From the NCBI GenBank assembly GCA_902517885.1, contig CABYDZ010000001.1:48567-112566 (forward strand): a stretch of 64,000 bases of DNA. Reading direction: 5' to 3'. This stretch comes from an uncultured Pelagibacteraceae bacterium. GTDB lineage: Bacteria > Pseudomonadota > Alphaproteobacteria > Pelagibacterales > AG-422-B15. The position numbers and the translations under genes were made by a program. The notes under the pieces are model-generated. The model saw only the letters and a program-made list of their open reading frames with translations. It had not been told where the DNA came from and ran no database searches. Positions 1 to 64,000 of the stretch are shown here, piece by piece. Every line of letters starts with the position of its first letter. Within the stretch, counting starts at the first letter, position 1.

Positions 1-1220
1 CAAAACCAGTCGATGACCATTATGAATTAAATGGTCAAAAAATATGGATTTCATTTGGTGAGCATGATCTTACAGAAAATATAATACACCTTGTTTTAGC
101 CCGAACACCCGATGCACCAGCGGGTATAAAGGGTATAAGTTTATTTTTAGTTCCAAAGAGACTAGATGATAATTCAAGAAACCCTATTTTTTGTGGTGGT
201 TTAGAACATAAGCTTGGAATCAATTCATCGCCTACCTGTGTCATGAATTTAGATAATGCTAAAGGATGGCTTGTGGGTGAAGAAAACAAAGGCATGGAAG
301 CAATGTTTCTAATGATGAATGATGCAAGACTCAAGGTTGGCTTACAAGCAATAGCTATGTCTGAAATTTCATATCAAAATGCATTAGAGTTTGCAAAAGA
401 ACGGAAGCAAATGAGATCAGTAGTAAAAGAAAAACAGGATCCTGATAGCAAAGCAGATAGTATAATTGTTCACCCTGACGTCAGACGAATGCTGATGAAT
501 GTTAAATCAACTACAGAGGCAATGAGAGCACTTTGTATATATACAGCTATGAAGATTGATCTTGCAGAAGATCATCCTGATGAGCAAGTGAGACAGGATG
601 CTGACGACTTTGCTGCTTTAATGACGCCAATAATAAAAGCTTATTGTACTGAAAAAGGTTTTATGAATTGCTCTGAAAGTCTTCAAGTTCTTGGAGGTAG
701 TGGCTTTACACAGGAATATCCTTTGGAGCAATATTTAAGAGACGTTAGGATTACGATGATTTATGAAGGAACAAATGGTATTCAAGCATTAGATTTAGTG
801 GGAAGAAAACTTACAATGCATAAAGGCAGAATGTTACAAAACTTCCAAAAAGAAGTTCAGAGTTTTTTAAATGAAAATAAAGATAATACAGAAATTGAAA
901 CTTTCATTAAGCCACTTGAAAATGCTTTAAAAGAAGTAACGACTTCAACAATGTGGTTAATGCAAAATGGAATGCAGGACCCTGAAAATGCATTATCTTC
1001 TGCAACAGATTATCTTAATTTAATGGCTTTATCATCTATGACTTATATGTGGGCAAGAATGGCCAAGTTCTCTATGGGTAAAAACGAGCCAATTCATAAA
1101 AACAAAATTAAAACTGGCACTTATTTTGTCGAAAAAATTATGCCAGAATTAATAATGTATTCAAAAAAAGTTCAGGCAGGAAAATCTTCTATGATGGACA
1201 TGGAAGTAGCAGAATTTTAA
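1..1220 (+). CDS. Acyl-CoA dehydrogenase, long DmdC/FadE-like family (5'-truncated by window)
   Basis: Frame is open from base 3 (LNGQKIWISFGEHDLTENIIHLVLARTPDAPAGIKGISLFLVPK) and continues into ORF 243..1220 with QVLGGSGFTQEYPLEQYLRDVRITMIYEGTNGIQALDL. Confidence 0.9.
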   Translation, partial: KPVDDHYELNGQKIWISFGEHDLTENIIHLVLARTPDAPAGIKGISLFLVPKRLDDNSRNPIFCGGLEHKLGINSSPTCVMNLDNAKGWLVGEENKGMEAMFLMMNDARLKVGLQAIAMSEISYQNALEFAKERKQMRSVVKEKQDPDSKADSIIVHPDVRRMLMNVKSTTEAMRALCIYTAMKIDLAEDHPDEQVRQDADDFAALMTPIIKAYCTEKGFMNCSESLQVLGGSGFTQEYPLEQYLRDVRITMIYEGTNGIQALDLVGRKLTMHKGRMLQNFQKEVQSFLNENKDNTEIETFIKPLENALKEVTTSTMWLMQNGMQDPENALSSATDYLNLMALSSMTYMWARMAKFSMGKNEPIHKNKIKTGTYFVEKIMPELIMYSKKVQAGKSSMMDMEVAEF

Positions 1221-2408
1221 TTAAGATTTGTATCCTAATTGTCTAGCAGCTAAATCATACATAATTTCTTCAGAACCACCACCAATAGCATTAACTCTTA
1301 CTTCTCTATAAATTCTCTCAACTTTACCAGGACCGCTGTTTGCTCTGAGGTATCCTGCGCCGCCAAGTATTTGCATTGCTTCTCGTGCACACAATTCCAT
1401 GGCCTTGCTTGCGTGAACTTTAAGCATAGCTAAGTCTGCAATAGGACTCTCTCCATTCATGACTCTCCAAGATAATAATTCAGTCCATGCTCGAGACGTT
1501 CTTACAACTCTATTCATTTCAACGAGTTTATGTTTAATAACTTGATTGTCGATGAGTGGCTTACCAAAAGTTTTTCTCTCTTTAGCCCATGCAACAGCTT
1601 CATCAATGCAAATTTGAGAATATGCATTCATTCCTGCAGCCATACCTAATCTTTCTTGACTAAAGTTACCCATCACCCCAATCCAACCACTATTTTCGCC
1701 ACCAATCAAATTTTCAACGGGAACTTTGCAATCATCAAAATATAGAACAGCAGTATCAGAACTTAGCCATCCCATTTTTTTAAGTGGAGTTTGAGTAAAG
1801 CCAGGAGTATCTTTTTCAATTACAAGTACAGAGATTCCTGAGGCTCCTTCGCCACCGGTTCTTACTCCTACAACAAAGGTGTCTGCTCTCATACCACTTG
1901 TAATGAACATTTTTGAACCGTTAACTACAAAATGGTCATCTTTTCTTACAGCTTTCGTTTTTAAGCTGGCTACATCTGAGCCTCCTGAAGGTTCTGTCAT
2001 TGCGAGGGCCGCTATTTTTTCTCCTTTAACAACAGGTGGAATAAACTTTTCTTTTTGCTCTTCAGTTCCAAGAGACTGAATCAAAGGAATTGCAATATTA
2101 TGAGAAAGTAGACTCGCAGAAACACCACCACACCCTTGAGCAAACTCTTCTGCAGTTACAATGCCGTGGAATATATCAATGCCTTCAGTAGTACCACCGT
2201 ATTTCTCATCATAACCCATGCCCATCAGACCAACTTCGGCGGCTTTTTTGTATAATTCTCTTGGGAATTCTCCTGCTTCTTCCCATTCCTCAACAAACGG
2301 CGCTATTTCTTTAGCTACAAACTTTCTAACTTCATCTCTCCAAGCGTGATGAGAGTCATTATAAAATAAAGGTTCTTTACCTTCTGCTATTCCAACTTTT
2401 GGTATCAT
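1221..2408 (-). CDS. Acyl-CoA dehydrogenase
   Basis: ALAMTEPSGGSDV, NGSKMFITSG, QILGGAGY and IGGGSEEIM motifs; start overlaps stop of upstream MaoC gene. Confidence 0.93.
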   Translation of the reverse strand: MIPKVGIAEGKEPLFYNDSHHAWRDEVRKFVAKEIAPFVEEWEEAGEFPRELYKKAAEVGLMGMGYDEKYGGTTEGIDIFHGIVTAEEFAQGCGGVSASLLSHNIAIPLIQSLGTEEQKEKFIPPVVKGEKIAALAMTEPSGGSDVASLKTKAVRKDDHFVVNGSKMFITSGMRADTFVVGVRTGGEGASGISVLVIEKDTPGFTQTPLKKMGWLSSDTAVLYFDDCKVPVENLIGGENSGWIGVMGNFSQERLGMAAGMNAYSQICIDEAVAWAKERKTFGKPLIDNQVIKHKLVEMNRVVRTSRAWTELLSWRVMNGESPIADLAMLKVHASKAMELCAREAMQILGGAGYLRANSGPGKVERIYREVRVNAIGGGSEEIMYDLAARQLGYKS

Positions 2409-3253
2409 GTTATTTCACTTACTCCATTCTTAATTACAATTTTGTCTCGCTCTTTTACTTTAGATTGATAGTAAACTTTACTGCCGTTCTTCCACATTTC
2501 AGTAACGATTGTTTCACCAGGATATACAGGGGATGAAAAACGGCAATCAAATTTTTTTAACCTTTTAGCATCACCTTCACATACACTTTCTACGAGTGAG
2601 CGGCAAGCTATACCATAAGTGCACATGCCATGAAGGATAGGTTTTTCAAATCCTGCAGTCTTTGCAAAATTAGGATCAGAGTGTAGCGGATTATAATCAC
2701 CTGAAAGTCTAAAAATCAAAGCTTGGTCAGGTTTAGTTTTAATTTCGTGAACAAAATCTGGACCACCTTCTGGTTTAAATATTTCACTCTTTGGAGATTC
2801 TGGACCTCCAAACCCTCCGTCACCTCTTGCAAATGTTGTACTTACAAGCTTACAGATTTCAGTATTATCTTTTTTTAGCTTGATTGTAGTCTCCACATCT
2901 ATGATTGCACCTTTGCCTGCACCTTTATCATAGCATCCTATTACCTTAGCATTAGAAATAAAATCTCCAGATACCGGCAGAGGATTTGAAAAAGACAGTT
3001 TTTGCTCACCATGCACTACTAAAATGAAATTTATGTTAGCTTTTAAAAGTAAAGGCGAATGATATTGGAAGTTTGTAGCCATTGAAGGTAAAGCAACTTG
3101 TGAGTTTTCATAAACATATTTTAACTCTGCCAGATTCATCGGATCATTACCCAGACCAACTCCAAGGCTATAGAGAATTGAATCCTTATCAGAGTAAGAA
3201 ATTTCAACATTCTCAGATGTCATAGACATTATTTCATCGTAATTAATAGGCAT
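2405..3253 (-). CDS. MaoC-family double hot-dog (R)-enoyl-CoA hydratase / 3-hydroxyacyl-CoA dehydratase
   Basis: RLSGDYNPLHSDP...GFEKPILHGMC hydratase-2 motif and VHGEQ. Confidence 0.9.
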   Translation of the reverse strand: MPINYDEIMSMTSENVEISYSDKDSILYSLGVGLGNDPMNLAELKYVYENSQVALPSMATNFQYHSPLLLKANINFILVVHGEQKLSFSNPLPVSGDFISNAKVIGCYDKGAGKGAIIDVETTIKLKKDNTEICKLVSTTFARGDGGFGGPESPKSEIFKPEGGPDFVHEIKTKPDQALIFRLSGDYNPLHSDPNFAKTAGFEKPILHGMCTYGIACRSLVESVCEGDAKRLKKFDCRFSSPVYPGETIVTEMWKNGSKVYYQSKVKERDKIVIKNGVSEIT

Positions 3254-3327
3254 TTTTTATGTATTTTAGTACGTTTTAAATATATATATAGTTTATATAG
3301 TTCAAATATTTAATGCGAGTAAAAAAT

Positions 3328-4182
3328 ATGTCTAAACCATTTGATGTCGAGATAAACAATTCCATAGCCCATATAAGGTTTAACAGGCCTGAGAAAAGAA
3401 ACTCAATGAATGAGGATTTTTGGAATTTATTTCCCAAAGAAGTTGAAGAATTAGATAGTAGTGGTGAAGTTAGAGCCTTGGTTGTTTCATCAACAGGCCC
3501 TCACTTTTCATCTGGCATAGATTTGAATATGTTTAAGGATGATGTAGTTGAAAACCAGAGTGAAAATGAACTTGGAAGAAGTAGAGGTTACTTCTTGCAA
3601 CAATTGCATTATTTACAGAACGCAGCTACTTGTTTGGAAACAGCTCGTTTCCCAGTCATCGCCGCTGTTCAAGGAGGATGTATAGGAGGAGGAATAGACT
3701 TAATAACTGCTGCCGATATTAGATTATGTACAAAAGATGCTTTCTTTTTAATAGAAGAAATTAATGTAGGGCTTGCTGCAGACATTGGCACCATTCAAAG
3801 ACTACCCAAAATCATTCCCGCTGGTATTGCGAGAGAATGGACAATGATGGGAGAAAAAGTTTCTGCAGATAGAGCAAAAGAGGTAGGGCTTGTAAGTTCA
3901 CTGCATGAAAATCATGAAGAAATGTTGGAAAGTGCATTTAAAATTGCCGAAAGACTTGCTTCTAAAACGCCTTTAGCCATGTGGGTTACTAAAGAAGTCC
4001 TTAATTATTCAAGAGATCATTCAGTGAAAGAAGGTTTAGAAAATGTTGCTTTATGGAATGCGGCAACTCTTCACAAAGAAGATGTCATGAATACCATGAT
4101 GGCAAAAATGCAAAAAAAAGATCCTGAATATAGGAACTTAAGGAATAAAAATTTTCTGAAACGTAAATCTGATAAGCAGTAA
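3328..4182 (+). CDS. Enoyl-CoA hydratase/isomerase (crotonase), dienoyl-CoA isomerase-like
   Basis: FNRPEKRNSM, FSSGIDL, GGCIGGGIDL, GLAADIGTIQRLP; second ATG (3328) preferred over 3313. Confidence 0.9.
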   Translation: MSKPFDVEINNSIAHIRFNRPEKRNSMNEDFWNLFPKEVEELDSSGEVRALVVSSTGPHFSSGIDLNMFKDDVVENQSENELGRSRGYFLQQLHYLQNAATCLETARFPVIAAVQGGCIGGGIDLITAADIRLCTKDAFFLIEEINVGLAADIGTIQRLPKIIPAGIAREWTMMGEKVSADRAKEVGLVSSLHENHEEMLESAFKIAERLASKTPLAMWVTKEVLNYSRDHSVKEGLENVALWNAATLHKEDVMNTMMAKMQKKDPEYRNLRNKNFLKRKSDKQ

Positions 4183-4201
4183 ATCAGATACAAAAAGTTA
4201 A

Positions 4202-5071
4202 ATGAGATTCAAAAAAGGAATTATTCTTGCTGCCGGTAAGGGAACTCGTCTGTTTCCAACAACCGAAGCGACACCAAAGCCCTTATTGCCCCTATATGAT
4301 AAGCCATTACTTTACTACGCGCTGTCCAATTTAATGAGTGCGGGTATTAAGGAAGTATTATTTATTTCACGTAAACAGGATATGCAGATTTTTAAAAAAC
4401 TCTTTGGCACAGGAAGTCAGTTAGGCATGCGTTTGAAATATACCTTTCAGACAAAGCCCAAGGGCATACCTGACGCAATAAATGTTGCCAATAAATTTAT
4501 TGCCAATCAGCCATTTGTCTTAGCCTTGGCGGACAATCTTTTTATTGGAGAGAGTTTTCAAAAAACGTTAAAGCAAGTGCAATCCATAAAATCGGGAGCA
4601 GTAGTTTTAGCTGTAAAAACAAAGTATCCTTCAAAATCTGCTGTAATTGATCTGGGGAAAAAAGGGAAAATCAAATCAATTATTGAAAAACCAAAGAAAC
4701 CTAAAAGTAATTTAACGATACCGGGATTATATTTTTATGACTCAGCTTCTATACCAGTAGTTAAGAAACTCAGACCTTCCAAAAGAGGAGAGCTTGAAAT
4801 AGTTGATGTACATCTTGCGTATTTAGAAAAACAACTACTAAAAGTATTCTCACTCAAAAAAGATATAAAATGGTTTGATACAGGTGATGCTGAGGAAATG
4901 CTTGAGGCTTCCAATTATGTTCATAGATATCAAAAAAATAAGAAAACTCTAGTGGGTTCAATTGAATTAGTTGCCTTAAAAAATGGCTGGATCTCAAAAA
5001 ATAAATTCAAATTAATGATTAGCAAATATTCAAATTCACAATACAAAAAAAATCTTCAAAAATTCTGTTAA
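4202..5071 (+). CDS. rfbA: Glucose-1-phosphate thymidylyltransferase-like nucleotidyltransferase
   Basis: GIILAAGKGTRLFP, PKPLLPLYDKP, RPSKRGELEI, WFDTG. Confidence 0.85.
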   Translation: MRFKKGIILAAGKGTRLFPTTEATPKPLLPLYDKPLLYYALSNLMSAGIKEVLFISRKQDMQIFKKLFGTGSQLGMRLKYTFQTKPKGIPDAINVANKFIANQPFVLALADNLFIGESFQKTLKQVQSIKSGAVVLAVKTKYPSKSAVIDLGKKGKIKSIIEKPKKPKSNLTIPGLYFYDSASIPVVKKLRPSKRGELEIVDVHLAYLEKQLLKVFSLKKDIKWFDTGDAEEMLEASNYVHRYQKNKKTLVGSIELVALKNGWISKNKFKLMISKYSNSQYKKNLQKFC

Positions 5072-5073
5072 TA

Positions 5074-5571
5074 ATGAATCGAGAAGATTTAATTGGCTTA
5101 CTTAATAAGAAATCTATTCGATTTAAGTTAACTGAACATAAACCATTATTCACAGTTGAGGACTCAAAAAATTTAAGAGGTCAGATCGAAGGAGCTCATT
5201 CAAAGAATCTCTTCTTAAAGGATAAAAAAGATAATTTTTATTTAGTTAGCTTTATAGAAGATATTGTTGCTGATCTAAAGAAAGTCGCAATCCAACTAGA
5301 TTCAAAGAAACTATCATTTGCAAGAGGAGAATATCTTATGCAATATTTAGGTATTAAGCCAGGATCTGTATCTCCATTTGGATTAATTAATGATAATGAA
5401 AAAAAAGTTAAATTCTTCTTTGACTCAGAATTTATGAACTTTGATATAGTTAATTTTCATCCGTTAGTTAATACTGCAACAGTTTCAATTGCACCAAGTG
5501 ATCTGATTAATCTTATTGAAGAGCATCATTCAAAAGTAGAATTTATTAATATGCGTCAATTTCAAAAATAA
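5074..5571 (+). CDS. YbaK/ProX-family aminoacyl-tRNA editing (deacylase) protein
   Basis: KNLFLKDKK, LGIKPGSVSPFGL, NFHPLVNTAT. Confidence 0.88.
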   Translation: MNREDLIGLLNKKSIRFKLTEHKPLFTVEDSKNLRGQIEGAHSKNLFLKDKKDNFYLVSFIEDIVADLKKVAIQLDSKKLSFARGEYLMQYLGIKPGSVSPFGLINDNEKKVKFFFDSEFMNFDIVNFHPLVNTATVSIAPSDLINLIEEHHSKVEFINMRQFQK

Positions 5572-5572
5572 A

Positions 5573-6100
5573 ATGAAAAAAGCAAAATTCATTAAAACAA
5601 AAAAAAGTATTGATACGAGTGTATTTAAACTTCAGCTTGACGAAGTCATTTGGGTAAATGGTAGAAGAGCTACAAGAGATGTTATCCGTCATAATGGGAT
5701 AACAGCTATAGTGCCAATTATAGAAAAGAAATATATTATCTTAATTAAGCAGTACAGGTATGGAGCTGACAAAATCATGTTAGAAGTACCAGCAGGAACA
5801 ATTGACTCTGGTGAAAAACCATTACAGTGTGCAAAACGTGAATTGACTGAAGAAACTGGTTATCATGGGAAGCAATGGAGACTTATAGGTAAATACTTTC
5901 CTACTCCAGCTTACAACACATGTATTATTCATTCATATTTAACACATTGTTATAAACAAACAGAGACAAATTATGACGAAGACGAAGTTCTAGAAACAAA
6001 AATCTTCTCAGTAAGTGAAATTAAAAAAATGTTAAGGAACAATAAGTTTTCTGATATTAAAACCTATATAAGCCTAGAGAGATTTATTAAATATTATTGA
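5573..6100 (+). CDS. NUDIX hydrolase, ADP-ribose pyrophosphatase-like
   Basis: Nudix box PAGTIDSGEKPLQCAKRELTEETG and QYRY motif. Confidence 0.88.
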   Translation: MKKAKFIKTKKSIDTSVFKLQLDEVIWVNGRRATRDVIRHNGITAIVPIIEKKYIILIKQYRYGADKIMLEVPAGTIDSGEKPLQCAKRELTEETGYHGKQWRLIGKYFPTPAYNTCIIHSYLTHCYKQTETNYDEDEVLETKIFSVSEIKKMLRNNKFSDIKTYISLERFIKYY

Positions 6101-6531
6101 TTTAGTATTTTCCAGATTCCCGAAGCTGACAAAATAATTTTATCTTTTGAAATCAAGTTTCCTTCTACGAATACAAGCGATTTTGTTGTCTTCGTAACTT
6201 TTCCATCACACTCAATAATGTCATCTTGAAGACCTGGGCTTACAAAATTACAGTTTAAAGAGATAGTACTGCAAGGTTTCTTTCCACAAGCAGTAAACAC
6301 CATTGATCCTAAAAAAATATCTGCTAATGACATTGAGTATCCACCATGCGCAATTCCATGAGCATTCAAATGCTTATCTAAAATTTTTGTAATGAATTTA
6401 AAGTTTCCATCATTTTCTTTTTTGAAATACATAGGGCCAATGAGTACATCAAAACCTGCATGCCATCCAAGTTTTTTATAACCTTCAGGAACCCAGTTAG
6501 GAAGAGACGTTTCTGTTTTAAGCATTACCAT
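6094..6531 (-). CDS. PaaI-family hot-dog thioesterase
   Basis: HLNAHGIAHGG...LAD motif; start uncertain (ORF extends to 6588). Confidence 0.85.
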   Translation of the reverse strand: MVMLKTETSLPNWVPEGYKKLGWHAGFDVLIGPMYFKKENDGNFKFITKILDKHLNAHGIAHGGYSMSLADIFLGSMVFTACGKKPCSTISLNCNFVSPGLQDDIIECDGKVTKTTKSLVFVEGNLISKDKIILSASGIWKILNQ

Positions 6532-6720
6532 TTTAGAATCGTATATTTTTAGAATGCGATTCTTAGCCTCGTAATTAAATATGGTCAAGCTTTATAAAGA
6601 AATTTATATGCCAAAATTTGAGGGTATTTTTAATATCTGTAGATATATTAAATTTTAACTTTTTTTTTCATATAAAAAGTTTATGTTACATTTTTTTAAT
6701 ATTTTCAGGGAAATATCGGT

Positions 6721-7902
6721 ATGAGAGAAGCTGCAATAATATCAACTGCTAGAACTGGTTTAGCAAAAGCTATGCGTGGAGGATTTAATAAAACTCATGG
6801 AATTACAATGGGTGGTCATACTGTAAAACATGCAATTGAACGAGCAGGAATTGAGTCTGGTGAAGTAGAAGATATTATATTTGGTTGTGGGCAACCTGAA
6901 GCTGCAACTGGTCATAACATTGGAAGAAACGTAGCGATAGCTGGTGGATGCCCTGTTACTGTTCCTGGTACAACAATCAATAGATTCTGCTCATCAGGAC
7001 TTCAGAGTATTGCTGTTGCAGCACAAAGAATTATTGTTGATGGCATTAAAGTTGCAATAGGCGGCGGTGTTGAGTCAATTTCAATGACACAGCAGAACTT
7101 AAATATGAAACATTTGATCGAGCCTGAATTACAAAAAATATGTCCTGCTTTATGGATGCCAATGATTAATACAGCAGACATTGTTGCTGATAGATACAAA
7201 GTAAGCAGAGAACAGCAGGATGAGTACTCGCTTCAAAGTCAACAGCGTACAGCTGAAGCACAAAGCGCTGGAAAATTTGCTGATGAAATCGTTCCTTTGA
7301 AAACAAAAATGGACGTGATGAACAAAGAAACAAAGGAAGTTACTGAGCAAGAGGTAACAGTTGATAAGGATGAGTGTAATAGACCACAAACAACATTGGA
7401 AAGTTTAGCTGGATTAATGCCTGTCATGGGACCTGAGAAATATGTGACTGCAGGAAATGCAAGTCAGTTATCTGATGGAGCATCATCATGTGTCTTAATG
7501 GATTTGAAAGAAGCAGAAAAAAGAAATATTGAACCAATGGGAATTTTTAGAGGATTGTCCGTTGCAGCGTGCGAGCCTGATGAAATGGGAATTGGCCCAG
7601 TTTTTGCTGTACCGAAATTGTTAGATCAACACGGCTTATCCGTAGATGATATTGACATTTGGGAACTAAATGAAGCTTTTGCTGTTCAAGTCTTATATTG
7701 CCGTGATAAACTTGGTATAGATAATGACAAGTTGAATGTTAATGGTGGTTCAATTTCAATTGGACACCCATACGGTATGACAGGCTCACGTATGACTGGT
7801 CATATTTTAATAGAGGGTAAAAGAAGAAAAGCAAAATACGGTGTTGTCACTATGTGTGTCGGTGGCGGAATGGGAGCAGCAGGACTTTTTGAGATTTTAT
7901 GA
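6721..7902 (+). CDS. Acetyl-CoA C-acyltransferase (thiolase)
   Basis: NRFCSSG catalytic Cys, NEAF, GHPYG, CVGGGMG. Confidence 0.95.
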
Positions 7903-8270
7903 TTGATGTTATTAAATATATTGAGAAAATTGCTTTAGTAATTATTATTTTTGCGACTGTCATTGCTATTGGCTACGAGATTTATGCAATGTATGAGAAA
8001 TCACTTGTTGAGTTAGCTGATCTATTGTTACTTTTTATTTATTTAGAAGTCATTCAAATGATCAGAGAGTATTGGACGCTCAATAGGATCAGAATAAGTA
8101 TTCCATTATTTATTGCAATCACTGCGGTAGCTAGATTAATCATACTTCAGGGTAAAACAATGGATCCAAGTATGTTGCTATATGAGGGTGGCGCAATATT
8201 GCTTATAGCAATTGCAGTGCTTATTCTTAAAGCAAGAAAACTAAAGATGTTTTCTGATGTTGACGACTAA
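7899..8270 (+). CDS. PsiE-family membrane protein
   Basis: Four hydrophobic helices; [10 protein letters not shown] and [12 protein letters not shown] motifs. Confidence 0.8.
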
Positions 8271-8688
8271 AATATTTAACTATTTACAAATATTAATTTT
8301 TTCCTTCCTAATTCAGAATGGGGCATATGCCATTACTGCATCAGATGAAGAAGAAATAATATCAGTAGTAAATGCACAACTGCAGGCATTTCAAGATGAC
8401 GATTTTGAAAAAGCTTATTCATATGCTTCTCCTACAATTAAAACCATTTTTTCTGATTATAAAAAGTTTAGAGATATGGTGGTGGGTCAGTACCAAGCAG
8501 TGTATAGGCCAAAAAGTATAAATTTTGGAAACGTTACAACGCAAGGGGGAATGACTTTTCTTGAGGTGTATTTAGTTGATCCAGATGGCATATTTGTAAC
8601 TGCAATTTATACGATGCAACAGCAAGACGATGATAGTTGGCTTATTAATGGTTGTTTTCTCAATCAAGCTAAAAGTGATCAGATTTAA
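8257..8688 (+). CDS. DUF4864-like exported protein
   Basis: Signal peptide; QLQAFQDDDFEKAYSYASP...FRDMV...WLINGC pattern. Confidence 0.7.
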   Translation: MLTTKIFNYLQILIFSFLIQNGAYAITASDEEEIISVVNAQLQAFQDDDFEKAYSYASPTIKTIFSDYKKFRDMVVGQYQAVYRPKSINFGNVTTQGGMTFLEVYLVDPDGIFVTAIYTMQQQDDDSWLINGCFLNQAKSDQI

Positions 8689-9933
8689 TTATGAAGATTT
8701 TTCTATAATCTCTTGATAAAATTTTAGACTTTCTTTACTTTTCCTCGCAAGAGTTTCTCTGTCAACCTCAATGAGGCCAAATCTTGGTTTATATCCATAC
8801 AACCACTCGAAATTGTCTAGAAATGACCAATAGTAATAACCTCTGATATCGAGACCATCATCAATACACCGCTGAAGACCCTCTAATGCTGTTTTGACAT
8901 AGCTTATTCTTTGTTCATCGTCATCAGTACCAATTCCATTTTCAGTAACAATCATAGGACAGTTAATTTTTGGAGCTACATACCTCAACACATTCTCAAG
9001 TGACTCTGGATAATACTCATATCCCATCACGAGCATAGTTGAATCATTTGTATTAGGTTTTACAATTCCCTCTGGGCCATATGTATGACGTGTGTATGTT
9101 TGTATGCCTATAAAGTCATCATTTTTTACCTGATCTAGGCATATATCTACAGACTCAGCATGAGCCTTATCTTTCATTTCTTCTCCACCATCAATACATT
9201 GGTAATCCATAATTGAAAGCGTGATGCCAACTGGCTGATTATGATCTAAATTACCTTTGATAACTGGAAAAGATTTTACGTGAGCTTCCATCATACAATC
9301 TCTTATTTTAAATGGATGCCCAAACAAAAAAGGTCCAAAGTTCTCAAGGTTTGATCCGCATGATTTTGCCGCTTCACCAACAAAAGGCATAATTGTTTTC
9401 ATTCCACCCTCTGGGTAACTAGGAAAACTATGAGCAAAACAAGAAGTTAGGTTTGCCTCATTAATTGTACATACTGTATCCATGTAATCATCCAATTCTT
9501 TTGACACTTTTTCTGAGTATCTTACAAATAAATCAACATTATCTTGATTTTCCCAACCGCCCCTTGCAGTAAACCACAGTGGTGACGTAAAGTGTTGCAA
9601 GGTTACACAGGTTTTCAAACCTTTCTCTCGACAATAATCTAGAACCTTTTTGTAGTGATCAATCGCTTCTTGAGAAAATTCACCTTCACTGGCTTCAATT
9701 CGAGCCCATTCAACTGATAAGCGATAGGCTTGGATGGAATGATCAGCCATAATGTCAATATCCTCTTCATACCTATTCCATTGATCGCAAGCAATACCCG
9801 AAGGTTCTGCAAATGTTGTATCTTTAGTATGTTCTAAGTGCCAAAAATCTGAGTTGGTGTTATTTCCTTCAACTTGGTGTGCCGCAGTTGCAGTGCCCCA
9901 TATAAAATCTTTAGGTAGATTTTTTAAAATCAT
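8689..9933 (-). CDS. Glycoside hydrolase family 1 (beta-glucosidase/beta-galactosidase)
   Basis: FIWGTATAAHQVEG, YRLSVEWARI, TINEA (acid/base), VTENG (nucleophile), WSFLDNFEW. Confidence 0.92.
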   Translation of the reverse strand: MILKNLPKDFIWGTATAAHQVEGNNTNSDFWHLEHTKDTTFAEPSGIACDQWNRYEEDIDIMADHSIQAYRLSVEWARIEASEGEFSQEAIDHYKKVLDYCREKGLKTCVTLQHFTSPLWFTARGGWENQDNVDLFVRYSEKVSKELDDYMDTVCTINEANLTSCFAHSFPSYPEGGMKTIMPFVGEAAKSCGSNLENFGPFLFGHPFKIRDCMMEAHVKSFPVIKGNLDHNQPVGITLSIMDYQCIDGGEEMKDKAHAESVDICLDQVKNDDFIGIQTYTRHTYGPEGIVKPNTNDSTMLVMGYEYYPESLENVLRYVAPKINCPMIVTENGIGTDDDEQRISYVKTALEGLQRCIDDGLDIRGYYYWSFLDNFEWLYGYKPRFGLIEVDRETLARKSKESLKFYQEIIEKSS

Positions 9934-10961
9934 ATGAATTTTGCCTTATTATAATTCTCTAATATCATTTTTTTGAGTTCTTCTACTTTATCATTTTTCA
10001 CCAGCGTTACAACAGCGCCTCCAAAACCAGCTCCTGTCAACTTTGACCCTAATGCTCCAAAAGAATTAGACAGACTTACTAATTTATTCAATTCATCAGT
10101 TGAAACACCATAATATTTTGAGAGAGACAAGTGACTTTCTGTCATCAGTTTTCCAAATTCATTAGGGTTATCATCTTTTAGGAATTGTACAGCTTTTTTT
10201 ACCCTTACATTTTCTTCTACTACATGCTTACACACTTTAAATTCTTCATCAGATAATATTTCAATATCTTCTTTGCTTATAATTTCTTTTTCACATAGGT
10301 TATTTAAATTCATTTTCTTAGATGCGCTAAGGCACAACTCTTTTTTTTGATTAAACTCGCTGCTTGATAAAATTCTTTGTGTATTACTGTCAATAATAAG
10401 AAAATTATAATCTTCAAATATATTAATTAATTCATAAGATTTATTTAGAGTATTTAGGTATAAAGCTTGATTGTGATTGCCTAATACAGATACAAATTGA
10501 TCCATAATACCACCACCAACTCCGACAAAATTATTTTCGATGTCGTATGCTAAATTGATAAGTTCATCATCAGACATATCTTTTTTATAATAATTGCCTA
10601 GAGCCTTTAAAGTGCTAACTGTTATGGCAGCTGAGGACGAGAGACCAATTCCTAGTGGAAGGTGGCTTCTTATATTAAAAGATAGTTTTTTGATTACTAT
10701 TGAATATTTCTTTCCAAAAAATAAACATGAGCCAATAACAAAATCTGCCCAATCACCTCTTTTTTCTAGTTTTTCAATTGATAATTTTTTATGATATTTG
10801 TCTGAGACTATCGAAATGCATTCAATTTCTGGGTTCTCACTTAATTCACAGATTATTGAGTTTTTTATCTGTAAAGGTAATACACATCCTCCGTTATAAT
10901 CTAAATGTTCACCAATTAAGTTTACTCTCCCGTAGCCTTCACCAACTGAGATCGCTTTCAT
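9930..10961 (-). CDS. galK: Galactokinase
   Basis: GRVNLIGEHLDYN signature, PLGIGLSSSAA GHMP motif, GIMDQF, KLTGAGFGG. Confidence 0.92.
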   Translation of the reverse strand: MKAISVGEGYGRVNLIGEHLDYNGGCVLPLQIKNSIICELSENPEIECISIVSDKYHKKLSIEKLEKRGDWADFVIGSCLFFGKKYSIVIKKLSFNIRSHLPLGIGLSSSAAITVSTLKALGNYYKKDMSDDELINLAYDIENNFVGVGGGIMDQFVSVLGNHNQALYLNTLNKSYELINIFEDYNFLIIDSNTQRILSSSEFNQKKELCLSASKKMNLNNLCEKEIISKEDIEILSDEEFKVCKHVVEENVRVKKAVQFLKDDNPNEFGKLMTESHLSLSKYYGVSTDELNKLVSLSNSFGALGSKLTGAGFGGAVVTLVKNDKVEELKKMILENYNKAKFI

Positions 10962-10970
10962 AATTCGATC

Positions 10971-12296
10971 TTATCTTTGTTTTAATTCTGAGAATATTTT
11001 TTTATAAAAAATACTATCGTATTTATTAAAGTACATTACTACTATTGCTATCGTTCCCGCAATAGATGGAAAAATATAACCCATGATGAAAAGACCATTG
11101 AGGGTTTCTTCGCTTTGTATTGCTGAATTTGCAATATAATTTGTGTTATCTAATATCACTCCTGCTAACCAAGCACTAAAACCAACACTTAACTTAAACA
11201 CAAATACATGAGCAGAATTAAGTATTCCCTCTCCTCGAAATCCTGATTTCCACTCACCATACTCAACTGTATCAGCAATCATTGACCAGGCCATTACACC
11301 TGCCATTCCAAAACCAACGAATCCAGGACTAGCAATGAATGCCAATAACCAAAAGTTTTCATAACCAGTGATAAAATAAATTATTAAATCTGTAATAACA
11401 TAGAGAAAAGTTCCAATCATGAATAAAGTTTTCTTTTCAAACCTGTGTTTTACTAAATTTATTACATATGCCCCAAGCATAATTTGAAGAATTACGCCCA
11501 GTAAAATTGGACTAAAGTATGCTTCTAATTGTAAGTTATATTTAACGAAATAGATTACTGTAAGTTGCTTAATATTGTTTGCAATCCAAGTAGTAAGAAG
11601 AGCCAATATAACAAAGTGTAATGGAAAATTTGTAAAAACCATCTTTATGATTTTTTTTAATCCAACACGTTTTTCATAAGGCTTAGAATAAATTTCTTTA
11701 GTATTAAAGAAGCAAAGAAAAGCAAAAATTGCTCCCAAGAAAGCTAAACAACCAACCACAACTGGAAATCCAAATTGAGGTGAACTGAACAAGCCAACTA
11801 GGGGTAATGTTAACACTGCTACGGCAATTGATCCTGAACTAGCCCCTAAAAACCTGAATGAAGCAAGAGAGGTTCTCTCATCTCGATCTTGAGTCATAGC
11901 AGGAATAAGTGAACCAACTGGAATAGCTATAATTGTATATAGTGTCGTGAAAGTAATATAGGTGAATAGAGCCCAATAAAATTTTCCAGTTTGAGATAAA
12001 TCTGGTGAAGTAAAACACAGTATAATCATTATTAAAGCAGGTACTGATCCAAACAAAATATATGGTCTGAATTTCCCCCATCTTGTTGATGTATTATCTG
12101 CAATGTATCCCATGATTGGATCAGTAAATGCATCCCAGACTTTTGCTAGGAAAAATACTAATCCTGCTTGTGTTGGCGATAGACCAAAAATATCTGTATA
12201 GAAAAATAGTAGGTAAAAGACGGTTAACTGCCACATGATATTTATCGCAAAATCTCCGCCGCCGTAAAATATCTTTGATCTGGTACTTAGTTTCAT
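10971..12296 (-). CDS. GPH-family (MelB-like) glycoside:cation symporter, MFS
   Basis: WDAFTDPIMGYIADNTSTRWGKFRPY, ADTVEYGEWKSGFRGEG; about 12 hydrophobic segments. Confidence 0.9.
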   Translation of the reverse strand: MKLSTRSKIFYGGGDFAINIMWQLTVFYLLFFYTDIFGLSPTQAGLVFFLAKVWDAFTDPIMGYIADNTSTRWGKFRPYILFGSVPALIMIILCFTSPDLSQTGKFYWALFTYITFTTLYTIIAIPVGSLIPAMTQDRDERTSLASFRFLGASSGSIAVAVLTLPLVGLFSSPQFGFPVVVGCLAFLGAIFAFLCFFNTKEIYSKPYEKRVGLKKIIKMVFTNFPLHFVILALLTTWIANNIKQLTVIYFVKYNLQLEAYFSPILLGVILQIMLGAYVINLVKHRFEKKTLFMIGTFLYVITDLIIYFITGYENFWLLAFIASPGFVGFGMAGVMAWSMIADTVEYGEWKSGFRGEGILNSAHVFVFKLSVGFSAWLAGVILDNTNYIANSAIQSEETLNGLFIMGYIFPSIAGTIAIVVMYFNKYDSIFYKKIFSELKQR

Positions 12297-13435
12297 AAAT
12301 TTTTATAAGTTGTTTCTACTAATTTTAATGCTCTTTGATCACCTAGCATGGACCCTGTAAGTAAATTCATAGTATAAGCAAAACTCAGCCCATTTTCGGG
12401 ATCACCAAAAGCCATAGAACCACCCCAACCAGTATGACCAAATGCTTTACTGCTCTTTCCAAAAAGTTTACCACCTCCAACACTGTATCCTGTACAGCTC
12501 CATTGCATGGGTGATTTCATAACATTGTCATCACCACTGACTGCAACTGATGTTACCAACTTAAAAGTTTCATTTGAGATGAAGTTATTTGATTGATGAT
12601 TTATAAAATGATCATAAATTTTAGCAATTGATCTTGAGTTCGCGTGACAATTCATTGCCGGTATTTCGGCTAGTCTCCATTCTGCAGTATTTGCCGTTTT
12701 GGTTCTGTTAGCTGGATTGAGGAATGCAGTTACCATGTAATTATCAACATTTTCTGGATTACTAAATGCTTTACGTAAACTTTCAGAACTTATTAGCTCA
12801 GCAATATTGTTGTGGTATGTCTCAGGGGTTCCAATAAAACATTTTGCATTCAGCGGTTTACTAAGCAGTTCATGCAAATTTTTTCCAACTGATTTTTTTG
12901 TAATTCTTTTAATTAATTCTCCAACGAGAAAACCAATAGTTTTAGGGTGATAACAAATTTCTTCGTTGGGTTCATGTAAAGGTTTTTGTTTTGCAAGTAA
13001 CTCACAAACATAATCCCAGTTATAAAAATCCGTTTCATCAAGAGGTTCCCTCCAACCATAAAGACCTGCCTGATGAGATAAAAGTGTTTTTACCCTAATA
13101 TCATTTTTTCCATTTTCAGAAAATTCTGGCCAATAATCACAAACCCTTTTATCTAATTCCAAATCACCATTATCAATTAGTTTTGCAACTACCATGGCAA
13201 CAATTCCTTTGCTGGTTGAATGAACATTGACTAAGGTGTCTTTATTCCAGCTAATTTTTTTGTCACGATCTTGAAAACCGCCATAGAGATCTATGATAGG
13301 CTTACCGTCTTTGTACACAGCAAATGACGCACCAACTTCCTCATCACTTTCAATATTTCTCTTAAAAAGTTCGAAGGTTTCTTGGAACTTTTCATCAAAT
13401 TCCCCATACTCTGTAACAGAATCCATAGTGCTCAT
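12293..13435 (-). CDS. Serine hydrolase, beta-lactamase/family VIII esterase type
   Basis: SxxK (STSK), LLSHQAGL, YH, FGHTGWGGS; start may be 13426. Confidence 0.85.
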   Translation of the reverse strand: MSTMDSVTEYGEFDEKFQETFELFKRNIESDEEVGASFAVYKDGKPIIDLYGGFQDRDKKISWNKDTLVNVHSTSKGIVAMVVAKLIDNGDLELDKRVCDYWPEFSENGKNDIRVKTLLSHQAGLYGWREPLDETDFYNWDYVCELLAKQKPLHEPNEEICYHPKTIGFLVGELIKRITKKSVGKNLHELLSKPLNAKCFIGTPETYHNNIAELISSESLRKAFSNPENVDNYMVTAFLNPANRTKTANTAEWRLAEIPAMNCHANSRSIAKIYDHFINHQSNNFISNETFKLVTSVAVSGDDNVMKSPMQWSCTGYSVGGGKLFGKSSKAFGHTGWGGSMAFGDPENGLSFAYTMNLLTGSMLGDQRALKLVETTYKNL

Positions 13436-13481
13436 TTATAGTGTAATAAAATTAAATTTATATATTCTTCATTTAGATTAT

Positions 13482-14390
13482 ATGAGTGAAGTAAATAACA
13501 AAACATATTTAATTGGATTTATTCTTGCCTTATCTGCTGGGTTGATATGGAGTTTTGGTGCACCTACTGTTCGCTATATGGTCGATGCTGAAATTTATCA
13601 ATGGCAATATCTATTTTGTAGAGGCATTGTAGTAGCAACAATTCTCCTAATCTTTTTAATATATCAAGAAGGATTAGCATTCAGACATAATTTTAAAAGA
13701 GTAGGCATATCAGGTTTAATTGGTGGTTTGGGTCTAGCTTCAGCATTTATTTTTTTCATATTTGGAATGACTTTTACTTCTGCTGCAACAACGTTATTTA
13801 TGATTGGAACCCAACCTTTATTTGCAGGACTGTTTGCTTATATTTTTCTTAGAGAGAAAGTTGGAATAACCACAGCTATTGCATGTTTTGTATCATTATT
13901 TGGAATGTTTTTAATGGCATACAATGATTGGTTTGCTGGCACATTTTTAGGTTGGACTTTTGGTTTGTTTTGTTCGATTGGTTTTGCAATATTTGCTACA
14001 ACTTTAAGATGGCAGCCTGATACACCAAAATTTACTACGATTATTATTGCTGGAATTGCATGCTCCTTATTTTCAATGTGCATGATTATTTATCTTAATG
14101 ATGGTTATACTATGCCGCTTAGAAATATATTATTAAGTATGATGCATGGTTCGTTTGTAGCAATAGGGTTAATACTTTTAAGTATCGGCGCACGCTATTT
14201 GCCAGCAGCTGAATTCATGCTTCTTTCTCTTACTGAAGTAGTAGGGGGAGTCATATGGTGTTGGATACCTCTTTTTGGAGTTAACGAGGTGCCTTCAACA
14301 TTCACTCTTATAGGAGGTATGATTATAATTATCGCAATTAGCTTCTACGCTTTAGGTTCAAAACAGAAAACATCACCACCAACTCTATGA
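13482..14390 (+). CDS. DMT/EamA-family transporter
   Basis: About 10 TM segments in two EamA-like halves (FLREKV); start moved to MSEVNN because the longer ORF overlaps the divergent gene. Confidence 0.85.
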   Translation: MSEVNNKTYLIGFILALSAGLIWSFGAPTVRYMVDAEIYQWQYLFCRGIVVATILLIFLIYQEGLAFRHNFKRVGISGLIGGLGLASAFIFFIFGMTFTSAATTLFMIGTQPLFAGLFAYIFLREKVGITTAIACFVSLFGMFLMAYNDWFAGTFLGWTFGLFCSIGFAIFATTLRWQPDTPKFTTIIIAGIACSLFSMCMIIYLNDGYTMPLRNILLSMMHGSFVAIGLILLSIGARYLPAAEFMLLSLTEVVGGVIWCWIPLFGVNEVPSTFTLIGGMIIIIAISFYALGSKQKTSPPTL

Positions 14391-14406
14391 GTAAAGAGTT
14401 TACTGA

Positions 14407-15570
14407 ATGAATGAAATAGTATCGACCAACTGGAATTATCCTACCCCCATATGGTTTGGGCTTTCACGTAGACTTGAAATTATAGAGGCGCTTAATGAGT
14501 TATCTATAACCAAACCAATGATTGTTACAGACCCAAATTTTGCAGAAAATGAAAATTTTGTTGATATCCTTGCTATTCTTAAAAAGAGTCAGATCGAATT
14601 CTCTGTATTTTCAAATATAAAAGGCAATCCCACGGGTAAGAATGTAGCGGACGGTGTTCATCAATTTAATTCAAGGAATAGTGATGGTATAATTATAATT
14701 GGTGGAGGAAGCTCTTTGGATGCCGGAAAGGCCATTGCCTTCATGTCGAAGCAGAAAGAGAACCTATGGTTTTTTGAAGATGTCAGCGACAATTGGAAAC
14801 AAGCTGTAACTGGCAATCTGCCAAAAGTAATTGCAATTCCAACAACCTCAGGAACTGGTTCAGAGACAGGACGAGCCTCACTTATTGTGGATGAAGCAGA
14901 TATGACAAAAAAAATTATTTTCCATCCATCTTTCTTGCCCGATTTAGTCGTTCTTGATCCTGAGCTGACTTTGAGTTTACCTCCTCACTTAACTGCTGCG
15001 ACGGGGATGGATGCGCTCGCTCATTGTCTTGAAGCCTATTGCGCACGAGGGTTTCATCCAATGGCAGATGGGATAGCTTTAGAGGGAATTAAAAATGTAA
15101 AGGATCAATTGGTCACTGCTTATAATGAGCCAGACAATATTCTTGCTAGGAGTAAGATGTTAGTAACCTCATCTATGGGTTCTACAGCTTTTCAAAAAGG
15201 ATTAGGAGCTATTCATTCATTGTCACATCCGATAAATGCAGTAAATGATATTCATCATGGTTTATCAAATGCTATTTTCATGCCTTATGTACTTAACTTT
15301 AATAAAGATGTAATTGAAGAGAGAATTATTTCTTTATCAAAATATTTAGATCTAAATAAGAAATCATTTGATGGGTTCATGGAATGGATCTTGGACTTGA
15401 GAAGTAATCTTGCAATACCTCATACACTTAAAGAGTTGAATGTCGATTTTGATTTTGACTTACTATCAGAAATGGCTTTAAAAGATCCATCCACTCAACC
15501 TAATCCTAAAGATATATCATTTGATCAAATGAAGAATCTTTACATAAATTCATACGAGGGTATTCTATAG
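14407..15570 (+). CDS. Iron-containing alcohol dehydrogenase
   Basis: GGGSSLDAGK, IPTTSGTGSE, DALAHCLE, HSLSHP, HHGL. Confidence 0.92.
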   Translation: MNEIVSTNWNYPTPIWFGLSRRLEIIEALNELSITKPMIVTDPNFAENENFVDILAILKKSQIEFSVFSNIKGNPTGKNVADGVHQFNSRNSDGIIIIGGGSSLDAGKAIAFMSKQKENLWFFEDVSDNWKQAVTGNLPKVIAIPTTSGTGSETGRASLIVDEADMTKKIIFHPSFLPDLVVLDPELTLSLPPHLTAATGMDALAHCLEAYCARGFHPMADGIALEGIKNVKDQLVTAYNEPDNILARSKMLVTSSMGSTAFQKGLGAIHSLSHPINAVNDIHHGLSNAIFMPYVLNFNKDVIEERIISLSKYLDLNKKSFDGFMEWILDLRSNLAIPHTLKELNVDFDFDLLSEMALKDPSTQPNPKDISFDQMKNLYINSYEGIL

Positions 15571-15572
15571 TT

Positions 15573-16313
15573 ATGATTAAAACAGAAAAATTAATCTATG
15601 GTGCACTTAATTCTGATCAAAAATTTGAAGGCTCAATCAGTTATGATGATAGTATAAGTACTCCTCGTCCTGGTATCCTCGTTTGTCATGCATATGGCGG
15701 GCATTCACCTTTTGATATTGAGAAAGCTGAAAAATTGGCTGAATTAGGTTATTTTGCTTTTGCAATTGATCTCTATGGTCAAGGTAGGCGAGGTTCTAAT
15801 CCAGAGGAATCAATGGCACTTATGAATGAATTTAATTCTAACCGAGTGTTGCTTCAAGAACGTATGATAAATGCGTTTGAAACTCTTAAAAACTTTGATC
15901 AAGTTGATAAGAATAAAACAGGAGCCATCGGGTTTTGTTTTGGTGGCAAATGTGCTCTTGATCTTGCAAGATCTGGAGAGGACATTAAAGGAGTTGTAAG
16001 TTTTCATGGACTTTATGATGCTCCAACAGCTAGTACTGGAAAGCAATTTAAAGGCACATTAAAAATTGATAGCTCGATACTAATTTTGCATGGTTATGAT
16101 GATCCTATGGCTACTCCAAAAAGTATGATTGATTTGGCTGATGAATTAAAATCGAAGAAAGCTAAATGGCAAATTCACGCATATGGCAATGTAGGTCACG
16201 CCTTTACTAATCCAGAAGCTAATCAGAGAGAAAACGGATTATTTTATGACCAATACGCTAATGAGCATTCTTGGAATGAAATGAAAAATTTCTTTTCAAA
16301 ATTATTTTTATAA
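15573..16313 (+). CDS. Dienelactone hydrolase family protein
   Basis: GFCFGG nucleophile, HGYDDP, GHAFTNP. Confidence 0.9.
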   Translation: MIKTEKLIYGALNSDQKFEGSISYDDSISTPRPGILVCHAYGGHSPFDIEKAEKLAELGYFAFAIDLYGQGRRGSNPEESMALMNEFNSNRVLLQERMINAFETLKNFDQVDKNKTGAIGFCFGGKCALDLARSGEDIKGVVSFHGLYDAPTASTGKQFKGTLKIDSSILILHGYDDPMATPKSMIDLADELKSKKAKWQIHAYGNVGHAFTNPEANQRENGLFYDQYANEHSWNEMKNFFSKLFL

Positions 16314-16316
16314 ATA

Positions 16317-17384
16317 TTAATTAATATTAGTGATTTTGATTTTTTCAGAACCGACTGGCAGTATCGCCATAGTTCCATCATCTGCTAATGACCAATTGTC
16401 TGGACGTACTTCATTAACGCCTCTCACAAAAATTATTTTAGCAATGAAATTTTGAGGGGCTGGTGTCAGATGATAGAATATTAACTCTTTTACATTCGCT
16501 TCATTGGCAGCTTGTGCAGCCTCAATTGGAGAAGCATGATAATCCTGAATATCATAATAGACAGTGGATAATAAGGGATTAACGTCTTTAGAAATTTCTT
16601 CTAATCTTCCTATCATATTTTGAGAGAGAGCATCATGAAACAGCAAGTCTGCATTTTTAGCTTGTTCAACTAAGTTTTCACTGTAGTCGGTATCACCACT
16701 TATCACTATGGATCTGCCTTTATAATCAAAGCGAAAACCTAGCGAAGGATCAACTGGAAAATGCTCAACTTCAAAAGCTGTTATCTTAAGGTTACCATCA
16801 TCAAAAATAACTGGATCATTTAAATTAATTATTTTTGTATCAAAGCCAGCAAAGTCAGAAGGAGCTACTTCTTCTCCATGATGAAGTGTTCTCCACTCAG
16901 TGTCTAACTCATATGCTTTTGTTATCCCCTCAGTTACGAGATCGGTACCCAATGGCCCATACACAGGCAGTTTTCTGCCTCTATTTTGAGTTACCCATGA
17001 ATAGAGGTGAAAGTCAGCTAAATCGGAAATATGATCTGAATGCAAGTGAGTTAATAAGACTGCATCTAAATTACCAAGATTAATACTCCAATTTAATAGG
17101 TTTTGCCTGCTACCATCCCCAGTATCAACCACAAACATATGATCAGGAGTTTTTATCATTATGCAAGGCTCGGCTCTTCCCTTACCAGGTAAGGGTCCCC
17201 GTGATCCACAAACAAGACCAATAATATAATCGCCATCAAGACTTATTAATTTATCCTGATTATTCCATTGTCTATCAAAATCAAAATCTATCAACAGATT
17301 TTGAACAGGAGTAGTCCTTATTCCGATAAGAGCAATAATGAGTATTAAAATTGCAGTTATAAAAAAAAAATAAATTTTTTTCAT
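16317..17384 (-). CDS. Membrane-anchored metallo-beta-lactamase-fold hydrolase (RNase Z/AtsA-like)
   Basis: N-terminal TM helix; THLHSDH, VEHFP, SGDT, DYHA, YHL. Confidence 0.8.
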   Translation of the reverse strand: MKKIYFFFITAILILIIALIGIRTTPVQNLLIDFDFDRQWNNQDKLISLDGDYIIGLVCGSRGPLPGKGRAEPCIMIKTPDHMFVVDTGDGSRQNLLNWSINLGNLDAVLLTHLHSDHISDLADFHLYSWVTQNRGRKLPVYGPLGTDLVTEGITKAYELDTEWRTLHHGEEVAPSDFAGFDTKIINLNDPVIFDDGNLKITAFEVEHFPVDPSLGFRFDYKGRSIVISGDTDYSENLVEQAKNADLLFHDALSQNMIGRLEEISKDVNPLLSTVYYDIQDYHASPIEAAQAANEANVKELIFYHLTPAPQNFIAKIIFVRGVNEVRPDNWSLADDGTMAILPVGSEKIKITNIN

Positions 17385-17386
17385 AT

Positions 17387-17764
17387 TTATTGGCTAGACA
17401 TTCTCTTTGATGTTACAAGCAATAAAGTAATAAGTATTATTTCAATAATAATAAATTGAGTTGCAAAGGTTGCATCATGTGCTGCCCATGAGATCACTCT
17501 AAATAAAGCAGTAACACCTAAAAGCATCGCGGGCGCATAAAACCAAATACTTCTTAAAGTATAAGCTGCAAGTATCATCATTAAACCAATGCAAAAAAAA
17601 TAGCTTCCTACATCACCAATCAGACTACTTCGACCTAATCCATCGGAAATTTCTAAGATACCAAAGTTAGCTCCAGCTTCGTAGGGAGAAATCACCCAGA
17701 GGAGACCAATTGCAATAAACAAGATCCCATTGATAGCATTTAAAACAACTAAAAATCTATTCAT
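17387..17764 (-). CDS. Small 4-TM membrane protein (DUF4345-like)
   Basis: Four hydrophobic segments; 2 bp upstream of the MBL gene. Confidence 0.6.
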   Translation of the reverse strand: MNRFLVVLNAINGILFIAIGLLWVISPYEAGANFGILEISDGLGRSSLIGDVGSYFFCIGLMMILAAYTLRSIWFYAPAMLLGVTALFRVISWAAHDATFATQFIIIEIILITLLLVTSKRMSSQ

Positions 17765-17829
17765 AATCTTTCCCCTTTAGTATTATTAAATAATGTTTAT
17801 TTTTATTATAATCAATAATAAGGTTCAAT

Positions 17830-18252
17830 ATGGAAGTTAAAAATAAGGTTTATCCCAGTAAAGATCAGATGAGAGGTTTCTTTGAAACCGCAACTGATAA
17901 TGAACCAATCTATATGGTTAACTTATTAAAGTTTAAAGATAAAGCTGAATATAAAGATGGAAGAAAAACAAAATTGACTGGTAGAGAAGCATACAAAATC
18001 TATGCAGAATTTGTTAAGAAGCATTTACAAAATATTGGTGGAGATCTTATTTTACACACAGATGTGACGCGTATGGCAGTTGGGCAAGTTGAGGAATTAT
18101 GGGATGTAGTTGCTATTGCTAAATGGCCTTCAAGACAAATTATGGGTGAGAATATGATGCCAAATGACCCAACGTATCTTGAAGCGTACCAACATCGAGA
18201 AGCAGGTTTAGCGGGTCAACTGAATATTGAAACTAAGGAAATAAATGATTGA
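17830..18252 (+). CDS. DUF1330-family dimeric alpha-beta barrel protein
   Basis: [39 protein letters not shown]. Confidence 0.75.
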
Positions 18253-18931
18253 ACTATATACTTCGCCTACACCAAATGGATATAAGATTTCCGTCGCACT
18301 AGAGGAACTTGAAATACCTTACAACGTTCACGTTGTTAATCTACAAGCTGGAGATCAAAAAAAACCTGAATTCCTAGCAATGAATCCAAATGGACGCATT
18401 CCTGTGATTGTTGATATAGAAAATAATAATCTTTCAATTATGGAAAGTGGTGCTCAACTCATATATTTAGCTGAGAAAGCAGGAAAACTTTTACCTACCG
18501 AAACAATTGCTCGTTCTAAAGTGATTCAATGGTTGATGTTTCAAATGGGAGGAATTGGCCCCATGATGGGGCAGGCAAACGTTTTTTTTCGGTATTGGCC
18601 TGGCGATAAAATCCAAGCGGCTGTAGATCGTTATCAAAATGAAGGTCGACGATTATTTGAGGTAATGGAAACACGCTTAAAGGATAATGAATTTTTAGCG
18701 GATGATTTTAGTATTGCTGATATTGCTAACTGGTGCTGGGTAAGAACATATAAGTGGTCAGGTATCAAAATAGATGGCCTGACAGGTCTTCAAAGATGGA
18801 TGCAAATGATGGAAGATCGACCGGCATGTAAAAAAGGTGTAGCTGTTCCAATTGATATTATGGAGTTGATGAGAAATATGAAACAATCAAAAGATTTAAC
18901 CGATACAGGTTCGAAAATTATACAGAAATAG
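18245..18931 (+). CDS. Glutathione S-transferase, YfcG/YghU (Nu-class) type
   Basis: [40 protein letters not shown]. Confidence 0.9.
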
Positions 18932-18940
18932 ATAGATATT

Positions 18941-19984
18941 ATGAATTTACCAAATCCATTAGTAGTACTTGGCGGAGTGGGGTCACCTTATACTCGCAAA
19001 ATGCTCTCCTACCTACGATATAAAAGACTTCCCCACAAAATGATCTGGGGAGACCCTTCAAAATATCTAGATCAGGAAGGAATAGAAAAACCAAAACCTA
19101 GTTTACTGCCAACGTTTGTATTGCCTGATGAAGATGGAAATTTGAAAGCAGTAACTGACTCCACTCCATTGATAAGAAGGATTGATAAAGAGGTCAGTGA
19201 ACGAAGTACGATACCATCTGACCCCGCCCTTGCGTTCATAAATTATCTAATAGAAGATTTTGCCGATGAGTGGGGTACTAAATATATGTTTCATTATCGA
19301 TGGCACGATCAAAAAGATGCAAATAATGCAGGTACTATTTTACCACTTCAGACTATAGGAATGATGCCAGATGATATGCTAAATAATGTTAGAGAAATGA
19401 TCAGTAAAAGGCAAATTGACAGATTGTGGGTAGTGGGCTCAAACAATGATACAGCGCCAATAATAGATGCAAGTTTAAGGCGCTTATTAGTTATTCTTGA
19501 AAAGCATTTTGCATCCGCATCTTACCTATTAAGTAAAAGACCTTCTTCCAGCGATTTTGCTTTATATGGTCAACTGTCTCAGCTTGTTAACTTTGATCCA
19601 ACTCCCAGAGAAATTTGTCATGAGGTGTCTTTGAGAACAGTTGCATGGGTTGGTTTAATTGAAGATCAGTCTGGCATTGAAGTTACCGATGAACAATGGG
19701 GATCAATTGAAAGTTTACCATCGACAGTAAAAGATTTACTTATTGAAATTGGAAATGGGTATGTGCCTGCACAATTAGCAAATGCAAGAGCTATAGAAAA
19801 TGGTGATAAAGAATGGGAAACAGAAATCGATAATTGCCTTTGGAAGCAAAAATCGTTTCCCTACCAGGCAAAGTGTCTTAAATGGGTTAATGAAGAATAT
19901 AGTGCACTTGAAAAAAATGATCGAAAAAAAGTTAATAACCTCCTTGATGGCACAGGATGTGAAAGGTTAATATTAAAATTATGA
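18941..19984 (+). CDS. Glutathione S-transferase-like protein (long form)
   Basis: GSPYTRKMLSYLRYK, TDSTPLI, IEDFADEW, SDFALYGQL. Confidence 0.75.
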   Translation: MNLPNPLVVLGGVGSPYTRKMLSYLRYKRLPHKMIWGDPSKYLDQEGIEKPKPSLLPTFVLPDEDGNLKAVTDSTPLIRRIDKEVSERSTIPSDPALAFINYLIEDFADEWGTKYMFHYRWHDQKDANNAGTILPLQTIGMMPDDMLNNVREMISKRQIDRLWVVGSNNDTAPIIDASLRRLLVILEKHFASASYLLSKRPSSSDFALYGQLSQLVNFDPTPREICHEVSLRTVAWVGLIEDQSGIEVTDEQWGSIESLPSTVKDLLIEIGNGYVPAQLANARAIENGDKEWETEIDNCLWKQKSFPYQAKCLKWVNEEYSALEKNDRKKVNNLLDGTGCERLILKL

Positions 19985-20622
19985 AGGTGGATTTATATTT
20001 CTCTTTTAGAAGTCCCTATTCGTATTTAATTTTGCCACGCATGGTTGAATTGAGGGATAAACATGGGGTAGATGTTAATTTTAAGCAAGTTTACCCTCTT
20101 GCAATAAGGGAACCAGAATTTTTTAAAGGTAAAAATCTCTTTACTTACTTTTTAATCAGAAGAATTGATTATGTCAGACAAGCAAAAAAAAATAATATGG
20201 TTTTTGCCAAGCCAAATCCTGATCCAATAAATCAAAACTTGGTGACTGGAAAAATTTCTGATCATCAGCCTTATATTTTTAAATTAGCCCATTATTGTCA
20301 AGCTATTCAAAAAGATAAGCAGCTTGATTTTGCCGTTGTGGTTTCAAATAAAATATGGAGTGGTCTCAAGAACTGGAATACAGATGAGTCAATAGCTGAT
20401 GCTACTTCAAAAGTTGGACTGAAGTTCGAAGATATTGAAAAAATACGTATCGAAAATGAACAAGCGATAATTGATGAAATTAAGTTAAATCAAAAAGAAC
20501 AGCTCGAAGCGGGACATCATGGAGTTCCTCTATCTGTTTACAAAGATAAATTCTTTTTTGGCCAAGACCGTTTTGATGATCTGGTTAGTGAATTAAAAAA
20601 AGATGGATTAGTAATCAGCTGA
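19981..20622 (+). CDS. DsbA-fold kappa-class GST / 2-hydroxychromene-2-carboxylate isomerase family
   Basis: YFSFRSPYSY, GVP, FFGQDR. Confidence 0.85.
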   Translation: MKVDLYFSFRSPYSYLILPRMVELRDKHGVDVNFKQVYPLAIREPEFFKGKNLFTYFLIRRIDYVRQAKKNNMVFAKPNPDPINQNLVTGKISDHQPYIFKLAHYCQAIQKDKQLDFAVVVSNKIWSGLKNWNTDESIADATSKVGLKFEDIEKIRIENEQAIIDEIKLNQKEQLEAGHHGVPLSVYKDKFFFGQDRFDDLVSELKKDGLVIS

Positions 20623-20657
20623 AAAGAAACAAAGGATTTCCTGAGCTACAATTTATA

Positions 20658-21521
20658 CTATTGTGCTGATATTCCTCTTATTCTCTCAGATCTTCTTCGT
20701 AATAATTCTGTTACGATCAGAATTAATGTTGAAAGAACAATTAAGCAAGTAGCTACAGCCATAATCGTTGGACTAAGCTGCTCTCTTAATCCTGTCCACA
20801 TCTGAAGAGGTATAGTTGTTAAGTTCCTATCGCCTCCAGCAACGAATAAGATTACGACTATTTCATCAAATGATGTAACGAATGCAAAGAGTGCACCTGA
20901 AATAATTCCTGGTGTGATAAGAGGTAATGTAATTTTAAAAAATGTATTGGTTGGTGTACTGCCAAGACTTGAAGCAGCTCTTGTAATACTGTCATCAAAA
21001 CCACTTAAAGTAGCAGTTACAGTAATGACAACAAATGGAGTTCCTAGAATTATATGCGCTATGACTATGCCAGGAAACGTTGCTGCAAGACCTAATTTAG
21101 CAAGTGAAAAGAAGATTGCTGAGCCAGAAATGATAAGTGGGATGATCATTGGTGAAATTAAAATACTCATGATCAATTGTTTGTAAGGCATGTAACGACT
21201 GCTGAGCCCAAGAGCAGCAACAGTTCCTAAAACTGTAGCACCTATCGTTGCGAAAAAGGCATAATAGATGCTGTTCCGAGCAGCTATTCCCCATGGATTT
21301 TTGGTACCATACACCATATCTTCATACCATCTAAGCGAGAATGCTTCAGGTTGAAGAGCTAGCATCCCATCAGAAAAATGAATGTATTGCTCTGCATTAA
21401 ATGAAAGAGGAATAATGACAAATAGTGGAGCTATGAGGAAAAAGAAAACGGCAGTACAAATAATAATATATGAGTAGTGCCAGACCCTGTATCTTGTTTC
21501 AGTATATTTTGGCAAAGCCAT
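20658..21521 (-). CDS. potC: Polyamine-type ABC transporter permease (PotC-like)
   Basis: RAASSLG (EAA loop), FAFVTSFDE; start at MALPK or at 21530. Confidence 0.85.
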   Translation of the reverse strand: MALPKYTETRYRVWHYSYIIICTAVFFFLIAPLFVIIPLSFNAEQYIHFSDGMLALQPEAFSLRWYEDMVYGTKNPWGIAARNSIYYAFFATIGATVLGTVAALGLSSRYMPYKQLIMSILISPMIIPLIISGSAIFFSLAKLGLAATFPGIVIAHIILGTPFVVITVTATLSGFDDSITRAASSLGSTPTNTFFKITLPLITPGIISGALFAFVTSFDEIVVILFVAGGDRNLTTIPLQMWTGLREQLSPTIMAVATCLIVLSTLILIVTELLRRRSERIRGISAQ

Positions 21522-21522
21522 C

Positions 21523-22770
21523 TTATCCAAGCCTCATGTTATCTATACCGACGATCTTATTATAAAGCCAATAAACTATTAAAACGGCCACCAATAAAAC
21601 AGCTGCCATTGCAGTTGCTAGAGACCAATCAAGTGATTGCTGCATGTGATAAGCAATTCTATTACTAATTAATGTTCCCTTAGCACCCCCAACTAATGCA
21701 GGAGTGATATAATATCCAATAGAAAGAACAAAAACTAAAATTGAACCTGCACTTATACCAGCATATGTGAGCGGGAAGTAAATTTTTCTGAATGCAAGGA
21801 AAGGAGTAGCCCCCATCGAAGTTGCAGCTCTCATTAGACTTGGTGGTATAGTTTTCATAACGCTATAAAGTGGAAGAACCATAAATGGTAAAAGTATTTG
21901 TGTCATCGCGATAAATGTGCCGGTCATGTTGTACATTAATTCAAGCCTTCCTTCATCTGCAACGATACCGAGAGAAACAAGAGTATCATTTAAGACCCCC
22001 TGTTTTTGGAGCAGGACCATCCAACTAGATGTACGCACAAGCAAGGAAGTCCAAAACGGAAGCAGTACGCAGATCATTAGTAAATTTGAATATCGAGTTG
22101 GTAAAACGGAAAGTAAATGTGATATAGGGTATGCAAGTAAGAAACAGCAGAACGTGACACCAGCTGCAACAAAAATAGTTCTTAACCAGAGAGTAACATT
22201 TATTCGTTTCTTTTCAGGTATTCGTTCAATCGAGCCATCAAATTTTTGCTCATAGTCAAACGTTGTTAAATATTTTCGGAAATGATAAGCATCTGTACCT
22301 CTTTTTAATGCCAGCCAATACTCGATGTCACCCCACTTTTTATGAACATTAATAAACTGATCTAGAAAATTTCCATTTTCATCAAAATCTTTAAGTTTTC
22401 TGGCTGTCTTTTTTATAAGGCTTGTAAACCCACCTTTTTCATAATTGAGTCTTGTAGCTATTTTGCCGTGATTTTTTTCTTCCACCAATCCTTTAAGTTC
22501 ATAAAAAAAAGTTGAGGTTACGTCTTCCCCAGGCATTTCAGTCCCATCCCAAATTTGCATAACTTCGTGAGTCTCACTTAAAAATTCATTCATTTGAACG
22601 TTATCGACACTTCGCCCAAGCATTTGAAATATTGGAATCACATAGGCAAAAACGATAAAAAACAGTAATGGCGCAGCCAATAAGAAGGCTGTTGTTCGTC
22701 GTCGTCGTTCAACTTTTCTGAGTTTTACAGAGAGGAGCTCTCCATCTGATGTTCTAATTTCTGCTGACAT
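21523..22770 (-). CDS. potB: Polyamine-type ABC transporter permease (PotB-like, large periplasmic loop)
   Basis: LPFWTSLLVR, LLPFMVLPLY, GYYITPALVGG. Confidence 0.87.
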   Translation of the reverse strand: MSAEIRTSDGELLSVKLRKVERRRRTTAFLLAAPLLFFIVFAYVIPIFQMLGRSVDNVQMNEFLSETHEVMQIWDGTEMPGEDVTSTFFYELKGLVEEKNHGKIATRLNYEKGGFTSLIKKTARKLKDFDENGNFLDQFINVHKKWGDIEYWLALKRGTDAYHFRKYLTTFDYEQKFDGSIERIPEKKRINVTLWLRTIFVAAGVTFCCFLLAYPISHLLSVLPTRYSNLLMICVLLPFWTSLLVRTSSWMVLLQKQGVLNDTLVSLGIVADEGRLELMYNMTGTFIAMTQILLPFMVLPLYSVMKTIPPSLMRAATSMGATPFLAFRKIYFPLTYAGISAGSILVFVLSIGYYITPALVGGAKGTLISNRIAYHMQQSLDWSLATAMAAVLLVAVLIVYWLYNKIVGIDNMRLG

Positions 22771-22797
22771 TAAGTATGAGGATACTTAATTTAAAGG

Positions 22798-22825
22798 ACT
22801 TGGGCAACCCATAGGTTGCCCAAGT
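22798..22825 (-). terminator. Perfect 12-bp stem-loop between potD and potB (terminator or mRNA stabiliser)
   Basis: ACTTGGGCAACC-CATA-GGTTGCCCAAGT; only a short U-run follows on the minus strand. Confidence 0.7.
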
Positions 22826-22834
22826 TTTAGTCTT

Positions 22835-23956
22835 TTATAAGTTAGCTTTCCAAGCTTCCCATGCGTCGTTGATATCAGTATTGTTATCAGCGTACCACTC
22901 TGGGTTCATAAGAACATAGTTCTTAGTGTTTGCTGGAGCTGTAGGCATGTGAGGCATAATCTCAACTGCACCTGCTTGAGGTGAATTAAACCAAGGCTCA
23001 TCAGCCATGATTATGTCTAGAGATGAGATTCTGAAAGGTGCGTAAGCGATATGCTTTGCACTTCCAGCCAATCCTTCAGAGCTTGTGAAGTATTTTAATG
23101 CTTCCATTGCTTCAGCTTGGTTAGGACCACCTTTTACAAGTACGAAGTACTCATAATCAAGAATTTGACCATCCCAAACCATTTTCATTGGTGAACCTTC
23201 GTTCACAATGGCGTTGAAATGACGTCCGTTCCAACCAGTAGCCATGATAGCTTCACCAGAAACTAACTGCTCAGGTGGTTGTGCACCAGCAGACCAGAAT
23301 ATGCAACCACCATTAGGGTCGTTACAAAGTTCTGAAAGCTTATCAAGAGCTCTATCGATTCCATTTTCTTCCATGTAGTCATACACGTCAGCTCCTGGAA
23401 CACCATCTGCAACTAATGCAAACTCGAGGTTTGACATTGCAGAGCTATATAGAGATCTTACTCCTGGATATTTGCTTGGATTGAAGAAGTCTTCCATTGA
23501 ATCAGGATAACTTCCGTCAAAATTTATGTTATCAGTGTTGTAAGCGTAGTTCCATGAGTAAAGAATGTTACCCACAGCACAGTCACTAGGCATTGGAGCA
23601 AAGAAGTCATCACTTGCTTTCATACCGTTTACACCTGCTGGGAAGTCATTGTCGAAATCAAATTCTACAAACAATCCTTCGTCACAACCGATAATTGTAT
23701 CACGTGCATACACATCGATGATGTCCCAAGTAATTGCTCCAGACTCGACTTGAGCTTTAATTTCACTCAAACCTCCACTGTAGTCGATCCAGTTTACTTG
23801 AACGCCACTCTTCTCTTGATATGGGTCCCCGTAACCTAGTTTTTGACTTTCCGTATATGCGCCACCCCAAGATACTACATTTACTTCCGCAGCTGTAGCC
23901 ATTGTAGGTGCCACTAATAAAGCAGCCAAAGACATTATTTTTGTTAATCTTAACAT
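22835..23956 (-). CDS. potD: Polyamine-type ABC transporter substrate-binding protein (PotD/F-like)
   Basis: Signal peptide (ATA-AE), VSWGGAY, YSGGLSEIKAQVESGAITWD, QLVSGE, WNGR. Confidence 0.8.
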   Translation of the reverse strand: MLRLTKIMSLAALLVAPTMATAAEVNVVSWGGAYTESQKLGYGDPYQEKSGVQVNWIDYSGGLSEIKAQVESGAITWDIIDVYARDTIIGCDEGLFVEFDFDNDFPAGVNGMKASDDFFAPMPSDCAVGNILYSWNYAYNTDNINFDGSYPDSMEDFFNPSKYPGVRSLYSSAMSNLEFALVADGVPGADVYDYMEENGIDRALDKLSELCNDPNGGCIFWSAGAQPPEQLVSGEAIMATGWNGRHFNAIVNEGSPMKMVWDGQILDYEYFVLVKGGPNQAEAMEALKYFTSSEGLAGSAKHIAYAPFRISSLDIIMADEPWFNSPQAGAVEIMPHMPTAPANTKNYVLMNPEWYADNNTDINDAWEAWKANL

Positions 23957-24078
23957 GATTAATCGTCTCCTTTTTTTATATAAAGAAGATATTACATAGG
24001 GGCTTTAACAAAAACGCAACAAAAAAAGGTAAATTTTTTCAATATTTTAGGATTGAATCTATATGTAGTATCAAAGGT

Positions 24079-25167
24079 TTAGTAATCTAGTGCTCGACAG
24101 TCCTGAGAAGACCAACCTAAATTTACTTTGTCACCAAGATTAAGCTTTGAATTACTACTCGCATTTGGAACTTTAAGAATAAAATCATCATTGCCCAGCA
24201 AATTCACACGTACTCTTGTATGATCTCCATGGTAAATGATTTCTTTTATTTCAGCTTCAAATCGATTTTCAATTTGCTCAGTCGGATTTATGTTAACCCT
24301 TTCAGGTCGAAGTGAAATCCTTGATTTTTCACCAGCAGAGGATACTGCTATTGGGTTCGCTAATATTATCTCGCCTGTACTTGTCTCAACTTTTGCAGAA
24401 CCAGATGCTAGTTCTTTTACAGTTCCAGTAAAAGTATTGTTTTCCCCAATAAAGCCAGCAACAAAAGAATTAACTGGTGTCTCGTATAATTCATTGGGAC
24501 CAGAAAGCTGCTGCACCTTACCATCATTAAAGACGGCAATTCTGTTTGACATTGTTAATGCTTCACCTTGATCGTGTGTAACATATACGACCGTAACACC
24601 CAATGTTTCATGAATATGTTTTAATTCGTATTGCATGCTCTCACGCAAGTTTTTGTCTAACGCACCTAAAGGTTCATCCATTAAAACTAATTTAGGATCA
24701 AATACTAATGCTCTCGCAACAGCGACACGTTGCTGTTGACCGCCAGACAGTTGAGCAGGCATTCTGTTTTCAAAGCCCGTTAGTGAAACCATTTTTAGGG
24801 TCTTATTTATACGCTCTTCTATTTCTGCCTTATCAATTTTTCTAACCTTTAATGGAAATGCTAAATTTTCAAATACTGAAAGGTGAGGGAAAAGAGCGTA
24901 GTTTTGAAAAACCATACCAATGCCTCTTTTGTGAGGAGGTATGTTATTAATTGGGTTTCCATCAAAATAAATTTCTCCATTAGTAGGCGTCTCAAAGCCT
25001 GCAAGCATCATTAATGTAGTTGTTTTACCTGAACCTGATGGCCCTAATAAAGTTAGAAACTCCCCTTCAGCAATATCAAGGTCTAGACCTTTTACGACCA
25101 GTTCTTTACCGTCGTAACTTTTGTCAACTTGTTCAAATTTAACGAAATCTGACTTTTTTCCACTCAT
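24079..25167 (-). CDS. potA: Polyamine-type ABC transporter ATPase (PotA-like, C-terminal TOBE)
   Basis: GPSGSGKT, LSGGQQQR, LMDEPLGALD. Confidence 0.92.
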   Translation of the reverse strand: MSGKKSDFVKFEQVDKSYDGKELVVKGLDLDIAEGEFLTLLGPSGSGKTTTLMMLAGFETPTNGEIYFDGNPINNIPPHKRGIGMVFQNYALFPHLSVFENLAFPLKVRKIDKAEIEERINKTLKMVSLTGFENRMPAQLSGGQQQRVAVARALVFDPKLVLMDEPLGALDKNLRESMQYELKHIHETLGVTVVYVTHDQGEALTMSNRIAVFNDGKVQQLSGPNELYETPVNSFVAGFIGENNTFTGTVKELASGSAKVETSTGEIILANPIAVSSAGEKSRISLRPERVNINPTEQIENRFEAEIKEIIYHGDHTRVRVNLLGNDDFILKVPNASSNSKLNLGDKVNLGWSSQDCRALDY

Positions 25168-25285
25168 GATTTCAGACTAAGGTAAAAATAGTTGGGAATC
25201 TAGGGTTATTTACACTAAATTAATTATAGATAAAAATTATAATAAAGTTCGTTAATTAGCCAAAACAAGATATTACAAAATATAA

Positions 25286-26719
25286 ATGAAAAAATATCAA
25301 CACTACATAAATGGAGAGTGGATTGACTCCAAAGGAAATGAAGTTATTGCCGTTGTCAATCCAGCGACAGAAGAAGTAATAGGAGAAATTTCAGCTGCTA
25401 ATAAAGATGACATTGATCTAGCTGTTGCAGCTGCAAAAGCAGCTTATGATTCACGAGTGCTTGTCGATATGAATCCAATGGAGAGAGCAAAGTTAATGCG
25501 CGGCATCGCAGATGAATTAAGAAAGATCAGCAAAGATGGTGGTGCACTACTATGTGCAGAGAATGGAAAATTGCTAGGTGCATCTGAGTATGAGTTTTTG
25601 GACGCCGCAAACTATTTTGACTATTACAGTGGATTGACTGACAAAATTGAAGGTCAAACTATACCAGTGAACAATCAGGTCATGGATTATACCTTGTATG
25701 AACCTTATGGTGTTTCAGGTCATATTGTGCCTTGGAACTTTCCTATTTCAATGTTGGCACGTTCTCTAGCCTGTTCATTTGCCGCGGGAAATTCAACAGT
25801 TATAAAACCAGCTGAGCTAACTCCTCTAGCAACCACTTCTTTTTTTGCACAGGCTATTCACAATGCAGGCGTACCGAAGGGACTTGTTAATATAGTAACT
25901 GGATACGGCGTTGAAGCTGGAGCTGCATTGACATCACATGATGATGTTGCTCAAATCACTTTCACTGGTTCTGTGAAAACGGGAAAGACAATACTTCATG
26001 CTGCTGCAGAAAGAGCTGTGCCAGCAGTAGTAGAGCTAGGTGGTAAATCAGCTGCCGTTGTTTTGCCAGACGCTGATATAGATAAAGTTGTTAACGCAAC
26101 AAAAGTTGGAATATTTAGTCAAGCCGGACAAATATGTTCAGCAATGTCACGCATGATCGTTCATAAATCTATAAAAGATGAGGTATTAGATAAGCTATCA
26201 GAATTAGCCAAATCGATAAAAGTTGGACCAGGCAATGAGGAAGGCGTTGATCTCACACCTGTAATATCAGAAGAACAACTTCAAAAAGTAGAAAACTATG
26301 CAAGATCAGGTTTACAAGCTGGAGCGACAGCAATATCTGGAGGTCATCGAGTTGATCGTAAAGGATATTTCTTTGAGCCAACAATTTATGCTGATGTGAA
26401 GCCTGATATGACCATTGCTCAAGAAGAAATTTTTGGTCCATTCTTATCCGTGCTGGAATACGAAGATCACGAAGAAGCAGTTCATATTGCAAATGATACA
26501 GACTATGGTTTAGCGGCTGGCGTATTTACTAAAGATGTTGATATGGCAACGAAAACAGCAGCTAAGCTTAATGGCGGACAAGTTTATGTGAACAGTTGGT
26601 TTACGGGAAGTATCGCAACTCCTTTTGGAGGGTATAAGCAATCAGGGTATAGTCGTGAAAAAGGTCAGCAAGCTATAAAGAGCTATTTGCAACTAAAAAA
26701 TGTTGGAATTCAACTTTAA
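25286..26719 (+). CDS. NAD(P)-dependent aldehyde dehydrogenase
   Basis: PWNFP, FTGS, ELGGK, GQICSA, EEIFGP, PFGGYKQSG. Confidence 0.95.
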   Translation: MKKYQHYINGEWIDSKGNEVIAVVNPATEEVIGEISAANKDDIDLAVAAAKAAYDSRVLVDMNPMERAKLMRGIADELRKISKDGGALLCAENGKLLGASEYEFLDAANYFDYYSGLTDKIEGQTIPVNNQVMDYTLYEPYGVSGHIVPWNFPISMLARSLACSFAAGNSTVIKPAELTPLATTSFFAQAIHNAGVPKGLVNIVTGYGVEAGAALTSHDDVAQITFTGSVKTGKTILHAAAERAVPAVVELGGKSAAVVLPDADIDKVVNATKVGIFSQAGQICSAMSRMIVHKSIKDEVLDKLSELAKSIKVGPGNEEGVDLTPVISEEQLQKVENYARSGLQAGATAISGGHRVDRKGYFFEPTIYADVKPDMTIAQEEIFGPFLSVLEYEDHEEAVHIANDTDYGLAAGVFTKDVDMATKTAAKLNGGQVYVNSWFTGSIATPFGGYKQSGYSREKGQQAIKSYLQLKNVGIQL

Positions 26720-27334
26720 TTAATCATTATCTTCAAGACCAGCTCCAGCAGCTGTGCTCTTTAATTTTTCATTTTCTTCAACAAAGGTATCTGTTGATAA
26801 TTTATACAACTCATCCCAAACCTCTTGAGAGAACGAATCCTCATTTTCAATAACTTCTATTTTAACGTTTTTTGTATTTTCTAATATCAATGAATTAATA
26901 TCACTATTACTAAACATGTACTTGTCTAAATTAAATTTAAACTTGTAATCGTCAATCTCAATGCTGACTCTTTTCCCAATAAGAAATGAAAGTCTACTTA
27001 TGAAAGGGATCATAAGAAGAGGGAAGTTAACATTATAAAAATTAATTTCTTTTAAAATTTCTATATTTTTGAAATCATCTATCAGACTGACTCCTGTCAG
27101 AATAGGGCAAAGACTTTCATTATCTATTTTGTTTTGGGACTTTATACCATTAGGACCAATTGGTGTTTTAGTTTTTATGACGCTTAAATAGGATTTTAAA
27201 TTTTCAATACCAGCAATTCCTATTAATTCTAATACATCAATATTTTTTCCAACTTCCTCAGCTACGCCCCATGAGTATCCTGCAGCTTTAGTAGCTCTTT
27301 TTGAAACTGTAATGATTTCACTCGAAGACCTCAT
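26720..27334 (-). CDS. DUF3726-family protein
   Basis: MRSSSEI...KRATKAAGYSWGVAEE, CPILTG, C-terminal AGAGLEDND. Confidence 0.75.
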   Translation of the reverse strand: MRSSSEIITVSKRATKAAGYSWGVAEEVGKNIDVLELIGIAGIENLKSYLSVIKTKTPIGPNGIKSQNKIDNESLCPILTGVSLIDDFKNIEILKEINFYNVNFPLLMIPFISRLSFLIGKRVSIEIDDYKFKFNLDKYMFSNSDINSLILENTKNVKIEVIENEDSFSQEVWDELYKLSTDTFVEENEKLKSTAAGAGLEDND

Positions 27335-27338
27335 GAAA

Positions 27339-28997
27339 TTATGAATAGATCCATCTGTCGTTAGTTTGACTTATCTCATTCATCAGAGGAGCTCCTTGAT
27401 ACATGCATATTCTCAGCCATTTATCAGAACGAGGATCAAATTTTTGTGCCCCAAAAAAAGATAACTTTAATCTCAGCATATCAATGGGCATTAAATTTGA
27501 ACCGATCGAATTATCTTGAATTTCTGAATATGGTAACTTCTCAGCTATAAAGCATCTTCTTACCACATGTCTTAAATCGCTATTTTTCCTTAAAAACTCT
27601 GATAAAATTTGGTCTTCAGGAACATCCAAAATACGATAATACAAATCATTTATATCACGAGCGATGGCAAGAGGCTGTTCCAACTCAGATCCTTCGTCAT
27701 CAAACCTGTTTGCTAACCTTGGCTCCTCTTTATTTTTTGAGATAAACCAGAATTTTTCATTTGGCTCATTTTTTGAGAAATCAATCTCGATAATATCTTT
27801 GTAACCTCGAGAAATTATATTCTTTAATTCACTTAATTTTTTGTAAGTTGGTATATTGAAATATAAATCTTCATTGGAACTCATATTTGATATTAAAGGG
27901 TTAATAATTGAGTCGTAAGGTTCCATCATTAGCGAAACGATAAATTCAATACCTTCAAAACTTAAATGTTTTTCAATCCATGTATAAAGATGATCCCAAA
28001 GATTCTCTTTATCTACAGATAAGGTTGGAAGATATTCACTTTCAAATTTTTCAATATCATTCCTTAAATCTTTTATTTTTTTTATTTGATACTCGCTTTC
28101 TGTTTCCCAAGTACTAATCATATTTTTAGAAAGCTTGAGACATTCCTTAAATACATTTAATTCACTTGCCTTAACTTTACTTATTTCTCTAATTTGTTTT
28201 AACGCTTCTTCTTTAGCAAAAATCCACTGATGCAACAGAGATGGATGATTAATAATAAAAGGAGCCATACCAAGTCCTGTTGAATTTCCTATTCCAAGTT
28301 TACGTGCTATTGACAGATCAAGTGTGACAGCCAATATAGGATTCTTCTTTTTAGCAATGTGATTAACTTGGTCAAAAGTAAACTGACGCACTAAATAAAC
28401 CAACATCATTTCAAGTCGAAAAGGACCATTAATTTCTTTACGGTCTTTAATTCTATATCGATCAGCTAATCCAAATTTGCCAGATCCATAAACCGCTGTG
28501 GTTCTATAGAGGTAGCCAACTTTTTTTATCAAAGATAAATCAGGTTGAACTCCCTTTGATAGTTTTTCAACAACATGATTAAAAATTCTTACAGACTTAT
28601 TTGCTCTCGATAATGTTAACTCTTTATAACTGCATCGGCCAACTTCTTGCTTAGGAACATTCAATTTTAATCTTTGAATATCTTTTTCTGTTGGTATTCC
28701 ATCGTGAAGAACAAATGCTGCATCCCACTTCGTAGCAATTACTCTGTCGGACCTTTCTGAAGCATCAAGCTCATTAGCAAAGCAAATCAATGAATAGGTT
28801 CGACTATCTTTATTTACTGAATAAACAGCAGTTCCAAAACCTTGTTCATCAAGATCAAATAAATCACATTTAAATGTCCAACTTTTAAATTCTCTCACAA
28901 AACTTCTCAGAAAAGATAGCTTTGTTTGATGAAAGGAGCCTAATCGCTTAAGTGTCATGACTTCATGAGGATCGCGGTGCTTAATTTGATTATGCAT
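27339..28997 (-). CDS. Conserved hypothetical protein (552 aa)
   Basis: Long ORF overlapping the dipeptidase stop by 1 bp; conserved-looking blocks RSDRVIA, GYLYRTTAVYGSGKFGLADR, GIGNSTGLGMAPF, FDPRSDKW. Confidence 0.8.
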   Translation of the reverse strand: MHNQIKHRDPHEVMTLKRLGSFHQTKLSFLRSFVREFKSWTFKCDLFDLDEQGFGTAVYSVNKDSRTYSLICFANELDASERSDRVIATKWDAAFVLHDGIPTEKDIQRLKLNVPKQEVGRCSYKELTLSRANKSVRIFNHVVEKLSKGVQPDLSLIKKVGYLYRTTAVYGSGKFGLADRYRIKDRKEINGPFRLEMMLVYLVRQFTFDQVNHIAKKKNPILAVTLDLSIARKLGIGNSTGLGMAPFIINHPSLLHQWIFAKEEALKQIREISKVKASELNVFKECLKLSKNMISTWETESEYQIKKIKDLRNDIEKFESEYLPTLSVDKENLWDHLYTWIEKHLSFEGIEFIVSLMMEPYDSIINPLISNMSSNEDLYFNIPTYKKLSELKNIISRGYKDIIEIDFSKNEPNEKFWFISKNKEEPRLANRFDDEGSELEQPLAIARDINDLYYRILDVPEDQILSEFLRKNSDLRHVVRRCFIAEKLPYSEIQDNSIGSNLMPIDMLRLKLSFFGAQKFDPRSDKWLRICMYQGAPLMNEISQTNDRWIYS

Positions 28998-29968
28998 TAA
29001 TGAATATTCTCTCTATAAAAATTAAACCAGTTGTCACCTAATATTGCATCTACTTCTTTATTATCAAAGCCAACTTCTTTTAAGCCTGATTCAAGATTGT
29101 TAAACCCTAAAGTATTTTTAAACCAATCCGGCTGTCTTGGAAATGCCGCATCAGTTTTCGACCCTTCTCCATAATCCTTAGTTTTCGTCCAAGTCCCATT
29201 TCTCATCCACTCAACAACAGAGTCAGGTTGATCAAGACATAAATCTGATCCAATACCTACATGATCAATTCCCATTAGATCTACAGTCCTTGCAGTCATT
29301 TCACAAAAACTTTTCAGAGTGCAATTAGTTCCTCCAAGAAGATGGTGAGGATAGAGTGAAAGACCTATGATGCCTTTTGACTGACTAAGTGCTTTTAATA
29401 TTTCATTTGATTTATTTCTCCTAGCTGGATGCCAAAAGGATGGATTGGCATGGGTGATAGCAATGGGCTTTTCTGAAATTTTTATCGCATCTAGCGTTGA
29501 TTGCTCAGCTGAGTGCGACATATCCACAACGATACCAACTCTATTCATTTCCTTAATGACTTCTCTGCCCATTCGAGTAACACCACTATCGTTATCTTCA
29601 TAACAACCTGTTGCGAGTAGAGATTGATTATTGTAGGTGAGCTGCATAAAAACTGCTCCCAGATCATGTACGGATTTAACAAGACCAATATCATCTTCAA
29701 TGGGTGAGCAATTTTGAAAGCCAAAAAAAACTGCAGTTTTATTTTCCTCTTTTGCTCTTTCTATATCTTCGTACGTTCTACCATGTATCAATAAATTATC
29801 AAATTCTTCAAAATACGTATTCCACCGCTCTACATTATTTTTTACTTCATCAAAATCTTCATGATAAGCAATGGTTACATGAATTGCATTTAAACCAGCT
29901 TCATTATTGATTTTAAAAATTTCTTCTGACCAATTACAATATTGTAAATTATCGATTCTATAGGTCAT
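28997..29968 (-). CDS. Membrane dipeptidase (M19)-like amidohydrolase
   Basis: MQLTYN, MNRVGIVVDMSH, THAN, HVGIGSD, ILGDNW. Confidence 0.87.
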   Translation of the reverse strand: MTYRIDNLQYCNWSEEIFKINNEAGLNAIHVTIAYHEDFDEVKNNVERWNTYFEEFDNLLIHGRTYEDIERAKEENKTAVFFGFQNCSPIEDDIGLVKSVHDLGAVFMQLTYNNQSLLATGCYEDNDSGVTRMGREVIKEMNRVGIVVDMSHSAEQSTLDAIKISEKPIAITHANPSFWHPARRNKSNEILKALSQSKGIIGLSLYPHHLLGGTNCTLKSFCEMTARTVDLMGIDHVGIGSDLCLDQPDSVVEWMRNGTWTKTKDYGEGSKTDAAFPRQPDWFKNTLGFNNLESGLKEVGFDNKEVDAILGDNWFNFYRENIH

Positions 29969-30177
29969 ATACTTCTAATTCATTGATCATTGTTTCTATT
30001 CATATACTATGAAAACGTTGAGAGGGAAACAATGCTAAGAAAATCGATTTTTGAGCAATTTTAATGTTTTTTTTCGCAAAACTGCGACAATTTTAGCCTC
30101 AATTCTCCTTCTGAACTTCTTTCTTTCTACATTTAAGATATTATATTTAATGAGAAACTAATTTTAAAAACTACATT

Positions 30178-30777
30178 ATGTACACGCCTATTAACCAATA
30201 TATTGAGAGACTGGAAAATATCTCTTTTGATGTTGATGAATTGAACAAAGCAGTATCTGAGCTTGTAAAGATCAGACCTTTTGAAAATGAAAACTTAAAA
30301 CCAGGTATGTTGAAGTCCAATGCAATCTGCTTGAACTATGATGAAAAGGAATTGGATGAATGGTTTGGGGGTAATATAAGAGGAAAATATTGGACAAAGC
30401 CTGATTCTTCTTTTGAGGAGATGGAACGTGAGCCATATATTGATGAAACGAGATATACATTATTCAATCCAAAACTAAACAATACTTACTTCAAATTTGT
30501 CTATGAAAAAATTAATGAGTTTTTTGAAGTAGGAAGATGCAGAGTTATTAAAATGCCTCCTAGAACGACTCTGAGTTGGCATCGTGATCCTGAGAAACGT
30601 ATTCACGTTGCCATCAAAACAAATTATGGTGCCAGGATGTTTATTGAGCATACGGGTCATCATATTCCTGCTGATGGAAATATTTATCTAACCGATAATA
30701 CTAAGTATCACACAGCCATCAATGGTGGTGAAGAAGATCGAATTCATTTAGTGGCGACCGTTTTAGGTACAAAGTAG
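30178..30777 (+). CDS. Asp/Asn beta-hydroxylase-like Fe(II)/2-oxoglutarate oxygenase
   Basis: Facial triad SWHRD...YHTAIN plus RIHVAIKTN and RIHLV. Confidence 0.75.
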   Translation: MYTPINQYIERLENISFDVDELNKAVSELVKIRPFENENLKPGMLKSNAICLNYDEKELDEWFGGNIRGKYWTKPDSSFEEMEREPYIDETRYTLFNPKLNNTYFKFVYEKINEFFEVGRCRVIKMPPRTTLSWHRDPEKRIHVAIKTNYGARMFIEHTGHHIPADGNIYLTDNTKYHTAINGGEEDRIHLVATVLGTK

Positions 30778-30779
30778 AT

Positions 30780-32099
30780 TTAGCAATCAATAATATTTTT
30801 TCTTTCCCAATTTTTTTTATTTTCATCGCTAACTTTATTGTGTTCTGCAATTTCTCTTTTTTTAAGTTTTATGTATTGAGAGACAACTTTTGAGCCTATA
30901 GATTTTTTTACAACTTCACTGGCTTTAAATTTATTAAGTGAGTCTATAAGAGAGTGAGGTAACTTTTTAATTCTCTTTAACTTATTTCCTTGTGAATACA
31001 TATTCACATCTATCCTTTTGCCAGGATTTCTTTTATTTTTTATTCCATCCAATCCCATAGCAATCAGCCCAGCTTGCAAGAGATAGGGATTAACTGCACC
31101 ATCAGCGGGCCTGAATTCTATCCTTCCTGCATCCGGTATTCTGATCATATGAGTCCGGTTATTTCCTGAATAGGTTACAGCAGTAGGTGAATACGTTGAT
31201 CCTGAATTGGTTGTTCTCGCATTCAAACGATCATAACTATTTAATGATGGATTGAACCAAGCAGAAAATGAAACAACAGATTTCATTATCCCACCAATAA
31301 AGTGGTAGCCCATTTTGGATAAGCCAAGCTCATTATCCTGATCAAGAAAATGATTTTGCTTCTTTTTTAAATCCCATAAAGATGCGTGTGCATGACAACC
31401 ATTTCCAGTTAATTCATCAAATGGCTTGGGCATAAACGTTGCTCTTAATCCGTGTTTTTCAGCAATAGATTTTACCATAAATTTAAAAAAAACATGTCGA
31501 TCTGCAGTTGTGAGAGAATCAGTATAATCCCAATTCATTTCATATTGCCCATTTGCATCTTCATGATCATTTTGATAGGGCTTCCACCCAAGCTTGATCA
31601 TGGAGTCACAAATTTCCTTTAAAATATCATAGCGCCTCATCAATGCTGCCACATCATAACAAGGTTTTTGAGCATCATCCCTTGAATCAGCAACTTCAGT
31701 TCCAGCTTCATTAAGTATAAAAAATTCACACTCTACACCCGTCATCATTTTAAAATTGAGATCTGTCATTTGGCTAATTTGTTTTTTGAGAATGACACGT
31801 GGGCATTGATCCATGGGCGCATTGTTAATAACCAGATCACTGGCCAACCAAGCAACATCTGGTTGCCATGGTAGTTGTATGAGACTTTCAGGGTCTGGAA
31901 CGGCAAACATGTCAGGAGATGCAAAATCAAGGTCTAGGTATGTTGCAAAACCACCAAATCCAGCACCGGTTTTTTGCATATCAGAAATAGCGCGAGCAGG
32001 AACCAATTTTGCACGTTGGATCCCAAACAAATCAACAAAACTTATTAAGAAGTATTTGATTTTCTTTTGCTGAGCGATCTTAGCTAAATTACTTTTCAT
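30780..32099 (-). CDS. glnT: Type III glutamine synthetase GlnT / gamma-glutamylmethylamide synthetase (GmaS-like)
   Basis: KYFLISFVDLFGIQRAKLVPA, GVECEF, YQNDHEDANGQYEMN, TFMPKPF..LTGNGCH, GNNRTHMIRIP; start could be 32105 or 32135. Confidence 0.85.
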   Translation of the reverse strand: MKSNLAKIAQQKKIKYFLISFVDLFGIQRAKLVPARAISDMQKTGAGFGGFATYLDLDFASPDMFAVPDPESLIQLPWQPDVAWLASDLVINNAPMDQCPRVILKKQISQMTDLNFKMMTGVECEFFILNEAGTEVADSRDDAQKPCYDVAALMRRYDILKEICDSMIKLGWKPYQNDHEDANGQYEMNWDYTDSLTTADRHVFFKFMVKSIAEKHGLRATFMPKPFDELTGNGCHAHASLWDLKKKQNHFLDQDNELGLSKMGYHFIGGIMKSVVSFSAWFNPSLNSYDRLNARTTNSGSTYSPTAVTYSGNNRTHMIRIPDAGRIEFRPADGAVNPYLLQAGLIAMGLDGIKNKRNPGKRIDVNMYSQGNKLKRIKKLPHSLIDSLNKFKASEVVKKSIGSKVVSQYIKLKKREIAEHNKVSDENKKNWERKNIIDC

Positions 32100-32168
32100 A
32101 ATCATAATTATGACTTCCAATTTTTTTAAATTCAATAAGGATTATAGGCTATATTTATGTTAACCAAG

Positions 32169-32181
32169 ACCCATTTTGGGT
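32169..32181. promoter_or_regulatory. Palindromic putative operator ACCCA-TTT-TGGGT
   Basis: Perfect 5-bp inverted repeat 13 bp before the tandem-HTH start; near-identical copy at 36106-36118. Confidence 0.55.
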
Positions 32182-32194
32182 ATACCATCAAACT

Positions 32195-33259
32195 ATGGAT
32201 TCAAACTTAGAAGCAAAAAAAGAAAAAGTTATTGATCTCATTAATAAACTAGACGATGGCAGCTTTTCACTGATGTTGTTAATTCATATCTCTCGGTATC
32301 AAAATTTATTTTTACATACGGATTCTGATTGGGAAAACAGCCCAACCAATTGGTTAACGAAAGATAAACGACTACAAGATGAGTCTATTGGCGTTCTTTC
32401 GTTTATCATCCTTTATTCTCTTACCAATGCACATGTGAATGCAGACCTTTTTCCTGAACATAGAAAGCAAATTAAGGCAATGCGTCTTGAAGACTTCTTG
32501 GATAATAATTTTTTTGTAGGTCCATATAAAAAGTTTATTGGAAAAAAAATATCTCTTAAAGTTCTCGAGGCATTTTTTTCTATACCCCGTGAAAATATAA
32601 GACGATACATAAATTCATTGATAGAGGCTGGGCTTGTAAATAAAGATAAAAAGTATGGTTACCTTTTAAACATGGAGGCGTATGTTCAATATATATTTAC
32701 AGATTCTCTTAGTAAAATTATGAAGTCACTCATGAGAACATTCGATGATATTATCGTAAATCTTGAAGATAAGTATAAACTAAAATTAAATTTAAAATCT
32801 ATTGGGACCATAAATCTAAAAAAAGTAAAGCCAGAAATCTGGAATCGGATAAGGTTACCCATGTATCACTTTTGGGTAAGAGTTTTAACACTGGAAGGCA
32901 ATGATTTAAGCTTAACTCCTAATGATCGCGTTGTCTTGTCTGCATCAATCTATTTTAGGAAACGTACTGGAATATTAAATTTTAAAACTATTTCTGATTT
33001 ATACGAAAATGATTATCTTTTACCGACTAATATATCATCAATTTCTGAGGCATCTAGAATGCCGAGAGAAACTGTGAGGAGGTGCAGTAATAAGTTAATA
33101 AAGATTGGACATTTAGAAAAAAAAAGACGTCAATTGTTTAGAATTAATTACGCACATAAAGATGGAGAAGTAGCAACATTTATCAAGAATAAGGCAATTA
33201 CGACGCGTGATATGATGAATTTTTACTTTAGTATTTACAATGATCTATCTCAGTCTTAA
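32195..33259 (+). CDS. Putative transcriptional regulator with two tandem winged-helix domains
   Basis: Internal duplication SIPRENIRRYINSLIEAGLV and RMPRETVRRCSNKLIKIGHL. Confidence 0.65.
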   Translation: MDSNLEAKKEKVIDLINKLDDGSFSLMLLIHISRYQNLFLHTDSDWENSPTNWLTKDKRLQDESIGVLSFIILYSLTNAHVNADLFPEHRKQIKAMRLEDFLDNNFFVGPYKKFIGKKISLKVLEAFFSIPRENIRRYINSLIEAGLVNKDKKYGYLLNMEAYVQYIFTDSLSKIMKSLMRTFDDIIVNLEDKYKLKLNLKSIGTINLKKVKPEIWNRIRLPMYHFWVRVLTLEGNDLSLTPNDRVVLSASIYFRKRTGILNFKTISDLYENDYLLPTNISSISEASRMPRETVRRCSNKLIKIGHLEKKRRQLFRINYAHKDGEVATFIKNKAITTRDMMNFYFSIYNDLSQS

Positions 33260-36030
33260 ATTGAGCACATTAAAATAATTTCTTCATTGCACACTAGTTC
33301 AGCTTCAATAATGGAGCTATTTTGGGAACTTAATTGTGTATCGAGCACTTCCAGCATAGACTTTGCTTCACTCATTGGAACTGGACCTACAATGACGGAG
33401 TAGTCGTTTTTATCAAATTTATCGACATTGATATCATATTTTAGGAATCTGCTGTCAAATCCCATTACATCATAAATATAGTTCATAAAACTGAATGCAG
33501 AATTACCACGCGTATAAGATCCAATTTTTATATAAACAAATTCAGCATCGCTGGTATCAATTGTTAATTCAGTCTCTTCAATATCACTTGCTTGGGCACT
33601 AAATGCATTCGATACAACTTCTGTAGGTTCTTCGATGAGTTGAGTTAGGTCTTCTAATGCTTGGGTTGCTTCTTCAGCCAATTTATTTTCTAATTCAGCA
33701 GTATTGTTCAGTTCTGTAAGTAACTCTCTTGCAGTATTGGCTTCTTCTACAAGACTGTTCTCATCAACAGTATTAATGATTTTCTTTTTTGGTAAAACGT
33801 TAATCAAGTCTAATGTTTCTTCAGTATTATTAATTGTTGTTTCATCATTCGGTATGAGAGATGTATCTGCCTGGTTCTCAATTGTATCCATCTCTGTAAT
33901 CGCTTCTTCTTCACTATCAATTGCAGATTCGTCGAGTATATTTTGAGCTTTTTTAAGTGTGTTATCTACTGAGTCTAATAAATCATTGAGACTATCGGCG
34001 TCATTAATCACCATTTCATTCGAAACTGCATACTCATCTAAATCAATTTTTGGCTCTTCAATAATTTCTGCAATCTCAGGAATTTCATCATTTGATTCTG
34101 AGACTTCTTCATTAGTTTCAATGTCTTTTTCAATTGTGAGGTTGTTTGCTTCTTTTTTATCCAAACCTAACTGGATAAGTTTTTGCCTTGCACCTTCACC
34201 TTCTTGGGCAAGAAATTCACCCTCATCCATAAATTGAAGCGTGAAGCTATCCTCAACAGATACAAGCGCATTTGCAACTGAAACTTTTAATTTTATGCCA
34301 GATACGTCACTAGGAGGATTGCCCACAAATGATAAATCAGAAGTTAAAAAAGCGAGCCATCTTGGTAAAGCGGTGCCATCTTCTTGTACAGCTTCATAAC
34401 GCAATTTACCAGGCCCACTTATATTGAAAGTATTATCAGAAATTTGGAATTTATTACTGCTTTGCTGAGTGTTAATCGGATCATTGATTATTAAAAGCAT
34501 CGGATCTTGTTCATTGATGGGAATTTCTACAGTCGCTTGATAATTCATACCCCATTCAGCTAAATTCTTTTGAATATCATTACTTAGTTCTTCAATTGAC
34601 ATATTTTGATGATTTTCAGGCAAGATGTCCTTGCCAATTGAAGCATAAATCTGACCGATACTGTGCTGCATCTCTGAAAAAGCTAAATCTTTTCTTAACT
34701 CGGCAACTAAAAGACTCGCTTCTTCTCTGATAACTTCAAGTTCACCAAACCGTGATACTTTTTGAGCATTTTGGACCTGTTTGCTTATTCTTTTGGCGAC
34801 ATCTAAATATCTTTGAGCTGTATCATATTCCTCAATCGCGAGGTCGTAGTTGATATTGGATAAATGAACCTGAGACAGTACTGTCATTGCAATTGCTAAA
34901 TGTCTTTCAGCGATCAGTTCTTGGTTAGCTTTAGAGGCCTTTCTTGTCGCTCCGACAGAGAAAATATCAAATAAATTACCTCCAATTGATGCTCCATATT
35001 CATAGGTGTCTTGGTTAAACAAGTAATTATTATTTGTATATCCGTAGGCAGCATTAAATTTTAAACTTGGAATAAGGGCTAACATTGCAGCTCGAGTATC
35101 TTTACTAGAGATCCTTTTTTGATAACGACTTTCCATCAGCTCTGGCCTTGAAAGGAGAGCGACCTCTTCCATTGTTTGAATATCCATCTTAAGGTTTGTC
35201 AGGTAAGTGTCATTATCAGCAAGTGTAAATTTTTGATTAGGAAGCAGCCCCATCAGTGTCGCAAGCTCATTTTTCGAGTTTATAAGAGCGCGTTGCTGTG
35301 TTTGAAGAGTTCTCTGAACATCAAGTAGCTCTTTTTGATAAAGCAAAGAATCCATAGGAGCTGAAATTAAAAGCTCTTCAATATACTGAGAGTCAGCAAG
35401 GGCATCTTCTACTCTTTTTAGAAGTGGATTGAGTTTTTTTAGGAGATTTTCAGATGCTTGGGCTTTCCAATAAGACCTTATAATATCTCGAGTAATGTTT
35501 TGAATAGCTTTTCTCTCAAGTTCCTTTGCAATTAAATATCTGTCAGCTTGCTGTCCTGCTCTGATGTATGAAAGACCAAAATCCAATGCATTCCAGGTAA
35601 ATTCAATGCCTCTTGTTTCCTGACTTTTATCTCTTGAGATTGTATAACTCTCTGTCCCATCGAGTGAGGGAGCAGTACCACCATCAGTCGTAACAGTTTT
35701 ACTTAAAGAGGGCTGCAGCTTTGTGAATTCGGAATAACCTGCACTTAAGGCAATGTCAGGAAGCATGTCAAATTTTTGAAGATCTCTTTGTCTGTTTGCT
35801 AAAGCAGACTCCATTACACTTATTCTAAGATCACGATTATTTCTAATCGCTATTGCAATTGCGGTATGCAAGTCAATATTTTGCAATGATGTATCAACGG
35901 TTAGTTCAGTAATATCTTCAGCAATTGAAAAACTTAAAGTTTCTGCATCAATATTTTTTGGAGAGCGCGCACAGGCAGCGAGTGCGATAAATAGGCAAAA
36001 TATAATTATTTTTGTACCAATTCTTTTCAT
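33256..36030 (-). CDS. TolC-family outer-membrane lipoprotein fused to a cadherin/He_PIG-like Ig domain, an acidic linker and a SPOR-like C-terminus
   Basis: Lipobox LAAC; TolC-like WNALDFGLSY and ALLSRPEL; QEDGTALPRWLAF; C-terminal YIKIGSY...YSVIVGPV. Confidence 0.8.
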   Translation of the reverse strand: MKRIGTKIIIFCLFIALAACARSPKNIDAETLSFSIAEDITELTVDTSLQNIDLHTAIAIAIRNNRDLRISVMESALANRQRDLQKFDMLPDIALSAGYSEFTKLQPSLSKTVTTDGGTAPSLDGTESYTISRDKSQETRGIEFTWNALDFGLSYIRAGQQADRYLIAKELERKAIQNITRDIIRSYWKAQASENLLKKLNPLLKRVEDALADSQYIEELLISAPMDSLLYQKELLDVQRTLQTQQRALINSKNELATLMGLLPNQKFTLADNDTYLTNLKMDIQTMEEVALLSRPELMESRYQKRISSKDTRAAMLALIPSLKFNAAYGYTNNNYLFNQDTYEYGASIGGNLFDIFSVGATRKASKANQELIAERHLAIAMTVLSQVHLSNINYDLAIEEYDTAQRYLDVAKRISKQVQNAQKVSRFGELEVIREEASLLVAELRKDLAFSEMQHSIGQIYASIGKDILPENHQNMSIEELSNDIQKNLAEWGMNYQATVEIPINEQDPMLLIINDPINTQQSSNKFQISDNTFNISGPGKLRYEAVQEDGTALPRWLAFLTSDLSFVGNPPSDVSGIKLKVSVANALVSVEDSFTLQFMDEGEFLAQEGEGARQKLIQLGLDKKEANNLTIEKDIETNEEVSESNDEIPEIAEIIEEPKIDLDEYAVSNEMVINDADSLNDLLDSVDNTLKKAQNILDESAIDSEEEAITEMDTIENQADTSLIPNDETTINNTEETLDLINVLPKKKIINTVDENSLVEEANTARELLTELNNTAELENKLAEEATQALEDLTQLIEEPTEVVSNAFSAQASDIEETELTIDTSDAEFVYIKIGSYTRGNSAFSFMNYIYDVMGFDSRFLKYDINVDKFDKNDYSVIVGPVPMSEAKSMLEVLDTQLSSQNSSIIEAELVCNEEIILMCSI

Positions 36031-36105
36031 TTATTAAAGGTATCTTTTATCAACGGTTTAAAGAAGGGAATATAGACAAATGGCTAAAAACTCTAAAAAA
36101 ATTTT

Positions 36106-36118
36106 GCCCAAAATGGGT
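36106..36118. promoter_or_regulatory. Putative operator GCCCA-AAA-TGGGT in the divergent tolC/adhesin promoter
   Basis: Reverse complement matches 32169-32181 at 12 of 13 positions. Confidence 0.55.
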
Positions 36119-36215
36119 TATTTAAGCTTATGAGAGTACCTTTAGAATTTCAGTAATGTATAAAGAAAAGGCTAAATGCCAATAATCATACTAAAGCGAG
36201 AAATTACATATAAAA

Positions 36216-39200
36216 ATGAGCAATAAACTTATTCAGGCTTTGGAACCCCGTCTTATGTTGGACGGTGCTGCAGTAGCAACTGCAATTGATGCGGTTGATG
36301 ATTTAGCTCAGTTTCAAAAATCCGAAAGCGATAAATCGTCTAAAGCAGATCACTTTAAAGTTGATAAAGATACTAAACTACCTTTTGTAAATGTAGACGC
36401 ATCAGCTCAAAGTGCAAAATCAAGACAGATTATATTTATCGATAGTACAGTTGAAGATATTGAAACTCTAATCAACAGTTTTGACAACAATACTGAAGTG
36501 CATGTCATACAAAGTGATCAAGATGGATTTGTTACCATGCAAAATATTTTATCATCGCAAGAAAATATTGATGCGGTTCACGTCATTGGTCACGGTAGTG
36601 TAGGACAGATTGCATTTGGTACAGCTGTATTGAACAGTAACACATTAAATGCTTATGAAAATATTCTCCAAGAGATTGGAACTAGTCTCTCAGAAAACGG
36701 AGACATTTTATTTTATGGATGTAACGTGGCAGCAGATCAAAGTGGTGAGATATTAATCAGACAAATTGCAGACATCACAGATGCTGATGTAGCGGCATCA
36801 GATGACATTACTGGTAAAGGCGGGGATTGGGACCTTGAAAAACACACAGGAATTATTGAAACTGAAAATGTTTCAGTTGTAGGTTATCAATATACCCTGA
36901 GTAACGGTGTAACGGCAACTCAAAATGCTGTTGAAATACATAATTCAAATATGAATTTCATGGCTGGCGGTGGATCCTATAATAATAACACTGGAGGTCA
37001 AACAGACTCTGGTGGAACCCGATACATCGTTACGCTTGAAAGAGGTAATGTGACAACTGGAAGTAATTTGGTTTTTGATTACGCTGTGGCTTCATCAAGT
37101 CACGATCCAGACAACGACGGCGCTGTTAACGTTTATATGGTTTACCTGAATGATTATGTAAATAGAAGATCCTTAAACGATAGAGGTATTATAACGTTTG
37201 ACAATGAAATTCTTGGTATCTTTACCACCCCTGAAAATACAATAGCAAAATCTGGTTATGATATGTCCACCGGTACTTATCCTCTAACAACCGGTTCTAA
37301 AAAAGTTCAAATGAGAGATTTGGAGTATCAAAATGATGGAGTACCTCCAGGTGTAATGGGATCAGGAGATGCTTTTACCGTAACAGGTTCAAACAAAATT
37401 TTAACTATGGCTACAGATAATGGACTAAAAGGAGACTTTATCAGGGTGGTTACCAGAGTTGCTTCTGATCCTGTAGTGGGTAATAACGACTCTGGCTATA
37501 TTAACGAAGACTTAACATTAGATGTCTCTAATGGTGCAAGTGCGAATGATAGCACTCCAGACACATCTGGAGAGCACACAGGGGATGTTTTGCTTAATGA
37601 TACTGGTGGTGATGGATCTGCTTTAAATGTGAGTGCAATAAATGGAGGGTCTCTTGGATCGCCAGTTGATGGAACTTATGGTCAATTAACACTCAATCCA
37701 AACGGTTCATATAGTTACGCAGCTAATAAAGATGCTGCTGATGACTTAGATCCTGGTGATATAGTAACTGATACCTTTACTTATACAGTTTCTGATGGAA
37801 GCGATACTGATACTGCAACAATTACAATTACAATTGCTGGTGTGAATGATGCGCCAGTTGGAGCAGCTGATACAGGAGCGGTCAACGAAGATAAACAGCT
37901 CGAAGTCAGCGCAGGAAGTGGTGTTTTAGCAAATGATACCGATGCGGACGACAATGCAAGCTTAGTAGTATCTGCTGTCCAAGGACAGTCTAGTAATATT
38001 GATTCAAATGTTACCGGTACGTATGGTACATTAAATTTGGACGCAGATGGTTCATATACCTATATTGCTGATCAAAGTGCTGCAGACGGACTTGCTGCAG
38101 CAGCAACTGCAACAGACACATTTGCTTACACTGTTAGTGATGGCACCGCAACGAGCACGGTAAATTTGGTCATCACAGTTACAGGGATAGGACCTGAAGG
38201 AGTTAATGATACAGCTTCTGTAAATGAAAATGCCTTGCTTGATGCTGACAACGCATCGTCTACTGGCGTTCTGGCTAATGATGATGACAATGCTGCTTAT
38301 GATAGCGAGAGTTTAGCTGTTACGAATATCAGTTCCGACTCCACAGGAAACAGTGGTAGCGCAACCCAAGGCGTGCTTGGTACCTATGGTACGCTTACTA
38401 TGGCAGCTGATGGTACTTATACATATACGCCAAACACAGCTGCTGCTGAAGCGTTAGATGCAAATGATCCTGCTACTGATGCCTTCACGTATACAGTAAA
38501 AGATGATGATGACAAGAATTCATCTACCGCAACACTTACCATTTCAATTACTGGTCAGGATGACAACCCCGTTGGTGTCAATGATACAGGTTACATCAAC
38601 GAAGATGGAACGTTGACTGTGTCAGACGGTGGCTCTGCTGTGACAGGAACAGACAGCAACAACAACAATGAAAGTGGTGATACTACAGGCGATGTTTTGC
38701 TGAATGACACTGATGCAGACGCAGGTGCAACTCTCGTTGTTTCTGCAATACAGGGTGGATCATTAGGATCAGGTGTGAATGGGACCTATGGTACGCTCAC
38801 TTTATACTCAACCGGAAGATATACATATGTTGCAGATCAAAGTGATGCGGACGGACTTGCAGCAGATGCAGTTCAAACTGATGTCTTTACATATACTGTA
38901 AGCGATGGAGCTGGCGATACAAGTAACGCTAGTCTGACAATTACAGTAAAAGGTATTGGCCCCCAAGGTGTGGCCGACACAGCGTCTGTGGCTGAAAATG
39001 CAACGGTAGACAACAATAATGCTGCCACAAATGGAGTGCTCGCAAATGATGATGATAATGCATCATTTGACCAAGAAAGTCTTGCAGTAACTGCAATAAC
39101 TGGCGCATCAGCAGGAACAGTTGGCGGTGACACAACAGGAACTCACGGAACACTCTCAATCAATGAAGATGGTACTTATTCTTATGCAGCGACTAATGAC

Positions 39201-42200
39201 GCTCTTGATCCTAATGAGCAAGTTACAGATGTATTTACTTACACTGTAAAAGACGATGCGAATAAAAATGCAAGTACCGCAACGTTAACCATTACTGTAA
39301 CTGGAGCAAATGATCCTATAACAGCTGTCGATGATACAGATGCAGTATTTGCGGGATCTACAATTGATCGAAGTGAAACTGATACAGAAGAACTTGATCA
39401 TGACGATACTGACCCTGATGGTGACGATGTTTCAGGCAATTTTACTATTACCGCTATTAGTCATGGTGGAGTTGCAAAGATAGTCGGCACAGAATTTGAG
39501 ACAAGTAAAGGTACCATGACTATTTTTTCAAATGGTAGGTACACGTACTCTGCAAATAAAGCAGGATCCACTGACCTTGCAAATAACGCTATAACCACAG
39601 ATACTTTTACTTACACTGTTCAGGATCACAGTGGTGGAGATACCGATACTGCTGATCTGGTTATTACAATAACAGGAACGAACAATACAGCACCAGTTGC
39701 TAATACCGACGCAGGTTATATTTTGGAGGATGGTCGTCTTGAAGTAACAGATGGTGCGACGGCAAATGATGCTACTCCGGATGCAACAGGAGAACATACA
39801 GGGGATGTCTTATTAGATGATACTGATGCGGACGGTGACACACTTACCGTTTCTGATATTTCAGGAGGGTCGGTGACCAATAATGCAAATGGGACTTACG
39901 GAACATTAGTAATTCAAAGTAATGGTAGTTATGTCTATACAGCGGATAAGGCTGCAGCAGATGCATTGGATGCTGATGATGTGGTTACTGATCAATTTAC
40001 CTATACAATTAGTGATGGCAATGGAGGAACTGCGACCTCGACACTTACCTTCACCGTAAAAGGAATTGATGATGATCCTGTTGGTGTAGCCGACACAGGA
40101 GCAGTTGATGAAGACGCTCAACTTCAAGTAAATGCTGAAAGTGGAGTATTATCAAATGATACTGATGCTGATGCGAGTTCAAGTCTGTCCGTGACCACAG
40201 TTAGTTCCAATAACACAAGTCAAAGTGGAAGTGCTGGCTCAGAAATTACAGGCGAATTCGGGTCCCTCACACTAGATTCAGATGGAAAATATACATACAC
40301 GGCCAATACGGCAGCTGCTGATAATTTAGCCCACAATGCAACGGCCACTGACGTGTTTACCTATACCGTCAGCGATGGTGCTGGAACAACCAGCAACACT
40401 ACTCTAACAATTGCAGTGACAGGAAAGGGTCCTGTTGGCTCTGCTGATACTGCTGCAGTAAATGAAAACGTGTTACTCAGCAAGGATGCAGCAAGTGGTG
40501 TTCTAACAAATGATACTGGCGGAGATCAGGAAAGTCTTGCAGTTACTAATATTTCCTCAAATGATACCAGCGCAACAGGTACTGCTGGTCAGGGAGTGTT
40601 AGGAACATACGGTACTTTAACTATGGCTGCAGATGGAAGTTATACATATACACCTAATACAGCCGCCGCAGAGGCTCTAGATGGTGGTGATACGGTTTCA
40701 GAAAAGTTTACCTATACTGTAAAAGATGATGAGGATAAAAATTCTTCAACCGCTGAGCTTACAATTAATATTACGGGTGTTAATGATGCCATCGTTGCAG
40801 TTGACGATACGGATGCTGTTGATGAGGACGGCAGAGTTGATAGGTTAATTAGTGATGACCAAGAACTTGATCATGATGATACTGATGTTGATACAGATGA
40901 TGTGAGTGGAAGTCTCACAATTACTGATATAAGAACAGGTCCTAAAGATGGAACCGGAAATGATGGCGCGGTAGGTGTGGCGCTAACAGGAGAATATGGA
41001 ACACTGACAGTGAATGATAATGGATCATACACTTATATCGCTGATCAAGATAAATCAGATCAACTTCCCACAGGTCAAACAGGAACAGATACATTTACCT
41101 ACACTGTGAGTGATGGTACTGAAACTTCGACTGCTCAACTGACTTTCACAGTCACCGGTATCAATGATAACGATCCAGTTTCTGTAGACGACACCGATAC
41201 TGTAAACAGAGACGCAACGATAGATAGAACAGATGGATCTACATTTGATCTAGCTATTGATGATACTGATGCAGACTCGGACACATTAACCATTACTGAA
41301 ATAAGAAAAGGCAATACCAAAGGTGGGGGGGATGCTGGGACCATAGGACAACCGTTGGTCGGTGAATATGGAACATTAACGCTACAGGCAGATGGCAGTT
41401 ATAAATATGCTGCTGACCAAGACTCAATTAACGACCTAGGTCGTGGACAAAGTGTAATTGAGCATTTTAATTATACCGTATCTGATGGCTCAAGAACTAC
41501 AACAGGACTACTTTCAATAACTGTAAATGGTATTAGTGATCCGCCTATTCCAACTGATGATGTTTTGGAGGCAGATGCCGGTGCACAATCAATTACAGAA
41601 GCAACTTCAGGGGTTTTGATAAATGATATAGATCCCGATGGCGACAGTATTTCAGTAGATACTATTAGAACAGGAGAAGAAACTGGAACAGGAACCTCAG
41701 GAACAATTGGAACAGCATTAACTGGAACATATGGTGATTTAACAATGAATTCTGACGGAAGTTACACCTATCAAGCGAATAATGCAAAGGCACTAAATCC
41801 TGGTGAAACTGCAACAGAATACTTTACTTATACTGCAACCGACGGCGAGTCTTCTGTTGAGGCACAAATAGCTATTACCGTGACAGGTAAAAATGATCCA
41901 CCTGAAGTTTTATACCCTGTTCGAGATCCAAACGTAGTTACAGGTGAAAAATTTATTATCAGGCACAAACAAATTTTTGATGATCCAGATAGAGGTATTT
42001 ATGACATCGCGGAATACAAAATTATTGATCCTGAAGATGGTACAGAAGTAAGTCTTCCTGATGGACTAAGACTAAAACAAAATAAACTTCATGGATCCAT
42101 TAATACGCCTGGGACATACAGTATTACAATTAGAGCAATTGATGGAGCAGGCCTCTATGCTGATCATACTTTTACAATCACAGTTAGGCCTGCATCAGGT

Positions 42201-43280
42201 TATATCGCTGAAAAGGATACTATAGATGAAGAAGCATCATCTACTTATGAAACGGTTGTGATCAAACCAAAGAAAGATTATTTAGCAACTATAAATGAAA
42301 CAGTTAATGAGGGGTTCTTAGGTATCACTGATGAAGGCTTTACGTTGGATACAGTATCAATAGCTGATACCGCATCTCTTTCAAAACCACTATCATTCAA
42401 CGGAGGTTTGCGATTGATGGATGCCGTTGCAAATGAAGTGTCCACCAATGAAGAGTCTGATTTATCAGTTGGTGTTAAATTAAATGATGATAATCAGAAA
42501 AATGTTGAACTATATTCAGGAAAACTCTCTGATGGGAAAGCCTTGCCTGACTGGATACAAGTCAATCCTGAAACAGGAGAAACAACAGCCAATATGCCTG
42601 AGGGTGTTGAAGAGGTTGAAGTTCAGCTTGTTGCTTTAGACAAAGACGGAAACACAAGGGACATTAATATTGTTCTTGATAAAGCAAAAATTAAAAATGA
42701 CCAAGACTTTACTAGAGGTTCAGTTGGTGAAACCAGGGTTGTTGTTGATAATGACGCAAATGTAAATCTTATTCGTAAAACTGACGGAAAAACAAATCAA
42801 GTTGCGTCAAATAATTTAAATGCTGAAACTGATTTCCTAGGAACCATGAAACTGAGTGATATTCAAGTTGATGCAGGCAAGTATACGTTGGATGTTATCG
42901 ATGACAATCAATCGAATGTAAAATTGTATAAAGCTGAGATGAAAGATGGAAGTTCTTTACCTACATGGATTACCATTGATCCAGAAACAGGAGCCATTTC
43001 AGCAGACCCATCAAAAGGGCGAACAGGTTCTGCGGCACCAGCATTTTTAACAAATAGTCTTCAAGTCCTCGAGTTAAAAATTATTGCTGAAGATGAAGAT
43101 GGTAAAGAGAGAATAATTGAAGTTGATATTAATCTCGATGAAATTGCTACTCCGTCTGAAACTGAAGAGCAAGCTGAGGAAACTGATGAAGTTTCGTTTA
43201 TTCCTCTTGATGAACAACTTAAGGTACAGTCTCAGAAAATAGATAATTATGGCGAAAAAATTATTAGTCTTGTAAGCTAA
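36216..43280 (+). CDS. Giant acidic surface adhesin: LEPRxLL leader, DUF4347 domain, 12 VCBS/Ig-like repeats, C-terminal cadherin/He_PIG-like domains
   Basis: LEPRLMLDG at N-terminus; HVIGHGS...ILFYGCNVA...VAASDDITGKGGDWDLE; repeated GTYGTLT..DGSYTY...DTFTYTVSDG; DGKALPDW and DGSSLPTW. Confidence 0.88.
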   Translation: MSNKLIQALEPRLMLDGAAVATAIDAVDDLAQFQKSESDKSSKADHFKVDKDTKLPFVNVDASAQSAKSRQIIFIDSTVEDIETLINSFDNNTEVHVIQSDQDGFVTMQNILSSQENIDAVHVIGHGSVGQIAFGTAVLNSNTLNAYENILQEIGTSLSENGDILFYGCNVAADQSGEILIRQIADITDADVAASDDITGKGGDWDLEKHTGIIETENVSVVGYQYTLSNGVTATQNAVEIHNSNMNFMAGGGSYNNNTGGQTDSGGTRYIVTLERGNVTTGSNLVFDYAVASSSHDPDNDGAVNVYMVYLNDYVNRRSLNDRGIITFDNEILGIFTTPENTIAKSGYDMSTGTYPLTTGSKKVQMRDLEYQNDGVPPGVMGSGDAFTVTGSNKILTMATDNGLKGDFIRVVTRVASDPVVGNNDSGYINEDLTLDVSNGASANDSTPDTSGEHTGDVLLNDTGGDGSALNVSAINGGSLGSPVDGTYGQLTLNPNGSYSYAANKDAADDLDPGDIVTDTFTYTVSDGSDTDTATITITIAGVNDAPVGAADTGAVNEDKQLEVSAGSGVLANDTDADDNASLVVSAVQGQSSNIDSNVTGTYGTLNLDADGSYTYIADQSAADGLAAAATATDTFAYTVSDGTATSTVNLVITVTGIGPEGVNDTASVNENALLDADNASSTGVLANDDDNAAYDSESLAVTNISSDSTGNSGSATQGVLGTYGTLTMAADGTYTYTPNTAAAEALDANDPATDAFTYTVKDDDDKNSSTATLTISITGQDDNPVGVNDTGYINEDGTLTVSDGGSAVTGTDSNNNNESGDTTGDVLLNDTDADAGATLVVSAIQGGSLGSGVNGTYGTLTLYSTGRYTYVADQSDADGLAADAVQTDVFTYTVSDGAGDTSNASLTITVKGIGPQGVADTASVAENATVDNNNAATNGVLANDDDNASFDQESLAVTAITGASAGTVGGDTTGTHGTLSINEDGTYSYAATNDALDPNEQVTDVFTYTVKDDANKNASTATLTITVTGANDPITAVDDTDAVFAGSTIDRSETDTEELDHDDTDPDGDDVSGNFTITAISHGGVAKIVGTEFETSKGTMTIFSNGRYTYSANKAGSTDLANNAITTDTFTYTVQDHSGGDTDTADLVITITGTNNTAPVANTDAGYILEDGRLEVTDGATANDATPDATGEHTGDVLLDDTDADGDTLTVSDISGGSVTNNANGTYGTLVIQSNGSYVYTADKAAADALDADDVVTDQFTYTISDGNGGTATSTLTFTVKGIDDDPVGVADTGAVDEDAQLQVNAESGVLSNDTDADASSSLSVTTVSSNNTSQSGSAGSEITGEFGSLTLDSDGKYTYTANTAAADNLAHNATATDVFTYTVSDGAGTTSNTTLTIAVTGKGPVGSADTAAVNENVLLSKDAASGVLTNDTGGDQESLAVTNISSNDTSATGTAGQGVLGTYGTLTMAADGSYTYTPNTAAAEALDGGDTVSEKFTYTVKDDEDKNSSTAELTINITGVNDAIVAVDDTDAVDEDGRVDRLISDDQELDHDDTDVDTDDVSGSLTITDIRTGPKDGTGNDGAVGVALTGEYGTLTVNDNGSYTYIADQDKSDQLPTGQTGTDTFTYTVSDGTETSTAQLTFTVTGINDNDPVSVDDTDTVNRDATIDRTDGSTFDLAIDDTDADSDTLTITEIRKGNTKGGGDAGTIGQPLVGEYGTLTLQADGSYKYAADQDSINDLGRGQSVIEHFNYTVSDGSRTTTGLLSITVNGISDPPIPTDDVLEADAGAQSITEATSGVLINDIDPDGDSISVDTIRTGEETGTGTSGTIGTALTGTYGDLTMNSDGSYTYQANNAKALNPGETATEYFTYTATDGESSVEAQIAITVTGKNDPPEVLYPVRDPNVVTGEKFIIRHKQIFDDPDRGIYDIAEYKIIDPEDGTEVSLPDGLRLKQNKLHGSINTPGTYSITIRAIDGAGLYADHTFTITVRPASGYIAEKDTIDEEASSTYETVVIKPKKDYLATINETVNEGFLGITDEGFTLDTVSIADTASLSKPLSFNGGLRLMDAVANEVSTNEESDLSVGVKLNDDNQKNVELYSGKLSDGKALPDWIQVNPETGETTANMPEGVEEVEVQLVALDKDGNTRDINIVLDKAKIKNDQDFTRGSVGETRVVVDNDANVNLIRKTDGKTNQVASNNLNAETDFLGTMKLSDIQVDAGKYTLDVIDDNQSNVKLYKAEMKDGSSLPTWITIDPETGAISADPSKGRTGSAAPAFLTNSLQVLELKIIAEDEDGKERIIEVDINLDEIATPSETEEQAEETDEVSFIPLDEQLKVQSQKIDNYGEKIISLVS
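37470..41897 (+). repeat. Twelve diverged about 115-130 aa Ig-like/VCBS repeats inside the adhesin
   Basis: Counted from the translation: most units start PV/PI..D and end FxYT(V/I/A)xD...ITVxG. Confidence 0.85.
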
Positions 43281-43292
43281 TTCTGTAAATAA

Positions 43293-44012
43293 ATGAATAA
43301 AGTTAAAACATCGTTAGCAGCGTTTTGCTTTCTTTTTATATCTTTTGAGGCACTAGCTGAAGAAAGATCAACACGTATTTTAGTTACTGCAACTGAAGAG
43401 GCGACTTTATCAAGTGAAATTTCAGCAAAAATAATCTCTATTCCTGTAAAAGCAGGAAATAACTTTAGTAAATCAGATATTTTAATTGAATTTGACTGTT
43501 CTTTTTTTGAAGCCCAAAAAGATGTTGTTCAAGCAGAACTTGATAGTGCTAGGGTAACTTTAAAAAGCAATCAAGAGCTTGCTGCGATGAGATCTATTGG
43601 AGAGTACGAAGTTCAACTATCTCAAATAGCAGTCGATCGAGCACAATCAGAATTAAATATTGCGAAACTCAACACCGATCGTTGTATTATTCGAGCGCCC
43701 TATGACGGAGTCATGTCCAAAGTTTTTGTAAATGAGTACGAAAGTATTGAAAGGCAACAGCCATTGATTGAAATTATTGGGTCAGGCACGTTGGAGGCAA
43801 AACTTATGATATCAAGTAAATGGCTATCATGGTTATCTGAAGGATATCCTCTAAGTATAGTTATTGATGAGAATGGCTTAGAGTACAGTGCGCAAATACA
43901 TTCTTTGGGTGCAGATATAGATCCGGTAAGTCAGACGATTGATGCTACCGCACAATTTGATAAAAATTATAAGACATTACTTCCAGGAATGAGTGGGACA
44001 GCAACGTTTTGA
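43293..44012 (+). CDS. Short RND/HlyD-type periplasmic adaptor (membrane fusion protein)
   Basis: Signal peptide; lipoyl halves (IPVKAGNNFSKSDILIEFDC, IRAPYDG); DPVSQT and LLPGMSGTA. Confidence 0.85.
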   Translation: MNKVKTSLAAFCFLFISFEALAEERSTRILVTATEEATLSSEISAKIISIPVKAGNNFSKSDILIEFDCSFFEAQKDVVQAELDSARVTLKSNQELAAMRSIGEYEVQLSQIAVDRAQSELNIAKLNTDRCIIRAPYDGVMSKVFVNEYESIERQQPLIEIIGSGTLEAKLMISSKWLSWLSEGYPLSIVIDENGLEYSAQIHSLGADIDPVSQTIDATAQFDKNYKTLLPGMSGTATF

Positions 44013-45352
44013 ATGATAATTCTTCAATAAAAATTGCACGACTAATTACACTTGAAAAAAAGTTTCGTAACGCTGAAAGTGAAACAGAACTTGGTTTTAT
44101 TTGTGCAAACGAATTACGGAGTATAGTTGACTATAATTTCTTATTTCTTCTCAACAGATCAAGCATAAACCGGCTTAAAGTGAATACTATTTCTGATTTA
44201 TCAGTCATTGATAGAACTGCTCCAACCGTTACCTTTATTGAGGGATTGCTCAATAAGAAAGGAATGATCAATAGTGATGAAGTATCTGCAATTAGTCTTC
44301 AAAGCCTTGATTTAGATAAAGTAAACCTAAGCATCCCTGAAAATTTTCCAAATCATTTAGTTTTTGTTCCTTTGTCTTCACGAATAGAAAAAAATATTGG
44401 TTACTTAGTTCTTGTAAGAACAGAACCAGTTACAAGTTCAGAAAAAGATTTATTATTGCACATCTCTGAAAGCTTTAGCCACGCGCTGACTGCTTTTGGT
44501 TCAAAAAAAACTGTTTTAAGCAGTATCAGTCGTATATTTATAGGGTGGGTAAAGTGGCTTGTGATTGCATCCATAACTGTGGTGATGTTCTTTCCTATCA
44601 GCATGTCAGCTTTGGCGCCTGTTGAGGTGGTTGCAAAAGATCCAACTATTGTTACATCTCCTGTGAACGGCGTTGTTGAAAAAGTTTTAATTAAGACCAA
44701 CGAAAATGTAAAACCAGGTACAGAACTAGTTAAACTAGATGATTTAAACTTTAAAAATCAGTATGAAATTGCACTTCAAAAACTTGAAGTAGCTGAAGCC
44801 GAGCTATTAAGAGTAAAGCAGTCATCATTTTCAAATGAAGATGATAAAGCACGCCTGGTTGAGCTTTCAACCGAAGTAGGGTTAAGAAAAAAAGAAGCCA
44901 CCTACGCAGAAGAGCAATTGAAGTATTCAATCATCTCTGCAGAGCGAGAAGGTATAGCAGTAGTTGAAGACTTTACTGATTGGCAAGGGAGACCTGTTAC
45001 CATTGGCGAAAAAATATTAACTATAGCTGATCCTCAAAGCATCGAATTTCAAATCTTTTTGCCTACAAAAGATTCTCTTTTGATTAAAAAAGAAGCCAGA
45101 GTAAAAGTGTTTTTAGATAGTGACCCTCTTAATTCTCTTGAAGGAGAAGTCTTGCGTACTTCATATAAGCCTGCTCTTACGGCTGAGAATATTTTAGCAT
45201 ATCAAATTTTTGCAAAATTAGATGAAAATCAAGGTGAGATTCCAAGAATAGGTTTGCGTGGAACTGCTAAAATTTATGGCGAAAAGACGAGTATTTTTTA
45301 TTACATATTCCGCGTACCTATAAATCTTACGAGACAATTTTTAGGATTTTAG
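44009..45352 (+). CDS. HlyD-family adaptor with N-terminal cytoplasmic (GAF-like) region
   Basis: TTG start overlapping previous stop; one TM, then VTSPVNGVVEKV lipoyl, coiled coil, PRIGLRGTAKI. Confidence 0.8.
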   Translation: MNDNSSIKIARLITLEKKFRNAESETELGFICANELRSIVDYNFLFLLNRSSINRLKVNTISDLSVIDRTAPTVTFIEGLLNKKGMINSDEVSAISLQSLDLDKVNLSIPENFPNHLVFVPLSSRIEKNIGYLVLVRTEPVTSSEKDLLLHISESFSHALTAFGSKKTVLSSISRIFIGWVKWLVIASITVVMFFPISMSALAPVEVVAKDPTIVTSPVNGVVEKVLIKTNENVKPGTELVKLDDLNFKNQYEIALQKLEVAEAELLRVKQSSFSNEDDKARLVELSTEVGLRKKEATYAEEQLKYSIISAEREGIAVVEDFTDWQGRPVTIGEKILTIADPQSIEFQIFLPTKDSLLIKKEARVKVFLDSDPLNSLEGEVLRTSYKPALTAENILAYQIFAKLDENQGEIPRIGLRGTAKIYGEKTSIFYYIFRVPINLTRQFLGF

Positions 45353-47458
45353 ATGACTGTTCCATACTTAAGACAAGATTTGAAATTGAGTGAGGGTCCC
45401 AAAAAAGAGGACGGCTCTTCATCGTGGCTACTTTATGATTCTTTGAGAAACAAATATTTTTCAATCAATAAAAATGCTTTTGATCTTTTAAAAAACTGGT
45501 CAAGTGGATCTCAATTAGATGATTTCATAAAAAAAATTAATGAAATTAACTTATTGGTAAGTGAAGAAGAAATAAATGAGTTTATCAATTTTCTTGATCA
45601 AAATAATTTGACAATCAAAAAGACCAGTGAAGAAGTAAAGTCTTTGGTGGTTCAAAAAAACAAAACGAATAAACATTGGTTACTTAAACTCATTCACAAT
45701 TATCTATTTTTCAAAATACCTTTATTAAGACCAGGCACTTGGCTCCAAAGAACTTTACCTATTGCCATGTTCTTAAGCTCATTAACAGTCAGACGAATTA
45801 TTTATGGTTTAGGAATAATTGGAATATTTCTGACAATAACTAATTATGAGAAATTTCTCTCAACCTTTTCATATTTTTATAATATTAATGGCTTGATCTT
45901 GTTTGGAATTACGATCATTTTTGTGAAAGCTTTACATGAGTTAGGTCATGCTTATGTAGCTACATATTATAAGTGTAAAGTTTCATCTATTGGCCTAGCT
46001 ATGCTGGTGTTTTTTCCATTTTTATATACAGATACATCCGATGCCTGGAAACTCACTGACCACAGAAAGCGATTACTAATAAATTTTGCAGGCATGTTAA
46101 CTGAACTGCACCTAGCCTTGATTGCTACATTTGCATGGGCTGTATTTCCTGAGGGCATTATGAAAAGTGCAGCATTTTTCATTGCTACATCAAGTTGGAT
46201 TTCATCTTTATTGATCAACATAAGTCCTTTTATGAGGTTTGATGGCTATTATGTGCTCTCTGATTTTCTAAAAGCTGAAAACTTGCAACCGCGTTCATTT
46301 GCTTTAGGTCGATGGCAGATAAGAGAGTGGCTCTTTGGTTTTAAATTTCAGCCACCAGAACAGTTGATCGCTAACAGAAGGTGGACTTTTATAATTTATG
46401 CATGGGCTACGTGGATTTATCGTTTCTTTATTTTTATTGGTATTGCATTATTGGTTTATTATTTAACATTTAAAATATTAGGAATTATTTTATTTGTAAT
46501 AGAAATTGTGTGGTTCATTTTATTGCCGATCGCTAGAGAAGTTATTCAATGGTGGAAGCTTAGAAAGTCGATGAAATTCAATAGATCTTCTATGAGGTCA
46601 ATCGTCTTGTTCACAGTATTTATGTTTGCCATGCTTGTTCCATGGCGCACATCCCTAAGTTTGCCAGCTGTTATTGAAGAAGGTGTTGTTCTTGATATTT
46701 TTGCATCAGAAGACTCCAAGATAAGAAAGGTCAATGTTTCACATAATCAGTATGTAGCTGAGGGAGACTTGCTAGTTGTTATGACCAGTCCTTTGATCTC
46801 TAATAAAGTTGAAAAAGCAATAGATCGCGTAAAAATGATACAGCAAAAACTTGATCGTAGAGTGGGATCAAAGCTTGATCTTAGCAATCTATTAATACTT
46901 GAGAATGAGTTACAAAAAGAGATTGAAATTTTGAATTCATTGAAAGAAGAAAATAAAGCTTTATCAATTTATGCACAATCAGATGGCATAATAAAAGATC
47001 TGATAAGTCTAAACGCTAATCAATGGGTAAATAAAAAAGATAAGCTATTTTCAATTGTTCAGTCAGAAGAAGTGCAAGTAATAGCTTTTGTTAGCGAGAC
47101 AGATCTTGATAAAATAAAAAAAGTTTCAAGTGGTTACTTTCATGCAAAAAATAATGAATTTGCGAAAGTCAAAGTCGAATTAGTATCATCAAATGAAACT
47201 TCAACCGAAGAGTTGCCGTATTTAGCTTTGACTTCAACTTATGGAGGCACAATCGCATCAAGAGAAATACTTGGAAAGAAAAAAGTTCAGAGACCTGAAA
47301 ATGCTCTTTATCAACTAAATTTCACTTCTTCAGAGAGTCCAAAAGATTTACAGTGGCAGACAGCTGGATCTGTTAAAATAGATTCAGAAAATTATAATAT
47401 TTTTCAAAATATATTTAATGCTACTACCTCAATACTCATTCAGGAAAGTGGATTTTAG
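45353..47458 (+). CDS. Site-2-protease (M50)-like membrane domain fused to a HlyD-type adaptor
   Basis: HELGH (45935), [12 protein letters not shown] (46217), multiple TMs, C-terminal lipoyl/coiled-coil. Confidence 0.82.
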
Positions 47459-48075
47459 TTTATTTCAAGACCGCCCTCAGTTTTGAGAAACTCAGCAACA
47501 TTTTCTATACCCTTATTATTCTTCATTTCACCGAAAATATAAGGCATGCCTGATCGGGCAGTTTCAACATCTAATTTCATTTGATCCAAATCAACATTTA
47601 CGTGATTTGCTAAATCGGTTTTATTGATAATTAGTAAATCAGATTTTTTTATTGCTGGCCCACCTTTACGAGGAATATCACCCCCCATTCCAACATCAAT
47701 CACATAGATTGATAAATCTACTAACTCTGGACTAAACGTTGCAGCTAAATTATCTCCACCCGACTCAATTAATAGCAATTGTAAATCAGGAAATTTTTGT
47801 TTCATTTCCTCTACAGCCAATAGGTTAATCGAGGCATCCTCTCGAATTGCGGTATGAGGGCATCCACCTGTTTCAACCCCTTTAATTCTCTCTATTGGCA
47901 AAACTTGAGCTCTCATTAAATACTCGGCGTCTTCGATGGTGTAAATATCATTTGATATAACTGCCATTGAAATATTTTTAGATAAATTTTTGCACAAAGC
48001 CTCAGTAAGACTTGTTTTACCAGCACCTACTGGACCGCCGATACCAATTTTTAAAGGACCTCGAAAATTATTCAT
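47455..48075 (-). CDS. ureG: Urease accessory GTPase
   Basis: [27 protein letters not shown]. Confidence 0.97.
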
Positions 48076-48731
48076 GTGACGTAAATTCTGGATGTAAGAT
48101 TTTCATGTTTCATACTGTAAATATCTGCACAAAACATGGAACTGCGTAAATCATCTAAGCTATAGTCTTTCATCGTATTATGGAAACTTTTCATCATTCC
48201 AAGAAATGACACCATACAATCTTGGCCATCTTTCTGGCTTAAAGGTATATGTTTAACGCACATATTAATTAAGTTTGCGATGAATGATTGAATATAAAAG
48301 TCAACCAAATCATCAAAGGCAATATGAAATTTAATTCCTGCTTGAGCAATACAGACTGGAAAAGCAGTCTCATTATTTATTGTATAGCCCCAACTCTCAG
48401 ACATGATTTTTCTGAAGGCGTCACCCATTTTGAGCGTTTCAAGCTGACGTTCCTTGGATGAGCAACTTGCAAGCACTAATTCATTTACATAAATTCCATC
48501 ATAGGTAGCCTTGATAAAGATATACTCATTTCTGCATGTTCCCTCAAAGAGAATACTTTTAATAAATTCCAATACGTCATTTTTATTTTTGATAAGCTTA
48601 TCATCAATTAAAGCCTCGAGACCATGTGAATATGCGTATGAACCAATAGGAAATGAAGACGAAAACCAAAGATGTAAAATTTGATGAGATTTTAAATCTG
48701 ATAAGTTTTTACTTTTAATGCTTGTGACCAT
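48072..48731 (-). CDS. ureF: Urease accessory protein UreF
   Basis: [27 protein letters not shown]; start moved to MVTSIK to limit overlap with ureE. Confidence 0.9.
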
Positions 48732-49158
48732 GCGTTCTTCCCATACCGTAAGCCCCTCCTTCAGGATTAAATTGTTCAATCACAGATTTTGTCTGCCCCC
48801 CAAGTCTTCTCACCATATCCTCAATTATATGGTCACTTTGTATTAGAATTCTTGTAGCTTCAATCTGACAGGGGATATGTCTATTCCCAATATGCCATAT
48901 TAATTTATTTAAATCTTCTGACTTGATCTCAATTAAGTTTTCTTTTTTTGATTTTATAGTAATTAATTTTCCACTCTCAAGTTTGAACGCTTGATTACTC
49001 AGGACTGATCTCATCTCTTCAAGATCAACAAGAAATTCATGACCTTTGTCAGAAACTAACTTTTTGCGTCGCATGAATCTCTCCTCATAAGATAGCGAAA
49101 TTGTATCAACCTCTTCAGAGGAATCACAGTTACTTAATATTAAATTACAAATTTCCAT
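48715..49158 (-). CDS. ureE: Urease accessory Ni chaperone UreE
   Basis: WHIGNRH, FNPEGGAYG, His-containing tail HGHKH. Confidence 0.93.
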   Translation of the reverse strand: MEICNLILSNCDSSEEVDTISLSYEERFMRRKKLVSDKGHEFLVDLEEMRSVLSNQAFKLESGKLITIKSKKENLIEIKSEDLNKLIWHIGNRHIPCQIEATRILIQSDHIIEDMVRRLGGQTKSVIEQFNPEGGAYGMGRTHGHKH

Positions 49159-49160
49159 AA

Positions 49161-50867
49161 TCAGTACATAAAATATCTTTGTGCCATTGGCAGTTCTTTA
49201 GCTGGTTCACATGTTATAATTTCTCCATTTGCCCTAACCTCATATGTTTCAGGATTTACATCTATAGTTGGACAAACATCATTTAAAACCATATCTTTTT
49301 TTGAAATTGACCTTGTATTGCTTACCGGCAGCATGCTTTTTTGTATATTGAGATGATTAAGGCTGCCTGCCTCCAGAGAACTCTTGCTGACAAAAGTTAT
49401 CGATGAGCTTTCAAGCGATCTTCCATAACTTCCAAACATTGGGCGGGTATATACAGGTTGGGGAGTTGGAATCGATGCATTTGGATCGCCCATTTGTGCG
49501 CAGGCAATACTCCCACCCATTATTACAATCTCAGGCTTAACACCAAAGAAAGCTGGGTCCCAGATAACGATATCTGCTCTTTTATTTTTTTCGAGACTGC
49601 CAACATAGGAAGAAATTCCATGAGCAATTGACGGATTTATTGTATATTTTGCAAGGTATCGTTTGACTCTTAAATTATCATTATCGCCTTGCTCTTCAGA
49701 CAGTCTTCCTCGTTGGACTTTCATTTTATGTGCTGTTTGCCATGTTCTAATAATAACCTCACCAACACGTCCCATAGCTTGACTGTCAGATGCGATGATT
49801 GAGAAAGCACCCATATCGTGTAATATGTCTTCAGCAGCCATCGTTTCTCTCCGTATTCTACTTTCAGCAAATGCTACGTCTTCAGGTATTGATTTATCAA
49901 GGTGATGGCAAACCATCAGCATATCTAAATGCTCTTCAACAGTGTTAACAGTAAATGGTCGTGTCGGATTAGTTGAAGATGGCAAAACATACGGTTCACC
50001 GCAAATTTTTATTATATCAGGCGCGTGTCCACCACCTGCACCCTCAGTATGAAATGTATGAATGGTTCTTTTATTAATTGCATTTATTGTATTTTCTACA
50101 AAGCCACTTTCATTGAGCGTATCAGTATGTATCATGACCTGAACGTCGAATTTATCAGCAACATTTAAACAATTATCAATTGCACCAGGAGTAGAGCCCC
50201 AGTCCTCATGAAGTTTAAGAGCAGCTGCTCCACCAAGAACTTGTTCCTCTAAACCTGAAGGCAACGAAGAATTTCCTTTGCCTGCATAAGCTAAATTCAT
50301 CGAGAAAGCATCAGATGATTGAAGCATTCTGCCGATGTGCCATGGTCCCGGCGTGCAAGTAGTTGCTAATGTTCCATGTGCAGGTCCAGTACCTCCACCC
50401 AGCATCGTAGTAATGCCAGAATGTAAGGCGTCATCAATTTGCTGAGGACATATGAAATGTATATGACTGTCAAAGCCGCCCGCCGTTACAATTTTACCTT
50501 CACCTGCAATAACCTCAGTACCTGGACCAATTATAATATCCACACCGGGTTGTGTATCAGGGTTACCAGCTTTTCCAATATGGTCAATATTTCCGTTCTT
50601 TAGTCCAATATCTGCTTTATATATCCCGGTGACATCTAGAATCAGAGCATTTGTAATAACTGTGTCTACGGCTCCATCACTTCTTGAAACCTGAGACTGT
50701 CCCATGCCATCGCGAATAACTTTGCCGCCACCAAACTTAACTTCCTCACCATAGATTGTGAGGTCTTTTTCAACCTCTATGAAAAGTTCAGTATCTGCTA
50801 ACCTTACTTTATCCCCTGTTGTGGGGCCATACATAGCTGCATAAGATTGTCTTGGAATTTTTTTCAT
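49161..50867 (-). CDS. ureC: Urease alpha subunit
   Basis: [45 protein letters not shown]. Confidence 0.98.
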
Positions 50868-51172
50868 TTAATTTTTCCCATGACTTTTTTATTAAACCCA
50901 AATATTTTTTTTAGTCCCTGTATTTCTATAAGCTCAACATCTCTTGTTTGCCCAGGTTCAAACCTTACTGCGGTTCCAGATGAAATGTTTAGTCTCATGC
51001 CTAAAGATTTCTTTCTATCAAATTCAAGACTTTCATTTACTTCAGCAAAATGATAGTGGCTACCGACTTGAATTGGACGATCACCAGTGTTGGAGACTTT
51101 CATTGTCAAACTCACTAAATCTTTATTTAAAATTATTTCACTGTCACTTGTAATTATTTCTCCTGGAATCAT
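50864..51172 (-). CDS. ureB: Urease beta subunit
   Basis: [29 protein letters not shown]. Confidence 0.97.
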
Positions 51173-51179
51173 ATAATTC

Positions 51180-51482
51180 TTACCTTATGGGTTTATGTAC
51201 CGTGACTAACTTTGTTCCATCTGGAAAAGTTGCTTCTGTCTGCACTTCGGCAATCATTTCAGCAACTCCTTCCATACAGTCATCTTTTTTTAATACATGT
51301 GCTGCACTTTCCATTAATTCAGCTACAGATTTGCCGTCCCTTGCACCTTCAACAACATAATCAGAAATAATTGATACGGCTTCAGGGTAATTTAATTTAA
51401 CGCCACGGTCTAACCTCTTTCGAGCGACTATTGCAGCCATGCTGACCATCATTTTATCAATCTCTCTTGGAGAAAGCTTCAC
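51180..51482 (-). CDS. ureA: Urease gamma subunit
   Basis: GTG start (GTGA overlap with ureD stop) gives MKLSPRE; KLNYPE and [14 protein letters not shown]. Confidence 0.95.
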
Positions 51483-52276
51483 GCAGCACCCCACATGTAA
51501 GGAATTTTACCATTCATCATGATTGATACGATATTTTTTGTAAATTTTTTTAAATAATAGTTATTAGATGAAATACTTCTTATTATTATCTTACCATCCC
51601 ACTCTGAAATACCAGTAGTTATACTTTTTTCATCATGTATATTATCTTTTAATACAGTATAAAATTTATTCATCTCTGAACCGAGTATTATTATTGTATT
51701 AATTGCAATATTATCGTTAAGCATAAATTTACTTTTCCGCATTCTTTTTATATTATCTTCAAAGCCATTGATTTCAAGGTGAGCAATTTTATTATCATTA
51801 AATATTTTCCATCGATCAGAGTAGTAACCTTTTTCAATCGTTTCATGCATTGCTGATCTTCCATAAACAACTGTTTCACAGAAAAATAAATTTGAATTAT
51901 TCAAAAGATTGATATCAATTTGACGTCTTAGGTTGCAGTTATCAAAGAGGATTGTTTCATTTGGTATCCAAAAAAGAGTACTGTTATCAATGTTAATTGT
52001 ATATTTAAGTTCAGCCGCATCTCCATATCCACTGTATACCTTCTCTGCAGCCTGACTTGTAGTGAGCATATGTGTATTGTGTAAATCTATATTGATATTA
52101 AACTTATCTCCACTTGTTACACCCCCAGATGTATTAACTAAAACTATTTGAGACAAATTAGAGTAGGATTGAGGTAGTAAAGCTTTAAGGCATCCTTGCT
52201 GATATAATCTTTCAACATCATTATTTATAAACTCTGCATCAATTGTGCCTACAGATTTTTGAAGATTTACTATCAT
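51479..52276 (-). CDS. ureD: Urease accessory protein UreD
   Basis: [44 protein letters not shown]; ORF may extend to 52303. Confidence 0.9.
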
Positions 52277-52477
52277 GAAATTATCATAGTGTTTTAATTT
52301 CAAGTTGACAAATAATTGTCATTTATTTTTATCACTAAAATTACAGATACTAATTAGTAATATAAAAATTACGTTTAAATATTTTTTTTGAAGATGTCAT
52401 GTTGGCAAGTGTAAAGATTCGTATCACTAATTTTTTTAAGAAATTATGTAGCAGTTAAAAAAATGAAAGGACGAATA

Positions 52478-53743
52478 ATGATCAAGAAAATTATAGTTGT
52501 TATGTCATTTTTCTTTTTTAGTATCACTGCGTATGCAGATACTATCAAAGTTGGCATATTACACTCGCTGTCGGGTACGATGGCAATCTCAGAGACAACG
52601 TTAAAAGATACAATGTTAATGTTGATCGATGAACAAAATGAAAAGGGCGGTATTCTGGGAAAAAAACTGGAAGCAGTAGTCGTTGATCCTGCTTCAGATT
52701 GGCCACTTTTTGCTGAAAAAGCTCGAGAACTAATAACTGTCAATGATGTTGATGTAATGTTTGGCTGCTGGACTTCTGTGTCTAGAAAGTCTGTATTACC
52801 CGTAATTGAAGAACTTAACGGATTACTTTTTTATCCAGTTCAATATGAGGGTGAAGAAAGCTCAAAAAATGTATTTTATACCGGAGCCGCTCCAAACCAA
52901 CAAGCTATACCAGCTACTGATTACTATCTAGAAGAACTAGGCATTGAAAAGTTCGCATTACTTGGAACTGACTATGTTTATCCTAGAACAACAAACAAAA
53001 TTCTAAATCAATATTTAATTGATAAAGGAATTCCTGAATCTGATATTTTTGTAAATTACACACCTTTTGGTCACTCGGATTGGTCGAAAATTGTTGCTGA
53101 TGTTGTAGCACTTGGGGCTGATGGAAAGAAGGTAGGTGTTATTTCAACTATTAACGGTGATGCAAACATTGGATTTTATAAAGAACTTGCAGCTGCAGGC
53201 GTGAACGCTGAAGACATACCAGTTGTCGCGTTCTCAGTTGGTGAAGAGGAATTATCCGGACTTGATACAAAAAATTTGGTTGGCCATCTAGCTGCGTGGA
53301 ATTATTTTCAATCAGCTGAATCCGATTTAAATACAGCATTTATCAAAAACTGGAAAAGCACTATGGGATCAGAAAGAGTTACTAATGACCCGATGGAAGC
53401 GCACGTGATTGGATTTAACATGTATGTAAAAGCAGTGGAAAAAGCTGGAACTACTGATGTAGATGCAGTTAGAGAAGCTATGTATGGAATTACAGTTCCA
53501 AATCTCACGGGTGGAACTGCAGAAATGCTCCCAAATCATCATCTCTCTAAACCTGTTTTAATAGGTGAGATCCTTGAGGATGGTCAGTTTGATATAATTA
53601 GCCAAACGACCGAGGTTCCAGGAGATGCATGGACAGATCACTTAGTAGAGTCAGCTGTTTTAAAATCAGATTGGCAAAGCTTAGGTTGTGGGATGTATAA
53701 TACTTCGACCAGCAGCTGTGTTCAGTTAAAGTCTAACTACTAA
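52478..53743 (+). CDS. urtA: Urea ABC transporter substrate-binding protein
   Basis: IKVGILHSLSGTMAISE, FGCWTSVSRKSV, YPVQYEG, GAAPNQQ, DYVYPR; start at MIKK after AAGGA. Confidence 0.95.
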   Translation: MIKKIIVVMSFFFFSITAYADTIKVGILHSLSGTMAISETTLKDTMLMLIDEQNEKGGILGKKLEAVVVDPASDWPLFAEKARELITVNDVDVMFGCWTSVSRKSVLPVIEELNGLLFYPVQYEGEESSKNVFYTGAAPNQQAIPATDYYLEELGIEKFALLGTDYVYPRTTNKILNQYLIDKGIPESDIFVNYTPFGHSDWSKIVADVVALGADGKKVGVISTINGDANIGFYKELAAAGVNAEDIPVVAFSVGEEELSGLDTKNLVGHLAAWNYFQSAESDLNTAFIKNWKSTMGSERVTNDPMEAHVIGFNMYVKAVEKAGTTDVDAVREAMYGITVPNLTGGTAEMLPNHHLSKPVLIGEILEDGQFDIISQTTEVPGDAWTDHLVESAVLKSDWQSLGCGMYNTSTSSCVQLKSNY

Positions 53744-53756
53744 TTTTAACCTAAAT

Positions 53757-53797
53757 AAAACGCTGTAAAGAATAGTTAATATTCTTTATGGCGTTTT
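53757..53797 (+). terminator. 18-bp stem-loop (two G-U pairs) ending in a U-run between urtA and urtB
   Basis: AAAACGCTGTAAAGAATA-GTTAA-TATTCTTTATGGCGTTTT. Confidence 0.65.
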
Positions 53798-53803
53798 TAA
53801 ATT

Positions 53804-55816
53804 ATGAAAATTAAATTTTATATAATTTTTCTGTATGTTTTTTTTGTAAATCTACCAGCAGTTGCTCACCATGATGAATTCAATATATTCTTAATAGAAA
53901 ATTCAGAGAATATAATTAAGAGTTCAGCAAAAACTGTTGATTCTATACTAAGAGACATACAAAGTTTTGATGATGAAATTGTTTCAAGATTTTTAGAATT
54001 GTGGAAATCGAAGAGTCTCTACTATATAAAAGATACGAAACAAGTAGTTATAGTTAATGAAAATGAAGAGTCACTTGACGCCTTAGAAATAGATGGTCTT
54101 ACTAGGATCGGCAATTACAGCAAAAAAGAAATCAAAAAGATTAAACCCAACAGTGGAGTAAGAGCAAAAATAGACTCTATTTTAGTAAAATACCAAATAT
54201 CTAATTCAGATATTAATGTACGACAAAAAAGCATAGAAAGCTTAAAAAGAAATATCCGGCCTGAACATTTGGAAGTGTTACAAGATGCTTACATAAATGA
54301 GTCAGATGCAGAACTAAAAACTGTTATTGATCGATTGCTAAAATTTGCAATTGTTAAGTACTCCGACTCGAATGATAAAAAATTAGAAATAATCGAGTCT
54401 TTTAAAGGCGATACTGCGATCGAAATAAGGGCTTCTCTAAATCAACTCCTCAATTCTTCAGAAGTGAAAGTCGGCATCTCTCTTCCTAATAATAAAAATA
54501 TTGCTAGGGTAATTGTGCCTGGTTTTACAATCAAAAATAGTAATGGAACATCGGGTACAACTAATTTTTTTAATGAAGATGTTGAGATATCAATTAATGA
54601 TGCATATGACAAATTATATGCAGATAATCTAGTTTATAAAAAAAGGATTACCCAAGAAGAATTAAAGAAAATATTAGAACAAAATATTAGCGGAGATACT
54701 ATTGGAGGATATTCTATTAGTTCACTAGACAATGAACAATCTCGCATTGCTGCCTATAATAAATTAGTTGAAAATAATTTAGCACCTCCTTTTATTTCTG
54801 AAAATAAAATTAATGAAGAAGTAAACAAATTTATATTTTATTCGATTTACAATGAAACTTCTTCTGAAGTAACAAATGCCGCACTAAATACTCTAGCTAG
54901 TATAAATTTTAGAGTTCAGATCTATAAATATATTGACTTACTTATTGATGGTTTAAGTCTTGCATCAATCTATTTTCTTGGAGCAATTGGTTTAGCGATT
55001 ACTTTTGGTGTAATGAGAGTAATCAATATGGCTCATGGTGAATTTATCATGATGGGTGCCTATACGGGGTATGTTGTTCAACAATTTATAAGTAACCATA
55101 CACTGTCACTTTTAGTTGCACTTCCCCTCGCATTTATAATTACATTTATAGCTGGAGTGATCATGGAAAGACTCGTTATACGTCATTTGTATCGTAAACC
55201 ACTTGATACATTACTGGCCACTTTCGGGATCAGTATTGCATTACAACAAATTGCAAAGAATATCTTCGGAACACAAGCAAGACCACTTACATCTCCATCG
55301 TGGCTTGATGGATCGCTCAGTCTGAGCGACGATCTATCGATCAGTTATATAAGAATTGCCATATTTATTTTGAGTCTAATATTTCTGGGTTTGTTGCTCT
55401 TTGTTATGAATCGTACCAGACTTGGATTGGAGACTCGTGCAGTGACCCAAAATCCAGTGATGGCCTCCAACATGGGAATTAATCCTGAAAGAATAAATAT
55501 GTTAACTTTTGGCTTTGGTTCAGGAATTGCAGGAATTGCAGGAATTGCTATTGGACTTTTTTCTAAGGTTACATCTGAGCTTGGGTCTGAATATATAGTT
55601 CAGAGCTTTATGACAGTGGTTGTTGGAGGAGTGGGCAATATATGGGGCACATTAGCGGGAGCCTCACTAATCGGGTTCCTTCAAAAATTTATAGAATGGT
55701 TCAATCCATCTAATACTCTCGCAGCGCAAACTTATATGATCATCTTTATTATTTTATTTATACAATTTAGACCAAAAGGGATAGTAGCCCTTAAAGGGAG
55801 AGCAGCTGATGACTAA
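53804..55816 (+). CDS. urtB: Urea ABC transporter permease with large N-terminal periplasmic extension
   Basis: GLAITFGVMRVINMAHGEFIMMGAY, RKPLDTLLATFG, FIQFRPKG. Confidence 0.92.
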   Translation: MKIKFYIIFLYVFFVNLPAVAHHDEFNIFLIENSENIIKSSAKTVDSILRDIQSFDDEIVSRFLELWKSKSLYYIKDTKQVVIVNENEESLDALEIDGLTRIGNYSKKEIKKIKPNSGVRAKIDSILVKYQISNSDINVRQKSIESLKRNIRPEHLEVLQDAYINESDAELKTVIDRLLKFAIVKYSDSNDKKLEIIESFKGDTAIEIRASLNQLLNSSEVKVGISLPNNKNIARVIVPGFTIKNSNGTSGTTNFFNEDVEISINDAYDKLYADNLVYKKRITQEELKKILEQNISGDTIGGYSISSLDNEQSRIAAYNKLVENNLAPPFISENKINEEVNKFIFYSIYNETSSEVTNAALNTLASINFRVQIYKYIDLLIDGLSLASIYFLGAIGLAITFGVMRVINMAHGEFIMMGAYTGYVVQQFISNHTLSLLVALPLAFIITFIAGVIMERLVIRHLYRKPLDTLLATFGISIALQQIAKNIFGTQARPLTSPSWLDGSLSLSDDLSISYIRIAIFILSLIFLGLLLFVMNRTRLGLETRAVTQNPVMASNMGINPERINMLTFGFGSGIAGIAGIAIGLFSKVTSELGSEYIVQSFMTVVVGGVGNIWGTLAGASLIGFLQKFIEWFNPSNTLAAQTYMIIFIILFIQFRPKGIVALKGRAADD

Positions 55817-56978
55817 TTCAATAAATGATTTACTAGCTCGACACACATTAATTTTTACAATAGTTGTTATTATATTTTCTCTGTTTATAACTTTTTTTAG
55901 TGAACCTTACGGAAACGGATTAATATCTACTAGTTTTGTCAAAACTTTAGGCAAAACTGTTTGTCTATGCATAATTGCTCTGGCAATGGATGTGGTATGG
56001 GGTTATTGCGGAATTCTGTCTCTAGGGCATTTCGCCTTTTTTGGACTTGGTGGTTACATGATTGGAATGTGGCTAATGTATGAGCGAACAGCCATTATTG
56101 TTCAGGAGGCTGCCACTAATGAGTTGCTTCCATTAACCGAAACCGAATTATCAAATGCCATTGGAAACCAGATTTTTGGAGTTGTCGGTGGCTATGAAAT
56201 ACCATCCATATGGATGTTTGCAGATAGTCTTGGTTTACAATTGATTTTGGTTATTGCAGTACCTGGTATTCTTGCATTTATATTTGGGTGGCTTGCATTC
56301 AGGTCGAGAGTAACTGGAGTTTATCTCTCAATTTTAACTCAAGCATTAACTTTAGCTCTATCACTATATTTATTTCAAAATGACAGTGGTCTAAGGGGTA
56401 ATAATGGCCTCTCAGGTTTGCAGAATATTCCTGGCATTGAGTATTTAGGACAAGAGGTCATATCCATAGGGTTTTTTTGGGCAAGTTGTATTTTTCTAAT
56501 ATCTATTTTTTTACTTTTTCATTCACTTATGAAAAGCAAGTTTGGATTAATTATTACATCAATAAGAGATAACGAAACACGAGTAAGGTTCTTAGGGTAT
56601 AATGTCGAAATATATAAATTATTTATATTTGTGTTAACAGCAATAATCTCAAGTATTGCTGGTGCTCTTTATTACCCTCAAGCAGGTATAATTAATCCTG
56701 CAGAGCTTGCGCCTATTGCATCGATCTATCTCGCTGTATGGGTTGCTATTGGAGGAAGAGGAAAATTGTATGGAGCAATCATTGGTGCCGCTTTTGTTTC
56801 ATTATTTTCGTCATGGTTTACTGGTGGACAAGCACCCGATATTCCTTTGGGCATATTTACTATAGAATGGGTGAATTGGTGGACGGTGTTGTTAGGGTTT
56901 GGATTTGTATTAATCACAATTTTTAGTGAAAATGGAATAATTGGTTTTTTAAGAAATATATTTGTTAAGGAAAAATGA
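55809..56978 (+). CDS. urtC: Urea ABC transporter permease
   Basis: WGYCGILSLGH, FRSRVTGVYLSILTQA, IRDNETRVRFLGY, WVAIGGRG. Confidence 0.93.
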   Translation: MTNSINDLLARHTLIFTIVVIIFSLFITFFSEPYGNGLISTSFVKTLGKTVCLCIIALAMDVVWGYCGILSLGHFAFFGLGGYMIGMWLMYERTAIIVQEAATNELLPLTETELSNAIGNQIFGVVGGYEIPSIWMFADSLGLQLILVIAVPGILAFIFGWLAFRSRVTGVYLSILTQALTLALSLYLFQNDSGLRGNNGLSGLQNIPGIEYLGQEVISIGFFWASCIFLISIFLLFHSLMKSKFGLIITSIRDNETRVRFLGYNVEIYKLFIFVLTAIISSIAGALYYPQAGIINPAELAPIASIYLAVWVAIGGRGKLYGAIIGAAFVSLFSSWFTGGQAPDIPLGIFTIEWVNWWTVLLGFGFVLITIFSENGIIGFLRNIFVKEK

Positions 56979-57757
56979 ATACTTTATTGAAAGTTGAAAA
57001 AATCTCGGTTTCATTTGATGGCTTTAAAGCTATTAATAGTTTGAGTTACAGCATTGGTAAAAATGAACTCAAAGCGATTATTGGACCTAATGGAGCTGGA
57101 AAAACTACCTTTATGGATATAATTACGGGCCAAACTAAACCAGATGAAGGTAAAGTATTATTTGGTGAACGAAGCGTATGGCTTGAAAGTGATCAAAAAT
57201 ATCAAGTCGTTTGGGATGAAAATCTTCTAATGAAAAGTGAGTCTCAAATAGCATTACTAGGTATAGGAAGAAAATTTCAACGTCCTACTGTATTTGAGCT
57301 AAAAACAGTATTTGAAAATTTATTTATATCCATGAAGAAAAATAGAAGTCCTTTCAGTGTTTTATTCCAAAAATTAAATAGAGATGAAAAAAATCTAATA
57401 GAAAAAATACTAGGTGAAATTAGTCTTAAAAATGAACAAGATAGAATTGCTGGCGAGTTATCACACGGTCAAAAGCAGTGGTTAGAAATAGGAATGCTAT
57501 TAACTCAAGAACCAAAGCTATTATTAATTGATGAACCAGCAGCTGGAATGACTTCTAATGAAAGAAGACAGACAGTTGAGATTCTAAAAAAATTATCTGC
57601 AGATAAATCAGTTATTGTTGTTGAGCATGATATGGAATTTGTAAAAGATCTTGAATGTGAGGTTACTGTATTGCATGAAGGTTCAATTCTTTCAGAGGGT
57701 TCTATAGAACACGTGTCCTCTAATAATGAAGTAATTGAGGTATATCTAGGAAGATAG
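56975..57757 (+). CDS. urtD: Urea ABC transporter ATPase
   Basis: GPNGAGKT, GIGRKFQ, LSHGQKQWLEIGM, EVYLGR. Confidence 0.94.
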   Translation: MNTLLKVEKISVSFDGFKAINSLSYSIGKNELKAIIGPNGAGKTTFMDIITGQTKPDEGKVLFGERSVWLESDQKYQVVWDENLLMKSESQIALLGIGRKFQRPTVFELKTVFENLFISMKKNRSPFSVLFQKLNRDEKNLIEKILGEISLKNEQDRIAGELSHGQKQWLEIGMLLTQEPKLLLIDEPAAGMTSNERRQTVEILKKLSADKSVIVVEHDMEFVKDLECEVTVLHEGSILSEGSIEHVSSNNEVIEVYLGR

Positions 57758-57759
57758 TC

Positions 57760-58455
57760 ATGATTGATATAAGTAATTTGAATTTTTACTATGGTTCTTC
57801 TCAGATATTATTTGATGTTTCACTCAAAGCGAAAAATAAAGAAATTACTTGTTTAATGGGTTCAAATGGAGTTGGTAAAACATCTTTATTAAAGTTTTTA
57901 TCAGGAATCTATCCTTCAAAGTCAGGAAATTATCTTTTTGAAGGGGATAATGTAACTAACTTTAGCTCCCACCAACTTGCTAAGAGAGGAGTAGGGTATG
58001 TTCCTCAAGGCCGTTTTATATTTCCATTATTATCTGTCAAAGAGAATTTAGAAACTGGTTTTGCATGTTTAAAACGTGATGAACATTTCATACCTGATGA
58101 AATTTTTGATCTTTTTCCAGTATTGAAACAAATGATAAATAGAAGAGGTGGAGATTTATCAGGAGGTCAACAACAGCAATTAGCAATTGCAAGAGCAATG
58201 ATTTCAAAACCAAAATTACTACTTATGGATGAACCAACCGAAGGAATACAGCCAAACATCATCCAGCAAATTGGAGAAGTCATAAAATATTTAAAAGATG
58301 AGCAGGGAATGACCATACTATTAGTTGAGCAATATTTTGATTTTGCATTTGATTTAGCAGATTATATCTATGTCATGAAAAGAGGAAAAATTATTACTGA
58401 ATCAAAGAAAGAGAGTCTGGATAAATTGTCGTTTAAAAATGAAGTATCAATTTGA
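57760..58455 (+). CDS. urtE: Urea ABC transporter ATPase
   Basis: GSNGVGKT, YVPQGR, LSGGQQQQLAI, DEPTEGIQP, LVEQY. Confidence 0.94.
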   Translation: MIDISNLNFYYGSSQILFDVSLKAKNKEITCLMGSNGVGKTSLLKFLSGIYPSKSGNYLFEGDNVTNFSSHQLAKRGVGYVPQGRFIFPLLSVKENLETGFACLKRDEHFIPDEIFDLFPVLKQMINRRGGDLSGGQQQQLAIARAMISKPKLLLMDEPTEGIQPNIIQQIGEVIKYLKDEQGMTILLVEQYFDFAFDLADYIYVMKRGKIITESKKESLDKLSFKNEVSI

Positions 58456-60486
58456 ATCTCTAGTCAAGCAAAGTAAAAAGGCATTATCGAGAGCGCTTTC
58501 TTCCATAGCATTTAATCGTCCACTTTTACCAGCATGACCACCAACTAAATTCATTTTCATTAATATTGGATTATCTGAAGTACTGTTTTCTCTGAGTTTT
58601 GGAACATATTTTGCCGGTTCATAATACTGAACTTGAGAGTCATATAGACTGGATGTGACCAATACAGCGGGATAATTTGAAGGCTTAATATTGTCGTATG
58701 GCGAATAGCTTTTAATATAATTATATTCATCTTTATTCGCTGGATTACCCCATTCTTTATACTCAAAAGTAGTCAGGGGAATTGTTTCATCTGACATAGT
58801 GGTGACCACATCCACAAAAGGAACTGCTGATATAATACCTTTATATAAATCTGGTTCCATATTAATGATTGCACCCATTAACAGACCGCCGGCACTTCCA
58901 CCCATCGCATATACATTTTTAGCATTGCCATACCCTTGTTTGATTAAAGATTTGGTTGCATCAATAAAATCATAAAATGTATTCTTTTTATTAAAAATTT
59001 TACCATCATCATACCACTGTCGCCCCATTTCAGAACCACCTCGGATATTGGCGACAGCAAAAACGAAACCCCGATTGAGTAGGGGTAAGATGGACGTTCT
59101 AAAAGCTGCATCAATTATAATGCCATAAGAACCATAGCCATAAATAAGGATGGGAGCTTGAGATAAGTCAGTTCCTTTTTTATATACTAGTGATACAGGA
59201 ACTTTTGTATCATCACGGGCGGTAATTTTAAGTCTTTCAACCTCGTATAGATTTTCATCGTAATTGTTTACAGGCTGCTGCCATGCTAATTCACTCTTAC
59301 CTGACTCAATATCCTCTTTGAATATTGAACTAGGTTTCTTTGGACTCGAATACCCATAGTAAAATTCAGTATCAAGGTACTCATTATTGGTCGCTAAATA
59401 ACAAGAAAAGGCAGGGTCACTAAATTCAATATAATTCCTATCGAGTGTTTCTCTGTTAATTTTTACTATCTTGGGCAGACCGTCTTCTCTTATCTCTAAA
59501 TAAAGATATTGAGGAAAAGTGACAAAATCTTCAATTAAAATAGCATCATCATGTTCAACTACAGTTTCCCACTCATTAAAATTATTAATTTGACTGATCG
59601 TGAATTTTAAAATTGAGAAGTTTTTTTTATTTTTTGCATTACTGCTGACATAGAAACACTCTGGTGTGTCTTCAATGGAATAAAGATGTTTATCGGATCG
59701 TTTGAGTACACAAAATGGTTGACTGAGTTCCTCATCTAAATCAAGCAGCCACGTCTCTGAAGACTCAGTTTTACTGGTATAAATATTCAAATATTTCTTT
59801 GTCCGCGATTCATAAATATGAAGATGAAATTCCGGGTCATTTTCCTCATAGATTAAAACATCTTCTTTAGCATCAGTTCCAATTTTGTGTTTAAAAACCT
59901 TATTTTCTATCAAAGTAACAGGATCTTTTTGAGCATAGTAAAATGAAGTATTTTTCTTATCCCAAACAATGCTCCCAGAGCTTCTCTCAACTTTACTGTC
60001 TATAATTTTGCCGGTCGTTAAATTTTTAACTTTTATGTTGTATTCTCGTCGACCCGATAAATCTTCTGCATAAGCAATTAAAAGATTATTTGGTGATGGA
60101 GTTATTGACGTAATATTTATATAATCTAAATTCTCAGCCAGTGCATTTACATCAATAACTAACTCTTTAGTCCCATTGAGCTCTCGATAGTATGTTTTAT
60201 ATTGTTGTTCAGAGTTAATTTCAGAGTAATAGAGATAATCTCCATATTTAATTTTCATTGAAACTTCTTTTGGTGGTATGAAACTAACTAATTCTTCATA
60301 AATTGTTTTTCGGCAATCATTATTTTTTTTAAACCAATCTTCTAAGTACTGATTTTCTTCTTCTAAATAAGAAATAATTTCTGGATTTTTACGAGTATCA
60401 TCTCTGAGCCAATAATAATCATCAACACGATTATCGCCATGTGCAATATGGATTTTAGGAATTTTTTTTGGCTGAGGCGGTTTCAT
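58447..60486 (-). CDS. ptrB: Oligopeptidase B (S9A)
   Basis: HGDNRVDDYYWLRD, YGYGSYG, GGSAGG, DSQVQYYEPAKY, GHAGKSGR. Confidence 0.95.
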   Translation of the reverse strand: MKPPQPKKIPKIHIAHGDNRVDDYYWLRDDTRKNPEIISYLEEENQYLEDWFKKNNDCRKTIYEELVSFIPPKEVSMKIKYGDYLYYSEINSEQQYKTYYRELNGTKELVIDVNALAENLDYINITSITPSPNNLLIAYAEDLSGRREYNIKVKNLTTGKIIDSKVERSSGSIVWDKKNTSFYYAQKDPVTLIENKVFKHKIGTDAKEDVLIYEENDPEFHLHIYESRTKKYLNIYTSKTESSETWLLDLDEELSQPFCVLKRSDKHLYSIEDTPECFYVSSNAKNKKNFSILKFTISQINNFNEWETVVEHDDAILIEDFVTFPQYLYLEIREDGLPKIVKINRETLDRNYIEFSDPAFSCYLATNNEYLDTEFYYGYSSPKKPSSIFKEDIESGKSELAWQQPVNNYDENLYEVERLKITARDDTKVPVSLVYKKGTDLSQAPILIYGYGSYGIIIDAAFRTSILPLLNRGFVFAVANIRGGSEMGRQWYDDGKIFNKKNTFYDFIDATKSLIKQGYGNAKNVYAMGGSAGGLLMGAIINMEPDLYKGIISAVPFVDVVTTMSDETIPLTTFEYKEWGNPANKDEYNYIKSYSPYDNIKPSNYPAVLVTSSLYDSQVQYYEPAKYVPKLRENSTSDNPILMKMNLVGGHAGKSGRLNAMEESALDNAFLLCLTRDSN

Positions 60487-60523
60487 TATTTTCTAATATG
60501 TTACTAGCATTTTTTCAATTTTA

Positions 60524-60567
60524 TGGTGCCCCCAACCTGTACTGACCAGGTATCTACGCATTACCAA
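60524..60567 (-). pseudogene. Displaced 3' half of a tRNA-Thr(GGT) gene (att junction of the integrated element)
   Basis: Minus strand TTGGTAA-TGCGT-AGAT-ACCTG-GTCAGTA-CAGGT-TGGGGGC-A-CCA; tRNA similarity stops at the 5' edge of the anticodon loop and no 5' half is present. Confidence 0.8.
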
Positions 60568-60651
60568 TTGTTTGTGGTTTACTTTCTAGGGTTTTCACGC
60601 TAAGGTCAACTATATGTTTGAGAGGCAAAAAAGGCCAGTAAATATGGCTAT

Positions 60652-60720
60652 TTTACAACATTTTCCTAGTTTTCCATTGTTTCAGACGATTACAAATATT
60701 TGGTGTAAATATGGTGTAAA
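60652..60720. repeat. Putative integrase arm-type binding sites
   Basis: TGGTGTAAA direct repeat at 60701-60709 and 60712-60720 (11-bp period); inverted one-mismatch copy TTTACAACA at 60652-60660. Confidence 0.55.
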
Positions 60721-60817
60721 GTTAGAATTGGTTAAAAATGGCGGGTTTTCTAGACCCGATACGAACCCTCTAAATAGGCCGGGTTTGTACATAGATATGA
60801 TGTTGTCTCTCCACAAT

Positions 60818-60891
60818 GCCTCCATGGTGAAATGGAATCATACGTCCTTGGTAAGGACGAGTTCCCTTGTCAGTAAAGGGTGGAGGCACCA
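60818..60891 (+). tRNA. tRNA-Thr(GGT) or tRNA-like RNA with non-canonical T-arm, overlapping the integrase RBS and start codon
   Basis: GCCTCCA TG GTGA AATGGAA TCAT A CGTCC TTGGTAA GGACG AGTT CCCTT GTCAGTA AAGGG TGGAGGC A CCA; all four stems pair (one G-U in the D-stem) and CCA is encoded. Confidence 0.85.
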
Positions 60892-62114
60892 TGCCTAAAG
60901 AAACACAGAAGTACAAAGCTCAGAAATCCAAGATCACCGCTACGCTGGCAGACAAACTCAAACCACAGAAGAAGTCTCCACGTCCAGGAGACAAAGGACC
61001 TAGATATAACGTTAATCGACTCTGGGATACCGATATTAAGGGCTTTTATCTTGAGTGTGGTACTGGTGGCACCAAGACGTGGTATCTACGCTATTCAAAT
61101 AAATTTCAAAGGAAACAGACCTATAAGATTGGTCGTTATCCAGCAATCACCGTACCGTCAGCCAGGAAGGAGGCTTTAATAAAGCTTGGTGAGGTAGCAC
61201 AGGACATTGATATCCAGAAAGAAAAAAGACAGCAGATATCACAGGGTTCAGTTGCAGAGTTCAGTAAGAAATATCTGAAGATGCTCCCTGATTATAAATC
61301 TAAACACCGAGAGGTTTGGTGTCATGAGAAACGTATTGTTCCATCTATTGGACACTTGAAACTGAAGGAAGTTGATAGGGAAGTCATCATGACAATGATG
61401 AAGAAATATGATCACTTGGGGGCAGACTGGGTGCGGACCAAAGTCATGCTACATAAATTCTTCAAAGAGATGATGTTAAATAAGCGGATTTCATACAATC
61501 CGGTAGCCGATATTCCTACACCTAAAGACAAGAAATATAAGCCACGTACAGTCGTAATGACACCAGAACAGGTACTAAAGGTTAGAGAATTTTTAATTCA
61601 GGAAGTAGAAACACACCCAATACACTGTTATTACCTGGGACTACTTCTAGCAATTGGAGCCAGACCTGGTGAGTTGATCAAAATAACTTGGGATCAAATC
61701 GATCTTAAGAATGCGACGATGGGTAACTTGTCAATTGGGGAAGGTGCTGGAACAAAGACTGGCGATAAAGACATACCCATATCAGATGTTGCATTGAAGT
61801 ATTTCAAGGAACTATACAAACATACTGGTACTTTCAAGTGGTGTTTCCCTGGACTTAATCCCACTAAACACATGTCCTCATACAGAGATTTCTACGACAA
61901 AGTTAGAGCGTATGCTGGCATAGGCAAAGTACAGATGAGAGATTTTAGAAGAACTTTTATCACTGCTGGTGCAAAGTCCTCAGATGATATCCACGCAGTA
62001 TCACAGATTGTGCAACACTCAGATATTAATATCACTGCTAAAGTTTATGATCAGGTAGATGATAAGAGGCAACGTAAAGCGTTGAAGAAGATAAAAGGTG
62101 TGGCCTTACTATGA
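60891..62114 (+). CDS. Tyrosine recombinase/integrase with N-terminal arm-DNA-binding domain
   Basis: LWDTDIKGFYL...KTWYLRY...KIGRYPAITVPSAR arm domain; catalytic GARPGE, TKTG, RDFRR, QHSD...VY; GGAGG 4 nt before ATG 60891. Confidence 0.92.
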   Translation: MPKETQKYKAQKSKITATLADKLKPQKKSPRPGDKGPRYNVNRLWDTDIKGFYLECGTGGTKTWYLRYSNKFQRKQTYKIGRYPAITVPSARKEALIKLGEVAQDIDIQKEKRQQISQGSVAEFSKKYLKMLPDYKSKHREVWCHEKRIVPSIGHLKLKEVDREVIMTMMKKYDHLGADWVRTKVMLHKFFKEMMLNKRISYNPVADIPTPKDKKYKPRTVVMTPEQVLKVREFLIQEVETHPIHCYYLGLLLAIGARPGELIKITWDQIDLKNATMGNLSIGEGAGTKTGDKDIPISDVALKYFKELYKHTGTFKWCFPGLNPTKHMSSYRDFYDKVRAYAGIGKVQMRDFRRTFITAGAKSSDDIHAVSQIVQHSDINITAKVYDQVDDKRQRKALKKIKGVALL

Positions 62115-62278
62115 TCGAACTCATAATGCTTAAGATGTGTTTTGAGAACGGTGAACTAGAGAAGTATATTGAGGAACATACAAACGTTGCCACCGTAATC
62201 TACGCCAGCTATGATGAGGAAGAAAGTACAATTGAGAGCGATAGAAAATGCTACTATATTTCTATCGAACGCTGGTGA
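62111..62278 (+). CDS. Small acidic hypothetical protein (55 aa), not in the ORF track
   Basis: ATGA overlap with the integrase stop; MIELIMLKMCFENGELEKYIEEHTNVATVIYASYDEEESTIESDRKCYYISIERW; ends 4 bp before the next ATG. Confidence 0.5.
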   Translation: MIELIMLKMCFENGELEKYIEEHTNVATVIYASYDEEESTIESDRKCYYISIERW

Positions 62279-62282
62279 AAAT

Positions 62283-63152
62283 ATGAAACGAGTATTAGAC
62301 TTCACCGTTGCAAACATTGGCCACCCAGAGAGTTTTCAAAAAACCTTGCTTGAGCCATTAGCCGTAATGGGTATTGAGTTATCTGAGATTGGTAAACACT
62401 CAGCACAATCAGCTTTTGATCACTTTGTTCATAGGTTTTATGAACTGTATGACATTCACCAATACGACCAATATCCTGAAGCCAAGAAGCTCGATCAGTT
62501 TGACAAGAAGATTGAAAGCTTGTGGAAAGTTGTAGCTGAAGAAAATCGACGAGATCTTGAGGCTATGCAAGAGCTAGAGAAAGCTTTATTGAAAGCTCAG
62601 GACGAGATAAGAAAAATGAAACGTCACCGTGAAGAAAACCCAAAGAGTGATACTGTATATCCTCCAGGTGTAGTTATGCTTTGTCAGCATTTAATACTTT
62701 ACTGGGATGACTGGATGCGGAACTTTATGGTGAAACATAAACCAGGGGCATCAGTTAAAAGTTACTTCTATCAAATTGATAACCAGATGACCTTCGAATT
62801 ACAAAAACATCTTCTTGAAGGCGTGGATGTTAATAGTAATCCTGGCGGAGCATTTATACAGAGAGCATTTTATAATTACTGGGGTATTGATTTTACAACA
62901 GCCCAAATGAAAACCCTGATCCTGAAAGCGTGGGAGAGTAAACCCACCAAAGACGAATTAAATATTAAGCCACACATACCGTTAGATATTTGGTTGAGAC
63001 ACCAGAATTTAAGTATGGATCAAGTGGTAGAGGAAGAAGTAGCTGGTAGTTTTAAGTTGCAGCAGTTTTCAGCATCAAATGAATATATGGCATCACTGCA
63101 AGAGACTATCGATAACCTCCGAAAGTGGAGAGAAGAAAAAAATAAGAAGTAG
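62283..63152 (+). CDS. Hypothetical protein with central coiled coil
   Basis: Long ORF; start at MKRVLDF preferred (the track start at 62211 overlaps the small ORF); no family recognised. Confidence 0.7.
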   Translation: MKRVLDFTVANIGHPESFQKTLLEPLAVMGIELSEIGKHSAQSAFDHFVHRFYELYDIHQYDQYPEAKKLDQFDKKIESLWKVVAEENRRDLEAMQELEKALLKAQDEIRKMKRHREENPKSDTVYPPGVVMLCQHLILYWDDWMRNFMVKHKPGASVKSYFYQIDNQMTFELQKHLLEGVDVNSNPGGAFIQRAFYNYWGIDFTTAQMKTLILKAWESKPTKDELNIKPHIPLDIWLRHQNLSMDQVVEEEVAGSFKLQQFSASNEYMASLQETIDNLRKWREEKNKK

Positions 63153-63177
63153 ATCCAGAAATTATCCAGTCAACTTT

Positions 63178-63205
63178 TTGACCGCATAAAAACAGTTAGT
63201 AAAGT
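63178..63205 (+). promoter_or_regulatory. Possible sigma70 promoter for the excisionase-like operon
   Basis: TTGACC-16 nt-TAAAGT in the only sizeable gap between the element's ORFs. Confidence 0.3.
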
Positions 63206-63239
63206 TGTTAGTGTTTCACGAGTATTCTATCTATAGAGT

Positions 63240-63587
63240 ATGGAAAACAAAACACCAGAACTTGATATTGATGTTTATGCTCTCATCCCTGAGCTACTCG
63301 ACCTAGAACAAATTCATCATTTGTACGGGCTGGCACCAGGTACGATTAGAAGAGAGAGATGGCAACAAAAACTAATTAAAGAACGAAAAATTAAAGCTGA
63401 GGATGTAAAGAAAATTAATACCTCAGGTTTTGGCTTTTTGTATGAACCTGTCCTTATGTACGGGAAACTTTATTACAGACGAAAAGACGTAGAGCATTTC
63501 ATAAAGACCTGCCAAGAAAAATCACCAATGGAACAACTGCGACTTGCATCAATAGCTGGCAGAGCGCGCGAAGGTAAGAGTGTATGA
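63240..63587 (+). CDS. Excisionase/AlpA-like (MerR-fold HTH) DNA-binding protein
   Basis: LLDLEQIHHLYGLAPGTIRRERW helix-turn-helix and GKLYYRRKDVEHFI wing-helix pattern; near an integrase. Confidence 0.6.
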   Translation: MENKTPELDIDVYALIPELLDLEQIHHLYGLAPGTIRRERWQQKLIKERKIKAEDVKKINTSGFGFLYEPVLMYGKLYYRRKDVEHFIKTCQEKSPMEQLRLASIAGRAREGKSV

Positions 63588-64000
63588 TTGATAAAGCTAT
63601 ACGATTAGAGCGGGAACTAAAACGAAGTGGAAAGATTGATAAAAATTTATCTAAAATCTCAACTGATGAATTTCCAGAAAAAGTTTTTCCAAAGATTGAA
63701 CGCGGCCCCGAGGCATATAACGCCAGTCTTATTGATTTAATCGACAACATACGCAGCACTACACCTGGACCAGAGGGTAAACAATTTGTGCTACCTAAAT
63801 ATACAGACGTGCCAACACAGAAAATTAAACATTTTAAACCTCCAACGACCGCAGAGATTTTGAGAATGTTCAATGATAATTTTACCTTAGGTGGCACTAA
63901 CGACTTTGAAGAATTTAAAACAAAACTATTCAATCGAGAATATAACGACCTAGAAATCGACCTTACAGACTACCTCGATTATGTGTTTGATGGTGAGGAA
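63584..64000 (+). CDS. Hypothetical protein, 3'-truncated by window
   Basis: ATGA overlap with previous stop; 139 open codons MIDKAIRLERELKRSG...DYVFDGEE. Confidence 0.7.
   Translation, partial: MIDKAIRLERELKRSGKIDKNLSKISTDEFPEKVFPKIERGPEAYNASLIDLIDNIRSTTPGPEGKQFVLPKYTDVPTQKIKHFKPPTTAEILRMFNDNFTLGGTNDFEEFKTKLFNREYNDLEIDLTDYLDYVFDGEE

Follow-up and report, generated by a model that had tools for sequence, protein, structure and literature searches.

A split tRNA-Thr(GGU) gene in SAR11, a probable replacement carried by the integrative element that splits it, and their shared GTCAGTA T-loop

In the genome of an uncultured Pelagibacteraceae bacterium, an integrative element of 9,170 bp has, in all likelihood, split the host gene for tRNA-Thr(GGU) by means of an attP that does not rebuild it, and brings a whole tRNA-Thr(GGU) of its own that would take over; both tRNAs would belong to one selected SAR11 class, characterized by the T-loop GTCAGTA. 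This reading comes from sequence comparison. The stretch of DNA analysed, the window, is 64,000 nucleotides long, and the region of interest would represent the left junction of an element endowed with a P4-type tyrosine integrase and an AEP primase-helicase. As for the mechanism, the attP core, TTACCAA(T), would recombine with the host tRNA-Thr(GGU) gene inside its anticodon loop of 7 nt; with an attP free of tRNA, the host gene would remain split after integration; and the whole tRNA, fused to the start of the integrase, would take over the decoding of ACU and ACC. A destructive attP paired with a portable replacement gene would break the textbook rule that attP rebuilds its target tRNA gene, on which island finders such as Islander rely, and islands of this kind would escape the methods that seek a tRNA gene plus its fragment.

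The split host gene and the element within it

The earlier note on this DNA had spoken of a displaced host fragment and of an element's tRNA. Both terms were correct: the 5' half of the host gene and a second TTACCAAT were found 9.2 kb downstream. The sequence also confirmed the positions and strands assigned to the two tRNAs, their identical GTCAGTA loops and their 4-nt variable loops. The features are the following.

58447..60486, minus strand: ptrB-like oligopeptidase gene (679-aa ORF), host flank; Pfam Peptidase_S9_N, E 5.9e-76 on the N-terminal 351 aa
60524..60567, minus strand: 3' half of the host tRNA-Thr(GGU), from anticodon loop to CCA, with T-loop GTCAGTA; identical in sequence to the corresponding stretch of the intact gene of the relatives L013-L018
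60561..60568, no strand: crossover core TTACCAAT, complementary to the anticodon loop, at the left junction (attL); the same 8 bp are at the right junction, C1:118297-118304
60569..60817, plus strand: P' arm of the attachment site, with arm-type repeats GGTGTAAA at 60702-60709 and 60713-60720; paired GGTGTAAA also at the right end of the element
60818..60891, plus strand: complete tRNA-Thr(GGU), a 74-nt cloverleaf with T-loop GTCAGTA, 53-61 pair T-A and encoded CCA; 96.6 bits with covariance model R1
60891..62114, plus strand: tyrosine integrase, 407 aa; Pfam Arm-DNA-bind_3 2.2e-16 and Phage_integrase 4.2e-15, PHROG 1 integrase 2.2e-44
62211..63152, plus strand: element ORF, 313 aa, no family; kept in the metagenome relative L049 (tblastx, up to 87% identity)
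63240..63587, plus strand: element ORF, 115 aa, possible excisionase or regulator; weak Pfam HTH_17, E 0.0034, under the curated cut-off
63584..64000, plus strand: element ORF leaving the window (from the ORF list)
C1:118297-118333 (window position 69731-69767, beyond the window), minus strand: 5' half of the host tRNA-Thr(GGU), from a motif search of the genome

The 3' half of the host gene contains, in order, the anticodon loop TTGGTAA, the variable loop AGAT, a T-stem (ACCTG/CAGGT) with the T-loop GTCAGTA, the 3' strand of the acceptor stem and ACCA. Both halves are on the minus strand, 9.2 kb apart, and each ends in TTGGTAA; once joined, they correspond base for base to the intact orthologues of six genomes of the same genus (L013-L018). 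In a larger sample, 10 of 46 same-genus genomes had an uninterrupted GTCAGTA orthologue upstream of ptrB that is the exact join of the two halves. A canonical loop in such intact orthologues, which the earlier note had named as the finding that would speak against its interpretation, was looked for, and they carry GTCAGTA instead. A ptrB-like gene also follows the intact tRNA in L013-L018 and in another relative, L031, where ggt and ptrB, the flanks of the element here, enclose the intact gene in a syntenic arrangement.

The motif search suggested in the same note (TTGGTAA-N5-N4/5-N5-GTCAGTA) gave just two places in the 1.28-Mb genome, the host fragment and the element tRNA, and a control with the reversed pattern gave no match in 301 genomes. 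Covariance and tRNA searches of this draft, which is 85% complete, gave no other Thr(GGT) match, and covariance model R1 found no rebuilt tRNA at either junction of the element.

The element lies between the two host halves, bounded by the 8-bp repeat TTACCAAT, and its GC content is 36-42%, against 31-32% in the flanks. Beyond the window it extends for 5.7 kb more, with five small ORFs, an 809-aa protein composed of an AEP primase and DUF5906 (Pfam AEP-TOTE 3.3e-18 and DUF5906 1.3e-10; PHROG primase 9.7e-43), a 199-aa ORF and the P arm. The nine other ORFs of the element have no family above threshold in Pfam, PHROGs, NCBIfam or PADLOC, and these same collections revealed no gene for a capsid, for packaging or related to a helper.

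The free forms of the element family bear directly on the fate of the host gene. Uninterrupted attP is present in 11 metagenome contigs, which display arm repeats, ATAC-TTACCAA-TT, arm repeats again, the tRNA and the integrase; this core is found in 11 of the 11 free-form relatives with enough upstream DNA, and GGTGTAAA repeats flank it on both sides in most of them. In these 11 free forms attP holds the 7-8-bp core alone, with no tRNA fragment, and for this reason integration would leave the gene split and the element tRNA would act as its replacement. The earlier note had not noticed this tRNA-free attP and what it makes of the element tRNA, nor the conservation of the module across the family, nor the other elbow classes described below. 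In one metagenome contig of 9,356 bp (L049) the whole element is present in circularly permuted form, and the right end is joined to the left end in L045, L048 and L056. The single integrated copy found is that in the genome of the window. Relatives of the integrase came from the metagenome scan only: none appeared in 300 other genomes of the order (E <= 1e-20), in the genome-contig collection (single-protein scan) or in IMG/VR (single-protein and alignment scans).

How does this element relate to those already described? It is like the Islander-type islands that target tRNA genes with P4-type integrases, which, in the available text of PMC4383910, have an arm-binding integrase beside an att site in a tRNA gene and a crossover in the anticodon loop, together with arm-type repeats on both sides of the core and excision to a circle. 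In that text, Islanders are defined by an attP with part of the tRNA gene in it, whereby integration restores the gene, and the anticodon loop is the "A" sublocation. Unlike them, the element has an attP that shares 7-8 bp with its target, the gene would stay split, and a whole tRNA on the opposite strand would substitute for it. The element (about 9 kb) also resembles marine phage satellites, or VEIMEs, a likeness that comes from gene layout alone. In the accessible parts of the sources, these are integrative elements of Pelagibacter and Prochlorococcus, with a tyrosine integrase and a primase-helicase, which occur as free monomers or concatemers (PMC9618062; tycheposons, 10.1101/2020.12.28.424599). 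As in VEIMEs, the element is small, possesses an integrase and its own replication gene, and has free circular forms (L049; L045, L048, L056). The word tRNA does not occur in the main text of the VEIME paper (PMC9618062). Tycheposons, as far as the accessible text describes them, target tRNA genes, leave partial tRNAs and restore the gene (10.1101/2020.12.28.424599), whereas the element leaves the host tRNA gene split. A literature search that reached few subscription journals and no supplements returned no report on replacement or compensatory tRNAs with integrases, on the T-loops of SAR11, on G54/G58 or A18/G55 T-loops, or on tRNA-Thr in Pelagibacter beyond an attP note; the string GGCRGUA was not found in the literature so covered.

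The element-borne tRNA and the explanations for its presence

The tRNA of the element has the anticodon GGT, the variable loop AGTT and the T-stem CCCTT/AAGGG; its predicted fold has an energy of -28.7 kcal/mol (z = -3.18), and none of 200 shuffles is as stable. With respect to the host tRNA, two compensatory pairs distinguish the T-stems and the anticodon stems are unrelated, as had been pointed out before, and both copies have the anticodon loop TTGGTAA (7 nt, with U33). This combination is conserved in the family: a tRNA-Thr(GGT) is found 0-20 nt upstream of the integrase in all 13 relatives for which the 5' end of the integrase is present, and 11 of these 13 scorable tRNAs have the GTCAGTA loop. 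Two relatives, L051 and L057, have a canonical-loop Thr(GGT) without CCA. According to covariance model R1, there is one tRNA per free-form locus.

The alignment of the element-family tRNAs has 99.0% of its cells paired and 12 pairs with double changes, and none of 500 shuffles is as high; all four stems covary, and sliding the stem partners in the tRNA alignments lowers the pairing to 36-51%. The threonine identity pairs known from work on E. coli are G1-C72 and C2-G71. Both are kept in all the host and element copies along with the anticodon GGU and A73, and so is CCA, except in L051 and L057.

The tRNA and the integrase gene share one base, which closes the former and supplies the A of the latter's ATG. 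Of 14 copies, 7 overlap in this way and five more have a gap of just 2 nt. GGAGG is located within the 3' strand of the acceptor stem, 4 nt before the ATG. Because the tRNA encloses both the start codon and the ribosome-binding site of the integrase, its folding or processing probably limits the translation of this gene. In two relatives a 20-nt spacer with its own ribosome-binding site precedes the integrase, and the tRNA is still kept. A scan of 60480-61000 for sigma-70-like promoters upstream of the element tRNA was negative.

A self-contained tRNA would let the element use any host allele with a TTGGTAA loop, despite the stems of this gene being very diverse in SAR11, and would free it from having to match them. 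In addition, any loss other than precise excision would deprive the cell of the tRNA, which would favour the retention of the element: the arrangement would work like a hostage device against imprecise loss.

Other explanations deserve consideration. Is the element tRNA ordinary cargo of the kind that large phages carry, meant for the codons of the element or of a helper, with the split tolerated because tRNA-Thr(UGU) reads all ACN codons? The same odd types of tRNA-Thr(GGU) do occur in phage tRNA arrays, tRNA-Thr(UGU) is present in the genome, and the canonical-loop copies of L051 and L057 are in line with this possibility. Nevertheless, it appears unlikely in view of the 13 scorable family members, all of which carry exactly the isoacceptor destroyed by their own attP, of the single Thr(GGT) gene kept in each genome examined, and of the weight of ACT and ACC, which make up 48% of the Thr codons in 734 long ORFs of the genome. 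In the phage arrays, tRNA-Thr(GGU) is cargo among 9-23 other tRNAs, with no accompanying integrase that would disrupt the corresponding gene of the host.

The close contact with the integrase suggests instead that the tRNA-like sequence might be mainly a cis-regulator of this gene, a processing signal or a decoy, with an acceptor stem that hides GGAGG and the start codon and with no part in decoding. The coincidence of tRNA base 76 with the A of the ATG, the position of GGAGG, the frequency of overlaps and 2-nt gaps, and the rejection of the sequence by tRNA finders would all fit. The idea is nonetheless quite improbable: the anticodon loop, the threonine identity pairs, G18/G19, A73 and CCA are conserved and would be needless for a mere hairpin regulator, covariation extends to all four stems, and the tRNA persists in the two relatives where the spacer provides a separate ribosome-binding site. 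Decoding and regulatory roles are in any case compatible and not exclusive. Harder still to believe is an artefact of assembly or binning, or an odd loop produced by the decay of a dying gene. It is true that the genome is a draft of 30 contigs, 85% complete, and that a single integrated copy is known; yet each junction falls exactly on the 8-bp core, the halves reproduce the intact orthologues without a mismatch, the flanks show synteny with those of L031, and the loop stays unchanged in 31 backbones and is present in complete genomes of cultured strains.

The GTCAGTA T-loop in SAR11

The proposal that this loop defines a selected, atypical class of tRNA-Thr, and not a decaying gene, was borne out. 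The class is present in 95 of 300 other genomes of the order, with 31 distinct tRNA-Thr(GGU) sequences in which the loop does not vary, and the 39-row alignment that holds them has 99.3% of its cells paired and double changes in 17 of 21 stem pairs, with none of 500 shuffles as high. Because the intact orthologues equal the joined halves, and because the loop recurs in so many genomes and in 31 sequences with compensatory stem changes, GTCAGTA is, judged from these comparisons, a natural and selected class of SAR11 tRNA-Thr(GGU). In the scanned part of the species collection, it is confined to records titled Pelagibacter or SAR11-like, bar one short and probably misbinned contig.

Few bases in biology are as conserved as T54, U55, C56 and A58, together with G18 and G19. 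In GUCAGUA, G54 and G58 replace T54 and A58. The host and element tRNAs of the window both have this G54 and G58 and both retain G18 and U55; with T53-A61 in the element copy as well, they depart from the canonical T54-U55-C56-R57-A58 with G53-C61. All 30 other tRNAs of the genome have TTCRANY T-loops. A third of the sampled SAR11 species would decode ACU and ACC, about half of the Thr codons, with a G54/G58 tRNA, and SAR11 tRNAs with odd elbows would offer natural, cultivable test cases for the limits of elbow rewiring.

The likeness to the T-loop of alphaproteobacterial tmRNA, also drawn in the earlier note, holds. The genome's own tmRNA (contig C2, 233 bits against RF01849) has the T-loop GGCGGTA, which matches GUCAGUA in 5 of 7 bases, and the Rfam alpha_tmRNA consensus (RF01849) is GGCgGUA, with G54, C56, purine 57, G58, U59 and A60 in common. 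In contrast, tmRNA has G55 and no anticodon arm, while the tRNAs of the window have U55, a full D-arm with G18/G19 and the anticodon GGU. tmRNA works with SmpB. The host and element tRNAs are plain cloverleaves, without the tag frame or the two-piece permuted layout of tmRNA, and they resemble it in the T-loop only. An Rfam match to 5_ureB_sRNA had suggested Helicobacter as the origin of the window, and Prochlorococcus had also seemed plausible; the alpha_tmRNA match speaks against both.

Related to this is the question of whether standard scanners may miss these tRNAs, as had been suspected. The suspicion was right for the element copy, which lacks G53-C61, T54 and A58: it has no RF00005 match even at E <= 10 and none by ARAGORN. 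It does not extend to the host class, since the intact genes reach 59.1, 46.1 and 45.5 bits with RF00005, whose gathering cut-off is 29 bits, and are also found by ARAGORN. Element-borne tRNA genes would therefore be missed by both ARAGORN and Rfam. ARAGORN also misses the AGCGTAA class described below, and annotation based on this program would report many of these genomes without tRNA-Thr(GGU).

Other elbow types and the tRNAs of phages

A second odd class of tRNA-Thr(GGU) has the T-loop AGCGTAA and the D-loop AATAGTA, which means A54/U58 together with an A18/G55 swap. It is predominant in the family of the window, and most of a sister family would use a tRNA with A54/U58 plus A18/G55. A third elbow type combines A56 with a D-loop devoid of G19, as in the TTAGATT type, so that three elbow types (GTCAGTA, AGCGTAA and TTAGATT) were seen beside the canonical one.

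Some of these types also occur in viruses. Among the phage tRNA arrays of IMG/VR, a motif test gave the GTCAGTA tRNA-Thr(GGU) in one array, and the AGCGTAA loop, with AG for GG in the D-loop, in seven different sequences on eight contigs. Neither the GTCAGTA allele of Pelagibacter nor the AGCGTAA allele has a copy among the phage records of INPHARED, and the canonical allele has only weak matches there, with 74-76% identity to tRNAs of Rhizobium and Pectobacterium phages.

It is conceivable, if on balance doubtful, that tRNA-Thr(GGU) is a contested locus in SAR11, where satellites that target the anticodon loop, together with phages that make use of this gene, select very diverse alleles at one fixed chromosomal site; the odd-elbow alleles would then be tRNAs of mobile-element type that displaced the canonical gene. 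At 149 host tRNA loci, tblastn with 11 element proteins and a search for paired GGTGTAAA repeats found no remnant of the element, and hence nothing that would directly point to this element family as the source of the chromosomal alleles. SAR11 bacteria are among the most abundant organisms on Earth. If the locus were indeed contested, each of the three tertiary pairs of the elbow would have been swapped in a working elongator tRNA. As for the alleles with A32 (loop ATGGTAA), they would be immune to this element family because of their mismatch to its crossover core.

The split host gene and the tRNA of the element

In the DNA studied here, three pieces have to be read together: the two halves of a host tRNA gene and a whole tRNA gene of the element. 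The earlier note had described two tRNA-Thr(GGT) sequences with the same T-loop, GTCAGTA, and this observation was confirmed at its positions; the missing half of the first was found further along the contig.

60524-60567, minus strand: 3' half of the host tRNA-Thr(GGU); from 5' to 3' the anticodon loop TTGGTAA, a 5-nt stem strand, the variable loop AGAT, the T-arm ACCTG-GTCAGTA-CAGGT, a 7-nt acceptor strand and ACCA
60818-60891, plus strand: tRNA of the element; full 74-nt cloverleaf, anticodon GGT, T-arm CCCTT-GTCAGTA-AAGGG
118297-118333 of contig C1 of the source genome G000, minus strand: 5' half of the host tRNA; complementary acceptor strand, D-arm, complementary anticodon-stem strand and loop TTGGTAA

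The 5' half falls beyond the window, 9.2 kb rightward of the fragment. Both junctions have 8 bp in common, TTACCAAT, and 9,170 bp separate these repeats. When joined, the halves reproduce base for base the intact gene of an initial six same-genus genomes, where the tRNA is directly upstream of ptrB, as is the fragment in G000; in a relative (locus L031) an intact tRNA-Thr(GGT) is bracketed by ggt and ptrB. To judge from these sequences, the host gene is split, not decayed. At the two junctions a covariance model trained on five tRNA-Thr sequences (R1) detects just the broken halves, at 44.6 and 28.5 bits, and no rebuilt tRNA gene at either.

The element tRNA folds at -28.7 kcal/mol (z = -3.18), a value equalled by none of 200 shuffles. 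The tRNA-Thr motif occurs twice, as host fragment and element copy, in the 1.28-Mb draft of G000 (a SAR11-type alphaproteobacterium; 30 contigs, ∼33% GC, 85% complete), and the other 30 tRNAs of this genome all have G-C closed TTCRANY loops. The earlier note's comparison with tmRNA was borne out: the permuted tmRNA of G000 (233 bits against Rfam alpha_tmRNA) has the T-loop GGCGGTA, the RF01849 consensus is GGCgGUA, and G54, C56, a purine at 57, G58, U59 and A60 are common to these and the tRNA loop. A separate match in this SAR11-type genome, to the Helicobacter family 5_ureB_sRNA (50429-50714, plus strand, 102.8 bits), likely reflects a model antisense to a conserved urease coding sequence and is no evidence for that sRNA here.

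Atypical T-loops at the tRNA-Thr(GGU) locus

Searched with a 43-nt pattern for the GTCAGTA class, 95 genomes matched among 300 others from the order; the reversed pattern gave no match in the same search. By genus, it is present in 10/46 genomes of g1 (the genus of the window's genome), 1/2 of g7, 84/201 of g3 (83/200 without the unpublished G112) and 0/51 of eight other genera. A scan of 26 of the 64 parts of a 185,579-species set returned at least 120 stretches, with an estimated total of ∼300. Among those listed, all are Pelagibacter or SAR11-like by title except three: a "Rickettsiales" MAG, an "Alphaproteobacteria" SAG and a 2.4-kb contig of a "Bacteroidota" MAG. The tRNA-Thr(GGU) on this last contig (L091) is identical to a common Pelagibacter allele, and the contig is probably misbinned.

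The 120 loci listed comprise 31 distinct sequences, GTCAGTA in every one. These were aligned with four element, one AGCGTAA-class and two canonical sequences and the broken G000 fragment, which contributes a few unpaired cells. In these 39 rows, pairing reaches 99.3% and 17 of 21 pairs show compensatory double changes, as high as in none of 500 shuffles; with partners slid out of register, 36-47% pair. The GTCAGTA class is real and, in what was searched, restricted to SAR11-type genomes. With intact orthologues equal to the joined halves and 31 distinct sequences, the earlier reading of an atypical natural class, and not decay, is supported and extended. A T-loop class with G54 and G58 is common in SAR11 and apparently undescribed; the literature search returned nothing on atypical T-loops in SAR11.

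In g1 itself the majority allele is another one. An AGCGTAA class was found in 31/46 genomes, against 10/46 for GTCAGTA and 5/46 with neither (these five are 54-90% complete). It combines the T-loop AGCGTAA (A54, G55, U58) with the D-loop AATAGTA (A18 for G18) and the variable loop AGCC, has 47 of 74 bases in common with the GTCAGTA class, and recurs in 3/5 genomes of g5, 5/6 of g6 and 1/2 of g7.

AGCGTAA-class loci
L028-L034 and L036-L042: positions 1501-1574 of each
L195: positions 493-566
L198-L205

L031 belongs to this class, and its ptrB is 92% identical to that of G000, inside the 90-93% range of the GTCAGTA-class genomes. Outside the order, in one genome from each of 150 other alphaproteobacterial families, the combined pattern matched one genome (G308, 1.6 Mb), whose tRNA combines AGCGTAA, AATAGTA and AGCC with stems of other sequence.

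Detection of tRNA-Thr(GGU) genes by ARAGORN and by Rfam RF00005
Host GTCAGTA class: ARAGORN, found; RF00005, found at 45.5-59.1 bits
AGCGTAA class of family f1: ARAGORN, missed at 3/3 loci; RF00005, found at 50.9 bits
G308 gene (AGCGTAA type): ARAGORN, found; RF00005, unlisted at gathering score
Element copy: ARAGORN, missed; RF00005, missed

The suspicion that standard scanners may miss such genes therefore holds for the element copy and fails for the host GTCAGTA class. In the window, no tRNA is called by ARAGORN or by Rfam at gathering score, and the Rfam tRNA model gives none on 60400-61000 even at E ≤ 10. The available portion of "Pelagibacter, resolved" gives 30-36 tRNAs per genome by tRNAscan-SE and leaves tRNA-Thr unremarked (10.64898/2026.04.03.716430).

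In g3 the same two flanking genes were found at 101 of the 105 loci examined, and this single locus holds GTCAGTA, canonical (TTCGATT, TTCAATT or TTCAATC), TTAGATT and TGCAAGT forms. The TTAGATT form, a third elbow type (L211, L213 and L217, from Pelagibacter-type G080, G192 and G147), has A56 for C56 and an 8-nt D-loop with GT in place of the expected GG, which suggests a swap of G19:C56 for U19:A56 under an inferred base numbering. A fourth variant (L216, from G250) has the T-loop TGCAAGT (G55), a 5-nt variable loop and the anticodon loop ATGGTAA. Position 32 tracks the T-loop type: ATGGTAA is found in 13/13 canonical-loop genes and TTGGTAA in 87/88 GTCAGTA genes. Because ATGGTAA mismatches the crossover core of the element family, alleles of this kind may be immune to its integration.

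How were these alleles distributed? On a quick maximum-likelihood tree of the two flanking proteins (93 rows; 12 of the 105 loci were left out for a missing flank gene or HSPs <150 or <180 aa), the four states require 9 changes, and GTCAGTA versus the rest 7; among 1,000 shuffles of the labels, the mean was 15.4 changes and the lowest count 12. Allele type is consequently partly clade-bound yet repeatedly switched, on a tree where GTCAGTA loci are oversampled and recombination of the flanking genes is possible. A mobile origin of the chromosomal alleles stays a hypothesis, since the surroundings of 149 host tRNA loci showed no remnants of the element.

The element family and its free forms

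The insert is a mobile element, with 36-42% GC between flanks of 31-32% and every gene on the plus strand.

Plus strand: tRNA
Plus strand: integrase, 407 aa, with Arm-DNA-bind_3 and Phage_integrase domains
Plus strand: nine ORFs of 64-313 aa without family, one with a sub-threshold HTH_17 match
Plus strand: 809-aa protein, AEP primase and DUF5906

NCBIfam and PADLOC gave nothing further on the nine ORFs. The repeat GGTGTAAA occurs in pairs, ∼130 bp in from the left end and also close to the right end. Satellites with an integrase and a primase are on record in Pelagibacter; in the main text of that paper the word tRNA is absent (PMC9618062).

Among 5.8 billion proteins, the integrase has nine relatives at 55-80% identity, the remainder being at ≤28%. 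A metagenome scan gave 29 loci, i.e., 14 close (52-91%) and 15 distant (22-24%). With R1, 13 of the 14 close loci show a tRNA-Thr(GGT) immediately ahead of the integrase, and none of the distant ones does; the remaining close locus, L055, starts within the integrase gene. Eleven of the 13 tRNAs have GTCAGTA with T53-A61, in three anticodon-stem forms; the other two, from L051 and L057, have TTCGATT, the canonical loop, and lack an encoded CCA. The alignment of all 13, of which 5 are distinct, has 99% of its cells in pairs and double changes at 12/21 pairs. None of 500 shuffles reached these values, and with partners slid out of register 37-51% pair.

Eleven loci extend far enough upstream to show what precedes the tRNA: the right end of the element, joined to the left end via ATAC-TTACCAA-TT, in most of them with GGTGTAAA pairs on both sides. 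L049 (9,356 bp) is collinear with the entire G000 element and circularly permuted. Because of this joining and permutation, these metagenome contigs are read as free forms of the element, circular or concatemeric, in which attP is intact. That attP has no tRNA fragment, in agreement with the G000 junctions.

A proposed portable replacement gene

In the standard account, attP carries a piece of the target tRNA and the gene is restored on integration (PMC4383910); tycheposons obey this rule (10.1101/2020.12.28.424599). In contrast, members of the present family disrupt tRNA-Thr(GGU) and in every case bring a complete one along. It is a new variant of tRNA-targeting integrative element, with a destructive attP and a putative portable replacement gene; the literature searched had no report of an integrase accompanied by a replacement tRNA.

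Several results point to the element's copy as the one that would do the decoding. No other Thr(GGT) gene was found in G000, which at 85% completeness is not proof, and across 734 long ORFs of this genome 48% of Thr codons are ACT or ACC. Every copy retains A73, CCA, G18/G19, TTGGTAA and the pairing of GC at positions 1-2 with GC at 71-72; in E. coli work, the first two acceptor pairs and the anticodon form the threonine identity set. Since the stems of tRNA-Thr(GGU) vary so widely among SAR11 genomes, a 3' fragment of fixed sequence would mispair with the rest of the gene in most hosts, a problem that a self-contained gene would avoid. If the element were lost imprecisely, the cell would have no tRNA-Thr(GGU).

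In 7 of 14 copies the start codon of the integrase begins on base 76 of the tRNA, and a GGAGG within the acceptor 3' strand precedes it by 4 nt; five further copies have a gap of 2 nt. Integrase translation should therefore be limited by folding of the tRNA or by processing of its 3' end. At 60880-60893 of the window, GGAGG precedes the ATG by 4 nt where the host allele has GGGGG, so that the ribosome-binding site arises from the compensated pair 4-69 of the element.

A pelagiphage preprint describes viral contigs that match parts of SAR11 tRNA-Thr or tRNA-Asn exactly, likely as att sites (10.1101/2019.12.14.876532); the gene was therefore already known as a target of the ordinary kind. In IMG/VR, GTCAGTA Thr(GGT) was found in two contigs, one within a 23-tRNA phage array. 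In the 25.5-kb L196, classed as viral, a Pelagibacter-type GTCAGTA tRNA-Thr adjoins tRNA-Leu(TAG) near the contig end, and this may be a prophage or host junction, or a host fragment. AGCGTAA Thr(GGT) was found in eight contigs, all within phage tRNA arrays, as seven different sequences with AG for GG in every D-loop; ARAGORN calls the gene in 3/8. TTCRA loops prevail in these arrays (93/117 ARAGORN-called tRNAs). Loops of the form A(G/T)CGT(A/T)A also occur in several non-Thr tRNAs of L197-L205 (Met, Glu, Ala, Phe, Asp, Pro, Ile), so that an A54/U58 loop is a recurring phage-tRNA feature beyond Thr. L198 and L203 each hold a tRNA with anticodon CTA, labelled "tRNA-Pyl" by ARAGORN and possibly an amber suppressor.

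What the first reader, a model, noticed from the sequence alone, without database searches (positions are those of the whole stretch)
60818..60893. A complete tRNA-Thr cloverleaf forms the 5' leader of an integrase: the acceptor stem holds the SD and the CCA end supplies the A of ATG
Seen: a 74-nt cloverleaf with all four stems paired, U8, A14, G18G19, A15-U48, U33, anticodon GGU, A37 and encoded CCA. Its 3' end reads TGGAGGCACC-ATG. GGAGG in the 3' acceptor strand is the only obvious SD for the integrase, and A76 is the first base of the start codon. Established: G1-C72, C2-G71, G35 and U36 are bacterial ThrRS identity elements and all are present. E. coli thrS is translationally repressed through tRNA-Thr anticodon-arm mimics in its leader. 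Inference: folding occludes the RBS, and 3' tRNA maturation would destroy the start codon, so one transcript yields either tRNA or integrase. This could be a tRNA-based switch coupling recombination to tRNA processing, ThrRS binding or anticodon-nuclease cleavage. It could also provide a replacement for the isoacceptor the element disrupts. I know of no described example of this arrangement.
Basis: partly seen in the sequence, partly recalled or inferred. Interest (0 to 1): 0.92.

Follow-up and report, generated by a model that had tools for sequence, protein, structure and literature searches.

The report
Integrating element brings its replacement tRNA
A 9-kb mobile element has cut a marine bacterium's threonine (GGU) tRNA gene in two and carries its own complete copy fused to the front of its integrase gene, a trick described in 2024 for mycobacterial phages and seen here in a new host and a new kind of element.

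Summary
The cloverleaf is real. Window 60818-60891 matches Rfam tRNA at 40.5 bits (cut-off 29) when searched narrowly. It has anticodon GGU and an encoded CCA whose last A starts the integrase ATG. ARAGORN's default mode and a wide Rfam scan miss it because the T arm is unusual.

The context explains it. Relatives carry an intact tRNA-Thr(GGU) on the minus strand beside the S9 peptidase gene. In this genome that gene is split in its anticodon loop by a 9,170-bp element with an 8-bp repeat (TTACCAAT). Neither junction rebuilds a tRNA, and no other tRNA-Thr(GGU) was found in the 85%-complete assembly. The element has paired arm-type sites, a P4-type integrase and a primase-helicase. Empty-site and circular-junction contigs exist in a marine run.

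The cloverleaf is therefore the element's replacement tRNA. This is "tRNA-dependent lysogeny" (Guerrero-Bustamante & Hatfull 2024) in a non-phage element.

The fusion to the integrase gene is the new part. One relative has the tRNA 21 nt upstream with its own SD and no CCA. Protein N-termini in four other integrase clusters show the tRNA's 3' end 0-6 nt from the start, and one shows the same overlap. A regulatory switch is plausible but untested.

The parts
58447..60486 (-). Host flank: S9 prolyl-oligopeptidase-family peptidase gene. In relatives it lies next to the intact tRNA-Thr(GGU).
   Evidence: ORF. Pfam PF02897 (288 bits) and PF00326 (199 bits). Relatives match window 60480-60568 (query 1-89; the first 7 nt of this gene, the intergenic stretch and the tRNA 3' half) at 84-96% identity; L002 matches the gene as a whole at 92% nt identity.
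60524..60568 (-). Displaced 3' part (nt 30-74, including CCA) of the host tRNA-Thr(GGU) gene; left junction of the insertion.
   Evidence: 100% identical over 45 nt to the intact tRNA of relative L002. No tRNA match in Rfam on 60505-60640. The 5' part (nt 1-37) lies at G000:C1:118333..118297, outside the window.
60561..60568 (.). 8-bp common core TTACCAAT (ATTGGTAA in tRNA sense = A31 plus the anticodon loop). It is repeated at the other end of the element, L011 9798-9805.
   Evidence: Overlap of the two host halves. Sequences. Joints in run X4 with 8 letters fitting both sides. The same core is present in the circular form L013.
60569..64000 (+). Left 3.4 kb of a 9,170-bp integrative element. 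It runs on to G000:C1:118296, i.e. 5.7 kb beyond the window end. All genes lie on the + strand.
   Evidence: Period 9170 in the joints. Outside the window: an AEP primase + DUF5906 helicase protein of 809 aa at L011 5912-8341.
60611..60627 (+). 17-nt block TATATGTTTGAGAGGCA conserved between the two attP regions. Role unknown.
   Evidence: Alignment A2. Three exact matches in viral contigs were chance hits with no integrase.
60701..60721 (+). Pair of putative arm-type integrase sites, TGGTGTAAAT / TGGTGTAAAG (P' arm). A matching pair sits at the other end, L011 9720-9740.
   Evidence: 6 matches in L011 against 1.29 expected; 0 of 200 shuffles reach 6. Both pairs are conserved in L013.
60818..60891 (+). 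Element-borne complete tRNA-Thr(GGU) with encoded CCA; the finding itself.
60882..60886 (+). GGAGG in the 3' acceptor strand, 4 nt before the ATG. It is the only SD-like sequence available to the integrase gene.
   Evidence: The 16S 3' end carries CCTCC. Host acceptor strands read GGGGG or GGGAG instead.
60891..62114 (+). [quoted passage not shown] Its first base is A76 of the tRNA.
   Evidence: Pfam PF13356 (60.2 bits) and PF00589 (56.4 bits). phrog_1 integrase. 55-80% identical relatives in 9 clusters.
63240..63587 (+). 115-aa protein with a weak helix-turn-helix match; a possible excisionase/AlpA-like regulator, not established.
   Evidence: PF12728 HTH_17, E = 0.0034, 18.1 bits, below the cut-off of 27. 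No PHROG match.

Best explanation
The cloverleaf is a functional replacement tRNA carried by a 9,170-bp integrative element. The element has a tyrosine integrase with an arm-binding domain, a primase-helicase and about ten small ORFs, and no virion genes were detected.

**Shown**
- The element sits inside the host's tRNA-Thr(GGU) gene. The exchange lies within an 8-bp core that is the anticodon loop plus A31.
- attP shares only those 8 bp with the gene, so both junctions hold half tRNAs.
- The element carries a complete tRNA of the same anticodon 249 bp from the core, between the P' arm sites and int.
- The same architecture occurs in a related element caught in circular form.
- The empty site and the circular junction both exist in nature.

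**Inferred**
- The element tRNA is expressed, charged by ThrRS, and decodes ACU/ACC, which make up 48% of Thr codons, in place of the broken gene.
- The tRNA and int form one transcription unit, so integrase cannot be made without the tRNA being transcribed first.
- In this copy, 3' maturation of the tRNA removes the integrase start, which keeps integrase low.

This is the logic of tRNA-dependent lysogeny.
For: **The host gene is split and not rebuilt**
- 9 of 9 relatives' loci carry an intact tRNA-Thr(GGU). In the 6 same-genus loci it lies beside the peptidase gene (query 1-89 matched).
- In G000, nt 30-74 and nt 1-37 of that tRNA lie 9,170 bp apart, and each is 100% identical to L002.
- Rfam gives 17.3 bits (half only) at the right junction and nothing at the left.

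**No other tRNA-Thr(GGU) was found in G000**
- ARAGORN lists 30 tRNAs, and the only Thr among them has anticodon TGT.
- A tRNA-Thr(GGU) covariance model finds only the candidate, the two halves and other isoacceptors.

**The cloverleaf looks functional**
- RF00005 scores it 40.5 bits.
- All 21 pairs are kept and 15 of 21 pairs covary.
- G1-C72, C2-G71, G35 and U36 are present (their role as ThrRS identity elements is recalled).
- CCA is encoded, as in 30 of 30 host tRNAs.

**The gene is likely needed**
- ACT is 38% and ACC 10% of Thr codons.
- Five relatives (two of them single-contig genomes) hold only 29-32 tRNA matches each.

**It is a real mobile element**
- Paired arm-type sites lie on both sides of the core.
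- The integrase domains are present.
- L013 joins the right end, core and left end in one contig and carries tRNA-Thr(GGU) before an integrase that is 56-58% identical.
- Run X4 has one contig that skips the 9,170 bp (depth 41.6) and one that joins end to start (depth 3.2, 0 differences over 201 nt).

**Precedent**
- PMC10865867 (abstract and sections 5, 6, 10, 11 read): cores of 8-17 bp, no tRNA reconstruction, a phage tRNA of the same isotype, shown by genetics to be required.
Against: - There are no RNA, charging or genetic data. No RNA run was listed for this sequence.
- The element tRNA departs from the near-universal G53-C61 and T54/A58. ARAGORN's default mode rejects it.
- The genome is 85% complete, so a second tRNA-Thr(GGU) on unassembled DNA cannot be excluded.
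- tRNA-Thr(UGU) is present and might read ACU.
- Only two elements were seen at the DNA level (G000 and L013). The others are known from protein N-termini alone.
- No promoter-like site was found upstream of the tRNA in G000.
Confidence: 0.8

Rival explanations
1. **Regulatory fusion.** The tRNA is the obligatory 5' leader of the integrase mRNA and its acceptor strand is the SD. Folding hides the SD and 3' maturation destroys the start. Integrase is then translated only from rare unprocessed or unfolded precursors, or in response to tRNA processing, ThrRS or nuclease state.
For: - There are 0 nt between CCA and ATG, so there is no room for a promoter or another SD.
- The 16S rRNA has CCUCC, and GGAGG is the best SD match among the element's 14 putative starts.
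- The host acceptor strands read GGGGG or GGGAG, while the element's reads GGAGG.
- 16 protein sequences in 4 of 9 other integrase clusters (55-76% identical) were called from the TTG in the T loop. They read SVK[G/D]GGT followed by 0, 1 or 2 residues before the start. P0029 shows GGGT|MPK, the same junction as G000.
- 30 of 30 host tRNAs encode CCA, and no RNase Z reaches its cut-off. Trimming from downstream is therefore the likely 3' maturation route; this step is inference.
Against: - L013 (= cluster P0008) has a 21-nt spacer, its own SD, a GTG start and no CCA.
- Only in-frame spacings can be seen through protein N-termini, so the sample is biased.
- Five of the ten clusters (1, 2, 5, 6 and G000's own apart from its DNA) give no such information.
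- The 4-nt SD-ATG spacing is short.
- The 141-nt context folds no better than shuffles, z = -0.03.
- There are no expression data.
- The abutment could be mere compaction in a 9-kb element of a streamlined host.
Confidence: 0.25
2. **Relic.** The cloverleaf is a decaying copy of a tRNA gene picked up by imprecise excision, or an old attachment junction. It is no longer functional and sits next to int by history only.
For: - tRNA followed by int is the ordinary layout of tRNA-borne islands (recalled; Islander abstract, PMC4383910, seen in the search listing only).
- The element tRNA is 79% identical to the tRNA of another family of the same order but only 66% identical to its present host's, which is consistent with capture elsewhere.
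- It has non-canonical T and D arms, and ARAGORN's default mode misses it.
Against: - All four stems are intact, through compensatory changes.
- The anticodon loop is identical in all six tRNAs aligned; CCA is encoded in five of the six and absent in the L013 element.
- The genuine host tRNAs of this order share the odd T loop in 9 of 9 loci, so the oddity is lineage-typical, not decay.
- The host gene is destroyed, which puts the copy under selection.
- A tRNA of the same anticodon is kept in a relative whose integrase is only 56-58% identical.
Confidence: 0.05
3. **Another role.** The element tRNA serves some purpose other than replacement: a decoy or substitute against an anticodon nuclease, or a codon-usage supplement. 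On this view its match to the target gene is incidental.
For: Phage tRNAs have been proposed to counter tRNA-degrading defences. This is raised in the discussion of PMC10865867 (section 11 read).
Against: The anticodon equals that of the disrupted gene in 2 of 2 elements seen at the DNA level, out of about 30 tRNA genes per genome. No defence or nuclease gene was recognised in the element.
Confidence: 0.05
4. **Assembly artefact.** A free circular element was wrongly joined into the host contig of a metagenome-assembled genome.
For: The genome has 30 contigs and 85% completeness. Circular-form contigs exist.
Against: Both junctions lie in one 202,774-bp contig. The two host halves are exactly complementary parts of one tRNA and share only 8 bp, which is too short for an assembler to join by mistake. 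The contig that skips the element in run X4 has its joint at exactly these points, with the same 8 letters fitting both sides.
Confidence: 0.02

Closest known systems
tRNA-dependent lysogeny of actinobacteriophages (Fionnbharth, LeBron, Gaia and others; Guerrero-Bustamante & Hatfull, mBio 2024, PMC10865867). The same paper cites prophage Lj965 of Lactobacillus johnsonii. PMC12429752 mentions Sinorhizobium prophages resembling Mesorhizobium phage Lo5R7ANS.
   Same: - A tyrosine integrase with an arm-binding domain.
- attB inside a host tRNA gene.
- A common core of about 8-17 bp (8 bp here, 8 bp in Gaia).
- No tRNA rebuilt at either junction.
- The element encodes a tRNA with the same anticodon.
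- The host has a minimal tRNA set.
   Different: - The element is not a recognisable phage: no structural genes, 9.2 kb.
- The host is a streamlined marine alphaproteobacterium.
- The tRNA is fused to the integrase start (0-21 nt). In Fionnbharth it overlaps gene 37 on the opposite strand, and in Gaia it lies downstream of int (sections 6 and 10 read).
- The requirement for the tRNA is not tested here.
Classical tRNA-gene islands with P4-type integrases (Islander database, PMC4383910, listing/abstract only; Williams 2002 on anticodon-loop, T-loop and 3'-end sublocations, recalled)
   Same: A P4-like integrase (PF13356 + PF00589), a tRNA gene directly upstream of int in the same orientation, and a crossover in the anticodon loop.
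   Different: In classical islands the tRNA next to int is the regenerated host gene (host 5' part plus element 3' part), and a 3' fragment marks the far end. Here the tRNA next to int is wholly element-borne. It points the opposite way to the host gene, and the host gene stays broken.
Marine phage satellites / VEIMEs (Eppley et al. 2022 preprint, 10.1101/2022.07.26.501625; passages read)
   Same: A small integrative element in a marine oligotroph with a tyrosine integrase, a primase/helicase and possibly an AlpA-like HTH. Whole-element-sized contigs of 9,204-9,775 nt are seen for relatives.
   Different: There is no evidence here for packaging, concatemers or a helper phage. The word 'tRNA' does not occur in that preprint's main text. 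Its datasets are supplements, which I could not see.
E. coli thrS operator (tRNA-Thr anticodon-arm mimics next to the SD/AUG) and tRNA-mRNA co-transcripts such as thrU-tyrU-glyT-thrT-tufB (both recalled)
   Same: tRNA-Thr-shaped RNA immediately 5' of a translation start, and a tRNA and an mRNA on one transcript.
   Different: The thrS operator mimics only the anticodon arm and is not a tRNA gene. In the tufB operon about 100 nt separate thrT from tufB. Here a complete tRNA gene overlaps the start codon.
Mitochondrial tRNA punctuation (recalled)
   Same: A tRNA abuts a coding sequence without a spacer, so tRNA-end processing would define the mRNA end.
   Different: The setting is bacterial. Here the CCA is encoded and shares its A with the AUG, so precise 3' maturation would remove the start rather than create a translatable leaderless mRNA, unless the cut falls after C75.

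Membership tests
tRNA-dependent lysogeny / integration (PMC10865867) | Tyrosine-integrase recombination between attP and an attB that overlaps a host tRNA gene | tested here: met
   The integrase domains are present. The host tRNA is split with an 8-bp repeat. A contiguous attP is seen in L013. Empty-site and circle joints are seen in run X4.
tRNA-dependent lysogeny / integration (PMC10865867) | Common core so short (about 10 bp) that no functional tRNA is rebuilt at either junction | tested here: met
   The core is 8 bp. RF00005 gives 17.3 bits over 50 nt at the right junction and no match at the left. ARAGORN finds nothing there.
tRNA-dependent lysogeny / integration (PMC10865867) | [quoted passage not shown] | tested here: met
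   G000 element: GGU, RF00005 40.5 bits. L013 element: GGU, 60.3 bits.
tRNA-dependent lysogeny / integration (PMC10865867) | The disrupted host tRNA is single-copy and needed | tested here: inconclusive
   No other tRNA-Thr(GGU) was found in G000, but the genome is 85% complete. Four near-complete genomes of the sister family match at one place each. Five relatives hold 29-32 tRNA matches each. ACT+ACC make up 48% of Thr codons. Essentiality was not tested.
tRNA-dependent lysogeny / integration (PMC10865867) | The element tRNA is required for viable integrants | not testable with these tools
   This needs genetics: integration-proficient constructs with and without the tRNA.
tRNA-dependent lysogeny / integration (PMC10865867) | The element is a temperate phage | tested here: not met
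   PHROGs matched only the integrase and the primase among the 10 element proteins scanned. Pfam adds only AEP-TOTE and DUF5906. The closest phage integrase is 26.9% identical. The mechanism fits; the label 'lysogeny' does not.
P4-type tyrosine integrases | [quoted passage not shown] | tested here: met
   PF13356 and PF00589 are both above cut-off. R258, K289, R353, H376 and Y386 are invariant in 11 of 11 aligned sequences. Their assignment as catalytic residues is recalled.
Bacterial elongator tRNA (Rfam RF00005) | Cloverleaf above the family's gathering score | tested here: met
   40.5 bits against 29. It was missed in the 801-nt scan and by ARAGORN's default mode.
Bacterial elongator tRNA (Rfam RF00005) | Canonical T arm: G53-C61 and a T54-A58 loop of the form TTCRANY | tested here: not met
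   U53-A61 and loop GUCAGUA. The same loop occurs in 9 of 9 genuine host tRNA-Thr(GGU) genes of the order, so it is a lineage trait.
Phage satellites / VEIMEs | Packaging in helper-phage particles, as concatemers | not testable with these tools
   Only gene content and size fit.

The most novel reading that the evidence does not exclude
**The fusion as an expression device.** The tRNA-integrase fusion may be a conserved expression device of this element family. Integrase would be translated only from the precursor of the replacement tRNA, using the acceptor strand as its ribosome-binding site. A cell could then never make integrase without first transcribing the replacement tRNA, and tRNA maturation would continually destroy the integrase message. 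Alternatively, a cut after C75 would release a leaderless AUG message, as in mitochondrial tRNA punctuation.

**Turnover of the host gene.** Over evolutionary time such elements may replace the host's tRNA-Thr(GGU) gene outright. That would explain two observations:
- Congeneric genomes that share 4 of 4 other compared tRNAs at 100% identity carry tRNA-Thr(GGU) genes only 64% identical, both with non-canonical loops.
- The tRNA's flanks vary between these genomes.
Probability: 0.3. Interest if true: 0.8.

Novelty: new variant of a known kind. Interest (0 to 1): 0.6.

Why it matters
- **Reach of the strategy.** Disrupting a target tRNA and supplying a replacement has been shown so far by genetics in actinobacteriophages. 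This finding extends it to a small non-phage element in one of the ocean's streamlined bacterial lineages, where each tRNA gene is single-copy and its loss would be costly.
- **A compact test system.** attP, tRNA and int lie within 1.6 kb. That makes it practical to ask whether a tRNA gene can act as the leader and ribosome-binding site of a protein gene.
- **Annotation.** Lineage-specific odd tRNAs are missed by default tRNA finders, here including the host's own tRNA-Thr(GGU) in five genomes. Genomes may then be scored as lacking a tRNA, and islands as lacking a target.
- **tRNA evolution.** If the elements also drive turnover of the host gene, this would be a mechanism for the rapid evolution of one tRNA among otherwise frozen ones.

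Tried and rejected
**More family members at the DNA level**
- The integrase was sought in 401 genomes of the order; only G000 matched, 1 of 401.
- The 11-row integrase alignment was sought in the 60 genomes of the family; only G000 matched, 1 of 60.
- Viral contigs with the integrase, with the two-sequence integrase alignment and with the primase gave no relative.
- Genome contigs with the alignment gave none.
- The 17-nt attP block found 3 viral contigs, all without an integrase.
- The arm-site pattern found 120 genome stretches and 47 viral stretches. tblastn over all 184 loci then held showed no relative, apart from one 20%-identical hit in L090.
- The single metagenome scan gave L013 and the C-terminal fragment L014.

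**Promoters**
- The scan found no site upstream of the tRNA in G000: 7 sites in the region against 5.0 expected, all elsewhere.
- In L013 one 9-of-12 match (636-665) overlaps the tRNA's 5' part, but L013 has 6 sites against 8.5 expected. I do not use it.

**Other checks that led nowhere**
- Folding of 141 nt of context was uninformative, z = -0.03.
- No RNA holder was listed for the element, so expression could not be examined.
- Run shares were small (0.09-0.18). I use only the joints and pieces.
- A search for half-tRNA relics near the intact tRNAs of 14 relatives' loci found none.
- The idea that the minus-strand fragment and the cloverleaf were the inverted ends of a small element was dropped once the 5' half turned up 9.2 kb away.
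- Supplements of the papers were not opened. Datasets S3, S5 and S6 of the VEIME preprint may list this family and its targets.
Full report
**1. The observation**

Window 60818-60891 (+) reads GCCTCCA-TG-GTGA-AATGGAA-TCAT-A-CGTCC-TTGGTAA-GGACG-AGTT-CCCTT-GTCAGTA-AAGGG-TGGAGGC-A-CCA. The final A is the A of ATG at 60891, which opens a 407-codon frame.

- ARAGORN with default settings reports no tRNA in the whole window. It finds the cloverleaf only in mitochondrial mode, as Thr(ggt) at exactly these coordinates.
- An Rfam scan of 801 nt at E<=10 shows no tRNA. The same scan on 101 nt, where the filters are laxer, gives RF00005 at 40.5 bits (cut-off 29), E = 6.5e-8, over the full model.
- The 74-mer folds at -28.7 kcal/mol, z = -3.18.

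So the cloverleaf is real. Its T arm (U53-A61, loop GUCAGUA) and a G10-U25 pair explain why the default tools miss it.

**2.

The window is G000:C1:48567-112566 of a 1.28-Mb, 33% G+C assembly in 30 contigs. The assembly has a permuted tmRNA and 30 tRNAs by ARAGORN, with only Thr(TGT) for threonine. These features suggest a streamlined marine alphaproteobacterium of the SAR11 kind. That is my inference; no name was given.

- A 421-nt query around the finding matched same-genus relatives only over its first 89 nt.
- At that place 9 of 9 fetched loci carry an intact tRNA-Thr(GGU); in the 6 same-genus loci it lies on the minus strand beside the S9 peptidase gene. All nine have the same odd T loop, GTCAGTA.
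- In G000 this gene is in two pieces. Nt 30-74 lie at window 60568..60524 and nt 1-37 at C1:118333..118297. Each piece is 100% identical to relative L002, and they overlap by ATTGGTAA.
- The insertion is 9,170 bp counting one copy of the core.
- Neither junction rebuilds a tRNA: RF00005 gives 17.3 bits over 50 nt at the right junction and nothing at the left.

**3. The inserted element**

All its ORFs lie on the + strand.

- The integrase has PF13356 and PF00589.
- An 809-aa protein combines an archaeo-eukaryotic primase domain with DUF5906.
- One small protein has a sub-threshold HTH_17 match.
- Nothing else matched Pfam or PHROGs, and no virion gene was seen.
- The closest phage integrase is 26.9% identical.
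- Two tandem copies of TGGTGTAAAT lie on each side of the core, against 1.29 matches expected. This is the layout of arm-type sites in an attP.

**4. Independent evidence for the element and its mobility**

- A 2,864-nt marine contig (L013) encodes an integrase 56-58% identical to this one. It holds right end, core and left end in one piece, i.e. the circular attP form. Both arm-site pairs and the core are conserved.
- Laying contigs of four marine runs on the locus gave two joints in run X4. One contig skips exactly 9,170 bp, with 8 letters fitting both sides (empty site, depth 41.6). One contig joins the element's end to its start (circle or tandem, depth 3.2) and has no difference over 201 nt.
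- Related circular-form pieces appear in run X1.

**5. What the cloverleaf is**

It is the element's own tRNA-Thr(GGU).

- It is not a hybrid. Its acceptor stem (GCCTCCA/TGGAGGC) differs from the host's (GCCCCCA/TGGGGGC) on both strands.
- It points the opposite way to the host gene and lies 249 bp inside the element.
- A covariance model built from tRNA-Thr(GGU) genes finds no other copy in G000. It returns only the candidate, the two halves and other isoacceptors.
- L013 also carries a tRNA-Thr(GGU) between attP and int (ARAGORN default; RF00005 60.3 bits).
- Across the two element tRNAs and four host tRNAs, 99.2% of pair cells are paired and 15 of 21 pairs change on both sides. The shape is under selection.
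- The element tRNA encodes CCA, like 30 of 30 host tRNAs.
- ACT and ACC make up 48% of threonine codons.
- Five relatives (two of them single-contig genomes) hold 29-32 tRNA matches each. A preprint reports 30-36 per complete Pelagibacter genome (10.64898/2026.04.03.716430, passages read).

**6. Comparison with what is known**

This is the logic published as tRNA-dependent lysogeny (PMC10865867; abstract and sections 5, 6, 10, 11 read). The common core is 8-17 bp, no tRNA is reconstructed, and a phage tRNA of the same isotype is needed for viable lysogens.

That paper expects the phenomenon outside actinobacteriophages. A later paper mentions it for Sinorhizobium prophages (PMC12429752, passages read).

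The differences here are the element type (no phage genes), the host, and the position of the tRNA. In Fionnbharth the tRNA overlaps gene 37 on the other strand, and in Gaia it lies downstream of int.

I found no report of a tRNA fused to an integrase start in three full-text searches. That is a limited search.

**7. The overlap itself**

In L013 the tRNA has a canonical T loop and no CCA. A 21-nt spacer with GGGGAGGG precedes a GTG start. The exact overlap is therefore not universal.

Ten integrase clusters at 55-100% identity exist, with 175 further member sequences. Among the 77 sequences I could read, 16 in 4 clusters were called from the TTG inside the T loop and so reveal the DNA upstream. 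G000 itself translates as GRVPLSVKGGGT|MPK.

| Cluster | N-terminal read-through | Gap between tRNA end and start |
|---|---|---|
| 3 (P0029) | RIPLSVKGGGT, then MPK | none (the same junction as G000) |
| 4 (5 sequences) | SVKGGGT-I-MPK | 3 nt |
| 8 (P0009) | SVKDGGT-RL-MGK | 6 nt |
| 9 (9 sequences) | SVK[G/D]GGT-R-LGK | no ATG at all |

The tRNA's 3' end therefore lies 0-6 nt from the start in at least five lineages. In those lineages only the acceptor strand can supply an SD.

The sample is biased, because only in-frame spacings show up this way. Four other clusters are silent on the point.

No RNase Z reaches its cut-off in G000, and a PolyA_pol-family enzyme is present. Together with universally encoded CCA, this suggests exonucleolytic 3' trimming, which would consume the integrase message. 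This step is inference.

**8. Verdict**

The replacement reading is well supported (0.8). The switch reading is open (about 0.25) and now has a defined test set.

This is a new variant of a known kind. Its interest is moderate to high for people who work on mobile elements and on streamlined marine bacteria.

**9. A side observation that may matter**

- Five same-genus genomes (91-100% complete) lack the G000-type tRNA. They hold a second type with loops AATAGTA and AGCGTAA.
- That second type scores 67.5 bits with my model and 50.9 bits with RF00005. ARAGORN default misses it in 5 of 5.
- The two types are 47/74 identical. In contrast, Thr(UGU), Tyr, Gly(UCC) and Val(GAC) are 100% identical between G000 and G019.
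- The flanks of the tRNA differ among these genomes.
- This pattern would fit replacement of the host gene by element-borne copies. However, no relic halves were found within 1.5 kb.

Noticed in passing
L002-L010 (tRNA at about 1472-1618 in each); window 60524-60568: The genuine tRNA-Thr(GGU) of this order has a non-canonical T loop, GUCAGUA (G54 and G58 instead of T54 and A58), in 9 of 9 loci from two families. It still scores 45.5-59.1 bits with RF00005.
   Followed up: partly
L185-L189, positions 1501-1574 (1498-1571 in L189): Five same-genus genomes carry a second, very different tRNA-Thr(GGU) with D loop AATAGTA and T loop AGCGTAA. It is 47/74 identical to the G000-type host gene. ARAGORN default misses it in 5 of 5, although RF00005 scores it 50.9 bits. 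Four other tRNAs are 100% identical between G000 and G019. Annotation pipelines may report these genomes as lacking this tRNA.
   Followed up: partly
window about 47460-60523 (C1:96026-109089) and C1:118349-120163: The surroundings of tRNA-Thr(GGU) vary within the genus. In G019, G041 and G044 the tRNA's 3' side continues at C1:96025, so about 13 kb including the S9 peptidase gene is not there. In G024 the gamma-glutamyltranspeptidase gene is missing on the other side. This looks like a tRNA-anchored variable region.
   Followed up: no
window 60614-60898 (+): A 94-codon ORF (MFERQK...) runs across the attP arm sites and the tRNA. Its first codons lie in a 17-nt block (60611-60627) conserved with L013. 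The apparent conservation is most simply DNA-level (binding sites), and the ORF is probably not a gene.
   Followed up: partly
window 60300-61100 versus 60805-60905: Method note. The same Rfam tRNA match (40.5 bits, above the cut-off) is lost when 801 nt are scanned and is found when 101 nt are scanned. A blank from the wider scan is not evidence of absence for odd tRNAs.
   Followed up: yes
proteins P0003, P0021, P0059, P0008, P0065: Relatives of the integrase sit on contigs of 9,291, 9,204, 9,252, 9,775 and 9,741 nt, the size of the whole element, which suggests free circles or complete assemblies. Others lie on contigs up to 29,532 nt, presumably integrated.
   Followed up: no
anticodon stems: window 60843-60859; L013 about 675-691: Both element tRNAs have C31-G39 next to the anticodon loop (C-TTGGTAA-G). 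The targeted host gene has A31-U39 (A-TTGGTAA-T), and the attP core reads A-TTGGTAA-G. Whether this spares the element's own tRNA from its integrase is unknown.
   Followed up: no
L014 1-193: A third metagenome contig holds only the last 62 residues of a 76%-identical integrase plus 1.7 kb of downstream element sequence. The tRNA side is not on the contig.
   Followed up: no
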